NCBI GenBank assembly: GCA_048013815.1
Contig: CM106586.1
Span: 7,254,001-7,318,000 of the forward strand
Source of the DNA: Setoptus koraiensis
Lineage: Eukaryota > Animalia > Arthropoda
Reading direction: 5' to 3'
Length of the DNA: 64,000 nucleotides
A program made the translations under genes and the position numbers. Positions within the stretch are counted from its first letter, which is position 1. Every line of letters begins with the position of its first letter. This document shows, one piece after another, positions 1-64,000 of this stretch. The notes beneath the pieces are model-generated. The model was not told the origin of the DNA and did no database searches. It worked only from the letters and a program-made list of their open reading frames with translations.

Positions 1-3000
1 GCGGACAACAGGCTCGCCGCTGGCAACACATGCCGCGACGCTGCCAAGATGACCGGGCAACGGCGAGCGGTCATTGTGCGATTGGCGCCAACAAGCAACG
101 ACAGCGCGCCGGCCGCCGTACGACGGGTGCGCCGCTAATGGCACCGTATGGACACCTTTTATCGGCGGATGCCAATTACGGCTTATCTGGTCGTGTCGGC
201 CGGGCCGGCAAACTGGCTCAGCGGCGCAGTCGGATGTGATTGCCGCTCTGCGGGCCGGCCGAACTGGCGCCGGCCAGCAGTCGGTGGCCGGGCCGGGCGG
301 ACGGAAGCGCCCGAGCCGTCGCAGCAACAGCCGGCCCCAAATGACGGGCCGATACACAGGCGATACCCGGTGCAGCGCCGGTCGCATCTGGATATTGGTA
401 GTGGCACGGATATGAGCGTGTGCCACGTGTAATTGTAATGGTTGCATAATGGTGTTAGGTGGTGCGCATCATTATTATCGCGGCACTATGATGATGATAG
501 TTTCAATTTGCATAATAACACGCGCTCGCTGTCAGTCAGTGATTTTGTTGTTTTTATTGGTTTCGCTTAAACAACTCACTGACAGCCACGGCTGGCAGCT
601 CGGGTTGCGCGGGGGCGCTCAGTGCGGGCAAAAGTTGATTAAAACACACGGCGGATACATGAGCTGTCTACCTGTGCGAAACGCGCGTTACGTCATGCAC
701 ATATGCTCTCTCTCTCCCTCTCCCCTCTGACGCTCCACGCTCCATCTGAGCCGCACTACGTGGCTACGCGGCTGGAGTGTATGGCCGCGCAGCTAGAGTG
801 TGTGGGAGAGCGGGGCGCGGGGGAGATGCTCGTGGCAGATAGCGCATGATTGATGGTAGTCGTAAACGTTTCAACTTGGACCGACAACAACAATTGATTG
901 TTGCCGTTGCGCGCAGCCAGATACGTGCGTCGCAAGATATCACCGCGTTGTAGCGACCGCCGCCGCCGCAACAAATCCGCCTCAACAACAAATCCGCCGC
1001 CGCTTCAACGCGCGGACCCGCCGCCCCACCGTGCGGACCCGGCGCCGCAACGTGCTGCCGCCGCAAACCGCCGCTGCGCAACAACAACAATAACAGTAAT
1101 AATAGCAATAATAATAATAATAATAATAATAATGAGGCGCCCGGCGAGCGATTCATCAATCAACTCTCCGGGCCGACATTGTTCATTATATTAAGTGGAC
1201 AGGCGGCCAGATCGCCGGCGAGACGGCGCCAAGTGCCACTTGCCGCGCCCCACAAACAACAATGTCTCACTCTCGTCTCGGGCGTCTGGCTTCTTGCAGG
1301 GCCCCCGTCGGCCACAACGAGCCATCGCTCGCTAATTATCCGCCGCTAATTGCCTATTGTGCGCCCATTGTTGCGCGTGTGTGTGTGTCGCGGCAATTGA
1401 TTGTAGCGATCGTGCCACTGGCCCCAGTTTGCAGTCAGTGCCGCCAGTTGCTTCGTGGGGCAACTTACGTAAGATTGCTGGCGCAAGCTGCGCCAACAAA
1501 CGCTCGCCGGGCTAAGCGCGCTGGATAACGGCGGCCACTATCCGGTGCGCGGGGCTCGTTTCGCCGTTTGTTGCGCCCCCGCGCCACGCGTCGCCCGACC
1601 AAAACCATCGAGCGACCATCGGGCGACCGTCGAGCGACCGTCGAGCGACTGTCGAGTTTGCTCACCTACTAACCGCCAGACAAGCGGCTCGCTGTCACTT
1701 TGGCGCGATATTGGTGCGGCGAGCCAGATTGCCGGCAACAGCCAGCAAGAACAAAACAATATCCGTTCTCGGGCTTGTGATTGATGATTGTTTTGCACAA
1801 TTCAAATACGGCCAGGCCCCACATTAACACATCAGTGGGCGCGCACACTGTTGCCAAATACCCGCTCGATGGCTCTATCAGAGGCGGGGGCGCCATCACA
1901 CGAGCGCTCTATCAATCGTGCGTCGAGTGCGTCGGGCCCCAAATCGCCATTTCTCGTCTCGGCGCCGCTGTCCGTCGTCATTTGTTGTGAGCTAAACGCT
2001 GCTTCGTAGCGACCGAGTTCCGAGTTGCAACTCATGACAACGCTCTCTGGCTGCTCGTTTCGGCGGCCCGACGCAAAAAGATTGATATTGCCACCGCGCC
2101 GCAGCGTCTATGCCGCAGCGTCTGCGCCCCAGTGTCTATGGTGACTCATGGGGCGCCGCCGCTCGAACACAAGATACAATATTGTTTATTTTGCCGGCTT
2201 CCGACCGGCCGCTGCAGCCGGGCCGGGCCGGCCCGACCGCGCTGGCAGTATGGCCGCCACCATGAGCCGCTTGCAGCCACTAGCGCAAGTGAGCCAGCCA
2301 GCCGGAAGTGAAGACGAGCCCGTATTCGCTGCCGGCTGCTTGGCGGGCGCTGCCGGCATTCGCCGGCGCACGCAATAGCACAAATAGTACAAATAGGGCG
2401 CCATTGTGCGCTCCATTATTGCAGTGTGGGCCGGCCCGGCCCGGCCGATGTGACGGGTGCTTCAAATTGACTGTCAATTGGCAGTTGAATAGTAGCCAAA
2501 ACACACAGCGCAAATAAGCCAACAAATAAGCATTAGCTCAAGTGGCCCCATAAGAGGGCCCCACTATGTTTGGCTGGCCGCGCGGTTAAGTTGACGGGCG
2601 AACACACCGGAAATAGCGTCGCCAAATGGCGCTGCAACGGCAATCGTTGGCTGCTTGTCGATTTATATTGAACGGTGGCGCACACACACACGCGATGGTA
2701 TCAAGATGGTGTAAAATTCAATAATAATAATAACAATAGTCGTAACAAGAGTGATAATGATGTCACTGTCGGCCCGCGGCAACGCTCAGGGCCCGGCCCA
2801 CACTGACCGGTCGGCCGAGCGGCCGGGGTGGGGTCGCATTTTGACATTGGGTCACAACGGTTGGCTCACGACGGTTGGGTAGCGACGATTGGGTCGCGAT
2901 GGCGGGCCCGCAAATGGGCAGCGCGCCGCGTATGCAAATGGTCGTCAATAATGGGGCCGGGCCGGCCGTCGATTTGCTGGCCCGACGGGCCCTCGAATGT

Positions 3001-3240
3001 GTCGCTGCGCTCATTTATAAGTCGCCGGCGCTATAAGTTGCTGCCGCTACGAGTTGCCGGCGCTGTTGCCAGCCAACGATATTGGCGCGTTGCGGGCCCC
3101 GTTCGGGGCGCCCTCTCGAGCGTTCGCCATCAAGAGGTCGGCTGGAGCGGCGCTTGCCGTGCACAAACGAGTGGCCAGACTACTCGAGTGGCGCGCCTGA
3201 TTAAAGTGAACCTCTTTTATTTCTATATTTATCCGCTGAC

Positions 3241-3336
3241 CGTGTTTGTCCGCTGCCCGTGTTTGTCCGCTGTCCGTGCTATCCGCTGCCTGTGTTTGTC
3301 CGCTGCCCGTGTTGTCCGCTGTCCGTGTTTGTCCGC
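3241..3336. repeat. Minisatellite, about 17-bp unit (gtgtttgtccgctgccc), 5-6 degenerate copies
   Basis: Direct reading. Confidence 0.85.
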
Positions 3337-6300
3337 CAGTGCAACACCGGGCCGACCTGTGCAATGCGGACAGTGTGTATCGTGTACGGCGGATTTCGCT
3401 ATTTTAACTAAACAAACAACCGGTCGGTCAGGTAGATAATGAAGAGAGCTCGTTTGTTTGGCGCTTGCAAATGTTGCAGTTGTCGCCGGCGCGTCGAACG
3501 CCCATCGAGGGTGTCCGTTCGGGCCGGCGGGCCAGCGCCCGAATCAGCAAAAAGGCTTGATTAACTGGAGCGTATCGGGCCGGACAGGCCTAACTATCTA
3601 TTAAATTGTCGGGCCGGCACAAGTGGCCGCTCGCCGGCGGCCCGATCGCGGCGCCGCCGTCTTGCATACCGGCCCGATGAGTCGAGCCGGCAACAACTGC
3701 AAGGCCGGCGACAACTGCAAGGCCGGCGACAATCCTAAAATGGGCCCTCGAGCCACGCATGTATGGCAGCGTACAGTCACTACATACGTACAGTGGCTGC
3801 GTGCGACCCGAGCGACCGGTGCGGATAATTTGCAAACGGGCACGCCGCGAAACATATATGAATTTACACTTATTTGTTCGTTTGTAGCAAGAGCCACACA
3901 CGCACCATATGCTGCCGGCAAACGCGCCCGAACCTCGGGCCCAAGGTTCGGCGCCCCGCTTAGGCCGCAAGCGGGGCCCCGAAGGGGCGAGTACCTAGAA
4001 TTTGGAATCAGAGCAGAGCCACTTCTCCGGTGCACTGCCACTAAACCACTAAATGGGCCCTTTTTCCGTCTGGCTGCGCCGTGATATGCGGCCAACTTTG
4101 GCGCCCGACTGTGCCCGCTGTGGCGCAATTGTGACACGGCGACACGACAAAAATCCATGTTAATGTTCTCGTTAATGACAATACTCATTAGAGGCCCCGT
4201 ATTTATACCCGCCGCAATGTAGCCGTTGCAAGCTGAGCCAAGTCCAACAGACCGGCGAGATACTAATTTCGGCCGACTGGCATGCAGCTGCTACTACGGG
4301 GGCCGCACGGGCTAGGTGCAATCGAGGGCGATCCCGCAGTCTGCTGTGGCTGTGCTGGCAGCCAGAAATATCCGCATTCCGGATATTTCTGGTGTCTGAT
4401 TGGCAGCACCGTCGCTAGAGTCTACTAGATGGGCTCCCTAGATCGTGCCGCGCCAGCCAACAAGTTAGCGAGCCGTGCCCAAGTGAGGCACAAATCGATC
4501 CGATCGGGTCCGCATTCTTGTCCGTTGATCGGGCCGAGAATGGTCGTGGGGCGCGCGTTCGTTTGTTTGTTGAAAATAAAAAACACAGCTCATTAATAAT
4601 GCGCAACGCCGCCAATGCAAAGCAGCAAGCAAACAAGTGAACAACGACACAATATCATTATCGTCGCATTGTGGCCCGAACGCTTCGATTCAATCTCTGC
4701 CCGCGATCCACCTACGCGCCGCCCGGCGATGATCATTTCTTGCGACAGTCGCCGCCGCCGACCGTTATCTGGGGAGCGGGCTATTGCGCAATGTTTGCCA
4801 AATCGTCGTCCCGATGCGGCCTCCAAATGGGGCCCGTCGCCGACCCAAATGGTTCGTGTTCAAATGGTGATCGTGCTCTGTTTGCCCGATCCGCGAACTC
4901 GTCCTCCTCGCGCGAACTCGCGCGAATTCGCCCCGTCTCGCGCGAATCGCCAATGGAGAGATCACCGGCGACCGAGGAGCGGGCCAAATAGATAAATGAG
5001 TCGCTGGTTGGCATCGTCAATCTTGCACCCATGATCGCATCCGGATTCGGCGTGCGCCGCCTTGGAAATTTTCATAGTTTTGCACCGTTTATCGGCTGTT
5101 AGCGCGGCCAAGTTGGCGGCGGTCGGACGCCGCTTGCACTCGGCGCTCGGGAATCGTTGCAGCTCGCAATTGTTGCAGACGTCAACCCGTAATGGGCGCC
5201 CGACGGGCTTATCAGCGGCGCCGTTGTCACACTCGCACGACAACGGATATGTCACAATTGGCGAGATATGTTTAGTGGCTGGAAACGATAAGATCATCAG
5301 CGTTTGCGGTCATCGCGACGAGAGTGGCCGCCGAGGTGCCGCTGTCGGCGCTGTCGACACTTTTGGCGGGCGTCACGGCTGCCGGCCCGACTGTTGAATT
5401 GTAACACCGACAGCCTGTGCGGCTGCCAAAAGTGGCGCCGCCTGCCAAAACTTTTGTTCATTGTCAACTCAAAAGTATAATCTTGATATATGGCGAGATC
5501 ATTCCTTGGGATCATTGCTTGAGTGTGTTGGTGTCGTTGCTGTTGGTGCGGTTGCTGTTGGTGTCGTTGGCCGGGCCGGGCCGGGCCGGACCGCACTTTG
5601 CGCATTGTTGTTGGCCGCTCGCCGCCGGCCAACAACGATCGGGGTCAAGCATAAAACAAAGGCGCGCACTTGTGACGCGCGACTCGACATATTTAATGAT
5701 GCCCACGGCTTGTTTGGCCGCTGGCGGGCCCCATTTTTCATGCCCACTGAGATATGCCGCTGCGGCGAGACGGAGCGGAATTGTGAGCGCGGCTCAAAAT
5801 GGATTTTTGCACTTTTAACAATATAACTTTTGTTGTCGTGCGCGGACAAACAAACAGCTCCGGCCAACCAGCCGGCTCAGAACTCAATCATCCGGCGCTG
5901 AGTGTTGCTGTTTTTGTCATTTGTTCAGCTGTCCAGTTTACCTCAGCGTTCTTTCTTGCTGCTGTCATCATTTTGGGGCCCACTTGGGCCCGTCTCCGTC
6001 TGGGCAGCCTGGCAGCCGTATGGGCACCCCGGCAGCCGTCTGGGCACACGGCGCGACAGCGGACCGGCGGGTTGCATTGTAAATGGGCCGCGGCGGCGGC
6101 AAATACTGTCGCCGGGCCGGCCGCAATGAGCGTCTTGTCGAGCCGGGCCGGCCGCATTGAGCGTCTTGTCGAAGCGGGCCGTCGGGCGCCGCCGCCGCAT
6201 CGCATTAATCAATCATCCATTGCCCGCGCGGCAAGTGTGTGCGTGCTGGCCCGATGTCTGGTGCAGCATCGCCACACTTATCCGCCGATGTTTTGACCGA

Positions 6301-9300
6301 TCCGGCGACGCAACCAGTTAGCGGTTTACTATTTATAAGCAGTCGCTTAGTGGCGCCGATACCGTACCGACGATACCGTGCCGCCGATACCGTACCGCCG
6401 ATACCGCATCGACGACACGGGCCCGACGGATTGGCGTTGTCGGGCGCAGCAAGTGACTCGCAAATAATCATATCGGGCCGATTGTATCACGCTGCGCGCC
6501 CGTCATCCATTAAGTTGTATCCCGTTGGTAGTCTGACGTGGTTGCGTTTAGCCAGCGCGAATTTAGTGCGAATTTAGCCCGATTTGAGCCGTTCGACGGG
6601 CCACCGCGCCGCCGATCGGGCTCTAACGAAGACCAGCGGGCCGGTCAGCGGCGCTATTTTTGGCATTATATATAAGGCCTATATATAATATAAAAAATTC
6701 TCGACGAGCGATCCCAAACAACGAACGCGAGCAACAACGAACGCGAGCAACAATCTCGGCCAGCCTCGTCGCCACGCTCACCTGGTGCCCGGCTCGACGA
6801 AAACGGGTGCTCGTGTGGCGGCCATAAATCGGGCCGGGCCCCGATCTTGGCCGGAACACTTTGGCAGCGCTGGCAGGGACAAAGCCCGCCGCGGTGGACA
6901 TGACTAATGTCGGGCCCCGCAAACAATCTATATCTTGATCGAGCCGACTCGCCAGTTGGCGGTCTGGCCGAATGCGGCCCCCGGTGTCTAGTTGGCGCCG
7001 GCGGTTGGCGTGTTGAAAAGACTGTGATCTGACTGCCAAGAGAGGCAAACAACTGTGATGTCTTGATCTGTTTGTGTCGGTGCGAGGCCCCCGCGTGGGG
7101 CCAAGATTTTATTTCTAGTATTTGTGGAATTTTTTAGCGCTCTCTCGTACTGCTGCTGCTGCTGCTGCGGGGGACCCGACCGAGCGGCGGAACGTTGGCG
7201 AGCTTTGTTTGTTGCCACTGGTGGCAACAAACAAAAAGAAGAAACAACTGGCAACAACAATGGGGCCCAATAAATGAAAACAAACTTGCTGCGCCCCCCC
7301 CCAGCTCCCTCTGTATATATAGCTGCAGACCGCCGACGAGTCTAATGCCCGGCCATTAAAAAAGAATCGCTCGCTCTGTCACAACAACTCGGCCGAGTGC
7401 AGTTTCTTCGTTGCCGGGGCCCATCTATCTCTTATCTCCGCGATCGCTGGCTGGCTGGCTGGCTTCCTTTGTGAGTCGGCCAGCGGTTGGGGGCGCCGTT
7501 TCGCCCAGGTGGACACCAGCAACGGAACCGAGCACATAATGCAATCCGGAAACTGCAGCCAAACATTGTTTTTCTCGCTGTTTTCGGCGCCAGTCTTGAC
7601 CCGCCGGACCCGACTGGAGGAGCGCCCAGCAGGCTGGGCGCTCACTGGCAGTGACTGGGGCCCAGTGACTCACCGACAGTGACTGGAGCGCAGTAACGCA
7701 CCGGCAGTGAGCACCCTATAGCCGCTATACTATAGCGGCTATAGTATAGCGAGACCGAGGCACAGATTACCGCTGGCGGAGCGGGCCTCGGGTGGGCGCA
7801 ACGGATTTGTCTGCCGCGCCGCAGTTTCATTGTTTCCCCCGGCAACAGTCGGGCTCGATTGTTGCCGGGCCCCACTGACAACCGATCGCTAATTACCGAC
7901 TTGGCGCTCCCATTGTTTACATTGATTGGCTTTGTGCTGCTGGGCGTCGGCCGATTTTGAGGATATGGCGATTGCGAGGGGCGCACATAAATACCTACCA
8001 AAAAGATACCTGATCGCGGTTCTGCTGCGGACGGGTTGGCGCGGGCCAGTGTGCGCAGCTTGCGCGTATCGCGCCAAGACAATCACTGGTGATTTTTGTC
8101 CGGATAAAATACGCCGGCGCAACCACACGCGAACCACAAACCCGCCGAGCCGCGCATCTAATTGCCCCATTGCGACTATTCATCAGCGAATAATTAGTTG
8201 CCGGCGGTCGGCTGGCTGGCAGGCGGACGGGCGGACGGGCGGGCGGGCGCTCTCTAAATTAGAGACTCTAATTGCACTTGTCCTCTAAATCCCGATTATT
8301 CATTCCAATAACTGGCTGGCAACTGTTTGCGGGCCCCACTTTCCGCCGGCCATAAAAACAATTTGCTCTGGTCGGTAACCAGATTAAGATTCGCGTTTGC
8401 AAACTTGCAATTGATTGCGCCCCCATCGTGCCACCGCTCTCTCGGCAAGGCTCACTCACTTGTCAGTGGCTAATCTGCCAGGGGCAATTTAATCATTGTT
8501 GTGTAATGACGAAAAAAGTCCTGCCTGGCTCCGGCGGCGCCAGCCACCAGAACCGCAGAGCGCGGGGCCCCAGCGGCGGCGCAGGCCGCGTCTTTGGTTG
8601 GCTGGTTGTGTCTTTATTTACCTGTGCAGCAGCAGTCTGTTGCCCCTTAGAGCAATCTTTGCATTTCTGGTTTGCCATTGTTTGCGGTGATCCCACTCAG
8701 CCGACAGCCTCGATCTCTGGTGCGCTCTGGTTGGGGGGCCCGCAAGTAAATGATGCAAATGCAAGATATTTAATGTTGATGTTATTGTTGGCTGTGCCTT
8801 TCCAGTGTTCATTAGGGCGCCTCGCTTGCGCGGAAACAATTCCATTATCTGGCTCACGATATCGAGCGCGGGTATGCGCGCCGATATGCATGATATCGAG
8901 CCTGGGTACCCGACTCTGGACGGGGCATGGATATGCGCAAGCATGCGAGAGGCACCGCCGCAATCGGCCGATCGGGTCGGCAGGCCGGGCCCGGCTAATG
9001 CAGCCCGTTCTCTTGAGGCAGTTGCGGCTATATTGCCGGCAAGCAGCAGAGGAGAATCAGAGCCTCGGGCTGGACAATTTGCCTGGCGCCCGGCAGCGCA
9101 GCGAGGCCCGGTCGCAATATAGGGGCCCCGCTGTCGAGCAAGGTCGGTGGCTAGTGGAGGGGCTCGCTGTTGTGCATTGTGGCGGGCGCTCAGGGTGTGC
9201 TGTTACATTAACAGATATTATGATGATATCATGATATTGTGTGCTCGTTGGGCCAAATGATGAAATTTGGCCACCGTTCGCCGTGGCGCGCCAGACATTC

Positions 9301-9359
9301 TGTCGGCAAGACGGGGCCAAGTTCGACAGGGCCCCGCTGGCCCAGCGAATTCGAGGCTG

Positions 9360-9437
9360 GCGAATTCGAAGCTCGCGATTCCGCAGCTCTCGATTCCGCA
9401 GCTCGCGATTCCGAAGCTCGCGATTCCGAAGCTCGCG
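9360..9437. repeat. Minisatellite, 15-bp unit (cgattccg[ac]agctcg), about 5 copies
   Basis: Direct reading; it also gives the RELRN/RSSRF repeats in the spurious ORFs. Confidence 0.85.
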
Positions 9438-12400
9438 AGTCAATTCGGCCGCGGTGGCACTAAAGTCGCGAACAAGGCGCCAAGTGACTGCGCCCGCTTC
9501 CGACAGAAGGCGCAATGAATATGGCCGCCGATGGCGCCCCTTTGTCTCTATATTACATCTCTATATTATATCTCTATTGGTTGCGCAATAGTTGCCGAAC
9601 CAATGCCGCCGGCCTGACGATCTCGCCACTGGTAATAAAAATGATTCAAGCATATATGAATGTATGCGATGAACTCGATATGTACGCTCGCTTAATATCT
9701 GGCTGGCTGGCTGTTGCTCGCTTTATATCTGGCTGGATGGCTGTGCGATATCGGGCTGGCGGTGCGATATCGGGCTGGCGGTGCGATATCGGGCTGCGGC
9801 TATGCGAAACAGACAGCGACGCGGCCACTGGCCTCATTATCTTTTTCGCTTCAATGACAAACTTATTCAAGAGAGCGAAACCATCATAACGATTCTCATG
9901 ATGGGCCCCATATATCGGCAGCAGACAGATATATTTAGATGCACATTGTGTACACAGTCGGCCGTGTGCGTCGCACTGGCCAAGTTGTAAAATCAATCCC
10001 TTCGCTTGGCGTGCAGCTCGCGGGCCCCAATGGGGCCCGCAACAAGACACATGCGGTTGGTCGTGTGTGCTGCTGCAAGCATCGGATAGTGTTATGATCA
10101 CTTTTGGGCGCTGCAAACTCGCCTCGGGCGCAACACCCAGTTCCAGTTTGCGCGGCTCACCAGACTCGGGGGCCCCTCGCTGGCAGCTCGCCGGCTTTGT
10201 GCGCGCCGTTGCCATCCAAAAGCGCTCGCAATTTATCCGGGTGCGCATAGGACAGAGGCAAAGCAAGGGAATTGCCAGAATTGCGGCAACTGAAAATACA
10301 ACGACAAGATGCAAATCATCTGGCGAGCCGGGCACACCGAGCGCGGCTGCTCCAATCCGCGGGCTAATTACCCCGACTGACTCTTGCCCTGCCCAACTGG
10401 CTGGCGGTCGTTGTGGCGCGTCGCGATCAAACAGTTCGCTCGGCGAAATCCGGCGAAATCCGGCGAAATCGTTCGGCGGGGTTCGGCAAAATCGCTCGGC
10501 GGAGTTCGGCAAAATTCGCGCCCCCAAATTCGGGCCGAAATTTCCACCAACAATTGTAAACAAAGCCGCTGTAAAAAATCTTGTTCCCGTTGGCGAGCGA
10601 CACTGTCGCAAGATCGGCGCCCCCGCTGACGGGCCAGATCGGCCATCTTGACCCTCTGACAGGGGCCATTCGTAAACAGACGCAACCGGCAGACAAACAA
10701 ACTTTTCTCATTTATGTGAAATATTATTATTTGTGATTGGGGCCATCGATAGCCGGCGCACTAACCAGACGCCTCGCTCCGTCTGGCCGACGCCTCGCTC
10801 GTTCCGGGCGACTCGCCAAAATTGACGCCGACGGCAAAATGGGGCGCCATTTTATATATTATTTGCGGCATATTGGCAGCCGGCGGGAGCGTGTTGTTTA
10901 CTTATGGGGCGCCTCGGAGGCCCCAAAGCCAGTTGAGAGTTTAAACGAAATAAATACAGTTGCAGCCTCGCCATGTTCCGCGGCATGTTTATTTCGAGTT
11001 GCAGCGAGCGGGCGAGTTTTAATTTCAAATTGCGAGAGCCAATCTGTGCCAGAGTCACAACTCGCAAAAGCTCGTCAGCTAAAATTGAAATACAAACACG
11101 GCGCGCGATCTCGCGAGCGATCTTGAAACGGGGGCCCCTTCCGCCGTTCCGTTCTGGCGACGTTCTGTTGGCGACTTGCACGCAGTCCGCGCGCAGCCTC
11201 TAATGAGAACTTGTTGTCAAACGGATCGTTTGGCGCGCGCTGGCCGGGCCTCAAAAGTCGCACCAGTCGACCGTGGCTCGTGCCGGGCCGGTCGGCGTGC
11301 CAATTTATGTCGCAGACACACGTGAGCTCGCGACCAGAAATGGCTCGTCCGAGGCGCGCTCTCAAAAGTGCCATCTGACTCACATGATCTGAGAAAAGTT
11401 GCCAACGGTGGCCTAACTTAGGCCGCCTAAGTGGTTTTTTCGATGGATCCCGCTCATTTGGCCAACGAAACATTTTTCATCATTACGACCGTGTGAGCGC
11501 CGGTGGGCAAAGAGTTAGCCGGCCCCCGATCTCGGGACCGCGCCGGCCCGTCGGGCTCGGCACAAAGATATGACAAACGCATGAGTGGGGCACACATTTA
11601 TTTGGGCCGAGATGGGAAACTTTCAGGGGCGCCGCACGCGAACATGAGGCGCGATTGGCACCGCAAACTTGTGCCGCATGATTCGAATTTCGAAATCGCA
11701 AGCGCCGTCGCGCGGACACCGGTTAAGTTTTCTTGCTGCGAGAGTGTTTCAGTTTCCCCGGGAGCCCCTTGGAAAAATGCCAAGCTTCAAGTTGGCAAAT
11801 TGAACTTGCACCGCCGGCGGTTGGTCGGTCGGTCGGCTGGTGTCACGGTGTCGCAATAACCATTTGAGCGACGCTTAATGCGCTCCTCTACCAGGTCAAG
11901 TCTACCTGGCCCGCTTATTTGCCGGCGGCTCGGCAAGTATTAGCTTGCCAACTTGATGCGGGGGCGCGCGTGTGTGCATTCACTCAGCATGAAGTGTCAC
12001 CCGTTTATTTGCTTGACCAGTCAGATTTACCTTGTACATTCGGTCCGATCGGCCGATCTATTGATTTAACGGGGCACACAATTGCGGCCCGCAGCAATGC
12101 CGGCCGCGCCGAAAAACAGCGCAATGTAATTCGGGCCAGCGAAGTGTCGCCCGTAGCCCTGCCGGCCCCCCCCCGTCCGTCCGGCCAATCCGAACGCGGC
12201 ACAATCGGTTTGGGGGCCCCGCTCGCCAGTTTGACATGTTTCGTGTTTGCGCGGCGCGCATTGTATTTGAGTATTTGTATGTATTTGAGTGGCGGCACAC
12301 CGGCCAGTGGATGTGTGGATAATATAGCGGTATTTCGGTGGCCCAATTATACGGGGCAATAATACCCAAATGACAAAGGCGACCGCTCGCTCGGACGACA

Positions 12401-15400
12401 ACAACAAATCACCCACTGCTGGCCCTAATGAGCTGACCGGATCAGTGGCGCCGCCGCTGGATCAGTTCAATATCCGCTTTGTGGGGCGAGCGGCCGGGGC
12501 GAGCCTTTTGTGTGGCGGCCGACGATTATCATTATTGTAATAGATGTATGTGCGGATATTAATAGTTTACCTAGGCAAATCGATGGCGCTGGGCCGGCCC
12601 ATTGTGTTTTAGCTCGCGTTTCGCCGAATACGTGTTTTGCCCAATAGTTTGTGGCGCGGACACGGGCAAATCTTGCTTTGTATGCATGGTGTAAAGTTTG
12701 GCGTCGGTCCGCTGCCACGGGAAAAGCCGCGCAAATGTCGCAGGGGCGCCGCGTTGTCAACTAGGCGATCAGTGGCGAAACGCAAGATGCGAGCCGGAGC
12801 CCGAGACCAAGTGCCAGCCCCGTGCCCCAGTTGGCATTTAATTGTTGTAAAATGCAAGCTGACCCAGAAGTTGGCTGAGCTGTGAATCGCGCCACCATTC
12901 ATTCATTCAAAACCTGGGCGGGCCGGGGTGAGGGCCGAAACAGATCGAAATGCGGCCAACCCGGTGGGTCCACATTAGAGTGAACCCAGAATCGGGCAAC
13001 GCCGGTTAAATCCCGAATTGGGCACCGCCGGTGAATCGCCGGCCTCGAGCGAAACTCGGTAAATCTGGTTATGCCAGCGTGCAAGTGGGTGACAGGCGAG
13101 GGCGCCAGGTGAGCGGCCTCGGGACGGGGCCCCACGACTTGCTGGCAAGAAGTTGTTGCGGCAACCGCTCGGGACGGAGCCCCAACTTGTAAAATCAGGA
13201 TGACCAACAGCAAATTTGGCGAGCCAGAGGCGCACTCAATCAAGATTAGGCAGCCCGTGAGTAATGGCATGGGTATGTGGCCGTGCATTGGGGCCGGCGC
13301 AAACAATGAGATGCCCGCGCATCTATTCTGTTTGGCGGCTGAGCATTGTTGGTGTGCCCGACAAAGGTGCATAGCGGCGGGCCCCTGCAAAGGCGAGTCT
13401 CGCCTTCGCATGGGCAGGAATCCGTGGAGCGATTAAATCCCTTGATCGGCTGCCCACTACAATGCAAGCGCATATAATACAGATTATAGGAATTTCGCCA
13501 CTTGTCCGGCGCCTCTGCTGGCTTGCCACTGGCCGCCAGTGACTAGCGCCAGCGGAGGCGCTAGAGGCGGCCAGAGACGCTGCCGGTCGCTGGCTGCCGG
13601 GCCTCATTTGGGCCCGATGCTCGCCCAGTGGCACTGAGTCAGTGGCGTTTAGTTAACAACAACAACAACACTGGTGATGACTTACAATTTATGATTACCA
13701 TTGTAGCGGACTCTTAATTCCTCCATAGATGATTAATAGAGTGAGACAGGTCGACGAGGGCCCCACAATGGCCGCTGGCCGCACTGGCGCCGGGCCGAGC
13801 GGGCGATTAGTGGCCAGTGGACTTTGCTGATGACTTTGCGCCTCGGCCGCTTGGCCCCGCGCGCGCGCCCGCCCGCAACATGCTTCGGTTACTGGTGGGC
13901 AGCCGAGCCTCGGCTGCTTTTATCGACAAGCAGCCCGCCATTTGGCGCAGTGGATAAATTTTGTTGTTCTCTTTAGTTGGCTGCTTGCGCGCCGGCCGTT
14001 GCCGAGCCAGCGCGCCAAAGCAGCCAACTAATTCTAATAGGTGAGCCAAAAAACTTTTGGCTTGCCAGGCTTAGGCCGCTCTTTTTATCCGCGCGCTGCT
14101 TTTCGCGTTTCAGCGTGCCACACAATATCCAAATGGACGTGCCAGTTTGCATTGTCTATCTGTTCGGGGGCCCCGCTTGCGTTTGCAGCGGGCTGGTCGC
14201 TGGCAAACAGCGTGTGGCTTAGTGTGGAAATAAAATAATTTCCATCTTAGTTATTTATTGCCGTTGCTGCGGGTATCGGGCCGCTGGCCAACGGTGGCCA
14301 GTGGCGCGATGGATCCGCGCTCGCAGCGGGTAAGCCCCCGCCGACTTGAGCCGATTCATCGAACAATTGCGACTCGGATGGGCGCTTTGTTGGCTTCTGT
14401 GGGCCACCGTTGCCAGTCAACACTTGATCAGTCGACTCGCTTCGAGCAAGCTGGCAAGCTCGAAATTAAATCAGGCTTGTCTTTGCGCAACATAATCGAA
14501 TTTATTTGTTACTGTCGGCCAGGTGAGTCGCAGGCGTTGTTGGGGCGCTCGTCGGGCTTGTTTTGCTCGTCGGGCTTGTTGTGCGTGTTGGGGCCCCGTG
14601 CACCGTTCCACAACGGTCCGATTGAGGCCGCTGAAACCCGTTTCAGCAACCTGTTCTCGCTGGTGCGCGGGCGAACTGGCGCCCCCCCCCCCTACGACCC
14701 AGAACCCCGACGACCGTCAGTGTGTTTGTTTGTGCGCGTGGCCAGCATCTGCCAGCCACCGGCCACTGGTCAGCTTTGATTTGGCCAGGCAGCGCAGTTG
14801 TGCGGTTGTGTAGTTGCGCACATGTGCAGCTATATGTAGATGTGCACAGTGTTGTGTGCCGGATTATTGGCGTCGCCAGTGGCGCTGTCGCGGGCCCCGC
14901 GGGAGCCCCCGGATAAGGGCGGCCAAAGTTTTTTATGTTGCAAGCGGCGCGGTTGTCGGTCGAGCCGGTTTGTGTGCCTCGAATTTCAAAGAAACTGAAT
15001 CGCTCGCGAGCCGCTCGGCCACTGGCCAGCGTTGCTTTGCATGGGCCTCATGCCATGAGGAGCCCGCCGACAGGAGCCGCTGCAAAACTTATTGATACAA
15101 CTGTTCGCCACTGCTGGCGGGGCTCCGGGGGGCGCCCGAAAAACGCCAGTGGACGCCAGAAAAACGCCGTGGACGCCAGAGGAGCGCGGCACAGACGGAC
15201 AAAGTCATTATTGTGATAATATTTCACTTTGTCACTGGCTCGGCTGCGGGGATGTGGCCGCCGCCGCCGCGGCTGTCGTTGTCGGTGTTGTCGGTGGCGC
15301 TGTTGTTGTCGCTGGTGGCGCTGTCGTTGCCGGGCCACGGCGGCTGCGGAGGATCGTGTGGGTGTTGCGTAACATGGTCGTTGCGTAACACGGTCGTTGC

Positions 15401-18400
15401 GCGCACAGACACATGAATAATATCGGCCCATGATTCTGGCGAGCGCGAATCTTGCGCGCGCGCGCGTGTTTGTTTGCATTGATGTGTTTGCGTTGCGCGT
15501 GCCTAACAAGTGCGCCGGCAACAACAACGGCAACAACAACGGCGACAACAACGGCGGACCTTTGGCCCCTTGGGTCTACTTTTTGGACGTGCCCCATCGT
15601 AAATAATACCCCGTTGCATGTATCTATTTTAAGTTGCAACACAAACGCAAACAAGTCCGCCATTATGTAACAGCCAGTGTGTGGCAAGCGCAAGCTAGTT
15701 AGCCGGCTGCTTGTGTGACACACGAGAGCTTGATTGTGTGATTGCGCCCCGCTCGACATACTGCCCAGCAGCATAATAAACACAACGCCACTGGACAACG
15801 CTCAACCACAGCCATCTATTTTGCCGGCGCCGCAACCTGGCCCCCCCCCCTACCCAGCGGGCAGTGTGCGAGGCACGGGGGCCCCGTTGCTCGTCGTCAT
15901 TTGGCTTGTTTGCGCCATCTTGCGCGGCTATATGCGCTCGCTCGCCAGACATTTGACACCGTGCACCGACATTGTACAAGCTGCGCGGTGGCATTTACTG
16001 GTTACTAACATGATGTTAGTCGTGTGTATAAATGTATTATTACGCGGGGCCTCACCAGCCAAAAAACGCGGCCATGCTTTCTGGCTGGTCGAGCGGCCAC
16101 GGGCCAGAAAGGCAAACAGAAGCAGGCGCAAACAAGCCCGCGTGCGGCCCTCATTCGATACGAATCCGTTTGCGTCGGGGGCCCCTCATTCGATGCGAAG
16201 GCGCTTGTGTCGGGGGCCCGCGCGTGGCATTTGTGCGCTGTGCACACGCCAGCTTGTGCACAAATGCCAACGCACATGTACAGCACATGTATGCAGTGCC
16301 ACCTGAAACTGTCTTCCGGATCGGGTGCGCATTGGGGCCCCGGCGAGCTGGGCCAGTTGTAGGGTGCGGCGGGCTCGCTGGGCGCGTTGGCTCGGCGGGC
16401 AGCCCGGCGAGCCAACGAGCGCCGGCCAGCCAAAGTAAACACTCGCTCGCCAGCAGTGGCAGCCGATATCTAGCCAGTGGCTGTCAGTGGCTGGGTGACA
16501 GTGACAGCGACTTTGCATGCATAAATGTCCTGTTTATTTAGCAGTGCATTAAAGCCGGCCCTGTCTGCCTGACGAGGCCGCGACCCGCTCGCTCGTCTCA
16601 CGGTGCGGGGCCCGTAATCACCGACGCACCTGGACAGGTGAGCGTTGTGTGTCGCCGCTCTTTTGCGTTGTGTGTCGCCGCTCTGTGTTGCCCGGCCGAA
16701 TGTTGGGGCCCGAACGCTGCCGCACGAGCGTGGGCGCCCGAATGTCGACCGTTGGTGCGAGTCGAGTGTGCGCGGCATTAGTTTAAAGCCGACAACAACA
16801 AACGGATAAACGCGCATAAAACACGGCCAAAACGGATAAAATTTCACTCTTTGTGTCTCATTGGCAGTTCGCCGCGGCGAGCCCCCACTGGCGCAAACAA
16901 CAGCCAGCGTCACGCCAGCCAATGTAATCCAAAGCAGGCTGCCTACTGGCTGCTCTTTAGCGATTTCAAAACATTTTTCGGCGCTGCCGGCGCGCAAATT
17001 GTCGCTATGCAAAGATTAAATCTAGTTGCGCGTCGCTGGGGCGCCGCCAGCAGCTCGGTGTGCAGCAGTTGCGACAGTTGTAGCCGTAATCCTATTTTTA
17101 CAAGTATTTAGTGATGTCACACACACGACAGGCGAGGGGCTCTCTGTTGGCTCGTTTCTCTCTCTCTCTCTCTCTCTCTCCCTCTGTCTCTGTCGCCCCG
17201 AGAAAGTCACACTCGCTGCTTACTTTGCACTCTGCCTATTACGCACATTACGTCAGTCAATAGTTTACGAGCAAATTGCAGCGACGACTCGAATCCGCCG
17301 CCATTCGCACACTTAACAGGCGCTGTTGCTGCTGTTCATTAATTAATTTTGTGGTGATCTACTTCTCGGCTGTCAGGCGCGCCGAAAAATCTCGACTAAA
17401 TTGAAACTTTAATTGAGCGGCTGGCAGTTTGCGATCGTTGGCCCGCCGCGTCGGCCCGTCGGGTTGGCGCCGTCGAGCGGGCCGATCGGTGAGAGTGCAT
17501 CAGCGACGCAACTCGCCGAGCAACTTGCGGCGCATCTTGCGAGCCGCCGCGACCCAGCCAGCGACAATTTATCGTCCGTGACCGACGAGTTGCGAGCGCA
17601 ACAATCCGGGCAAACACTCGAGCGAATATTCGAGCAACGGCTCGAGCGAATATTCGAGCGAAGATTCGCGCAAAAATTCGCAGCCGCAACAACTCGCGGC
17701 TGCCAAGCTGGCGGCAACAGCGACAACTCGGCGGCGACAACAGCGACAACTCGACGGCGACAACAATGACAGCTCGACGGCCATAAGAGAGCGCGACAGA
17801 GATGTCACCGTTTCGCGGTTGCGAGCGGCCCGCAGCGAGCAGCCGAACGGGCGTCCCGCTTGCGGGCAACAATCGCGGTGACTCGGCAACCCGGCTCTCG
17901 AATTCAATTAGTGCCGCCGAACAGCCGACTTGCTTCGCTGCCGACGATAACTCATCAGCGGCAATGGCGGCGACAATCTCAGCTTGTCAATCTCAGCGCA
18001 AATCCGCTGACTGTTGCGTCACGGCCAACATTTGTCGCCCGCTCAAGAGGGCCCCGCAATATTCATTGTTGCGCCGTTGAACAATCACGTTTTTTTGACA
18101 CTTGCGCAACGACTTATTGTCACCACAGGCATCGATTGGGTCCGGCTTTGGCCAACTGGCAACATGATGGATGCGGCCAGATCGGCCGCCACTCGCAGGC
18201 CGGCGATTGTTGCGCGAATCGGGGCCACGAACTCGGGGCCGCCGGGGGCCGGCAGTCGGCGCGAGCCTGTCGCCGGTCGCCTCCGGTCGGCGGATGTAGC
18301 GGCAGTTTGGTAGCGGTCACAAGCGGCCCCTTGTCGGGCAAGCGGCCCTTCGTTGAGAAGCGGGCCAACTCGTGCAACGGGAATCGATCTCTTGCGCGGC

Positions 18401-20089
18401 GGTTCGCGTAACGAGCCGTCGGTGAAGCGGCCCGGCCGACGGCGCAGCGCTGCCCGTGCACGTGTGCCCCCCGACCACAAATGACGAATTGCGCGACTAA
18501 CGGGAGCTGTTGTTGTTGTTGCTGTTGTCGATTCAGCCCAACATTTTTATTGTCCAGACAAACCCGGCTCACTGTGTCACTGTGTGTGCTTTTGTTTGTG
18601 TCGCGCGCACAGCAGAGAGATTACGTATTACGTAATACATGTATTGCTGGTTGTTGCACGAGCAGCAACATTGTTGCTGGCTGCAATGCAGTTGCTGCTG
18701 CTGCTGTTGCTGTTGCTGTTGTCGTGCAACAACAACGACAGATATGAGCCGGATTAATGTGCTGCTCGGTATGCGACACAAACAAAAACAATAACTGTGC
18801 TCGCGGATAATCGTTTCTGTTTGCATGTTGTTGCGTTTGCGCCCCAGCGAGCAGCATGCCAACTGAAGCGACCCAGTGTCGCCACTGTCGCTCCAATGGG
18901 CGGCCGGCCGGCCGGGGGCCAGACTGGGGCTAGTGCGAAAAGTGAAAATTCGCGCTCGTTGTCGATGGGGCCGCCAGCGTGGGACTGACAACGATTGCGA
19001 GTATCAATTGATACCCGCGCATTGACTAAATCCATGCGCGCAACGTCAAGACACAACAAGTTGGCGGGGTCATTAGCGGGCATTAGCGTCCAACGGGACG
19101 CGCCGGCACCCATCGCGGCGGGTGCCGCCGCTCATCGCCTAATGCCACTAATACCCCTAATGCTGGCCAGGCTCGCTCCAGATTGGGTCGCTCTCTCTCT
19201 CTCTCTGGAGTTCAGAATCTGGACAGCGGCGGCTTGCCCCGCCCAGCTCGACTGGTGCCCGGCGAGACGCCAGAGAGGGGCCCCTTCACTGCGGACCGGA
19301 GTCCGGTCACCGGACGCTGCAGGTGAGAAGGACCGGAGAGAAGGCCGCAGCGTGCGTGGGCAAACAAGCCTGCGCCATTGGCGGCCGACGTGTCAGAGGG
19401 GCCCCAAGAAGGAGCAAACAAACGACAGTTTGCTGTCCAATTCTAAACTAATCTAGTTTGCCCGCTGGCCACTGTATACATGTCATGACATAGGCATGTA
19501 TATGTATGTGGCCATGTCTCGATGAGGCCCCTGCGAGCGTGTGTGTGTGTGCGTGTGTGTGTGTGCTGGGGCCGCTCGCATCGTGTGACAGGCCGCGAAT
19601 GGATTAGGCCAATTTAGATTAATACCGATGGCGCGAGTGTCAGGTCGGTCGAGTGGCCGGCGCGTTCCCGGGGGCCGCTTGTTTGCTGGCTGTCGGCCCC
19701 TCGCTTGCTGGCTGTGGGCCGCGCGCGGACACTCCCGAGCGGCATAATCAGTTGTGTGTGTGTGGCGACGGGCAAAGTGTCAACCCAATGCACTCACCGT
19801 CCATACAGTGACAATTGTCTTGGCGACAAACGCGGGCATGTGATGAATGGTCCGCAATGATGGCGGCGCTGCCAGCGCCGGCCTGTGCCGCTTACGAGCG
19901 CCCGACCGCTGGCCCGACCCGGGCGTGCCCCTGCCCGCAGCGTTGGGCCCGACGACGGTCGAGCTTGCAAGACTGCGAGCACAGGAGCGGGCTCGCAGTA
20001 TGCGAGCGCGTATGCAAATCAGCGCCTGGCCCGGCGTCTTGTCGCCTGCATTTTGGCGTTTTGTCGCTGCTGGCCGCTGCCCGCGAACT

Positions 20090-20170
20090 GCCAGCGTCGA
20101 ACTGCGAACGTCGAACTGCGAGCGTCGAACTGCGAGCGTCGAACTGCGAGCGTCGAGCGTCGAACTGCGA
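20090..20170. repeat. Minisatellite, 14-bp unit (gcgtcgaactgcga), about 5 copies
   Basis: Direct reading. Confidence 0.85.
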
Positions 20171-20744
20171 TCCGATGCGAGCGCTCCCAACACGCAGGAT
20201 GAGAGCGGTGCGACGCTCGGGCGACCCGGGCGCGGCACCCGGTCGGGAGTGCGGTGGCAGCGGCCGCCAGTAATTAGATGCGGATGCAAACATCCGATTG
20301 GAGTGTGTCGGCAGCATGCTCATTAAGCAATGAGTTTTTACACTGTCCCGCGGCGTGCAGCGCAATCACTTGAGCATCGGCAGCCGCTGCCGGCTGCTCC
20401 ATCGGAGGCCGGCCCGCTGCTGCGGCTCGACTCTGTGCGCCGTGGGCAGCTCGACCGAGTGAGCAGCCCGACCGAGCGCGCGGAGCCGGCGTGAGCACGG
20501 CGAAATGCGCTCCACGAGGGCCCCTAACAAGCGACGAGCGAGAGCCGTAATCGGCCGATGCCGCCGCCGTGGGCCCTAATGATGGCGCCCGACTGTCACA
20601 TGGATTGTGACAGGGCTTGTTGGATTATTGACTGTGCGCAACATGCCATTTTGGCAACATGCAGCGGATCATAATAACAAGTGTAATAAATAAAGTTACA
20701 CGTCACAGTGTGTTTACTTTGTTCGGTCGCTGCGACAGGGCCAC

Positions 20745-20746
<2 letters not shown>

Positions 20747-20790
<44 letters not shown>
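20747..20790. repeat. (AC)22 microsatellite
   Basis: Direct reading. Confidence 0.95.
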
Positions 20791-20794
<4 letters not shown>

Positions 20795-23700
20795 GACGCG
20801 GGCCGGCATCATGAATTGTCAATACACTTGTCAATGGCTTAGCCGCGGTCTCGCCAGACACTGTGTATCGTGTCGTCGGACGCTGTGCGTTGTCTCGCTC
20901 GTCGTGCCTCGCACGGCGAGACACGGCGACTGCGGCGAGCATGGCGAGACGGGTACGGCGAGACGAGCGCGGTGAGACAAGCGCGGCGAGACGGGCGCGG
21001 CGAGACGGGCGCAGACCCTGAGCAGTACCAGAGCAGACCCAGGGCAGACCCGGCGGCGGGAATTAATCTTGTGTTAATGCGCTACAAACAAGACGCTGCT
21101 TGTAGTCCGGCGCGCTGTCAGTTTGCAGCCAACAAACAAGAGGTGGTTGCGTTTGAGTGCCAGCAGCCAGCCAGAGTCAACAAATTCAGCTGTTAGCGCG
21201 TCTTATTAGTCATGCAGCTCGCTGGCCGATGACACCAGATCATTATTCAAAAAATATAATTTGTGCATGATTTACGACCCGCAACTCGCTGCTCAGCGAC
21301 GCTCGCTACGCAACGACAATCGCACACTCTCTCAATTTGAGGCGCTGTTGCCGTTGTTGTTGCGGCTTGCCCAATGGTGAATTCCAAATGCTCAATGGCG
21401 AACGCCAAGCGCTCGATGCCGAATGCTGGCGAGCGCCCGCTGCAAATCGGCGCACCGAGCCACTCGGTGCGCCCCATTGTCGCTATTAATCATTGCAGCG
21501 TTTCAATGCTGTTGTCTTATCTGATGATCACTCAAACATGATCACTGTCATCGGGCTGTCATCGCGCGCGCAGCTCAATTGTTTTGCCGGGCCGGCCCGC
21601 GATCCGGCCGGTTCGCGAGTCGGCACGGTTAGCTCTGATGAGCAGAGTTGGCACGGTTGGCCCAGTGACTCACTACTAGTGAGTCACTACTAGTGAGCCG
21701 CCGACAACTGCGATATTTGCGCGGCACAGGGCACCCGTCGAATTCGCTTGACGCGGCTCGCGTGCTCGCGCAATCGCACACATTGCATGTTAGCGCACAC
21801 ATTACATGTTATCGCGCACATTACACGGTATCGCACACGGGCGCAGATTGATCAGATTGTAAAATAATCCGACGCGCACTGATAAACTTTTCCAAAAATC
21901 ATTAGCCACCCAGGGCAAGTTTGCCGTTGCAGTTGCCTTAAACGGTGGCCGTATGTCGGCCATGCCAGCCTCGGCTGCCTCTTATCTGGGGCCCGATCTT
22001 GGCGAGCCGGTCGCCGGCGCGAGTTCGAGTGGCGCTGCATCTAATGACGCTGCACAAATGATGACACAGGCACACACATGCTCAATATTCAAATGGTGTC
22101 CACATTATCAATTATGCACGACTCTACTCACACACTTCGCCCACTCGTGCAATGAACCAAATTGTCGCGTACTCGCGCCCACATGCTCCACATACATGTG
22201 TAATATACGGGCCGGCCGGCCCGTATATCACAAGCGGAGCCGGCTTGTGCGGCCACAGTCAACTCGACTGACAAGCTTGTGAGTCAAGCCAGGAGCCGCA
22301 CAGTTCTAGTCCGCGGCCGACCAGTCGGCAACAAGGCAGCGCCGGTCTCTATTGGGGCCCAGACGCACGGGGGCGCAGTATGAGCCACTTTTGGCCACAG
22401 TTCGAGCTGGTCCCGTATTCAGCCGGCGGTTCGTTGCGGTTTCGGCTGTTGCAACCCCTGGGTGCAGCCATGTGAACTATGTGTGCCCAGAACTGCAACT
22501 GCAACTGCAACAACTGCCCGAACCGAGAATAACCGACAACCGCCGAGAATAACCATGAATAACCATGAATTTCTCCCAATGCCCGAGAATAACTGGCAAT
22601 AACTGAGAAGAATCAAAGGTGCGCCTTTTTGCCAGCTCGCTGCGCCCAATCAGACATCGCCGAAACACGGGCAGCGGATGGGTCCGCTCGCTCGCCGGGC
22701 CCCGGTCTAACGGGCAGCCAGTCGAGGCGGTTGTCACCGCATACCACAGTCACCAGCGCCGTTTCGTTGCCGATGTGTGACCGCGTCTAGTACGGCGATT
22801 CGCTGTCTGGTCCTCATTAGGTGAGCGAGTGCAAGCAAACACACACACACACATTAATTGTGCGAGATAATTCATTTGTGCGCTGCCTCTGATCGTGGGC
22901 CCCGCTGGCCTGTTCGCACATAATCCATATCCACTGCCGGCGACAATTGCAAACATTCCAGACTTGGCCCTGGCTCGAACGGCACGGCGGCCCCCAAATG
23001 GTGATATGCGTGCGACTCGAACGCCACGATAACCGTTGGACGCTCTACTAGACCGGAAATGGACAGATTTCCTTTGGAAATTGTGGGATTGTGTGGGAGT
23101 TGTGACGAGCGTCGGATGTACGACACGCTGCTGTGTAGAGAGCACACTGAAACTCTGAGCAGACCGAAAGTGTGCGATTGTCACATGTCCAACGGCCACC
23201 GATGACAACCAAATCGATACATGCATTGGTCAGTGCGTGCATCGATTTTGGACAGTGCACAGTCGTACATGTAGCGGCGACCATGCAAGCGAGCGAAGCA
23301 TGTAAATGTAAGCAGTGGGCGACATTGACCGGACATTACGTAACGGCCACTGCGTTTAGTGCGCGCATTGCTGATGGATTGGCCGGCGCGGCGGCGCCGG
23401 ACCGAGCCGGGCCGGCTAACGGTCATGGAGTTGCGACAAATGTATGGCAGATGCGCTGTTGATGGCGCACGACAGATAGTGTTGTTTGTATATATAAATT
23501 CAATTTCTGCTGTGAGCGTCGTGGAAACATTGTAGTGACGTTGACACACAACGTCGTCGTCGTCGCGGCGCCCGTCTATTCGGGCGCCGCCAGCGCAAAC
23601 GTCGCTTGCAGTTCGCTGTGCAGTTGGGGCGGCTATTTGGGCGGATATTTCGGATATTAGGCGGACATTTGGCGATCGCTCAACGGCTCGCTCAGCAGCC

Positions 23701-26700
23701 CATTAGACGGCTGTCCATGTAACCACAATCATGTCAAATTTAGTGACAAGCAAAGATTCCACTCAAAGTCGGCTGGTCAGCGGGGCCGAGGGCAACGAAA
23801 TTGACGACAAAATTGATTCGGGCCATACAAGCTAATGCGCTCGTTGAAAGCGCAAGACGCCAGGCCAAGAAATGGCGCCGCGAAATATCCGTCGCTATAT
23901 GCAACACACGAGGCGCGCTCGTCCGGCTTGCCGCTGCCGGTTATGCAATGTGCTCATGTGCGTTTTGATGAAAAGAGAGCGAAATGCTGCAAGTCGCCGC
24001 AATTGAATTTCACATGCGATTCGATCGGGCTGTAGCAAGTATTCGCATTCGAGCATTTTGAGCGAGCCCAACAGCAACTATCGCGAAGAGGAACAACGAC
24101 GACCACGACAACAAGTTTGGCACTGGCAACAGATATAAACAACTATCATCAGTTATTTTCCAGCTCGAGACAGTAATTCCTGCAACGACCAAATGGCCGC
24201 GCACAATCCAGTTACACAAACGGCAAACGCGAGCCAGACTGACTGACTGACTGACCGACCGACTGACTGGCTCACAAATCTTATTTGTGCCAGTGTGTGT
24301 GTGCTTGCTAATCAAGTCAATAAATGAGAGCGACTTCTTGCCCGTCGGACTCTTGCCCGTCGGACACTGGCTCGGGGCCCCGGGCTAAATCCGCGGACCG
24401 CGGCCGGCCAGATAGATCCGGCGCTCGTGTAACAGTTGCACATTAATCTCTCGCTCGCTCTGTCGCTTACGTGCGCCGCCCGTGCTGCCCAACAAAGTGC
24501 GCGCCCAGAGAAAAGATGATTAATCGAGTCATGATTGCCTCGCTGGCTTGTTACGTGATGTAATGTGTTCATTTAGTCAGTTGGCCGGCCGGCCGGCCGG
24601 CCCTCAAGACAATGGGGGCCACATCAGTGAGCCGCTCACTCGGCCACCACTTATGTCCGACTGTGCCTGCGCATGTTGCACGCGCGCGCGCGTCTTGGCG
24701 AAATTGTCAGAGCAAACAGCGCAAACGGGGCCCAGTGCGAACAGAATCAAACGAGCCGACTGCAATTGAAGTCGTCCGAAATTAAATAACAATTTAAACT
24801 CTGCGCTTATCTGTGCAGCCGCTCGCTTGGGCGCTCTGCTGTCGAATATAGACTCCATTCATGAATGGAGCGCCGATCCGCAACTTGTACAACTTGCCAC
24901 AACACACACACACACACACACAATGACAAAATGAAACAACGCACATCCGGTTTCTCGATTTCGCTGCTGTTGGCGCTGTCACGAGACGCGCCGCGACGCA
25001 ACATTCGTGGATATAGGCAGTGTGGCGTAACTGTGTCGCAACGGTTTGCCAGAACGCGGGGCCAGTGGCTGTGCGGCAATATCGTGTGCCGTTGTATCAT
25101 TAGCACTCATTATCATTATCTCCGACGCTTCGATACTACTAATGCCGCCGCCGCGTGTTTATCTAGCTGAGCGATCTAATCTGCTGATTGCTGCCATTTG
25201 TCTGACGGGCTGCGTGGCCGGCCAACTTCGTTTCACTGCAAAGTTGCTGCCGTAGTCGCGTTGTCGTTGTTGCTATCTAATGTCGATGGTGTCGCCGTTA
25301 TATAATGTCTGCTGCAACCCTTTAAAGTTAATTTCACTTTTTCAGGCGCTTTTTCAGCGCGCTCTCGCTCGCTTATTCATCCGCGACAGCATGTGGGCCC
25401 GCTGAGCATTTGTCAACAAAGTGAATAATAATGAAAACAGAGCAGCGCGACAATAACGACGCCTCCGACGACACAAATTGACACCCAAAGTCGTCCAATT
25501 TACAACACTCTCGCACCAGCCAAAACAATGTCGCTGCGTGCATGCCATAATTAAGTGATTTGGCACCACCAACAGCCGGTAAATTATCCCCAACAGCCCT
25601 AGGTGCTGCTGTCGCTATACTCAGCCTATAGTATATAGTTGGCCAGCCTTGATGGGCTCGTAGCGGCGCTAAAAGCTAAAATTTCCCGCGGCGATGTGCG
25701 CCCAATGTCCAATGTGCATTGGCGCGCGGCTAGGTGCGCTGGAATGAGCGCATTAATAGACGCAAATTGCGCCAGTCCCCGCAAAGCGTAACTAGTCACT
25801 AGATGTGTCATATCTTTATTAGGGAGCATCACCGCGTGATGAAGGCTGCAGGCTTTGCAACCGTCAAAAGCCATTACATTGTAATTAATATTTATGTCTA
25901 CTCTCCGGTCAGCACACACACACACATTTCTCTGGATATCCCCCGATACTGCAGGTCACTGGTGGCCACCGGGGGGCCCTCCGTCGGCCGGGGACAAGTG
26001 ATAATTATCATTGGAGCATTAGCATGCCAGTTGAGGCCGACCACTGTTGCGCACCAAAAATAGAGTGTGCGAGCGGCATAAACTCATCAGCTTGTGACAA
26101 CTACTGGACGATAATCATAATTAATGCGTTCATTTAGATTTGGATATTTATATCTATATCATGCAACGGTGATGTTATGTTGATTGAGATTGTTGTTGTT
26201 GTTGTTGTTTGGAATTGCGTAATTGCCTCCAGAAATAGCAACGGCGATATCGCCCACAAGCAATCACAGTTGAAGCGGCGGTATGAAGCGGAGTTGGTGG
26301 GCAGAGCACAGAGGCGTTCTACTCAGTCTGTTTTTTTTTTTTTTCATTTCGCCAAATAAAGTTCCTCTTCGAACAAACAAGTTCTTTTGCGGGAAACAGA
26401 CTGAAGATCTCGGAAAAGTTGGAGATGATAATCAAATGAAATAGTAATGGCAATATAATTAGTGCCACATAGATGGCACCGATACCCGAGCGCGAGCTCA
26501 TGTTTCTCTCTCTCTCTCTCTAATCGGAAACTACAGAGACACAAACAAAGATTTGCGTTCAATTCACGCCTCTCATGATACATTAATATCATTTGTTGTA
26601 AAAAACGTGCCGGCGCCCCATCGGTGCAGTCAGCAGCCGGCAGCAGCAGCTAGCGCAATCATATTAGCACCTTAAGTGCTCAAAACCAACTTATCAGTGT

Positions 26701-27147
26701 TTCGCTTCTCTGGTTCCGACCATGCCAGCCTCAAACAAAACCAATTCCGTCCAGCAATTGGAGCACGCTGCATCCAAATTGAGGCACGGGCGCAGCGGTC
26801 GAAAGTCGCCCATTTGGCCCTTTTGGTCCATTTAGGCGACTGGCAAATAAATCTAGCAAGTGGCGAACTATCAAGCGGCTCATCAATGAGCTAATCTTTA
26901 TCGCGCTTTAGCCAGTGTTTGTGTGTTATATAATTGAAATAGAAAGAAGGGCTACAATTGCGACCGACCAACAACACTGCCGCTATTCTATTTGGCGGCA
27001 AAGGTGAGAGCGTCGTTGTCTGTGCGTTAATTTAGTCGATGGTCTTATCAGAGGCTCGATATCTATCACATAATCTCAGGACTTGATCTAGGAGAAAAAC
27101 GAAAGAGCGACAAGATCCCCGCAATGAGATCGATGTATCTGTAATGT

Positions 27148-27148
<1 letters not shown>

Positions 27149-27185
<37 letters not shown>

Positions 27186-27189
27186 TCTC
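27149..27189. repeat. (CT)n microsatellite
   Basis: Direct reading. Confidence 0.9.
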
Positions 27190-30100
27190 GCCTGGTCGCT
27201 GTGATACAATGAGGGAGAGAACATGACTGGCTACAAAGATTGAAAGTGATAACTAATCTAGGACACATCCACCCACAGATAGGAAAAGAATAAAGACACA
27301 CGAGAGAGAAAACACGTACATAGCGTCTTATTGGCCTTTTTAGTGGCGCCGGCGACGGCGCAAGATTGCCCTCACAGCTCATGATACACCACGGGTCCAG
27401 GAGAACGCGCACTGGCTGGCCGGGATTTCACATGTATGCCGAGGGGAACGTGATGAGAAATTCTTCATCAAATTCGAGCGCCAGCTAGGAGCTTTCTTTT
27501 TTGTTTCTTCGCCGCTCAATACGCTTCCAACTGGCATAGACTAATCGACAACTGGGCAGGCGAGACGCACAACGATATGGAACGGAACAGAGCAAAGGAT
27601 CGGCGGAAAAGAGCGCCGCATCAGTTCGTTTCATTTCAGCTCATTGGCGGCCTATCGACGTCTAAACTAATGCCAACTTGCAATAGCGGGCCCAGAAATT
27701 CGCCACCAGCAACGGGCAAGAACTAATGCATCCGCAATGAAGTAAATAGTGTAATTTTGTTAGATTACTCAGTTTGGAACTACCGACGCTCCGACACCAG
27801 CCAGCAATATATATATATATATATATATCGAATAGCGAGAATGGAGATGGGGAGGAAGTGAGTGTCAACCGCAGAACAGTCACGATTTCATCAGATATCC
27901 ATTTAGATGGCGGCACACACACACACACCATCTAGCACCATCCTCAATTGTGTTGTTGTGCATTCTTATACTATAGAAAGAGCGGATATACACGGAAGCT
28001 GATCATGACAGAGATTCACTCTCTGATCTAAGACAAGTAAAAGTTTGTAATTGTCTCATAGGCCCCACTTTACCATGTGCGCACAGTATTGTGTGTCTGC
28101 TCAAGATTCTCGTGTATATGCTATACATACAGATATAAGAATGGCATACACAAAAAGAAGGGGAAGGGCAAAATATAAGAAGGCCCCACGAGAAACTCGA
28201 GAAATCCCAGAGAGGCAGATTCATTTGCCGTTGTTAGCCCTGTCATGGCGCAACAGGATACGCGCGAAGGATCTAGATCGTCGTATTTTGTCATGTATAA
28301 AATTCATTTCACTACTAACGGGATAAATAGATTGCTGCTTGCAAAGGGGTGAAACTTTTTCAACATAATTATATAACTCTGAAGATGATAATAATGATAA
28401 TAATAATACATGAATGTGGATGGCACCGAGTGAGATTGAGCTGCCCCTGAGAGCGCGTTGTTGTTTTTGTCAGCTAAATTAAACGTCAGTGAATGTCATT
28501 AGCAGGCGAATTAATTTTAATTAATTTTGCCATCACTACTACACTTAATTGTCGGTGCTCAACATTGCTGTGCGTCTGTAATGCTTCAGCGGCTGCAATT
28601 AGCATTGTCAGCCACTATTTGGGTTACATTTGCAACAAATCACGGTGGCCAATTCCGTGGGGGGCGGGGGCGGAAATAGCGCCGGCACACAAAGATCTGC
28701 TGTCTTGATTATATTGGCAGAGTCAAAGATATGTTTGTTTGGTGTAGCGTTCATGGGGCGCTGTTTGGGTTAGTTAGTTTAGACAGCAGCAATTCTTTTA
28801 TCTAAACTTGTACCTCATTGGTGCCGCGAGGCCGTGGCCCCATATTGCCGCTCAGTTGTCATTGTCGTTTTTCTTGATAATACTTGACTGAGCACAATGG
28901 CGCAATTATTGTGATGACAAGACTGGAGGGCCAATGTCGGCAGCGTGCGCGTCGCATGGTTCAAGATGACACGAGGCCAGCCACTACAGCAGAACAGCGA
29001 ATCTGGATCTCTACAAATATTGTCGGTTGTTTGAGCCACGGGCCAAATACGACGCTGACATACTGCGTCCGACTGCTTGAAAGAATCATAACTATTTTGG
29101 GGCTCGCCCACTGTATTTTGGGGCGCCGCGCTCGCTGTAGATAAACAACAACTTGCGCTGGCTAGACTGTGCGAGATTTTGAGTTGTTGTTTGTTGTCGA
29201 TGTCATTGTTATCGTGCCTCATGGTACTGCCAAAGTGCACAGTATATACACTCTAGTGGTAGTTGGGTTTTCGGTGAGAAGAAAAGAAGTCGCTGCTGCA
29301 AAAGATGGAGAATTATATTTATAATGCATTTCATCACATGCGAACAACAAAAGACAGCGCCATTTTTGAGTATTTGCTGCCGCTGCCGCTGCTGCTGGCT
29401 TGCCTTCTCAAATCGCACACTCGCTGGCTGCTGATAAATAAAAAGATGAGTGAATACAAATTGACAGTGATGATATGTCACATCATATCAGTTTGCCCAA
29501 AATGACATGCCCGGCTAGCGCTAGATGATGCTACTATGGCAACCTACTGCTGGCAATTGATCTGGCTTTTGAATTTATTTCATAAGATATCAACTACAAG
29601 CGGTGTAGTTCTCAAGAGTTGTAGTTGCTGTGATATGAGTGCCGCTGCTGCCAAATACTGCAAGGCAAACCGATTTACGTAACGGAAAGGAGTGGAGTGG
29701 AGTGTCCCATCATTAGAGTATAAGTTGAGAGTTGATGATACTCTGGCTGTCGCTGTCGCTTTTGCTGTTGTCGTTGTGTCTGTCTGCGTGTTGTGTGGCT
29801 GGCAAGTAGCTCGATATTGGTGGCCCTCTCAAGCGTTAGCGTCTGATGATTATGATGACATGCGATGATGATGGTAAATGAGACAAGATCGCTGCAATGT
29901 GCGCGATAACGGCCATCAGCCGACCAACAGCAGTGACAGCAGTGAACGTCGACGACCCTGAACACTGTTGCATAACAGTGGCCAGCCAATATTAGCCGTT
30001 TATTATTGCCGCTGCATAATAATAGCACAATTACTCAATTATAGCAGAATGCTGGCACGCTGATATAACTGAACTAATAGTATAATAACTAATAACAACG

Positions 30101-30235
30101 CAGTGCTGTAACATAATGTTGGCCAGATATCACAGGAGCCCGTGAGGCGAGAAACAACTTGTGTGCGAAACGCATCCAATGTTTTTAATGAAATATTCTG
30201 ATTGCGTCTATCTACAGACGCGCATATTGACTTAC

Positions 30236-30453
30236 CCAGGGCTGTCTGGCCCATGCTGGCCTGACCGTTTTGAAACATGATCCATAGGTCCACGACGCTT
30301 ACTATGAGTAGGTGCACAATTAACTTGTTGTTGCTGTTGTTTCTGTTCACAATGTTGCTTGGGCTTGCTGTTGGTCGGCTTGCGACAAACGGCCGCCTGT
30401 TTGTGTTGCGCCAATTCATTTTCTATCAATATCTTGCTATCAGCTTGATTCAT
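30236..30453 (-). CDS. Putative orphan first coding exon ending at a consensus GTAAGT donor (partner exons not found)
   Basis: Two ATG-initiated frames (30453 MNQADSK...QQQQQ...DSPG; 30419 MNWRN...LIVHLLIVSVVDLWIMFQNGQASMGQTALG) both run to CCTGG|GTAAGT at 30236/30235. No homology recognised. Confidence 0.3.
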
Positions 30454-30572
30454 TCATTTACCTGTTGTGTGGTTGCTTGCTTGACCACAGTCGACCATTG
30501 GCACTGGTAACTTTCGTTGATTGTCGTTGATTATTTAATTATGATCCATTCACTGTATCATCCTATTCTTAT

Positions 30573-30673
30573 TTGTATTTTGTATTTCGTATGTTGTATT
30601 TTGTATCTTGTATTTTGTATTTTGATATTTTATATCTTGTATTTCAAATTTCAAATTTCGTATCTTGTATTTT
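30573..30673. repeat. Degenerate heptamer repeat (TTGTATT)n
   Basis: ttgtattttgtatttcgtatgttgtattttgtatcttgtatttt... Confidence 0.85.
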
Positions 30674-33600
30674 GTGTGTTTGCGCTGGCTTGTCTTCTCG
30701 AACTCATTCAAATGGCGCTGCGCTCACGTTTGGGGTTCGCGTGGCGCCATAGCTGCCCGTCGATGATTCACTCATGTAGATCGTTAAATGAGTCACCTTC
30801 TTGATTGATTGAATTGATGTCTATTGTTGTCGTTGGTTTAGCTTTTTGTTGAAAGTCGCTATTGCATAATACGCATTTCGTCGAGCTTGATTTCTCACTC
30901 ACTTGATTAATTGTAACACTGGATATAATAATTGCACTGGTATCATATTAATTGATTTGATTTATTTGGTATTTTGGTAATTATGTAATTTCTAAAGTAA
31001 TTTGCAAACTGCATCTTAACAGGCCAACGCTAACTAACAATTGAATGAGCAGAGCAGAATGTTCAGCAATAATGTTCGAGTGTGTGTGTGTGCCGTCGAA
31101 CTAATGCAAACCGGATCGAACTCGCTGAATCGAACAATCGCCATGCATGTTGCACGAGCGCATGCGTTGTTTTGCAAATCGCAATTGGTGTGCGCGCAGT
31201 GCATGCGAATCGTGCGCGTTGTGCGCATTTATTCCATTCGGGACAACTCACACAGTGTGAGTCTCATGGTGTCACATGACGACCAACAACTTATGGGAGC
31301 GCAATCAATTTGTTCGAAACAACGCTCCAGCAAAATGGAACTTTCTTCATGATTCCATGCCGAAACTGCAGCCAAAATCGAACTTTCGTGGCAAAAAGCG
31401 AAAAATGCCACAAACCAGCCAAAACCAACCAAAAACTAGCGTGCTCACAAGCCGGATCAGCTGTTCCGTTTGATCAGCAGGGTGATGCCACGTCGATGTT
31501 GCCATGAATTCGATAATGTCATCCGGGGCCAATACCTGGAAATACCCGCGCCTGGAGCGGGGTGCTTGCTGGCCGCCGCTGGACTGCAATTGCTTGTGGG
31601 GCGGGGCAAGCCGCGGCTGGTGGTCCCAGATGAGTCGACCCACAGAGTCTTGGCTAAATAATAAATGAGCTAACGAACGTGCGCTTCTGTTTTGTTTTGT
31701 CTCATCGAAAACTCTCAACACGTTGAGCGGTGCAAGCGGTCGGCACGATTCATGGTGTGACTAATGGCAACATTGTTGCTGTATCAAGATAATGACGACC
31801 AACAGAGTAATGAATCACCTGTATGCTCGGCCACGGCGCAATCACAGTTGGCCGGCCTGGTAGCGAGCGGCCGTGATCGATGAGCTAGCCGCTCGCAGCA
31901 AACAATTAAATGCGCGCATTTGATTATGTTGTTGTCGCTTCAATGAATTGCCACAACTGGCCCGGCAACTACCACACGCAAGGTGGGTGATCTATGGCTC
32001 ACCGTTTGTCCGTGGCTCATAGCAACTCTCGCCGATGTTTGTTGTGGCAACGACCGCAGGTGGCAATGGCGCCGTGACCACTGCACCTGAGACAGTGAAC
32101 GCCGACTTGTGAGAAGGGCATCACCTAAAAAATAAATTCACTTCTTATCTCTGCAGTGTGTGTGCTGTAATCGCCAGCCATGATGCTCGTCGGCCACAGC
32201 ATTGTTCGCCCATTGCCAGTTGCGAAGCAAATCCGCAAATGTGAGCAAGTAAACAATGATGATGCAATTAGTTGGTCACTGCGAAGATGCCACTCATTTG
32301 CACTGTGTGCACTTGCCATTGATTAAGATTATCATTATTATTATTATTATTATTGCTATCATTATGACTTGCAATAATGATAGCAATAATAGCGCAGCTC
32401 GACAGAGCGACTCCCAACCGACTAGAGGCGAGATTCTAAGTCGGCAAAGCAAAGTCAAACTGTGCGCGATCTTGAATATTTAATGGCAAACAAACAAACA
32501 GTGGGTAATCAATTCAAAATAAGCATATATAATATTCATTAGCCGCACTATCAAATGTGCCGCGACGAGTGGACGTGATTGATTGTGCGCCCGGTGAAAC
32601 AACCGGTCTTAACCAGCAACCAATATATCCGATAAACAGAATAATATAATATCCGATGAATGGAGATATCGCTAATGATATTTGTATCATATCGCTCATG
32701 CTAATAGCACTTGTATTTTGTGGGTGGCACACACCACTATGTAAGCAAATATTGTCATGTTGATGATATATGATGGCATGATGCATTGCGTCTGGCTTGT
32801 TGGCTGGTGCGTCGTGAACATAAATTATGACAACAACAAGAGACGGCAATACGCAATCAATACACTTGCATCATTACTTGCTGCCCAACAGAGACGCCGA
32901 CAAGAGAATTGATGCTGCTGGGAACAGTTGCTCTGCTGCTGAATCACGTAACGACAATTCATACGACCATTATTAATAGATATAGATGGTAACGAGTTGT
33001 TGCAACTTGCAAGGGGAAAGAACTTGATTGAATCAACTGAAAAACAAGCTCCCTCAGTCACAGATTGTTGACAAGAGAATCGGCACCCACTTTAAGTGGT
33101 CTTGTCCCTGCGGCAAGCTTCTTGGAAGTTGGCTGCACCCATGGCCGACCCTGAGCCCACTTCTGACGAGAGTGCATTGCGACGCGTCTGAGACACTCCC
33201 TGTGAACGCTCGGCCCCTAGAATGGCCAACAATTAGCCTTGATCCCGCTGCAGACGATTCATGCGTTTTGTCGTGTCCGTCGTCGTCGTCGTCGTCGTCT
33301 ATCACGTCTGGCCCAATGGCATTGAGTCGATCATTTGACGACAACTCCGGTCCCAATTGTATCGATGATTGTGATCACGTCATTGAGGCAACGCGAAGCC
33401 CCCGCTCCCATGCCAGAAGGCACGTTAGGCTGTTGGGCCTCGTTGCACTGCCGCTGCCGGTTGCTCGCCCGATCTCACCCAATGTGCTCTGGTACTCTGG
33501 TGCCTTCTTCCGGACACTATGTTAACTCGCGTTGTGCCAACATGCGCGCTTGCACAAGTTGCCTCTGCCATACAGTTGTAGTTGACTAACGCTCTCGTCA

Positions 33601-36600
33601 GTTGAAGTTGGTGCGAACAACTTATCTATACTCTGTGTTTCGTGGGCAACAACTAATGAACATTGCGCAATCAGCGTTAATTAATATTCAGCGTATCATG
33701 CATCAATTATTCGGCACACACACACAAGGCAGTATATCGCATTATATTATTGCGATCATAGCGTCGCATAGAGTGTAGAGGTTGATTGCGGCGAACAGCA
33801 TCACAAGTAACATTCGTGGGAACACGAGTGCCTCCTATGGAGATGTAAATCTGACCACAGATAATTGTTCTCCACAAATGGAGGGCCTTTTCGGCGAGGG
33901 CAGCTGGCAGCGTTCGACATGTTGAGCGTGCTTGTAACTGTCTGACTGGCGCGCAGACACTGGGAACCTTGTCCAGGTCGTGCTTGCATCGAGGCGTTCA
34001 CAACTTGTGAGTCACAAGTTAATCGCAGCCCCTAAGAATCACGGCCGACGGATATTCTTGGACTCATAACTCGTCGCGACTCGCGCCGCGTTCTGACCGT
34101 TCGAATCGGGCGCTCTATGATGGCGCACTCTCACAGGTTATCTAACCACTTGCAGTAACAACCTTGATTCAAGATGATTGTGGCAGCAGTCAGTTACTTG
34201 GCGCATTTCGTAAGATTAACAAGACCATTGTAGCGACGGGACTTGTGACATACGAGCGGATCGCAACCATCGACGGCGAACAGAGGACGGGAGTCGTCTT
34301 GTCACACGACTCTTGCGTGAGGCTTGTATAAGTGCGAATACTCGAAAAATTATTCAATGGTGACAATTGGCAAAATTGATGATCGAGTCCCATTGTAGCG
34401 GGCAAAGTGAGGCTCCACATAAGAATCGACTTCGATTGGGCCCAAAGGAGTCAGTCAGCTCTCGTCTGGTTAGACCGTTGTCGGCTAACTGTATGTGAGA
34501 CTAGAACGCCATCTCTATTAGTGTTGCAATACCAACACACAACAACGGATCGTTGTTTATTGTGTGTTGCTGCATTTACAGTGTATTGCAATAAACAACA
34601 ACACTTGCCCGAAATATGGCGCACGTTGTGCCAGGCCCAGTTGTATTGGGGCCATATTGCGCGTCTCCGGCTAGACTGGCTGTTTGACTAAACCGGCTAA
34701 CGGTGCGACACAACATACAAACACGATGAAATAAGCATATCCAATTGGGCGCAACTGACTAAAGGTTCATTCATAACATATTTAACATAACTCTTGTGTC
34801 CCCCTTTGTCGCGCTAACTTATTCTTGCCGGCTATTCATCTGTCAAGACGCGCCTCACCAGCGGCTGCGAAAGCCCACAACTGCCTGCACTACATCAGTC
34901 GCAAGACGAGCACGTTTCGTCGGTCAATATGGCAAGACAGACAGAGAGAGAGAGAGAGAGAGGGAGCGTTATTGAAAGTATCCCAGATGACCAGAGTAAG
35001 TATTGCGGAGTATGAAGGGAGAAGGCGAACAAAGGCAGGCGCAAGCTGGCAGTGGCATGAAATGGAGTCAAGGTAGGGGCGTCATTGTGCCTGAGCAGTG
35101 GCGCCGCTGGCCTGGCCAATGATCGATCATGATAGCGGCCATATTCAAAATAGCAGCCAGCAAGCATCGACATTTCTCGTAAATGAGTTTCTCCGGACTC
35201 TGAAGTCTAGAGGCGCTGCTTCGAATATCTGGTGGTTTCGCGGACAACCTGTTCTCGGCGCAAATATCTGGCCGTCGGGTTGTCCGTTGCTGCTGGCTGC
35301 CTATGGGCCGCAACTTCCCCTGAGCGAGCTCAAACACTTTCAAGGCTGGCCACTTCTCGGGTGACAATCGCGCGATGCTCATCAACCAATTAGACAGCGA
35401 TAATGAATGCTCGCCAACACGAACAACCCCATATTGCTGGTGACGACACATCAGCGAGTGGGTGACGTCAAGTTGCTTTCAAAATTTGATTGGTTTATGT
35501 TGAGCGACAATCTTCATCGCGATTGCAAAAGCGTCAACAAGCGCTCGCCATTTGGCAATTTTGTTTGCACTGACTGTACAAGGTCGCCCGTTGTAACTCG
35601 TTGCGAAAGGGTTGAATTATCCGGATTGGATATGTTGACCGGCGTCGTTCGTTGTTGTTTGCCAAGCGCACAAATGTTGTATTTGTTCGAGGTGAAAAAA
35701 TCACTGGCAAGCTATTCATAACATATTTATTGATTTAGACGAAGATGCTCGAGGCGGCCGAGTAACTTTGCTGCGAAAAATCAATTTCGAAAAGTGCGCA
35801 AAGTTGGTGGTGCGCGCACACTGTCCGAATGCGCGGATACACCGTACCGAGTTGTGTAACCGTGTCCCGACTGTTGCGGGCACAAAACAGTTATGCACAA
35901 CGAAGAACCCGAGAGACGGTGATTCGCAAAATGTCGCAACTTGTATGATGGTGGCGATATATCCGCCAATATCTTGGACAGTTCCCTCGAGCTTATCGTG
36001 GAATTCAGCGATAGTTTTATCGGGCGGTTTTTCTGCGAACGCGGGGGTGGGCGCGGTCTGGAATGTCGGATACCCGCGCTCGCACGTTTCAGTACAGTGC
36101 AGTGTCGGTAAATAAAGTCACTTTTGCAGTATTGTACGAGCTGAGAACTCCAATACAGTTCAGAATTCGCTCCAAGAGCGTGTGAGCATGCGCAATGGTG
36201 GTGTTTTTCACCACTTTCAGCGAGTGGTGTAGCTCAAGAACGCAGATACAATCGAACACACGGACGCACATACACGTACTTAGGAACATATGTACAAACA
36301 GGCAAACGCACATACACGGAGGCACAGAATTGGGCAAGCTAACGTAGTGGAGGATCGCATCCTTTTCTAGTTGGTCATGTTCTCCTGAGGCACAGAACGT
36401 GCTATTCGCAACAAAATCGAACGCACGCAAAACCATGTTCAGTGGTGAAATGAATTGTAGATTCGTGCTCGCGAAACAGCCAAGTTACGTTATGTGCTGC
36501 CTGTGGCATAATTAGCACATTCACGATGCACATCACAACTCAAGTGTACTGTGTGAGTGTTTTCCCTTACTCATACACTTAGTTGGCGAAAAATCCGCCA

Positions 36601-36989
36601 GGGCGGCGTCGCACAGCTTTCTGCAGTGTCAGTGCGAGTGTGTGTGCACTATCAACTAACTCATGTACCAGCCCACATAAACAACATGAATAGCCCAGTG
36701 CAGTGGGTGACTCGCTAGAAAAACCTTCGCTTCATTACTCAATAATGACGACTATAAACTGTATCAGTGAAAACGAATCAACTCCGTACTCGTACTCGCT
36801 GGCGCTTGTTTCTCTCCGCTGCTTGGGAGCGCCTCTAGTGCGACTCGACCAAACTAAGTTTGCATACGGTGGAAATATATCACACAGAATGCAAACACTT
36901 TATAGCGTAGTGCATTGGTTCACCAACACCTCCAAGGACCCTGTGACTTGTTTACATCTTTCGTGTGTACTGATGAAGAAAGCGAGCAC

Positions 36990-37095
36990 TATTATTATTA
37001 TTATTATTATTACTATTATTATTACTATTATCATCATTATTATTATTATTATCATCATTCTTTAGTAATATTATTATTATCATTGTTATTATTAT
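36990..37095. repeat. (TAT)n/(CAT)n microsatellite in the putative unk 5' UTR
   Basis: Direct reading, immediately upstream of ATG 37104. Confidence 0.9.
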
Positions 37096-37103
37096 CGTTG
37101 GAC

Positions 37104-40100
37104 ATGAATAATAGTGAAGCTTCTAAACGATTTAACTCAGCGACACCTGGAACATCGCCTCCGCAGGGTCTGAATTGCTCACAAGATTCTAACAATAGTA
37201 TTAATAGTAACAAATGTCTCGCAAATAAGACAGAAAAAGCCAATCACTATCATTACCTTAAAGGGTTTAGAGTCGAACAATGCGCACAATTTCTCCAGCA
37301 TAAATGCACTAATCACAAACCATTCACGTGTTTTGATTGGCACTTCATGAATCAGAGGAGGCGAAGGCCAGTACGAAAGCGAGATGGAACATTCAATTAT
37401 TCACCAGATACTTATTGCACCAAGTATGACGAAACCACAGGTGTATGTCCCGAGAAAGACGAATGTCCTTATCTTCATCGAACGGCAGGGGATACAGAGC
37501 GGCGATATCACTTGCGCTATTATAAAACTGGCATTTGCGTTTATGATACAGACCCAAGAGGCTACTGTGTCAAGAATGGCCAACATTGTGCTTTCGCTCA
37601 TGGATCGCATGATCTTAGGAATCCTGTCTACGATGTTAAAGAATTACAAAGCATGAGTGCCAATGGCCAAACCGAAGATGTCTCCGATCCGACAGCTATG
37701 CTTCTTAACGCCGGTCCAGCCAATGTTGAGCGCGAGCGAAATGCACTTAATGAAGATCCCAGGTGGAACGAAACAGCCTATGTGCTGGCTAATTATAAAA
37801 CTGAACTGTGTAAACGACCTCCAAGGTTATGTAGACAAGGTTATGCATGTCCTCAGTATCACAATGGTAAAGACCGCAGAAGAACTCCAAAAAGATTTAA
37901 ATATAGATCCACTCCATGTCCCAATACAAAACAAGGCGACGAATGGGGAGATCCCGCAAGTTGTGAACAGGGAGAGTCTTGTCCTTATTGTCATACTAGG
38001 ACCGAGCAACAATTTCATCCTGAGATATATAAATCAACCAAGTGTAATGACATGCAGCAATCTGGATATTGCCCGCGTGGTCCATTTTGTGCTTTCGCAC
38101 ACAACGAGGACGAGATGGTCGCAACTAGGGATATAGATTTAGATTTAGTAGACACAGATACACCTGCAAACCAATTCCTTAAAAGTAACGTTGAAGATCA
38201 GGAAGAATCCAATTTGATCGCTATTAGTCCTCCAAACTGTCATGGCCCCATTGCACGGCCTAGGTCTTACTCTCACTCTCATGCACCCAACGATATCCGT
38301 CATAGCAGTGTCCATTCTATCCTAACAGATCAACGATTTCAGAATGGAATATTAGAGTCAACCAAATGCAGCGAAATCCAAAGTTCGAGTTTTGATCCTC
38401 GCAATCCATTCTGTGTTTTCTCCCACAATGACGAGGACCTGACAAGTAGAAACATCGATTTAGACGATATTGTGAAGGAAACGCCTGCCCAGCATTCACT
38501 TAGAGCACAACTAGAAGAAAGTAATTCTCCTATCTTGAGACCCACTGCCACTCCAACAAATAACCTTGGTCCTATTGCTCGACCGCGATCTTATTCTCAC
38601 TCCCACGCTCGCATGATTGGGGGATTTGGCAGCTTGCACGCGGCCATAGTTGAGCGATCGGGTTTACTAGATGATTCTAAATTAATTAGTGGCACATCCG
38701 GATTGCCAGATCATCAGTCGTTGCTGAATTCCGACAAGTTGCAATCATCGATATCAGCTTCATTTTACTCGACCTCTTCTAACGCTTCTAATTCTCTGAT
38801 AGATCGTGAACTAGCTAATGCTAGCAATTTATTCAGTAATATAGAAAATAATCAAAATCAATCTAGCAACATGTTAAATCAAGATACCTTGAGGAATTGC
38901 TTGAGGAACGAGGAGTCCGAGGCACCCATCACATCTGTACTTAGTTTGGAAGACATAGATTTAGTCAACAGGACTGTTGATCTGGTGAGCAAAAGTGAGA
39001 TGAATTTAGGATTGTCAGGAGCATTGGTCATGAATAGTAATGAAACTTCAAAAAGATTCAACTCAGATACTCCCAGAACATCAGGTTCTCAAAGCGCAAC
39101 CTGTTCTTCGCAAGATTCTACTAATACCATTAGTAATAAGAATCTTGCTAATAAGACAGAGAAGGCCAATCACTATCATTACCTTAAAGGGTTTAGAGTC
39201 GAACAATGCGCACAATTTCTCCAGCATAAATGCACTAATCACAAACCATTCACTTGTTTTGATTGGCACTTCATGAATCAGAGGAGGCGAAGGCCAGTGC
39301 GAAAGCGAGATGGAACATTCAATTATTCACCAGATACTTATTGCACCAAGTATGACGAAACCACAGGTGTATGTCCCGAGAAAGACGAATGTCCTTATCT
39401 TCATCGAACGGCAGGGGATACAGAGCGGCGATATCACTTGCGCTATTATAAAACTGGCATTTGCGTTTACGATACAGACCCAAGAGGCTACTGTGTCAAG
39501 AATGGCCAACATTGTGCTTTCGCTCATGGATCGCATGATCTTAGGAATCCTGTCTACGATGTTAAAGAATTACAAAGCATGAGTGCTAATGGCCAAACCG
39601 AAGATGTCTCCGATCCGACAGCTATGCTTCTTAACGCCGGTCCAGCCAATGTTGAGCGCGAGCGAAATGCACTTAATGAAGATCCCAGGTGGAACGAAAC
39701 AGCCTATGTGCTGGCTAATTATAAAACTGAACTGTGTAAACGACCTCCAAGGTTATGTAGACAAGGTTATGCATGTCCTCAGTATCACAACGGTAAAGAC
39801 CGCAGAAGAACTCCAAAAAGATTCAAATATAGATCCACTCCATGTCCCAATACAAAACAAGGCGACGAATGGGGAGATCCCGCAAGTTGTGAGCAGGGAG
39901 AGTCTTGTCCTTATTGTCATACTAGGACCGAGCAACAATTTCATCCTGAGATATATAAATCAACCAAGTGTAATGACATGCAGCAATCTGGATATTGCCC
40001 GCGTGGTCCATTTTGTGCTTTCGCACACAACGAGGACGAGATGGTCGCAACTAGGGATATAGATTTAGATTTAGTAGACACAGATACACCTGCAAACCAA

Positions 40101-40770
40101 TTCCTTAAAAGTAACGTTGAAGATCAGGAAGAATCCAATTTGATCGCTATTAGTCCTCCAAACTGTCATGGCCCCATTGCACGGCCTAGGTCTTACTCTC
40201 ACTCTCATGCACCCAACGATATCCGTCATAGCAGTGTCCATTCTATCCTAACAGATCAACGATTTCAGAATGGAATATTAGAGTCAACCAAATGCAGCGA
40301 AATCCAAAGTTCGAGTTTTGATCCTCGCAATCCATTCTGTGTTTTCTCCCACAATGACGAGGACCTGACAAGTAGAAACATCGATTTAGACGATATTGTG
40401 AAGGAAACGCCTGCCCAGCATTCACTTAGAGCACAACTAGAAGAAAGTAATTCTCCTATCTTGAGACCCACTGCCACTCCAACAAATAACCTTGGTCCTA
40501 TTGCTCGACCGCGATCTTATTCTCACTCCCACGCTCGCATGATCGAGGGATTCAGTAGCTTGCATGCGGCCATAGTTGAGAGATCGGGTTTACTAGATGA
40601 TTCTAAATTAATTAGTGGCACATCCGGATTGCCAGACCATCAATCGTTGCTGAATTCCGACAAGTTGCAATCATCGATATCAGCTTCATTTTACTCGACC
40701 TCTCCTAATGCTTCGAACTCACTGATTGATAGAGAATTGGCAAGTTCTAGTAATTTGTTCACATCATTGA
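37104..40770 (+). repeat. Head-to-tail tandem duplication, period 1926 bp (copy 1 37104-39029, copy 2 from 39030)
   Basis: ATG 37104 vs ATG 39030, and the paired small ORFs in the track (37384/39310, 37657/39583, 38317/40243), are all offset by 1926. The core is near-identical and both ends are diverged. Confidence 0.97.
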
Positions 40771-40826
40771 GAAAACACAATTCATCCACTGATGGTGACA
40801 TGCTGAATCAGAGTAATCTTAACTAA
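37104..40826 (+). CDS. unk: Unkempt-family CCCH zinc-finger RNA-binding protein, internally duplicated (2 x ZF cluster), no RING; 1240 aa, intronless
   Basis: The translation has the diagnostic Unkempt N-terminal block (HYHYLKGFRVEQC...CFDWHFMNQRRRRP...YSPDTYCTKYDETTGVCP...CPYLHRTAGDTERRYHLRYYKTGIC...CAFAHG...NYKTELCKRPPRLCRQGYACPQYHN...KYRSTPCP...CHTRTEQQFHPEIYKSTKCNDMQQSGYCPRGPFCAFAH) twice. The first ATG is at 37104 (gacATGaat). The ORF-track start at 36915 is a TTG upstream of a TAT microsatellite. Stop TAA at 40824-40826. Confidence 0.93.
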   Translation: MNNSEASKRFNSATPGTSPPQGLNCSQDSNNSINSNKCLANKTEKANHYHYLKGFRVEQCAQFLQHKCTNHKPFTCFDWHFMNQRRRRPVRKRDGTFNYSPDTYCTKYDETTGVCPEKDECPYLHRTAGDTERRYHLRYYKTGICVYDTDPRGYCVKNGQHCAFAHGSHDLRNPVYDVKELQSMSANGQTEDVSDPTAMLLNAGPANVERERNALNEDPRWNETAYVLANYKTELCKRPPRLCRQGYACPQYHNGKDRRRTPKRFKYRSTPCPNTKQGDEWGDPASCEQGESCPYCHTRTEQQFHPEIYKSTKCNDMQQSGYCPRGPFCAFAHNEDEMVATRDIDLDLVDTDTPANQFLKSNVEDQEESNLIAISPPNCHGPIARPRSYSHSHAPNDIRHSSVHSILTDQRFQNGILESTKCSEIQSSSFDPRNPFCVFSHNDEDLTSRNIDLDDIVKETPAQHSLRAQLEESNSPILRPTATPTNNLGPIARPRSYSHSHARMIGGFGSLHAAIVERSGLLDDSKLISGTSGLPDHQSLLNSDKLQSSISASFYSTSSNASNSLIDRELANASNLFSNIENNQNQSSNMLNQDTLRNCLRNEESEAPITSVLSLEDIDLVNRTVDLVSKSEMNLGLSGALVMNSNETSKRFNSDTPRTSGSQSATCSSQDSTNTISNKNLANKTEKANHYHYLKGFRVEQCAQFLQHKCTNHKPFTCFDWHFMNQRRRRPVRKRDGTFNYSPDTYCTKYDETTGVCPEKDECPYLHRTAGDTERRYHLRYYKTGICVYDTDPRGYCVKNGQHCAFAHGSHDLRNPVYDVKELQSMSANGQTEDVSDPTAMLLNAGPANVERERNALNEDPRWNETAYVLANYKTELCKRPPRLCRQGYACPQYHNGKDRRRTPKRFKYRSTPCPNTKQGDEWGDPASCEQGESCPYCHTRTEQQFHPEIYKSTKCNDMQQSGYCPRGPFCAFAHNEDEMVATRDIDLDLVDTDTPANQFLKSNVEDQEESNLIAISPPNCHGPIARPRSYSHSHAPNDIRHSSVHSILTDQRFQNGILESTKCSEIQSSSFDPRNPFCVFSHNDEDLTSRNIDLDDIVKETPAQHSLRAQLEESNSPILRPTATPTNNLGPIARPRSYSHSHARMIEGFSSLHAAIVERSGLLDDSKLISGTSGLPDHQSLLNSDKLQSSISASFYSTSPNASNSLIDRELASSSNLFTSLRKHNSSTDGDMLNQSNLN

Positions 40827-40829
40827 TAT

Positions 40830-40901
40830 ATTAAAAGTAACAAATTGATTAAATCAAAAAATAGTTCCACCAAAGACTACTGTCTGTTTATTTTCTTTAT
40901 T
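40830..40901. terminator. Back-to-back polyadenylation signals for convergent unk (+; ATTAAA at 40830 and 40848) and Phox2 (-; AATAAA at 40887-40892 and 40896-40901)
   Basis: Hexamers seen directly in the 141-bp gap between the two stop codons. Their use is inferred. Confidence 0.5.
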
Positions 40902-40967
40902 ACCGCTATCCGTACATCTAATCTTATCTGGTGTTTGATGTGGTGCTCCAAAGTTTACTGTGGCCTC

Positions 40968-41204
40968 TCAATCTACTTCCTCTTTCTTTTCTGTGAATCT
41001 CTTACTTTTGGGGAATGGTGATTTGGAAGTTAGTTCAATGTTGGTCGTGATTGAATTTGCAATGGCATTTTGATTGGACACAGCGATGCTAGTGCTATTG
41101 TGGTCATTTATTGTGGTGGTGTTTGCCGGCGATGATGATGTAATATCATTTTCATTTGTTTTCTCTATCTTACGAAACTTTGCCCTCCGATTCTGAAACC
41201 AGAC
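40968..41204 (-). CDS. Phox2: Phox2 coding exon 2: helix 3 of the homeodomain plus short C-terminus (VWFQNRRAKFRKIEK...KKEEVD*, 78 aa); full protein about 829 aa
   Basis: Not in the ORF track. Read by hand on the minus strand: pyrimidine tract ctgtctctgttgtattccttgtgtag|GTC TGG TTT CAG AAT CGG AGG GCA AAG TTT CGT AAG, open to TGA at 40968-40970. It joins exon 1 in phase 0 at the canonical PRD-class codon 46/47 position and gives a Q50 homeodomain. Confidence 0.92.
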   Translation of the reverse strand, partial: VWFQNRRAKFRKIEKTNENDITSSSPANTTTINDHNSTSIAVSNQNAIANSITTNIELTSKSPFPKSKRFTEKKEEVD

Positions 41205-44200
41205 CTACACAAGGAATACAACAGAGACAGTAAGATGAAATTATTAGCCATAGTAGTAACATAGATTAATTTTGTGCCCTTGAGCGACGACGAGTGCTAA
41301 GCGACGTTCAAAAGGGAGCAGAGTATGGAGAGCAACCGAAATAGTTGATTGATATATAATAATGTTAGTTAACACTCATTGAAGGAGAAGGCTCGCCTAT
41401 GAATAATTAACAAGTGCAAGTTGAGTGTGTGTGAAATCTAGCATGAAGACATTTGCGGCAATTAAGAACCCAGCGGCCCTATATGTTGCCCTATATTGTT
41501 TGCGCGATCGCTTTCTGGTGATGGCCTGATGATAGTCACTACTATTGCATAAGAGTAGTGTATCAGGGATCAAGATTGAAGCATTAGCTAGAACTCAAGA
41601 CTTGAGTCACCATCAGGTGAGTAATTTGGCCTGTCGAGTTCATCGGTTGGCGCATGCATGAGCCGACCCCGGACTATCAATTGGTGCATTGAATTGCTGA
41701 TCGAAATTGATTCATCGTAACGGGCATGCCGAAACGGAAATCAATATTCTAAAGAATATGTGAGGCCAAGAACATACAACAGCGATAACAGTGAGAGTGT
41801 TGGGTGAGTTACGTGAGAGATCGGTGGTGTGGTAATATCGCTTTATATTGATTGCGATCGCTGGCGGTCACAGCATAAGGCTACATGAGCGCCGCCATGG
41901 TGCTATATGGGGCTACATGCTTCAGGGTGCTTTGGGGGGATGTGTCTCGCATAGGTAGCCTGCAGTATGTTGTTGTGTGGCAATTGCTGTTATGTAAGGT
42001 TATGTAAGTTAGCGGTGGTGCCGCCGCCGCCCAATTCTATTTGCAATTATATTAATCACCATGTGGGGGGCTGGGGGTGCTACTACTTACACTAGAGACA
42101 AGTAGCAGTGGCAAAAGTAGTGGCTTTTAGTTACTTATAGTGCAATCATGCAGATCAAGTGAGAAGCTGAGCTAGCTTCTTGCGTTCGCGTTCGCGTTCG
42201 CGACCGCCAGCCGACTAGGCACATAGCGACCGATTGGTGGCAGCTGACACGGCGACTAACGACAACAATATGCATGATAATGCTAACCAGATGGCCCGAC
42301 CATCCTTCTTCGTTTGCGGGGCCCCTCGGTCCGCTTATTTATGCATCCCATTATAACTGTCTGCCGGTGCTGTGTCTGTTTGCGCGCTGTTGTTTGTGCT
42401 GTCTGGTGGTTGCTGGTGGTCGTCGGTTGTTGTCGGTTGTTGTCGGTTGCTGTCGGTTGTTGTTGCGCCGTTGTTGCGCTTCCTGGCGGCCTACAACATA
42501 TACAACATTTACACATGAAGCATATATGTACACATAGAGACCACTTAATGGATGCAAGATCGCCAGCGAGCACACCCTTTTCTTGCGGTCATCATTAATG
42601 CGCGAATATATCAAATTGTAGCGCCGCCACTAGTTATAAAATGGCCAGCATGTTGTTTATATAGGCTAGAGGCCGGTAACAAGTTTACAGGCCGGCTCGC
42701 CAGTCAGCCAGCGAGCCGGTTGAGTCACGGAAAGTCAGTGGGTTGAGTGTGCCGGCCACGGGTAGTCAGCGGGTTGAGTGCGCCGGCCACGGGTAGTCAG
42801 CGGGTTATCAGTGGGTAGTTGGCGCGCGATTAAGATGATTAGCACTGGAAATGGCTTACAATCAGTTGAGTGCGGCCGGCGCGGGCGTCTCGGCTCGGCT
42901 CGGGTTGGCCTTCGAGCACCTTTGGCGGTTGCTGTAGGCACCATACCCGGCGCGGCTGCAAGCAACGGGACTCGTGCACTTGTGTAGCTGCAAACAAAGG
43001 TCGTGTCAGTTGGCGATGGCGAGAACGCAAGCGACGCAAACGACGAGCTGCACAACGTGATGTGCCAGCGATCAAATTATCCGACAAGTGTCGTCTGAGT
43101 TTTTGCACTTGTCAGATTTTTGGCTCCTCAGCGGCTTTTGGACTTTTAGTGGAGCGCGTTTCCCGTTCCGCGTTTGCCTGCGTTGCCCTTTGGCTGGCGC
43201 TCGCGACAGCCCCCAACTAGCGATCCGCGAGTGGCGCTGCCGGGCCGGCCCAAACTCATCAAGTGACGACTTGAACACTCAGCCAGCAGACCCCGTTGGC
43301 TGGATGTCACCAGAGCGAGCGCGACAGCGATCAGCCGCGACAGCGACAACGACAGCAGCAACGACAACGACGGCAGCAACGACGACGACGGCAGCAACGA
43401 CAACGACAGCAACAACAGCAACGACGGCAACAACAACAACAAAGACAACAGTTTAGGTAGGCTAAACTGGCGGTTACGGCGCCGCGAGCACAAGTGCAGC
43501 GGACATGGTTGTCGCGATGTCATTGCCGCTGTCATTGATGGGTCAAGCCAGTCGCCGATTCGCTCCGGACAAGCGGACGGGGCGCGCGGAGAGCGGGGGC
43601 CCGTTCGCGAGTGCGGCTCGGAGCGCCGGTCCGAGTTGCTCGGGTTTGCAGTTGGCAGGTTGATGTGGTCGCCGCGACGGCCCCATATAGATTCAAACTG
43701 GCTTGCGTTTGGGCTGTTCGCTGGTTCTGGCTTCGGTGGCCCAATTGCTGGCTCCCGCGCCCCGTATTCCCTAATGGATTTGGCTGTTCAACAAATGAGC
43801 CAGAACTGGTTTTGTTGTGGCTCATTCGCCGCGGTGAATTGCCACCAAACAGCACCGACCAACCAAACCAACGAACGGGCTCCTCAGCGGCGGCGGCGGC
43901 AACCTGGCTGTTTCAGGCGGCTCGGTTCTGTCGGAGGGCCCCGCCGATAGAACTGGGCAGAAGCGGGTCGCTGCTGGCAGGCCGACAGCGTCGTCGGGCG
44001 ATCGTCAGGCGGCCATGACTAGCGGAGCATGCTGCGTCGGGCTTTTGCACTTGTTTCTGGGCTGTCGGCGCCGCTGTTTGTTTACGGCGACACAGTGACT
44101 GCGTTTAGTTTTGGACCGGCCGCGGAACGGGGCCCGCCGACAACTGGCGACCGCCGACAACTAGCGACCGCACACGGGCGACGAGCAGCCACGTCAGCCG

Positions 44201-44742
44201 GGCCAACGCGCCAGTGGATCAGTGGGGCGCTCTGGCAGTGTTTGCGCTCTGCCGGGCCGGGCCGGCCCACAAACAAAGAGGCCCCGCGTAAGTGGGCCAC
44301 TCTTGTAGTTGTCGGCGTTGTTGATGATGATGATGTCATCGTTGGATCAACAATCGAGCGCGGCCAACAACCGTTTTTGGGTGCACTGGGCCGGGCCGGC
44401 ACAGCGGAGCCAGACGGGGAGGGGGGACAACTCGGGCCCCGGCAGCTACAAACGGCGCAATGTTTAAATAATGATCGCCAATAAATTGATGACTATTTAA
44501 AGTTGTCAAACACGCCGCTACAACATTAACTGTCACGAGCAGGCAAGTAAGCTGAACGCTCCAACAACAAGCAACCGGCAACCAACAACAACCAACAACG
44601 AGCGACCGGCGGCCACGGGGCCCCAATCGTGATTGTTATCGATGTTGTCAATGTTGAATGAGCTGAAATGAACTGGCTGCCAGCGACCGCGACCCTCACA
44701 ATGGGCCGACCAGTCATGCAAAAATGGCAGAAGCGCATTTGT

Positions 44743-44786
<44 letters not shown>

Positions 44787-45266
44787 TTGCTGCTGTTGTT
44801 GTTCCGCTACTGGCCGCCACTGGCCGCCACTAGGCGCCACAATGTTTGCCTGCATTATAATCACCATAATCCATCGATCGCGGGCCCTAATAACTGGCGC
44901 AAATCGCGCTGCGACTTGTCAGTGTCAGTGTCATCATCGCATGACACACACACGCACAACATTACGCAACGCCAACGTGCCGCGTTGCGCCCCACAAAAC
45001 AACCACTGACACATCAGCAGCGCCAGTCGATGATGACGGCGGCGGCGGCGGCGATGACGCAACGCTTATTGTGCCGGCGCAATAACGCACAATGATGCAC
45101 ACATTATACACAATAAACTGGCTGAAATTATTGCGCAATCATTGCGCCACTGTTGCGACACAATACGATTCTATAACCAATTCTCTCGAACTCTCCGGTA
45201 ATTGACGCAATCAGCGCGATCGCTCGCAACAAAACGACCGCTCGCCACGAGGCGACAAACACTCAC
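41205..45266 (-). other. Phox2 homeobox intron (4062 bp, GT-AG)
   Basis: Bounded by GTGAGT and gtgtag. It contains CAA/CGA and TGT/TGC triplet tracts and no conserved ORF. Confidence 0.88.
44741..44801. repeat. (TGT/TGC)n triplet repeat in the Phox2 intron
   Basis: Direct reading. Confidence 0.9.
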
Positions 45267-46341
45267 CTGCACGCGCGCCTCGGTCAGGTCGGTGCGACTG
45301 GCGATCTCCTCGCGGGTGTAAATGTCGGGATAGTGCGTCTCTTGGAAGGCCTTCTCTAGATCCTGCAATTGCAAATTGGTGAACGTGGTGCGAATGCGCC
45401 GCTGTTTGCGCTTCTCGGCCGCGGACGAGCTCGCAGAGCAGCTATTGTTGCTGTTGTTGTTGTTGTTGTTGGAGCTATTATTGCCAGAATTGTTTAAATT
45501 GTTGCTGTTCTTGGCCTGGCGCGAACAATTCCTCTTTTTGGCCGTCTTGGTGCGCCTCTTCGACCGCGCGCACCTGATCTGGTGGGCAGCGGCACCACTT
45601 CCGGTGCTGCTGGCCAGTTTGTGCGTGTCCGTCTCGTCGTCCTCTTCGTCGGCGCTGCTAGTGACACTGGTGGCGCCCAGCAAACTGCCGCTGTTGCTGG
45701 TGTCCTCTATTAGGTGCTCGTCTGTCAGAAGCACAATGTTGGTCGCGTCACTGCTCAAGTTGGCACCGTTACTTGTCAGCAAATTGTCCGCCAAGATACA
45801 ATTCAAATTTTTGCGACAGCTCACATCTCGGTGATGTTGATGATTGCGCAACTGCGCCAATGAATCCGCACCGGCCAGATCGCTGGTGCTCAGCGAATCG
45901 GCGCCAGGCGGCACTGCTGTTCTCAGGCTGGCACTCACCTTGAACGCTGCCGGTCGCTGGTGTTGTTGCTGTTGTTGTTGTTGTTGTTGTTGAATGGTGT
46001 CCGCGTATGCGGCAAACCGGCGATGATTGTCAAAGTCCAACACTGACACAGACGACACTGACGAGTCGGTCAGTTCGTCCGTCACTTGACTCTGATTGTC
46101 GGCACAATACAGCATCTGTTCATAGTGACCGTTATTGTGACCGCAGACAGCCTGCTGACAGCCCGCAGCACCGTTGCACGCCATCAGCTGACTGCCCGCC
46201 GCTGCTGACCTGCTGTTAAGTGACACAACTGACAGGCCTGTCAAATGCTCGTCAGCTGTTGGCTGTGGGTTCTGTTTTGGCTGGTGCTGTTGTGCAGCGT
46301 GCGCCACGAGTGCACCTGTCGCCGTGTTGTGATGCTGCTGC

Positions 46342-46423
<82 letters not shown>

Positions 46424-46425
46424 GC

Positions 46426-46504
<79 letters not shown>

Positions 46505-47519
46505 GGGATAGCTGCGATACTTGTGACTGTGCGATTTGGTTGGAGGGGCAAAATTGTTGTTGTTGCCAGTGCTGCTGGCTGGCCTCTTGCGCAATAACTG
46601 GCTGGTTGTTGGTGTCTTGAGTGCTGCTGTGCTGCATGTAGTGGTGGTAGTTGTCCTGTTGTTGCTGTCTGCCGTCCACGTGCGCAATGGGCGCGTGCTG
46701 GTGCACCGTTGGTGCTGCAATTTGGGCTTGGTGATCCAGGTGACCGTTGCAAGGGGCCTGTTGATGGTGCTGCTGATGGTGCTGGTGCTGATGATGGTTC
46801 TGGTGCGAGAAGGCTGTTGCGACGGCAACCAGCGCCGCTTGCTCGACCAGCGCCGACTGGTGATCGCGCGGATCAGCGTTATATGAGTGAGCGAGCTGGT
46901 GGCCTGTTGCTGGCTCTTGCTGTTGCTGGTAACCCGTCAGCTGATGACTGAACTCGGCTTCGAGGTGACACTGCTGGTTGAACTGGTTGTGCTGCTGGTG
47001 CTGCTGCTCGTGATGATGGTGCTCGTTGGGGTGACGCGATTGGTGGGCGCTGTTGGCCAGTAGGTGGTGCTGCTGCGGCTGATGGTGTCCCGTTAGATGG
47101 TAGCTGTCAGCGCTGTCAGCTGTGTGTGCAACGGTCTGTTGTTGTGGCATGAAGCAGGCCGATTGGTTAGGCGCTTGTTGCCGGTAATTGTTGGCTAGTT
47201 TTGTTTGTTGTTCATTGCTGTTGTTATTGTCTGCTGTGCTGTTGCTATTGTTGTTGTTGTCGTGGCCAATTGTCTGATAATGATGCAATGACGACATGTT
47301 GTTGCTTATTACGTAATGATGATGATGATGACTATAGGCCGCCGCTGGTTGTGTCATAACGCTCACTGGTGCGCAATTGGCGCTGTTGGCCGCTAGTGTG
47401 TGTGTCATCATGTTGGCCGCAATTAGTTTATCTGGCAGATCCAAAACTGTGGAAATACTGTTAGTCGACGTATTGTTATAGTTTGAGTGACCGACGCTGC
47501 AACTGCTGGTCATGCTCAT
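45267..47519 (-). CDS. Phox2: Phox2/PHDP-type paired-like homeobox gene, coding exon 1 (751 codons; His/Gln/Asn-rich N-terminus plus homeodomain residues 1-46)
   Basis: [49 protein letters not shown] matches the PHOX2 homeodomain (RRIRTTFT signature). It ends at a consensus donor CAG|GTGAGT (45267/45266). ATG at 47517-47519. Confidence 0.9.
46335..46505 (-). repeat. Coding poly-glutamine tract, 57 Gln: (CAA)26 CAG (CAA)27 (CAG)3
   Basis: Counted directly from the TTG/CTG run on the + strand, in frame with the Phox2 ORF. Confidence 0.93.
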
Positions 47520-48955
47520 GAGTCGATTGATCTCGGATACTGGTTAACACTTTAACTTGACCAACATTGACTTAGCTTGAAAGTTCAATAGGTGTCGCTG
47601 TTTAATAGTCCAATTGACACAATTCATTTGACGATTCGTTTGACAATTCGTCTGACGATTCGTTTGACTATGGCAATCGATTTAAATGGCGCCACAACAA
47701 GTAAACAGGTGGACATACAAAGTGACAATGACGCAAACAAACAAACAAACAAGCAACCACGAGCCTCGACTCGGACGCGACGCCCACTCAACGGGGCCCG
47801 CTCTTGGGCGCCCTCGTGGAGCATGCGCACAATAGAGAAAGCTAACAAGTGCAAATGTTTAGCATTAACAAAGTTGCTTGTTACGTGACATGACACTACT
47901 GACACTGCCACTCTGACAGCTCGTTGTGGCGCCATTGGCTCCAGCCAAGAGCTAGTCTGTGTGCGATGGCAGCGCCATCTGCACACCATCCATGCGCACA
48001 CACAACACGGGTGCAGTGGGCGCATTTTGATCACATTTGCCGCTTCTATTCACACGTGAATATCAGCAATTATTATGTAACAACACACATTTCGTAACGG
48101 CCTATTCGTTGGCCGTGTATTAGGCCAAATAGGACATTTTGACTCCAATGGCCAGTGGTCAACGACATTGGTTCAAGTAGCGAGAGAGAGAGACAAGTTT
48201 CAGTTAGTGTGTTTAGTGATTTTTATTTATTTTCATCTCTACAAATGGCCCATATACCATCGAAATGCATCTTGGCGGGTCAGAGTGTTGATTGTCACAT
48301 GAACACGGTGGACAAAATTACAAAATTTAAGATAGTGTGTGCATAAACGCTGTTGTTTTAATTCAATCTACTGCACACACACCTGTTGTGATTTTGGGTG
48401 CTAATTTTGGTTTTGGGCCTCCGTTGTTCTTTGTTGCGTCACGCTCTATCTCTATATATATGTGCTCGTTATATATACTTGATGAGGATGGCATGGGGGT
48501 GTCATTTGTAAATGTCGTTCGTTCGTTGGTTTGTTTGATTGTTTGTTGTGGTCTGTAGAGGGGGCACTACCTAAAAAAGTAGCTTAGTCATGGTTGTGTG
48601 TCAGTGATTGGCCATTGTGAATAGTGTGATAATTTTGTGTGTGGCTGGTTCACACTGGCTGTGGGCGCCTCGTTCAGTACCAACGACCTGAGGATGTTTA
48701 TGGATATTGTGTGGATATCATTGATGGATAAGTGGATAGATTTGGTTTGTTTTGGATGGTGTGATTAGTGATAAATTGATTTGTTTGTCAGCGGTCATTG
48801 GTTAGTGATACTACTCGATAAAGCTACTCAGTAAAGCTACTCAATAAAGCACGAGCACACTCTAGGTGAAAAAGTCATCGTAGGGGCGCCTAAAGCGATA
48901 GGTATAGAGCGTAGATGATGAGATAATCGACAATAGATCGAGCAAGTGTCACTGT

Positions 48956-49432
48956 TTAGCGTCGGTCGTCCTCATCGCCGCTTGAATTTGAGCCGTTAGG
49001 AATGCCCCCGATCATAACGTATTCCGGTTGCGACGTTGTGGTGCTGGTGGGCACCGATGGTGGCGACATGGTTGTGGTTGTGGAGGTGGGCCTCAGTGGT
49101 TGCTGTTGTTGCTGCTGCTGGCGGTCATTGCTGATGCCGTTCAGGCCGTTGTTGTTTGTGCCCTGGTGTTGTTGTGCACCACCAACTTCTCGGCCATCTT
49201 GGCCGAAGCCGGAAGCGGCGCCGCGCCCTCTAGAGGCGCTACCAACCAGATTGTGTTGGTTGCCTGTACTACTGTGGGCTCCGATGACTCGCTCGCCCAG
49301 CGCCGGTGACATACGATGATGCGTGGGCGTTGTCGGGTTGTGATAGGTTGTGGGCGACAGTGCCGACGAGGCCAGCATGTCGCGAGTTGACGATGGCGCT
49401 AGAGATGACGACGACGACGACCAAAATGACAT
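48956..49432 (-). CDS. Putative Ser/Thr/Gln/Gly-rich low-complexity protein or terminal exon (158 aa from ATG 49432; ends ...TSQPEYVMIGGIPNGSNSSGDEDDRR*)
   Basis: Open frame with coding-like poly-Q/poly-T tracts similar to neighbouring genes. The track start at 49477 is GTG. A strong 3' splice site (ctaac...ccctcgactcaatcctcactag|) lies at 49441/49440. No family recognised. Confidence 0.5.
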   Translation of the reverse strand: MSFWSSSSSSLAPSSTRDMLASSALSPTTYHNPTTPTHHRMSPALGERVIGAHSSTGNQHNLVGSASRGRGAASGFGQDGREVGGAQQHQGTNNNGLNGISNDRQQQQQQQPLRPTSTTTTMSPPSVPTSTTTSQPEYVMIGGIPNGSNSSGDEDDRR

Positions 49433-50103
49433 TGATGGATCTAGTGAGGATTGAGTCGAGGGGTTAGATGCGTACACATCAACAGAGTAGTCAACTTCGG
49501 TATTGTCGGGGTAGTCTAGTTTTGGGGTTATTTGGGAGCATTATTTTGGGAGCATTGTTTGCAGCGAGATTTGCAACAAAGGGCAATCGCGAAGTTAGGG
49601 GGGTTTGCCGGAAATTTGTGGCGGGTAGCAGGTAGCAAAAATGGGGTGGGGGGAGGGGCAATTTGTGTGAGAGGCAACAAATAGAGGGGACAAACAGAAG
49701 AGAGTCAAGTGCAATTGTATACGGGTGGTTAGTGTAGCGGTGCCCAGATGGAGAGAAGGGGGAATGAAGTTGTGAGTGTTAGGATATGTGCTGCTTCATG
49801 GGTCTATTCAGTCAGAGGGTGGGGGACAGGGTATTTGAGGGTACTGTCTATCGTATTAAGTCATTGGGGGGGGGGAGGGGGCACCACTGCTGTGAGTGCA
49901 AGTGATATAGCTTGAGAGGGGGGGGCGCGTCACCCGGGTTGAGCATGCTGCAACAGGTGCAACACGGGGGGTGCGAGAGACAATTTTCACCCTGTCTGAC
50001 AGAGAATTTTCGCTGTATCACTGAGATGTTTGGGGGAGCTCGGAAGCAAGAGCAATAGCAGCAGCAGCAGCAGCAGTGATGGTGCCATGCTCAGGGAGAG
50101 GGC

Positions 50104-50705
50104 TCATTTCTGACAAACGCAGCCAGCGGCGAAGCTGGGACCCCGATTATTGTTATTATTATTACCTCCGTAGCCGCCGTAGCCGCCGCGACCGTATCCG
50201 CCGTATCCGCCTTGGTAGCCGTATCCGCCGCGACCGTATCCGCTTTGGTATCCGCCGCCGTAGCCGCCGTAACCGCCGCCGTAACCGCCTTGGTATCCGT
50301 AGTTTCCGCGGTGGTGGTGGTGACCTATTGCGAGTCAAAGAGCGAGTTTGGGGGCGCCAGTGAGCAATTTGCACACGTCGCCGATTATTATGCAATTATT
50401 ATAAGATTATTATACAATTATTATGCCCAATAAATGAAAAAAAAAAGAAACGAGCATATGAGTATGAGAAGCGATCGGGTATCAACTCACGTCCGTAGCC
50501 TCCTCCTCCGTAGTATTGGGCGTGGGCCAGGTTAGCCAGGGCCACAACCACCACGACGGCCAACAGTAGGGCGATGATCTGGATGTGCATTTGCGGACAA
50601 AGTAATCAAAGTAAAATGATTTAATTTAGTTAATTGATACTGATTGATCGGCTGAACTGAACTGATTGGCTAACTGGCGATGCTTACTCTTGATTGAGAA
50701 GACAT
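50104..50705 (-). CDS. Small secreted Gly/Tyr-rich protein (GGY repeats), 3 exons 50705-50688, 50578-50491, 50324-50104; 108 aa
   Basis: The hand-spliced model uses consensus sites (AGA|GTAAGC...atccag|ATC, 109-nt intron; GGAC|GTGAGT...gcaatag|GT, 166-nt intron). It gives MSSQSRIIALLLAVVVVVALANLAHA-QYYGGGGYGRHHHHRGNYGYQGGYGGGYGGYGGGYQSGYGRGGYGYQGGYGGYGRGGYGGYGGNNNNNNRGPSFAAGCVCQK*, with a clear signal peptide (AHA|Q). An alternative start MHIQ at 50590 gives a 106-aa version. Confidence 0.85.
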
Positions 50706-50874
50706 TTTGCTGATTGTTGTTGTTTTGTTTGTGCTTGAGCGTTCGATGTTGTTGCGATTTGTGGTTGCTGCGACTGTGGTTGCTGTGGTTTGTTGTTGAT
50801 GTGGTTGTTGTTGATGTGGTTGTGTTGATGTGAGGATCAAATTTGAATGGTGCTCTCCGCTGGCGTGGTCGCCC

Positions 50875-50882
50875 TTTATATA
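50875..50882 (-). promoter_or_regulatory. TATA box (TATATAAA) of the Gly/Tyr-rich protein gene
   Basis: + strand tttatata at 50875-50882, about 170 bp upstream of ATG 50705, followed by a CAA-rich putative 5' UTR. Confidence 0.65.
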
Positions 50883-53406
50883 GTGGTGGCGGGCAAGCGT
50901 CAACTTGTTGTTTTTATCACCTGTTCGCTGTAGATCAGCCGGTTGGATCGACAACAAGTTGTAAATTGCCCCTCTTTCCCCTATATTTTGGAGCGACGGC
51001 AACTAGCAGCAAATTATTGCTGCTGCTGCTGCTGTTGTCGCTGTTGCTGTTGCAAATTAAAGTTTGCATCAATGTTGTTGTTGCCGAGGGCGTGCTCTCG
51101 AGCAACGCGGTACAACAACGCTGCCATCGAGAGCACGCTGATGAGAGAGCAGTAGACAACCTGTTGTGAGCTTGGCAAGCTTGTCGTGTTGCGCTGCGTT
51201 TATTCCGAATCATTGACCATGAATTTGTCTTGTGCTCAAACCACTACGACAAGTGAGAAATCCCCGACTACTCACCTGTCGTCGTTAATAGGTCCACGTT
51301 TATGTGACGATTGTCGTTGACGTCCGGGGAATTCTCCTCCATTTTGCTGTGCCGCTGTCTCGCTGGCTGGCTGGCTGGCTGGAATTGTTAATTAATCACC
51401 GCGTCGAAAATCTAGAGTCAAGATTGATCGCCAGCCGATGTGATGTGAATAGGCGGACCCCTCGCCATTTACGCAACTATTTTTGTTTTTGTTTGTGTCT
51501 GTTCTTTTTCTTTTGTATACTTTTTCAATCTGATCACTCAAGTAGAAAAGTGACAAAACACGACAAGCGAAATAAGGATGTCTCGCTGCGAAACAAAGCA
51601 AGCCTAACGCTCTCTCAAATGCCGACACTCACAATCTCTCTCTGCAATCCGCATTCGATAATGCGAGGCCCATTATCGAATTATCGATACGATTAATCAA
51701 GTTCATTAGCGACAATTTGAGCGGATGAATTTTTCGCGATACCAACCAATCTCAGCCAATTCTCTCAAATATCTGTAAAATCTTTTATAAAATGTGGCGC
51801 CGACGCCATGCAAAAATGAGCAACAACGAAGCGGATAAACCGGAACAGCAGCCAGCATTATCGCTTGTTCATGTCAGCCGGCTTAGGTACGCTCGCAGCT
51901 GATGCTCACCTGTCGTCGGTCACAAGCCAGTGATTTACTTTTGTGACACTATTACAAAATCTGTTAATGCTATAGTAAGTTGGCCACTACGCCGATTATA
52001 TCGATACATTACAGCAGGTTACAACAGCAAATGTACGCGAACAGTGCGTGTATCCACCTATTATCATGGGCGCCACAATGTGTTTGTTTTGCACGTAACA
52101 GCCTGTCTATTGAATAGACTCAAATGCTTTTTGCAATAAATTCGCCACACTCACCTGAGAAAACCTGACGAGCAATAACGCGTACGAGTTCTCGCGACGA
52201 CTAACCCGCCGCCAGCCAGCAACTTGCAGTGCCACTCTTGCCAGCAACGAGAGTGCTTGTTGATTATCGCAAGGGCATACGATTATTCTAATTTCCGCTT
52301 CTTCCCCACTCGCTCGCTGATTTTATTGCCGACTGACTGCGTTATTTTGAGCGACAAAAACAAATTGATGTTGTTGTTGTTTATCTCATTCATCATTTAT
52401 CAATCTGTCCCTCGCTTGTTGTGTGACACTACAAGATAACGATATCAGTGCCACAACAGCGCTTTATCGCTCCATTCGCGCTGCCATTTGCATTAAATAC
52501 AACCTCAGATCAGACGTGCTCAGCAAAACGTGTTGTTTGCTACCGTCTACGTACACGGGCAAACCCACGTTGCGGCGACGACGACGAATACAAAATGGCA
52601 GCCAGTTATAGTTATTGGCTTTGTTCGAGACACTTGATCACTCCTCAATCACCATGGTGATGATATCCTCGACATCACATAGCTGTCTGGCGTTTTTTCC
52701 GTTTCCGACACGGCGTTTTTCCCCAGCCTATCTCTGGCTGTTGTTCTCTTCTGACCCATTGTGCGTCGGGAAAAACCGTCTTGCCAACCGTGAACAATAC
52801 GCGCGTATGTACAATTTCGGGAATTACGTTTGCACTAACGACTTGGCTCCGTTGGTGCAAACGTAATCGTTGGTTGCTGGAAAACACTAAAGTGCGATTT
52901 GCCAACCATTATCAACCATTATCACAAGTGAATGAGCCACTAACGTTCATGCGGGAATCTCCTCATGTGGCAAGATACTAATTCGAGCCCTATGCTCGAA
53001 ATCAATTTCGAATTCGAATTTGATGAATTAATTGCGTGATTCTCTCTTTGTTTGTCGTCCAAGTTTTCGTTGGCCCGGCAACAGCAACAATAGACGACGA
53101 AGAGCACCTGTTATAGATGAAACTCAAATGATAATTGTTGAAAATATGCACATTCATAATAGAACCAACATGAACATCAAGGCTACACACATAAGTTGGT
53201 CGCTCTTCCGAGGAAATAGCACAAAATAGAAATTTGCCACCATTCGAAGGTGCGTCGAACACTGGCGATGAAAACAGGTTATGCAATTGCATATGCTTCG
53301 AAAATTGAAGATTTAGTCGCTGAATGTCCCGCTGAATGTAAGTGCCATTGCTGATTCACTTCAGCTTTGGGCCAACTTTTGCTGCGAGTGGAAAGGGATT
53401 CCTCAT

Positions 53407-53476
53407 CATTCATTCATTCATTCATTCATTCATTCATTCATTCATTCATTCGTTCGTTCGTTCGTTCGTTCGTTCG
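53407..53476. repeat. Compound microsatellite (CATT)n followed by (CGTT)n
   Basis: Direct reading. Confidence 0.92.
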
Positions 53477-54268
53477 GTGGTGATGGCGAAAATTGTAGAA
53501 ACACACAATCAATAATCAACATGCTGATGATGATGATACAACGACCCCTGAGAACTTACATTTTTCAAGGTCACAAACAAACTTGCATTATATCTAACGA
53601 AGATAAATTTCAAAAGTCCGAGCATCCTCCAACTACAGCCTGGCGATAATGTACCACGGTGGAAATGAAATCGAGAATTGTCGGAAGAACTTGTTTTAGT
53701 TGTTGCTATGTTCGAAACTGGACAAGGTCCGGTCGATCTTACGGAACTTATTACTTGTGATATCTAATCCATGATTAGATATCACAAATGGTTGCAAAGA
53801 GATATCGCCTTTTGATTAATTTTTTTCTTAGTCAACTCTGAGCCCTACCCTCAATTGCTGCCCTAGGCTGTGTGACATTTTACTCAGAGTACTCGACCAG
53901 GAAAAAACTTCAGTATTCGTAGTACCGTGAGGTCAAGCGTCGAATTAAATTTTTATTATCATTATTATTATTAGTGTTATTATTGTACGCTATTATTATT
54001 ATTATTATTATTTTACACTGAACGCTAAATTAGATTAATAAATCTCTGGCTCTATACACAATCTTTCGCGATCCTTTCAAAGAAAGTTGCGAAAGAATTA
54101 TCAATATAGTAATAAATTGTTGCAAATTTTTTGTTTCTTCATTTATTATTAAATATTCATATCATCATGATTGGTCCAACAACTGCGAATTGGGTATAAA
54201 TGCATAGGCTCATTTGTTGGTTTGTTTGTTTGTTTGCACTTGTTGAAAGAAAATCAAATCTGACGATA

Positions 54269-56236
54269 TCAATATTCGAGGTCGCAATCATTTGCAATGT
54301 TTAACGCATCTTTTAGCATATAGTCTCTCAGAGCCCATAAGGCGGCTGCTGTTGATTCATGTTTACCAATACCATTGGCCAATGTTTTTGCTGAGAAATG
54401 TTCTTCGCTAACATGTTCGCTTGTGCTCTTCATTTGTTTGACTTTTTGCCATTTTGACACATGTAAACAATCCGGCCTCAATTGTTCAATGTAATTCTTA
54501 AATGTTTCCGAATATACTAAACGTTTCTTTGGTGGTGGGGCAACAAATCTAAGCGTCGGCGGATTTGTTTGTATGCCAACACTTTGCGTTGTTGGTTTCA
54601 GATGATGATGATGCTGTTGTTGTTGAAATGCTTGTGTCTGTCCTGGCATCATGTGAATATTATGATGATGATGACCTTGCTGCTGAGCGTGCGATTGTGG
54701 TGTCATTGAACTACTACCTAATTGAGTGCTTAAACCATGATGATGATTACTATTGGATTGCAAACAATCTAAGCTCGATTGATGAGATTGAGAAGAATTT
54801 GGTGTGAGGCCGGACATTGAGGTGTCGTTGGGTCCCCCTAAAGAGTTGTTATGATTCAATCCGTGTTGGCGCAATTGTTCCTTGGCCAATTGTGCTGCTT
54901 TTCTCTTGCTTAATTTAGGCGTTTGGACAGGATTTGGATCGATAGTGATACCGTTCAGTTCTCTTTCGGCCGCGTCCGCCTGGGCCTTCTCTCTAACTTT
55001 GGCATTGTGTGCCAGTGCTCGTTGTTCGTATTTAGATTTAATTTCATGCGGCAACATCTTCCATTCGGTGCCCACTAGACGGCTAATGTCACCAAAGCTC
55101 TGATCGGGATTCTTATCAATGACACGTTTTCTAATTTCGCTAGCATAAATAATGTAGCCAGTTAACAATTGTCGTTTAGGCGCATCACTATTTCTATGAC
55201 GCCTGCCAGGCGTATGATTGTGTGGAGTGGGCGTAGCGGGCGTTGTATCGGAGGTTGACATGTTAGAGGTTTCTTTCGGTGTTATGGCTGCATGATGATG
55301 GTTGTTGTTTTGGTGGTTTTGATTACTATTGTTGGTACTACTATTATTAATGCCATTTAACGATAGTAAGGCGGCACTATTCAATTGACTATTCAACGTG
55401 GAACTGGTATTGGAGCCATCGAAGGACATATTACTATCCTGGTGTATTAAGGTGGCAGAGGGGTCCAGAGATGAGGCTAATCGTGGCGATGGTAGTGACG
55501 ATGGCGTAGTTGTAATGTGTGCTGTATTGGTAGTTGTATTGATGGTGGTGGTGCTGTTGTTGTTGTTGTTGGTGGTGTTGGTTGAGGCGGCTACGGTATT
55601 GATTGATTTGCCATTTTGTAATTGCTGAGAGCCAGAGGTTAGCTGGTGGCCGCTACGATGGCTGTTGTTGTGTTGCTGCTGATGGCTGTTGTGGTGGTAA
55701 GTTAAATTATGTTGTTGGTTGTTGTGCAACTGTAAATGGTTGTTATTGTTATTATGATGGCTGTTGTTGTGGTTTAGGTGGTGGTGATGATGATGATGGT
55801 CGAGTAGTTGTTGTTCGGCCATGGCCGACTCCTGGGCCCTTTCGAACATTTTCCATCGTTTGTTGAGTACGGACTCTAGCGTAACGGCGTCGTTGTATAT
55901 CTGTGATCCGTCCTCATTGTAAGATTTACAATTGTTGAACATTAATTTAAAATCGTCCATAAGCGCCTCCTCGTTTGGGTATTTGTTTTTCTCCAGTTTG
56001 TCGTGTATGGTGTTCATGGCAATGGGCACCTTTATGAATTCATAATAATCGGGATAGTCCTTCCTAGAGGGCAACGACATGAACAGCGATATGAGCGCCC
56101 TGCCCGTGCCCTCCTCCTTGTACTCTATGAGTGTCTCATATAGAGCCTTCATGGTTGTGTTGTCCGTGTGAACGGTCATTGTCGACGATTGTCTAAGCGC
56201 CGCCGCCTGATTGATGGCAGCCCTGGGAGTCCTCAT
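54269..56236 (-). CDS. PBRM1: Miniature Polybromo-1/BAF180-like protein: one bromodomain (BD5-like), HMG box and PBRM1 C-terminal motif; 655 aa, intronless
   Basis: The bromodomain MKALYETLIEYKEEGTGRALISLFMSLPSRKDYPDYY...DFKLMFNNCKSYNEDGSQIYNDA (~55850-56152) resembles PBRM1 BD5 (EPGSGRRLCDLFMVKPSKKDYPDYY...YNEEGSQVYNDA, recalled from memory). HMG box KRQLLTGYIIYASEIRK...FGDISRLVGTEWKML (~55000-55180). The C-terminal FVAPPPK..LVYSETFKNYIEQL...ALWALRDYMLKDALNI is the PBRM1 tail. First ATG at 56236; the track start at 56308 is GTG. Confidence 0.88.
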   Translation of the reverse strand: MRTPRAAINQAAALRQSSTMTVHTDNTTMKALYETLIEYKEEGTGRALISLFMSLPSRKDYPDYYEFIKVPIAMNTIHDKLEKNKYPNEEALMDDFKLMFNNCKSYNEDGSQIYNDAVTLESVLNKRWKMFERAQESAMAEQQLLDHHHHHHHLNHNNSHHNNNNNHLQLHNNQQHNLTYHHNSHQQQHNNSHRSGHQLTSGSQQLQNGKSINTVAASTNTTNNNNNSTTTINTTTNTAHITTTPSSLPSPRLASSLDPSATLIHQDSNMSFDGSNTSSTLNSQLNSAALLSLNGINNSSTNNSNQNHQNNNHHHAAITPKETSNMSTSDTTPATPTPHNHTPGRRHRNSDAPKRQLLTGYIIYASEIRKRVIDKNPDQSFGDISRLVGTEWKMLPHEIKSKYEQRALAHNAKVREKAQADAAERELNGITIDPNPVQTPKLSKRKAAQLAKEQLRQHGLNHNNSLGGPNDTSMSGLTPNSSQSHQSSLDCLQSNSNHHHGLSTQLGSSSMTPQSHAQQQGHHHHNIHMMPGQTQAFQQQQHHHHLKPTTQSVGIQTNPPTLRFVAPPPKKRLVYSETFKNYIEQLRPDCLHVSKWQKVKQMKSTSEHVSEEHFSAKTLANGIGKHESTAAALWALRDYMLKDALNIANDCDLEY

Positions 56237-56684
56237 GGTGTGGGTGCCGCTGTCGCCGCTCGCTTGCCGCTGTCGTGTTTGCTGGGCTCGGAACCACAAC
56301 TCGACCACAACTCAACCACAGCTCAACCACCAATCAACCACAGCTCAACCACTGCAACCTGCTGCTGCTTAAATGATGCTGCTGCTTAGATGATGCTTAG
56401 ATGATGCTGCTGCTTAGATGATGCTTAGATGATGCTGCCGCTGTTGTTGGCGCCCGTCGGTCCGTGTGCCCGTGTCCGCGTTTGTGATAACCAGCAAATG
56501 TGCGTGTGTTCCAGTTTCCAGTGGCCGCCGCCGCCGCTCCAAGTGATGCTGCTGCTCAGTGCCGCCGAGCTTGAGAATTGGCGAAGAAAGTGGATTATCA
56601 CCACTGTGTGTTTATATCTCTGTTTATATCTGTCGAGCCGTCCGTCCGTCCGTTCGTCCACCGCCTTGCCCTGTGCCAGCGAGC

Positions 56685-56718
<34 letters not shown>

Positions 56719-56879
56719 TATCGATTGTTGTATTCGGAGTGTGAATATCCAGTCGCCGTATTGTGTGTGCTCTGCTGTGTGCTGGCTCCAAATTAATATT
56801 ATTACATATGTGTATAATTATAATTAATATTATTATTTATTTCTCGTTAAATAGAGCGCACTACCATATGATGTGTGTG

Positions 56880-56922
<43 letters not shown>

Positions 56923-58089
56923 AGAACGTTGTGCTGTGTAGCGTACAACAATTTGAATATAAATATACATGTATGAATATACAGAAATGTCTATCGTTGC
57001 CACTGCTGCTGCTGCTGGCTCTCCGTCCAACAGCTCACAGCGCACACACACACACACACACCAATCACGCTAGTTGGAGGCGCAAACACACACACACACA
57101 ATGCTGCTGCAGAGCAACAGAATTATCATTGCATCTGCAACACAACGCACACACCGTTCCCGCCTGCACAGCGCGCGCTCTGTGCGGCGCACACTCACCA
57201 CTACTACTGCTAGTACTAATAATCGCTACTACTGCTACCAGCTAGCATAATACTCGCTAGTGCAGGGCGTGCGCCGTCGGCGCATGCCAATCGGTAGCTC
57301 GCAAACGCTCGGCCAGGGGGCGCGCTGCTCGATGCCAGTTGCCGCTGGCCTGCTTGTTGGCGTTCGCGCAGCGTCGAGCACAACGCCCGCCAAGTGCAAT
57401 CAACACGAAACAACATTCACCGACAGCAGTCATCGTTCGGCTGCCCGCCAGCCGTGCCGACGCCAGCGCCTCTCACAGACGCTCCTGAAAATAGGCGAAC
57501 ACAAACAGACATCCGCCAGCGGGCAAAGCGCAATTATCAAGCTGTCGTGTGCATAATACAACAATCGCCTCACACGGCGCGACAAACGCAGGTAACATGA
57601 GCCAGCCAACTTTCACTCGGACAGTCTCACTGGGCAGCCCCATCTTACCCGATTATGCTGTGTGCGACCCCCAACAACAAACCAGCAATCAGAGACAGAG
57701 ATGGACGCCGTTAGAATCGAGCGCAATCAAACGTCCAGTGGCTCGTTTCGCGCCATTCCGCCAAAATTCACCCTGCACGGGAAAACGGCAAGAAAAGGAC
57801 CATTTCGGAGCTGGCAAAAATCTTCATTGCAGCACCGGCTAACCATCACTCTCGAACAGATTGGACAGAATCGTCGGGGATTGAAGAGAGATCGATTTGG
57901 GGCGACGCTGGTCGCAATTAGTCGGTGATTCGCAACTTACAAAGCTGTGATGCGCAGTTTACAAGTGCGCAACAATAACCAATAAAAACCGTTTTGGCAC
58001 GCTTTTCAACTAATCTCGTATTGTGTGGCACAGGCTGTGTGCTACACAATACGCTGTACTCACAGCAAGCACACACAAGCCTAGTGAGT

Positions 58090-58124
<35 letters not shown>

Positions 58125-59536
58125 TGTTCCGGAATACACAGTGTTGGCGCTCTGTTGTGAACAATGAATGAGAGCTCATTCAGTCGCACTGTTGGCTCTG
58201 CGCTCAAGCGGGTGACACCCACAAAGCCGACTGGAGTGCCAAAGAATTTGGCCGGCAGGCGGCACGCAGGTTGTGCAATGCAAGCGCACAGTGACACCAA
58301 GAGCGCGCCAAATTGATAGACAAGTGAGCGTTGCTGGCATAGTGAAAGTGTTGCTAATTTGACGCCACACAGCACGCCCCTATCGCACATTCACTTTGAG
58401 CCGATTATGTTGCGAGCTACGCATCGGAAAACAGGTGAATTCCAGGCTATTGTTGTTAACATTGGTTAATTAACGCACTCATTAATTAGCTACATCCAAC
58501 GAACAAAGTTGTAAACGGCAACTATAGTGATAATTGCAATAATTTATACTCTCGCAATCGCGTCAGCCATTTGCCAACTGGCTGCCGTCGTCCAATAGCC
58601 AGCCTGTTCATCATTGATGCTCTTACAATCCGCTTTGCAGATATCCGCTCGTGCTCGGGCTTCCCAACAACGAATATCCGCCGAAGCAACCATGTCAGAC
58701 AGTGGAACTATACAGAATAATGCAGCAACTGGCCTGCACGACGAGCCCATGTAACCCGCAATCGTCCGAACCGTCGTATTGCCTCATTATTCATACGAGA
58801 CATTATTCATACGAGACATTATTCATGACGGACGTAATTCTGTGGCGAGAATCAGATACCGAGAAAGAATCACCCGCTGAGAATGCGCGAACAGTGTACT
58901 AGTTGATCATTGGTCGTTTATTTAACTAATTATATAGTAGTGTGTTGAGACAAAAAGAATACTGTTTTCTACCCAATCATTGAATCATTTTCTCATTGAG
59001 TAAAGTGTCTAAGAGGTGCGAGTAAGTGGTTGCAGCTTGCTGATTCTAATCTAATATATTATTATCAATAATAAAATAGATTATATATGGTGACTGACTT
59101 ATTACAGATGTGTGCGTGTTGGATGTTGCGGAATCATCAGTGTTACAGATAGTGCCAAGGGGAATATTGGTCCATGTTGCAGTTGAGATAAATCAAATGT
59201 GGCTGTTGTTGTTTGTGGCTGTCCTCGCTTCGTTGTTTACAATATTTTAATAGTTGCAGTAGTAGTAGTAGTAGTTGTAGTGGTCAAATCAAATTATCAA
59301 AATTATTGAGATTGGGAAAAAACAATGGTCACACAGTTAGTTATGTGTGTGTATATAGTTTGTATTCTTTAATTGACCATTGTCTTGGTTGCGGCTGGTT
59401 ATTGTATAATAATGTCACGTGTATTGTGTATTGTAAAGCTCAAGCGATCTAATCTGAATTTTGATCTGCGATCATTATGTGAGACACGGACATACAAACA
59501 TTACATACAGCTAGTGGTCGTGGTCATCATAATCAA

Positions 59537-62500
59537 TCAGTATAAAATTGATTGTTGTTGCGATTGTGAACTCTTGGTAGCTAAACGCGATTTGGCACTT
59601 GGTGAAAGTCTAACTGGGCCCGAATTTGAGCTGCCTGAATTTCCGTTTGTTGTTGGCTTGGCGGCGCCACCTTTCACTCCGCTCAACGACTGCTGCTGTT
59701 GGGGCCTCTGTTGTTGTTGTTGTTGGGGTCTGGCTTGTTGGGCTCTGGCGGGCGCTGCCGGTGTGGAGGGCTTGTTGAAACCGTCGTCGTCGTTGCTGCC
59801 GGCGTTGCTCGTGTCAACTTGCTGTTGTTGTTGTTGTTGTGGTTTATCACTGCTGTCATTATCACTTGAACCTAGTAAACTATCACCCAATTGTTGTTGT
59901 TGTTGTTCGGTTGTTGAATCAACGGCGGCTGATTGGTTCGAGTCTGTGGTGGACACTGCAGCTTGTTGTTGCGGTCTCTGCGATTGACCCCCCTTGCTGG
60001 CCGGAGCGAATGCGGGTGCGGCTTGCTGACGGCTCGCTTGTTGTTGCGCCTTCAATGCCGGCGACACGGGTCTCGACACAAACTGGCCACTGGGTCTGGC
60101 CTGGTTTTGTTGTCTCAACGGCTGCTCGCTGGCCGGTTGTTGTTGTTGTTGTTTTGTTTGTTGGCCGCTAACTGCACTTGTTGCTCTCACTGGTTGTTGT
60201 GCTCCGCTCGACTTTGTTTGTCCGGTAACTCGTGCCGCTGGCGACACTGCCGCCTGGCTCGACGATAATTGCCCAGCTGAGCTACCCTTGACTGGAGCAG
60301 CGGCCACGGGAGCGGCTGCGGCGCCACGAGCAGGCGACTGGGCGGCTGCGGTCTTGACACTGGCCGCTCGGCCGCTGTTGCCGTTGTTGGCTAGACCGGC
60401 CGATGATACCGGCGCTGGTCGGAACGATGATGATTTTGTCGATTGTGGTTGCACAGCTCTGACGGGTGCCTGCTGCTGCTGCTCGCCGCTTGAGCTCAAT
60501 GATTGGGCCGACGGACGACTAGCGGACAATGGTTGCTGCTGTTGAGCGGTCTTGGCGCTGGCTCGGGACACCGATGGGCGTTGCGGCTGCTGCTGCTGAA
60601 CTTGTGCGGCTGGTGCCCGCGCGGTACCTTTGGTAGCTCTCAGTGGCTGCTCCTGTGCTGCCACTGGCTCTTGGAATCGGGCTACGGGTGCGGGTGCCCG
60701 GCTTGCCGAGCTGCCCTTGCTGGCGCCCACTTGGCGCGGTCCGCTGGTCAATGGGGCCGCCGACTGGGCGGCGCCCGATGATTTGGTTGCTTGTTGGGCG
60801 CGGGCACGTTGAACGCTGAGGGCCTCTTGCACGGGCAGCGGCTCGAACGGTGCGGGCGGCCTGGCCTGGAAGGTCGGCTCAAATAGGGGCGCCTGCTGGA
60901 CGACGGGCACCTGTTGTGGTTGCAGGTCTGGTTGGAGAAACTCTTGTTGTTGCTGTTGTTGCGGCACAAACAGTTGTTGTTGTGGTGCAAACTGTTGTTG
61001 TGGGGCAAACTGTTGTTGTGGTGCAAATAGTTGTTGTTGTGGTGCGAATTGTTGTTGCTGTTGTTGTGGTGCAAACAGTTGTTGTTGCTGGACAAATTGT
61101 TGCTGTTGCGGGACGAACAGTTGCTGTTGTGGGGCGAATTGTTGTTGTTGCTGTTGCGGCACAAACAGTTGCTGTTGTGGGGCGAATTGTTGTTGTTGCT
61201 GTTGCGGCACAAACAGTTGCTGTTGTGGGGCGAATTGTTGCTGTTGTCGGACGGGTGCCGGCGCAGCCTTCACTGGCTGTTGTTGTTGTCTGGTTGGCGC
61301 GGGCGACTTGCTCGACGAGCCTCGTCCGAACGAGCTCTTCTGTTGGCCGGGCGACACGAACAAGCGACCATTGGGCGCCTGACCCGACAGCTTGGAGCTG
61401 GAGCCCTTGGCGGCGCCGCTGGGCCGGCTGGTGCTGGTGGTTGTTGGCGCCCTGGTGGTGGTGGTTGTTGGTGCTTGTGTGGTGGTGGTGGTGGACGATT
61501 GTTGCTCATCGCCACTGTCCGACGATATCTGCGACTGACCGCTGCCCGAGTCGTCTGAGTTACCTGTCGAGCTTGGGCCGCTAGAACCACTGAGATCATT
61601 TGTGTTGTCTTGCTGTTGCTGTTGCGAGTCCTCGGATAGCTGAGAAACTGGGCCGCTCGTGGTGGTGGTTGTTGGCGCCCTAGTGGTTGTTGTTGTTGTT
61701 GTGAACACTGGCCTTCTCGAGGGTCGGTTGCCAAAAGTGGGTCGCCGGGTTGTGGTGGTGGTTGGTGCGGCCGTTGTTGCCGATTCTAGGTCCTGTTGTT
61801 GCTGCTCGTCTTGCTGCTGCTGCTGCTGGGAGCTCGAGCTGTCGTCGCCCGAGTTGCTGCCTGAGTCAACTCCCGACGAAGACGAGTCCCCACCGGAAGA
61901 GCTGTCGTCGCTGCCGCCATTGTTTTGTTGTTGTAGGTCGGCTGAGTCGTTGTTGCCGTTGCCGCTGTCCTGCGACAAGTCGCCTCCGTTCACAACCTGT
62001 TGTATCTGTTCTGGTGCAGATGTGCTGGTTGTTGTGGTGCTTGTCACGGGCCTTCGTCCGGCGCCGGTCGGTCTCGACGAGCCCGAAGAGCCCGAAGAGC
62101 CGGATGAGCCGGATGAACCGGATGAGCCGGATGAGCCCGACGAGCCCGATGAGCCCGGGCCGGTCGGTCGTCGGCCGCTCGACGACGAGCCGCTTGTGGG
62201 TCGCTGCGGTTGCTGGTCGACCTCTTGCTCTTGCTGCTGCTGCGAGCCCGAGTTGTCGCCCAGATCGGACGAGCCCGAGTCGTCGTTGGTCTGCTGTTGC
62301 TGCTGCTGCTCAACGGGGCTCTCGGTTGTTGTTGTGGTGGTGCTAGTTGTTGATGGTCGCGACGAGCTGCCCGTCGGTCGGCCACCCGAAGTTGGTCTCG
62401 ACGAGCCCGACGAGCCCGATGAGCCCGATGAGCCCGACGAGCTCGAGCCGGTCGGTCGTCGGCCGCCGCTGGGTCGCTGGCCGCCGCTCGATCCAGACAG

Positions 62501-64000
62501 GCTGGGTCGTCTGGTTGTTGTGCTGGTGGTTGTTGTGGTGGTTGTTGGTCTGGACAGTTCCTGATCTTGATTGAGATCGTTATCGTTTTGTTGTTGTTGG
62601 TCGTCGATGTCGCCTCCGTTTTGTTGTTGAACGTCGTCGTCGGCGCCGCCCAATTGTTGCTGACCGCTCACCGGGCCGCTGCTTCCGCCGTTGGCGCTGC
62701 TTCCGCTGCTGCCGCCGTTGGTGCCGCTTGCGCCGCTCTGAGTGGGCCGCTGTGCGCCGTTGCCCGAGCTGGGCAATCGTCCGCTAGAGGCGGGCCTCGA
62801 CGGGGCGCTCGTGGTCGTGGACACGGGCTCCTCGTCGCCCCCGTTTTGTTGTTGCACATTGTCGCCGCTGCCGGTGTTGTCCTGCTGCGTTTGCTGATTT
62901 GCATCAGAGTCGCCGCTGTCGCTGCCGGATCCGCTGTTGTTGCCGCTGTTGTTGGCGGTGTTGCCCGAGTTTTGGTCGGCCGATTGCTCGAACGAGCCAT
63001 TATCGCCGTTGTTTGTTTGTTGTTGGTCGTCGTCGTTGGTCTGTTGCTCTTGCTGCTGAGCGCTGGACGCGGACTCAGTGGTGGTTGTTGTGGTGCTTGG
63101 CGCGTCGCTCGCCGTTGTGGAGCCGCTGTCAGAGTCGCCGTTTTGTTGTTGCTGCTGCTGCTGATCGTCACCTGTCGAACCGGAAGTTGTCTGATTGTTA
63201 TCTGAGCCGCCTGAGCTGTTGTTACCGTTTGATTGTTGTTCTTCGTCGCCGCCGTTCTGCACTTGGCTGTCGTCGCTGCTAATTGGCTGTTGCGAGCTTG
63301 GTGTAGATGTGGTGGTTGTAGTTGTGGTTGTCGTGGATGTTGTTGGACGCTGACCGCTGCCGGCGGCGGCGCCGCTCGACGGTCGCTGCGAGCCGCCCGC
63401 TTGCGGTCTGTTGGAGCTGGGCGAGGGACGCGACGGACGATTGTTTCCATTGTTTGTGCCCTTGCCCGTTAGCGGCCTGGCCGTAGTTGTTGTTGTTGTG
63501 GTTGTTGTTGCTGTTGTGCCAGATGATTGCTCGTCACCGGTATCGGTCAGTTCCGATTGGCCGCCATTATCTTGACCGTCATCTGACTGCTGCTGCTGTT
63601 GCTGTTGTGGTTGTTGCTCGAATTGTGCGCCACCGTCCGATTGGCTTGATGACACCTGCTGCTGCTGAATTGGCTGCTGTTGCTGTTGCGCTCGGGTCTT
63701 GCCGTTGACCGACGGGCTCGCAGACCACAATTGTCTTGGCGCTGGCTGGCTGGCGTCGGGCGCCGCCGCTGCCGCCGAGCGGAAGCCCGAGTTGGGATTT
63801 GTCACTACGACGATCTGTCCGTTGCCGCCCGATGTCACAACGGTGGAACCGCCACCGCCGCCGTTTATTGGCCGACCGTAGCCATTGTTGAAGCCGCCTC
63901 CGTTGATGGGACGGTTTCCGAAGCCGCCGTTTCCGTAGCCGCCGTTGCCGTAGCCGTTTCCGTAACCGGGGCCGTAGCCGTCGCCGTAGCCCGGTCCGTA
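59537..64000 (-). CDS. Large modular low-complexity structural protein (Gly-Tyr, Thr, Ser-Gly and Gln-rich; mucin/cuticle/silk-like), 5'-truncated by the window edge, at least 1487 aa
   Basis: The frame is open from 64000 (YGPGYGDGYGPGYGNGYGNGGYGNGGFGNRPINGGGFNNGYGRPINGGGGGSTVVTSGGNGQIVVVTNP...) into the 1433-aa track ORF, ending ...SQQQSILY*. It has recurrent T-tract/RRP, (SGS)n, DDQQQQ and FAPQQQLFVPQQQ modules. Confidence 0.85.
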   Translation of the reverse strand, partial: YGPGYGDGYGPGYGNGYGNGGYGNGGFGNRPINGGGFNNGYGRPINGGGGGSTVVTSGGNGQIVVVTNPNSGFRSAAAAAPDASQPAPRQLWSASPSVNGKTRAQQQQQPIQQQQVSSSQSDGGAQFEQQPQQQQQQQSDDGQDNGGQSELTDTGDEQSSGTTATTTTTTTTTARPLTGKGTNNGNNRPSRPSPSSNRPQAGGSQRPSSGAAAGSGQRPTTSTTTTTTTTTSTPSSQQPISSDDSQVQNGGDEEQQSNGNNSSGGSDNNQTTSGSTGDDQQQQQQQNGDSDSGSTTASDAPSTTTTTTESASSAQQQEQQTNDDDQQQTNNGDNGSFEQSADQNSGNTANNSGNNSGSGSDSGDSDANQQTQQDNTGSGDNVQQQNGGDEEPVSTTTSAPSRPASSGRLPSSGNGAQRPTQSGASGTNGGSSGSSANGGSSGPVSGQQQLGGADDDVQQQNGGDIDDQQQQNDNDLNQDQELSRPTTTTTTTSTTTRRPSLSGSSGGQRPSGGRRPTGSSSSGSSGSSGSSGSSRPTSGGRPTGSSSRPSTTSTTTTTTESPVEQQQQQQTNDDSGSSDLGDNSGSQQQQEQEVDQQPQRPTSGSSSSGRRPTGPGSSGSSGSSGSSGSSGSSGSSGSSGSSRPTGAGRRPVTSTTTTSTSAPEQIQQVVNGGDLSQDSGNGNNDSADLQQQNNGGSDDSSSGGDSSSSGVDSGSNSGDDSSSSQQQQQQDEQQQQDLESATTAAPTTTTTRRPTFGNRPSRRPVFTTTTTTTRAPTTTTTSGPVSQLSEDSQQQQQDNTNDLSGSSGPSSTGNSDDSGSGQSQISSDSGDEQQSSTTTTTQAPTTTTTRAPTTTSTSRPSGAAKGSSSKLSGQAPNGRLFVSPGQQKSSFGRGSSSKSPAPTRQQQQPVKAAPAPVRQQQQFAPQQQLFVPQQQQQQFAPQQQLFVPQQQQQQFAPQQQLFVPQQQQFVQQQQLFAPQQQQQQFAPQQQLFAPQQQFAPQQQFAPQQQLFVPQQQQQQEFLQPDLQPQQVPVVQQAPLFEPTFQARPPAPFEPLPVQEALSVQRARAQQATKSSGAAQSAAPLTSGPRQVGASKGSSASRAPAPVARFQEPVAAQEQPLRATKGTARAPAAQVQQQQPQRPSVSRASAKTAQQQQPLSASRPSAQSLSSSGEQQQQAPVRAVQPQSTKSSSFRPAPVSSAGLANNGNSGRAASVKTAAAQSPARGAAAAPVAAAPVKGSSAGQLSSSQAAVSPAARVTGQTKSSGAQQPVRATSAVSGQQTKQQQQQPASEQPLRQQNQARPSGQFVSRPVSPALKAQQQASRQQAAPAFAPASKGGQSQRPQQQAAVSTTDSNQSAAVDSTTEQQQQQLGDSLLGSSDNDSSDKPQQQQQQQVDTSNAGSNDDDGFNKPSTPAAPARAQQARPQQQQQQRPQQQQSLSGVKGGAAKPTTNGNSGSSNSGPVRLSPSAKSRLATKSSQSQQQSILY
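60950..61250 (-). repeat. Coding tandem repeat encoding (QQQQFAPQQQLFVP)n, about 48-bp unit
   Basis: tgctgttgcggcacaaacagttgctgttgtggggcgaattgttgttgt recurs in near-identical copies, followed by degenerate shorter units. Confidence 0.85.

What the first reader, a model, noticed from the sequence alone, without database searches (positions are those of the whole stretch)
37104..40826. Double Unkempt: whole-gene tandem duplication fused in frame into one protein with two complete CCCH clusters
Seen: two 642-codon-period units in one uninterrupted ORF. The end of copy 1 reads through (...EESEAPITSVLSLEDIDLVNRTVDLVSKSEMNLGLSGALV-MNSNETSKRF) into the former start of copy 2. All the core differences I found between the copies are synonymous: ACG/ACT, GTA/GTG, TAT/TAC, GCC/GCT, AAT/AAC, TTT/TTC, GAA/GAG and GAA AAA/GAG AAG. 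Established: Unkempt normally has one cluster of six CCCH fingers that binds UAG and U-rich RNA elements and controls translation and neuronal morphology. Inference: a protein with about 12 fingers could bridge two RNA sites or two mRNAs. The purely silent divergence suggests both halves are under purifying selection rather than being an assembly artefact.
Basis: partly seen in the sequence, partly recalled or inferred. Interest (0 to 1): 0.8.

Follow-up and report, generated by a model that had tools for sequence, protein, structure and literature searches.

The report
Double Unkempt gene in mites
This mite and at least two distantly related mites carry two RNA-binding Unkempt units joined head to tail in one reading frame, without the tail part that normally pairs Unkempt into a dimer, so one chain may do the work of the usual pair; no RNA or protein evidence was obtained.

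Summary
ORF 37104-40826 (+, 1240 aa from the first ATG) contains two Unkempt units with a 1926-nt (642-codon) period. Each unit has all six CCCH fingers.

It is real DNA. Short-read contigs from two other public runs cross the junction between the units without a difference.

It is not a one-off. Two other mite contigs at the same locus (same homeobox neighbour) also read two units through in one frame: L001 (871 aa) and L005 (1290 aa). Both differ from the window by about 28% in DNA.

Both units are under purifying selection:
- Finger core: 11 silent and 0 replacement differences in the window, 14 of 15 silent in L001.
- Divergence is very uneven (dS about 0.06 in the core, saturated in the first 47 codons), which indicates an old duplication homogenised by gene conversion.

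In all three species the only poly(A) hexamers lie just after the final stop. In L005 the second unit has lost its start codon.

No RING or coiled coil is encoded at the locus; a convergent homeobox gene ends 140 nt away.

Best reading: one protein with two RNA-binding modules on a disordered linker, possibly replacing the coiled-coil dimer of ordinary Unkempt.

No RNA evidence was obtained; the two RNA runs tried gave no reads.

The parts
37104..40826 (+). Complete double-Unkempt coding sequence: 1240 codons plus stop at 40824-40826, with no internal stop.
37104..37247 (+). N-terminal disordered region of unit 1. Its counterpart in unit 2 is 39030-39173. The two are old and diverged: about 78% nt identity, 3 indels, dN 0.16, dS saturated.
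37245..38102 (+). RNA-binding module 1: CCCH fingers 1-6, aa 48-333.
37968..38615 (+). 648-nt tract with zero differences from unit 2 (39894-40541), read as a recent gene-conversion tract. P about 8e-7 under a uniform rate. It contains the internal duplication.
38358..38609 (+). Internal duplicate of 38034-38285: a degenerate seventh finger (second Cys lost) plus a second GPIARPRSYSHSHA motif. The same is present in unit 2 at 40284-40535. Absent from L001 and L005.
38836..39023 (+). Single-copy junction: the tail of unit 1, missing from unit 2. It holds the conserved Unkempt tail motif PITSVLSLEDIDL (38925-38963) and a donor-like CTG|GTGAGC at 38982-38990.
39030..39032 (+). Former start codon of unit 2, now codon 643 of the ORF.
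39171..40028 (+). RNA-binding module 2: fingers 1-6 of unit 2, protein-identical to module 1.
40762..40826 (+). Short diverged tail of unit 2 and the stop codon.
40830..40853 (+). Two ATTAAA hexamers (40830, 40848). These are the only AATAAA/ATTAAA hexamers on the + strand between 36900 and 41300.
40968..41204 (-). Last exon of a convergent paired-like homeobox gene (VWFQNRRAKFRK...). It bounds the Unkempt gene and leaves no room for further Unkempt exons.

Best explanation
An old in-frame tandem duplication of a RING-less, coiled-coil-less Unkempt gene is kept as a single gene in a clade of mites. It is transcribed from upstream of 37104 to the poly(A) signals just after 40826. It is translated as one chain: six-finger RNA-binding module, disordered region with conserved short motifs, then a second identical six-finger module.

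The two modules are kept alike by recurrent gene conversion or unequal exchange, and both are under purifying selection.

Shown: the DNA arrangement, its conservation in three species, selection on both units, and the absence of the C-terminal module at the locus.

Inferred: a single transcript and a single protein.

Further inference: ordinary Unkempt works as an obligate coiled-coil homodimer that brings two RNA-binding domains together (PMC11009413). The covalent doubling may therefore replace the lost dimerisation domain, letting one chain bind two UAG/U-rich sites on one mRNA or on two.
For: Real DNA:
- The X2 contig covers 38748-39194 across the junction with 0 differences.
- The X7 contig closes on itself after 1926 nt, as a tandem repeat does in a de Bruijn graph.
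- 15 runs in 7 studies hold the stretch.

Conserved:
- L001 (ORF 1078-3693, period 1590) and L005 (ORF 2557-6429, period 2061) are syntenic double-unit ORFs.
- The junction is colinear between L001 and L005.
- All three periods are multiples of three.

Selection: 27 silent against 5 replacement codons in the window. Finger core dN 0 and dS 0.06; L001 dN 0.001 and dS 0.066.

Old, with conversion:
- dS in the N-terminal region is saturated, next to a 648-nt tract with no differences.
- The two units cluster within each species in all three species.

One transcript and one protein:
- No AATAAA/ATTAAA anywhere in the ORFs; one lies 1-38 nt after the final stop in each of the three species.
- In L005 the unit-2 start is ATC, and there is no in-frame Met from aa 614 to 1077.
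- The same tail sequence lying outside the ORF (L001 700-1078, L003 3500-3819) is riddled with stops.

No C-terminal module: tblastn, a motif scan and a 60-sequence HMM find no coiled coil or RING in the window or in L001, L002, L003 or L005. The homeobox stop lies 140 nt from the Unkempt stop.

Dimer requirement of canonical UNK.
Against: - No RNA or protein evidence. RNA runs X16 and X19 laid 0 reads, which is no test.
- The window keeps an ATG at the former unit-2 start, so an internal promoter could give a separate 598-aa product.
- A donor-like site sits in the junction (38982-38990).
- Contigs L002 and L003 carry one unit only, so the doubling is not indispensable, unless those contigs are assembly collapses.
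- Whether the genome has a second, canonical unkempt with a coiled coil elsewhere could not be checked.
- A shared origin of the window's junction with that of L001/L005 is likely but not proven.
Confidence: 0.65

Rival explanations
1. Two products from one locus. An internal promoter, or reinitiation in the junction, gives a separate unit-2 protein, in addition to or instead of the fusion. The open frame across the junction would then be incidental.
For: The ATG is retained at 39030 in the window. L001 keeps a Met just before module 2. A donor-like CTG|GTGAGC lies in the junction; tiny 25- or 34-nt excisions from it would shift the frame into a TGA that overlaps the unit-2 ATG (my reading).
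Against: - Unit 1 would have no stop codon and no poly(A) signal of its own in any of the three species.
- L005 has lost the unit-2 start and has no Met for 117 codons before module 2.
- Introns of 25-34 nt are too short for animal splicing.
- The periods stay multiples of three in all three species.
Confidence: 0.17
2. Separate, recent and largely neutral duplications arose in each lineage and happen to be in frame. They are transient copy-number variants with no role for the fusion as such.
For: The units cluster within each species. Copies are 98-99.9% alike. The second unit ends at a different point in each species. Single-unit contigs exist (L002, L003). X2 depths hint at variable copy number.
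Against: - The junction is colinear between L001 and L005.
- Decayed tail relics lie upstream in L001 and L003.
- dS is saturated in the window's N-terminal region.
- Three independent in-frame events in the same gene are improbable.
- The single-unit contigs lack the conserved tail motifs that unit 1 of every double gene keeps.
Confidence: 0.12
3. Assembly artefact: two haplotypes or a collapsed/expanded repeat placed in tandem.
For: The copies are nearly identical, and depths in X2 are uneven.
Against: - The junction sequence is present with 0 differences in independent short-read contigs of two other runs.
- The unique 188-nt linker and the diverged 5' ends are not what stitched alleles look like.
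- Two other species show the same layout.
Confidence: 0.02

Closest known systems
Canonical Unkempt / UNK and UNKL (Drosophila unk, mammalian UNK)
   Same: Same six CCCH fingers in two clusters of three: Pfam PF18384, PF25427, PF23035, PF23261 and PF00642, with E 9e-78 and 3e-67 to structures 5ELH and 5ELK. A disordered region follows, with the conserved GPIARPRSYS motif and a tail motif that aligns with the canonical V-x3-[VI]-x6-L helix region.
   Different: No coiled coil and no RING at the locus. Two complete finger modules sit in one chain. Canonical UNK instead brings two modules together by coiled-coil homodimerisation (PMC11009413).
Polyubiquitin genes (head-to-tail in-frame coding repeats under concerted evolution; from general knowledge)
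   Same: Whole coding units joined in frame without a stop. The units are kept nearly identical within a species, with mostly silent differences. Copy number changes by unequal exchange.
   Different: Polyubiquitin is cleaved into monomers by dedicated proteases. Nothing suggests cleavage here. The units here are about 640 codons long and joined by a unique linker, and the second unit is truncated.
Other mite unkempt genes (Dinothrombium P0005, Halotydeus P0006, Tetranychus P0011, oribatid P0004/P0008/P0017)
   Same: 62-76% identity over the finger region.
   Different: These are single-unit genes with a coiled-coil tail; some chelicerate relatives also have a RING. They form a separate clade, 100/100 support. 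Unkempt was reported absent from the eriophyoid Aculops lycopersici (PMC7738191).

Membership tests
Unkempt (UNK/UNKL) RNA-binding proteins | Six CCCH zinc fingers arranged as two clusters of three | tested here: met
   All five Unkempt finger Pfam families are above their cut-offs in each half. Cys/His columns are invariant in alignment A1.
Unkempt (UNK/UNKL) RNA-binding proteins | Sequence homology to the solved Unkempt finger structures | tested here: met
   5ELH E 9.1e-78 and 5ELK E 2.5e-67.
Unkempt (UNK/UNKL) RNA-binding proteins | Disordered region with conserved effector-binding short motifs | tested here: inconclusive
   The GPIARPRSYS motif is present (four copies in the window). A tail motif in the junction aligns with the canonical VESVVG..L.DL region in three pairwise alignments. 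BLAST does not find it significant, and the human residue numbering could not be mapped.
Unkempt (UNK/UNKL) RNA-binding proteins | C-terminal coiled coil that makes the homodimer | tested here: not met
   No hit of canonical C-termini by tblastn or by a 60-sequence HMM on all six frames of the window, L001, L002, L003 and L005. The gene is bounded by a convergent homeobox exon. The rest of the genome was not searchable.
Unkempt (UNK/UNKL) RNA-binding proteins | C-terminal RING finger | tested here: not met
   No PF13920 hit, no RING pattern in any frame of the window, and no HMM hit. Other acariform mite Unkempts (P0005, P0006, P0011) also lack a RING hit.
Unkempt (UNK/UNKL) RNA-binding proteins | Binding of UAG plus U/A-rich RNA and translational repression | not testable with these tools
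   Inferred only, from about 75-80% identity to the mouse fingers.
Concertedly evolving in-frame tandem coding repeats (polyubiquitin-like gene organisation) | Units join in frame with no stop, and repeats are more alike within a species than between species | tested here: met
   One ORF in three species. Units pair within each species with 95-97% bootstrap support.
Concertedly evolving in-frame tandem coding repeats (polyubiquitin-like gene organisation) | Mosaic divergence showing conversion tracts | tested here: met
   dS is saturated in codons 1-47, 0.06 in the fingers and 0.12 in the disordered region, with a 648-nt tract free of differences.

The most novel reading that the evidence does not exclude
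An RNA-binding protein that normally must dimerise through a coiled coil has lost that domain in a mite clade and replaced it with a covalent 'single-chain dimer'. The two six-finger modules sit on one disordered tether. They have been kept in frame and homogenised by gene conversion over a span long enough to saturate silent sites between species. This would be a natural experiment on why Unkempt needs two RNA-binding domains.
Probability: 0.35. Interest if true: 0.78.

Novelty: new variant of a known kind. Interest (0 to 1): 0.62.

Why it matters
Work on human UNK shows that dimerisation is essential for its activity, and proposes that the dimer's two RNA-binding domains bind one or two mRNAs (PMC11009413). 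A lineage that discards the coiled coil and RING but doubles the RNA-binding module in one chain tests that model. If the fusion is expressed, it argues that the paired RNA-binding domains are the selected feature, not the coiled coil or the RING.

It is also a clean case of concerted evolution between the halves of a single large gene.

It qualifies the published statement that unkempt is lost in eriophyoid mites, if this genome is one of them. Earlier scan notes say so; I did not test it.

Tried and rejected
1. RNA evidence. The two raw RNA runs offered (X16, X19, 'same species label as X7') laid 0 reads, so nothing can be said about expression.

2. Downstream Unkempt exons. A conserved ~110-nt element with third-base variation lies downstream of unit 2 in four species and looked like a C-terminal exon. 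On the minus strand it reads VWFQNRRAKFRK, so it is the last exon of the neighbouring homeobox gene.

3. RING and coiled coil. Not found by tblastn, regular expressions or an HMM.

4. Other double Unkempts. A full-length word search over proteins of 683-2170 aa found only P0001, scoring about twice the bits of every other hit. The metagenome scan added L005. I did not run the large representative search, because one search already covers the question.

5. An intron in the junction. The donor-like site has only AGs 25 or 34 nt away and no downstream exon to join, so I rejected it as unlikely. It remains untested.

6. L002 and L003 as evidence for a single-unit ancestor. Both look like the head of unit 1 joined to the end of unit 2. 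They lack the conserved tail, or carry it only as a decayed relic upstream. I read them as secondary or assembly collapses, but this is not decided.

7. Mapping the junction motif onto human SLiM 1. Only the spacing fits, and I had no human sequence to align, so it stays a lead.
Full report
**Observation**

The window has one uninterrupted ORF from 36915 to 40826 on the + strand. The first in-frame ATG is at 37104, giving 1240 codons. A direct repeat with a period of 1926 nt (642 codons) fills it: 37098-38835 matches 39024-40761.
- The core is 1619 nt with 35 mismatches.
- The first ~120 nt of the units are only about 78% alike and carry three small indels.
- 188 nt (38836-39023) occur only once and form the junction.
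- Unit 1 reads straight into the ATG of unit 2 at 39030.

Both halves hit every Unkempt finger family of Pfam above its cut-off. Both match the solved Unkempt finger structures 5ELH and 5ELK at E 9e-78 and 3e-67.

Over 539 aligned codons, 27 differing codons are silent and 5 are replacements. In the fingers the count is 11 to 0.

**Is it real DNA?**

Fifteen public runs in seven studies hold the stretch. I laid reads on 38650-41900, a stretch chosen so that it holds no long internal repeat.
- Run X2 gave a 447-nt contig covering 38748-39194. That is the end of unit 1, the whole junction and the start of unit 2, with no difference.
- Run X7 gave a 1944-nt contig that returns to its own start after 1926 nt, passing through the junction. 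A tandem repeat looks like this in a de Bruijn graph.

Haplotypes stitched in tandem by an assembler would not leave this junction in independent short reads.

X2 word depths are 28 for the junction, 73 for the shared core and 14 for the downstream flank. That is not the 1:2:1 of a clean two-unit array. I leave it unexplained; it could mean more units in that strain or a half-depth heterozygous flank.

**Relatives**

The closest protein in the large collection, P0001, is itself a double Unkempt. Its contig L001 is an ENA metagenome scaffold.
- One ORF, 1078-3693, holds two units with a period of 1590 nt.
- The units are 98.6% alike over 967 nt.
- A homeobox gene follows on the opposite strand and matches window 45261-45433, so the loci are orthologous.

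A scan of JGI metagenomes gave L005.
- One 1290-aa ORF, 2557-6429, has a period of 2061 nt.
- The units are 99.9% alike over 1802 nt.
- The same homeobox neighbour follows.

These contigs differ from the window by about 28% in finger DNA and from each other by 22%. Silent sites between them are saturated.

A full-length search over proteins of 683-2170 aa found no other double Unkempt.

In trees the mite sequences form their own clade (100/100 support), and the two units pair within each species.

**One origin or several**

The tail, junction and start of unit 2 align colinearly between L001 and L005, so these two share one junction.

L001 (700-1078) and L003 (3500-3819) carry, upstream of their first unit, a copy of the same tail sequence that is full of stops. 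This shows two things: the array has gained and lost units, and the sequence decays when it lies outside the frame.

In the window, silent divergence between the units is very uneven:
- saturated in the first 47 codons (dN 0.16);
- 0.06 in the fingers;
- 0.12 in the disordered part;
- nil over 648 nt (P about 8e-7 under a uniform rate).

That tract holds an internal duplication specific to the window's lineage: a degenerate seventh finger and a second GPIARPRSYSHSHA motif.

The simplest account is an old duplication with repeated gene conversion. Whether the window's junction is the same event as that of L001 and L005 is likely but not proven.

Contigs L002 and L003 have a single unit. It looks like the head of unit 1 joined to the end of unit 2. 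I cannot say whether that is a real collapse or an assembly collapse.

**Gene limits**

No coiled coil or RING is encoded anywhere in the window or in the related loci. This was tested by tblastn with full-length mite and chelicerate Unkempts, by a pattern scan and by a profile of 60 canonical C-termini on all six frames.

A conserved element downstream of unit 2 turned out to be the last exon of the convergent paired-like homeobox gene (41204-40968, minus strand). Its stop lies 140 nt from the Unkempt stop.

From the start codon to 600 nt past the stop, the only AATAAA or ATTAAA hexamers lie just after the final stop:
- 4 and 22 nt after it in the window;
- 1 nt after it in L001;
- 38 nt after it in L005.

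There are none in any junction. About four would be expected by composition in the window's ORF.

**One protein or two**

No RNA could be examined; runs X16 and X19 laid no reads, which is no test. The case for one protein is comparative:
- The frame is open across the junction in three species separated by saturated silent divergence.
- The three periods (1926, 1590, 2061) are all multiples of three.
- Unit 1 has no stop and no poly(A) signal of its own.
- In L005 the former start of unit 2 reads ATC, and there is no in-frame Met between residues 614 and 1077, while module 2 spans 731-1021.
- In L001 the older start position reads Ala.
- The homologous sequence outside the frame has decayed.

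Against it:
- The window keeps the ATG at 39030.
- A donor-like CTG|GTGAGC sits at 38982-38990. Its nearest AGs are only 25 and 34 nt away, and there is no downstream exon to join.

I put about 0.65 on a single fused product as the main form.

**Mechanism**

Canonical UNK is an exclusive homodimer held by a C-terminal coiled coil. A monomeric mutant loses the morphogenetic activity, and the dimer is proposed to bring two RNA-binding domains onto the same or different mRNAs. Short motifs in the disordered region recruit CCR4-NOT and PABPC (PMC11009413).

The mite gene has no coiled coil but has two RNA-binding modules in one chain. They are separated by about 350 residues of disordered sequence that keeps conserved motifs.

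In all three species the second unit is cut short at a different place. What is conserved is module, disordered region, module.

I therefore propose that the covalent doubling stands in for dimerisation. This step is inference; I give it about 0.35.

The junction motif PITSVLSLEDIDL aligns with the canonical tail motif and fits the V-x3-I-x6-L spacing of the human CCR4-NOT-binding helix. I could not align the human protein, so this is only a lead.

**Comparison and novelty**

By its fingers the protein is a member of the Unkempt family. It fails the coiled-coil and RING features at this locus.

The gene organisation resembles polyubiquitin: in-frame units under concerted evolution. There is no sign of cleavage here.

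The literature search found no description of a doubled Unkempt. The one paper that mentions unkempt in eriophyoid mites reports it absent from Aculops lycopersici (PMC7738191). Earlier scan notes call this genome eriophyoid; I did not test that.

I rate it a new variant of a known kind, with interest 0.62. It would rise if a transcript or protein spanning the junction is shown.

Noticed in passing
window 40968-41204 and ~45200-47519, minus strand: A paired-like homeobox gene convergent with Unkempt. A long first exon with polyQ runs ends at ...TEARVQ|GTGAGT. A GC-rich intron of about 4 kb follows, then a last exon starting VWFQNRRAKFRK. AATAAA on its strand lies at 40887 and 40896. The same neighbour is seen in L001, L002 and L005.
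   Followed up: partly
window 38034-38285 / 38358-38609 and 39960-40211 / 40284-40535: Each unit carries an internal ~84-aa duplication: finger 6 to GPIARPRSYSHSHA, then a degenerate seventh finger lacking the second Cys with a second copy of the motif. The repeats are about 45% identical in protein. Absent from L001 and L005.
   Followed up: partly
window 36985-37095: A (TAT/ATT)n microsatellite runs up to a few bases before the start codon, and the frame stays open through it back to 36915.
   Followed up: no
L001 700-1078; L003 3500-3819: A stop-riddled relic of the unit tail and junction sequence lies upstream of the first unit. It suggests a decayed third unit, or past unequal exchange.
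   Followed up: partly
window 38650-41900 in run X2: Contig word depths are 28 (junction), 73 (shared core) and 14 (downstream flank). This does not fit a simple two-unit array and may reflect copy-number variation between strains.
   Followed up: no
window 26000-42000 against its flanks: G+C drops from 55-60% to 42-49% across the region that holds Unkempt, then rises again from 42001, inside the homeobox intron.
   Followed up: no
L009 769-1493; L006-L008: Other metagenome relatives. L009 has a ~390-nt intron inside the finger region. L006-L008 are 52% identical single-unit relatives from another organism group.
   Followed up: no
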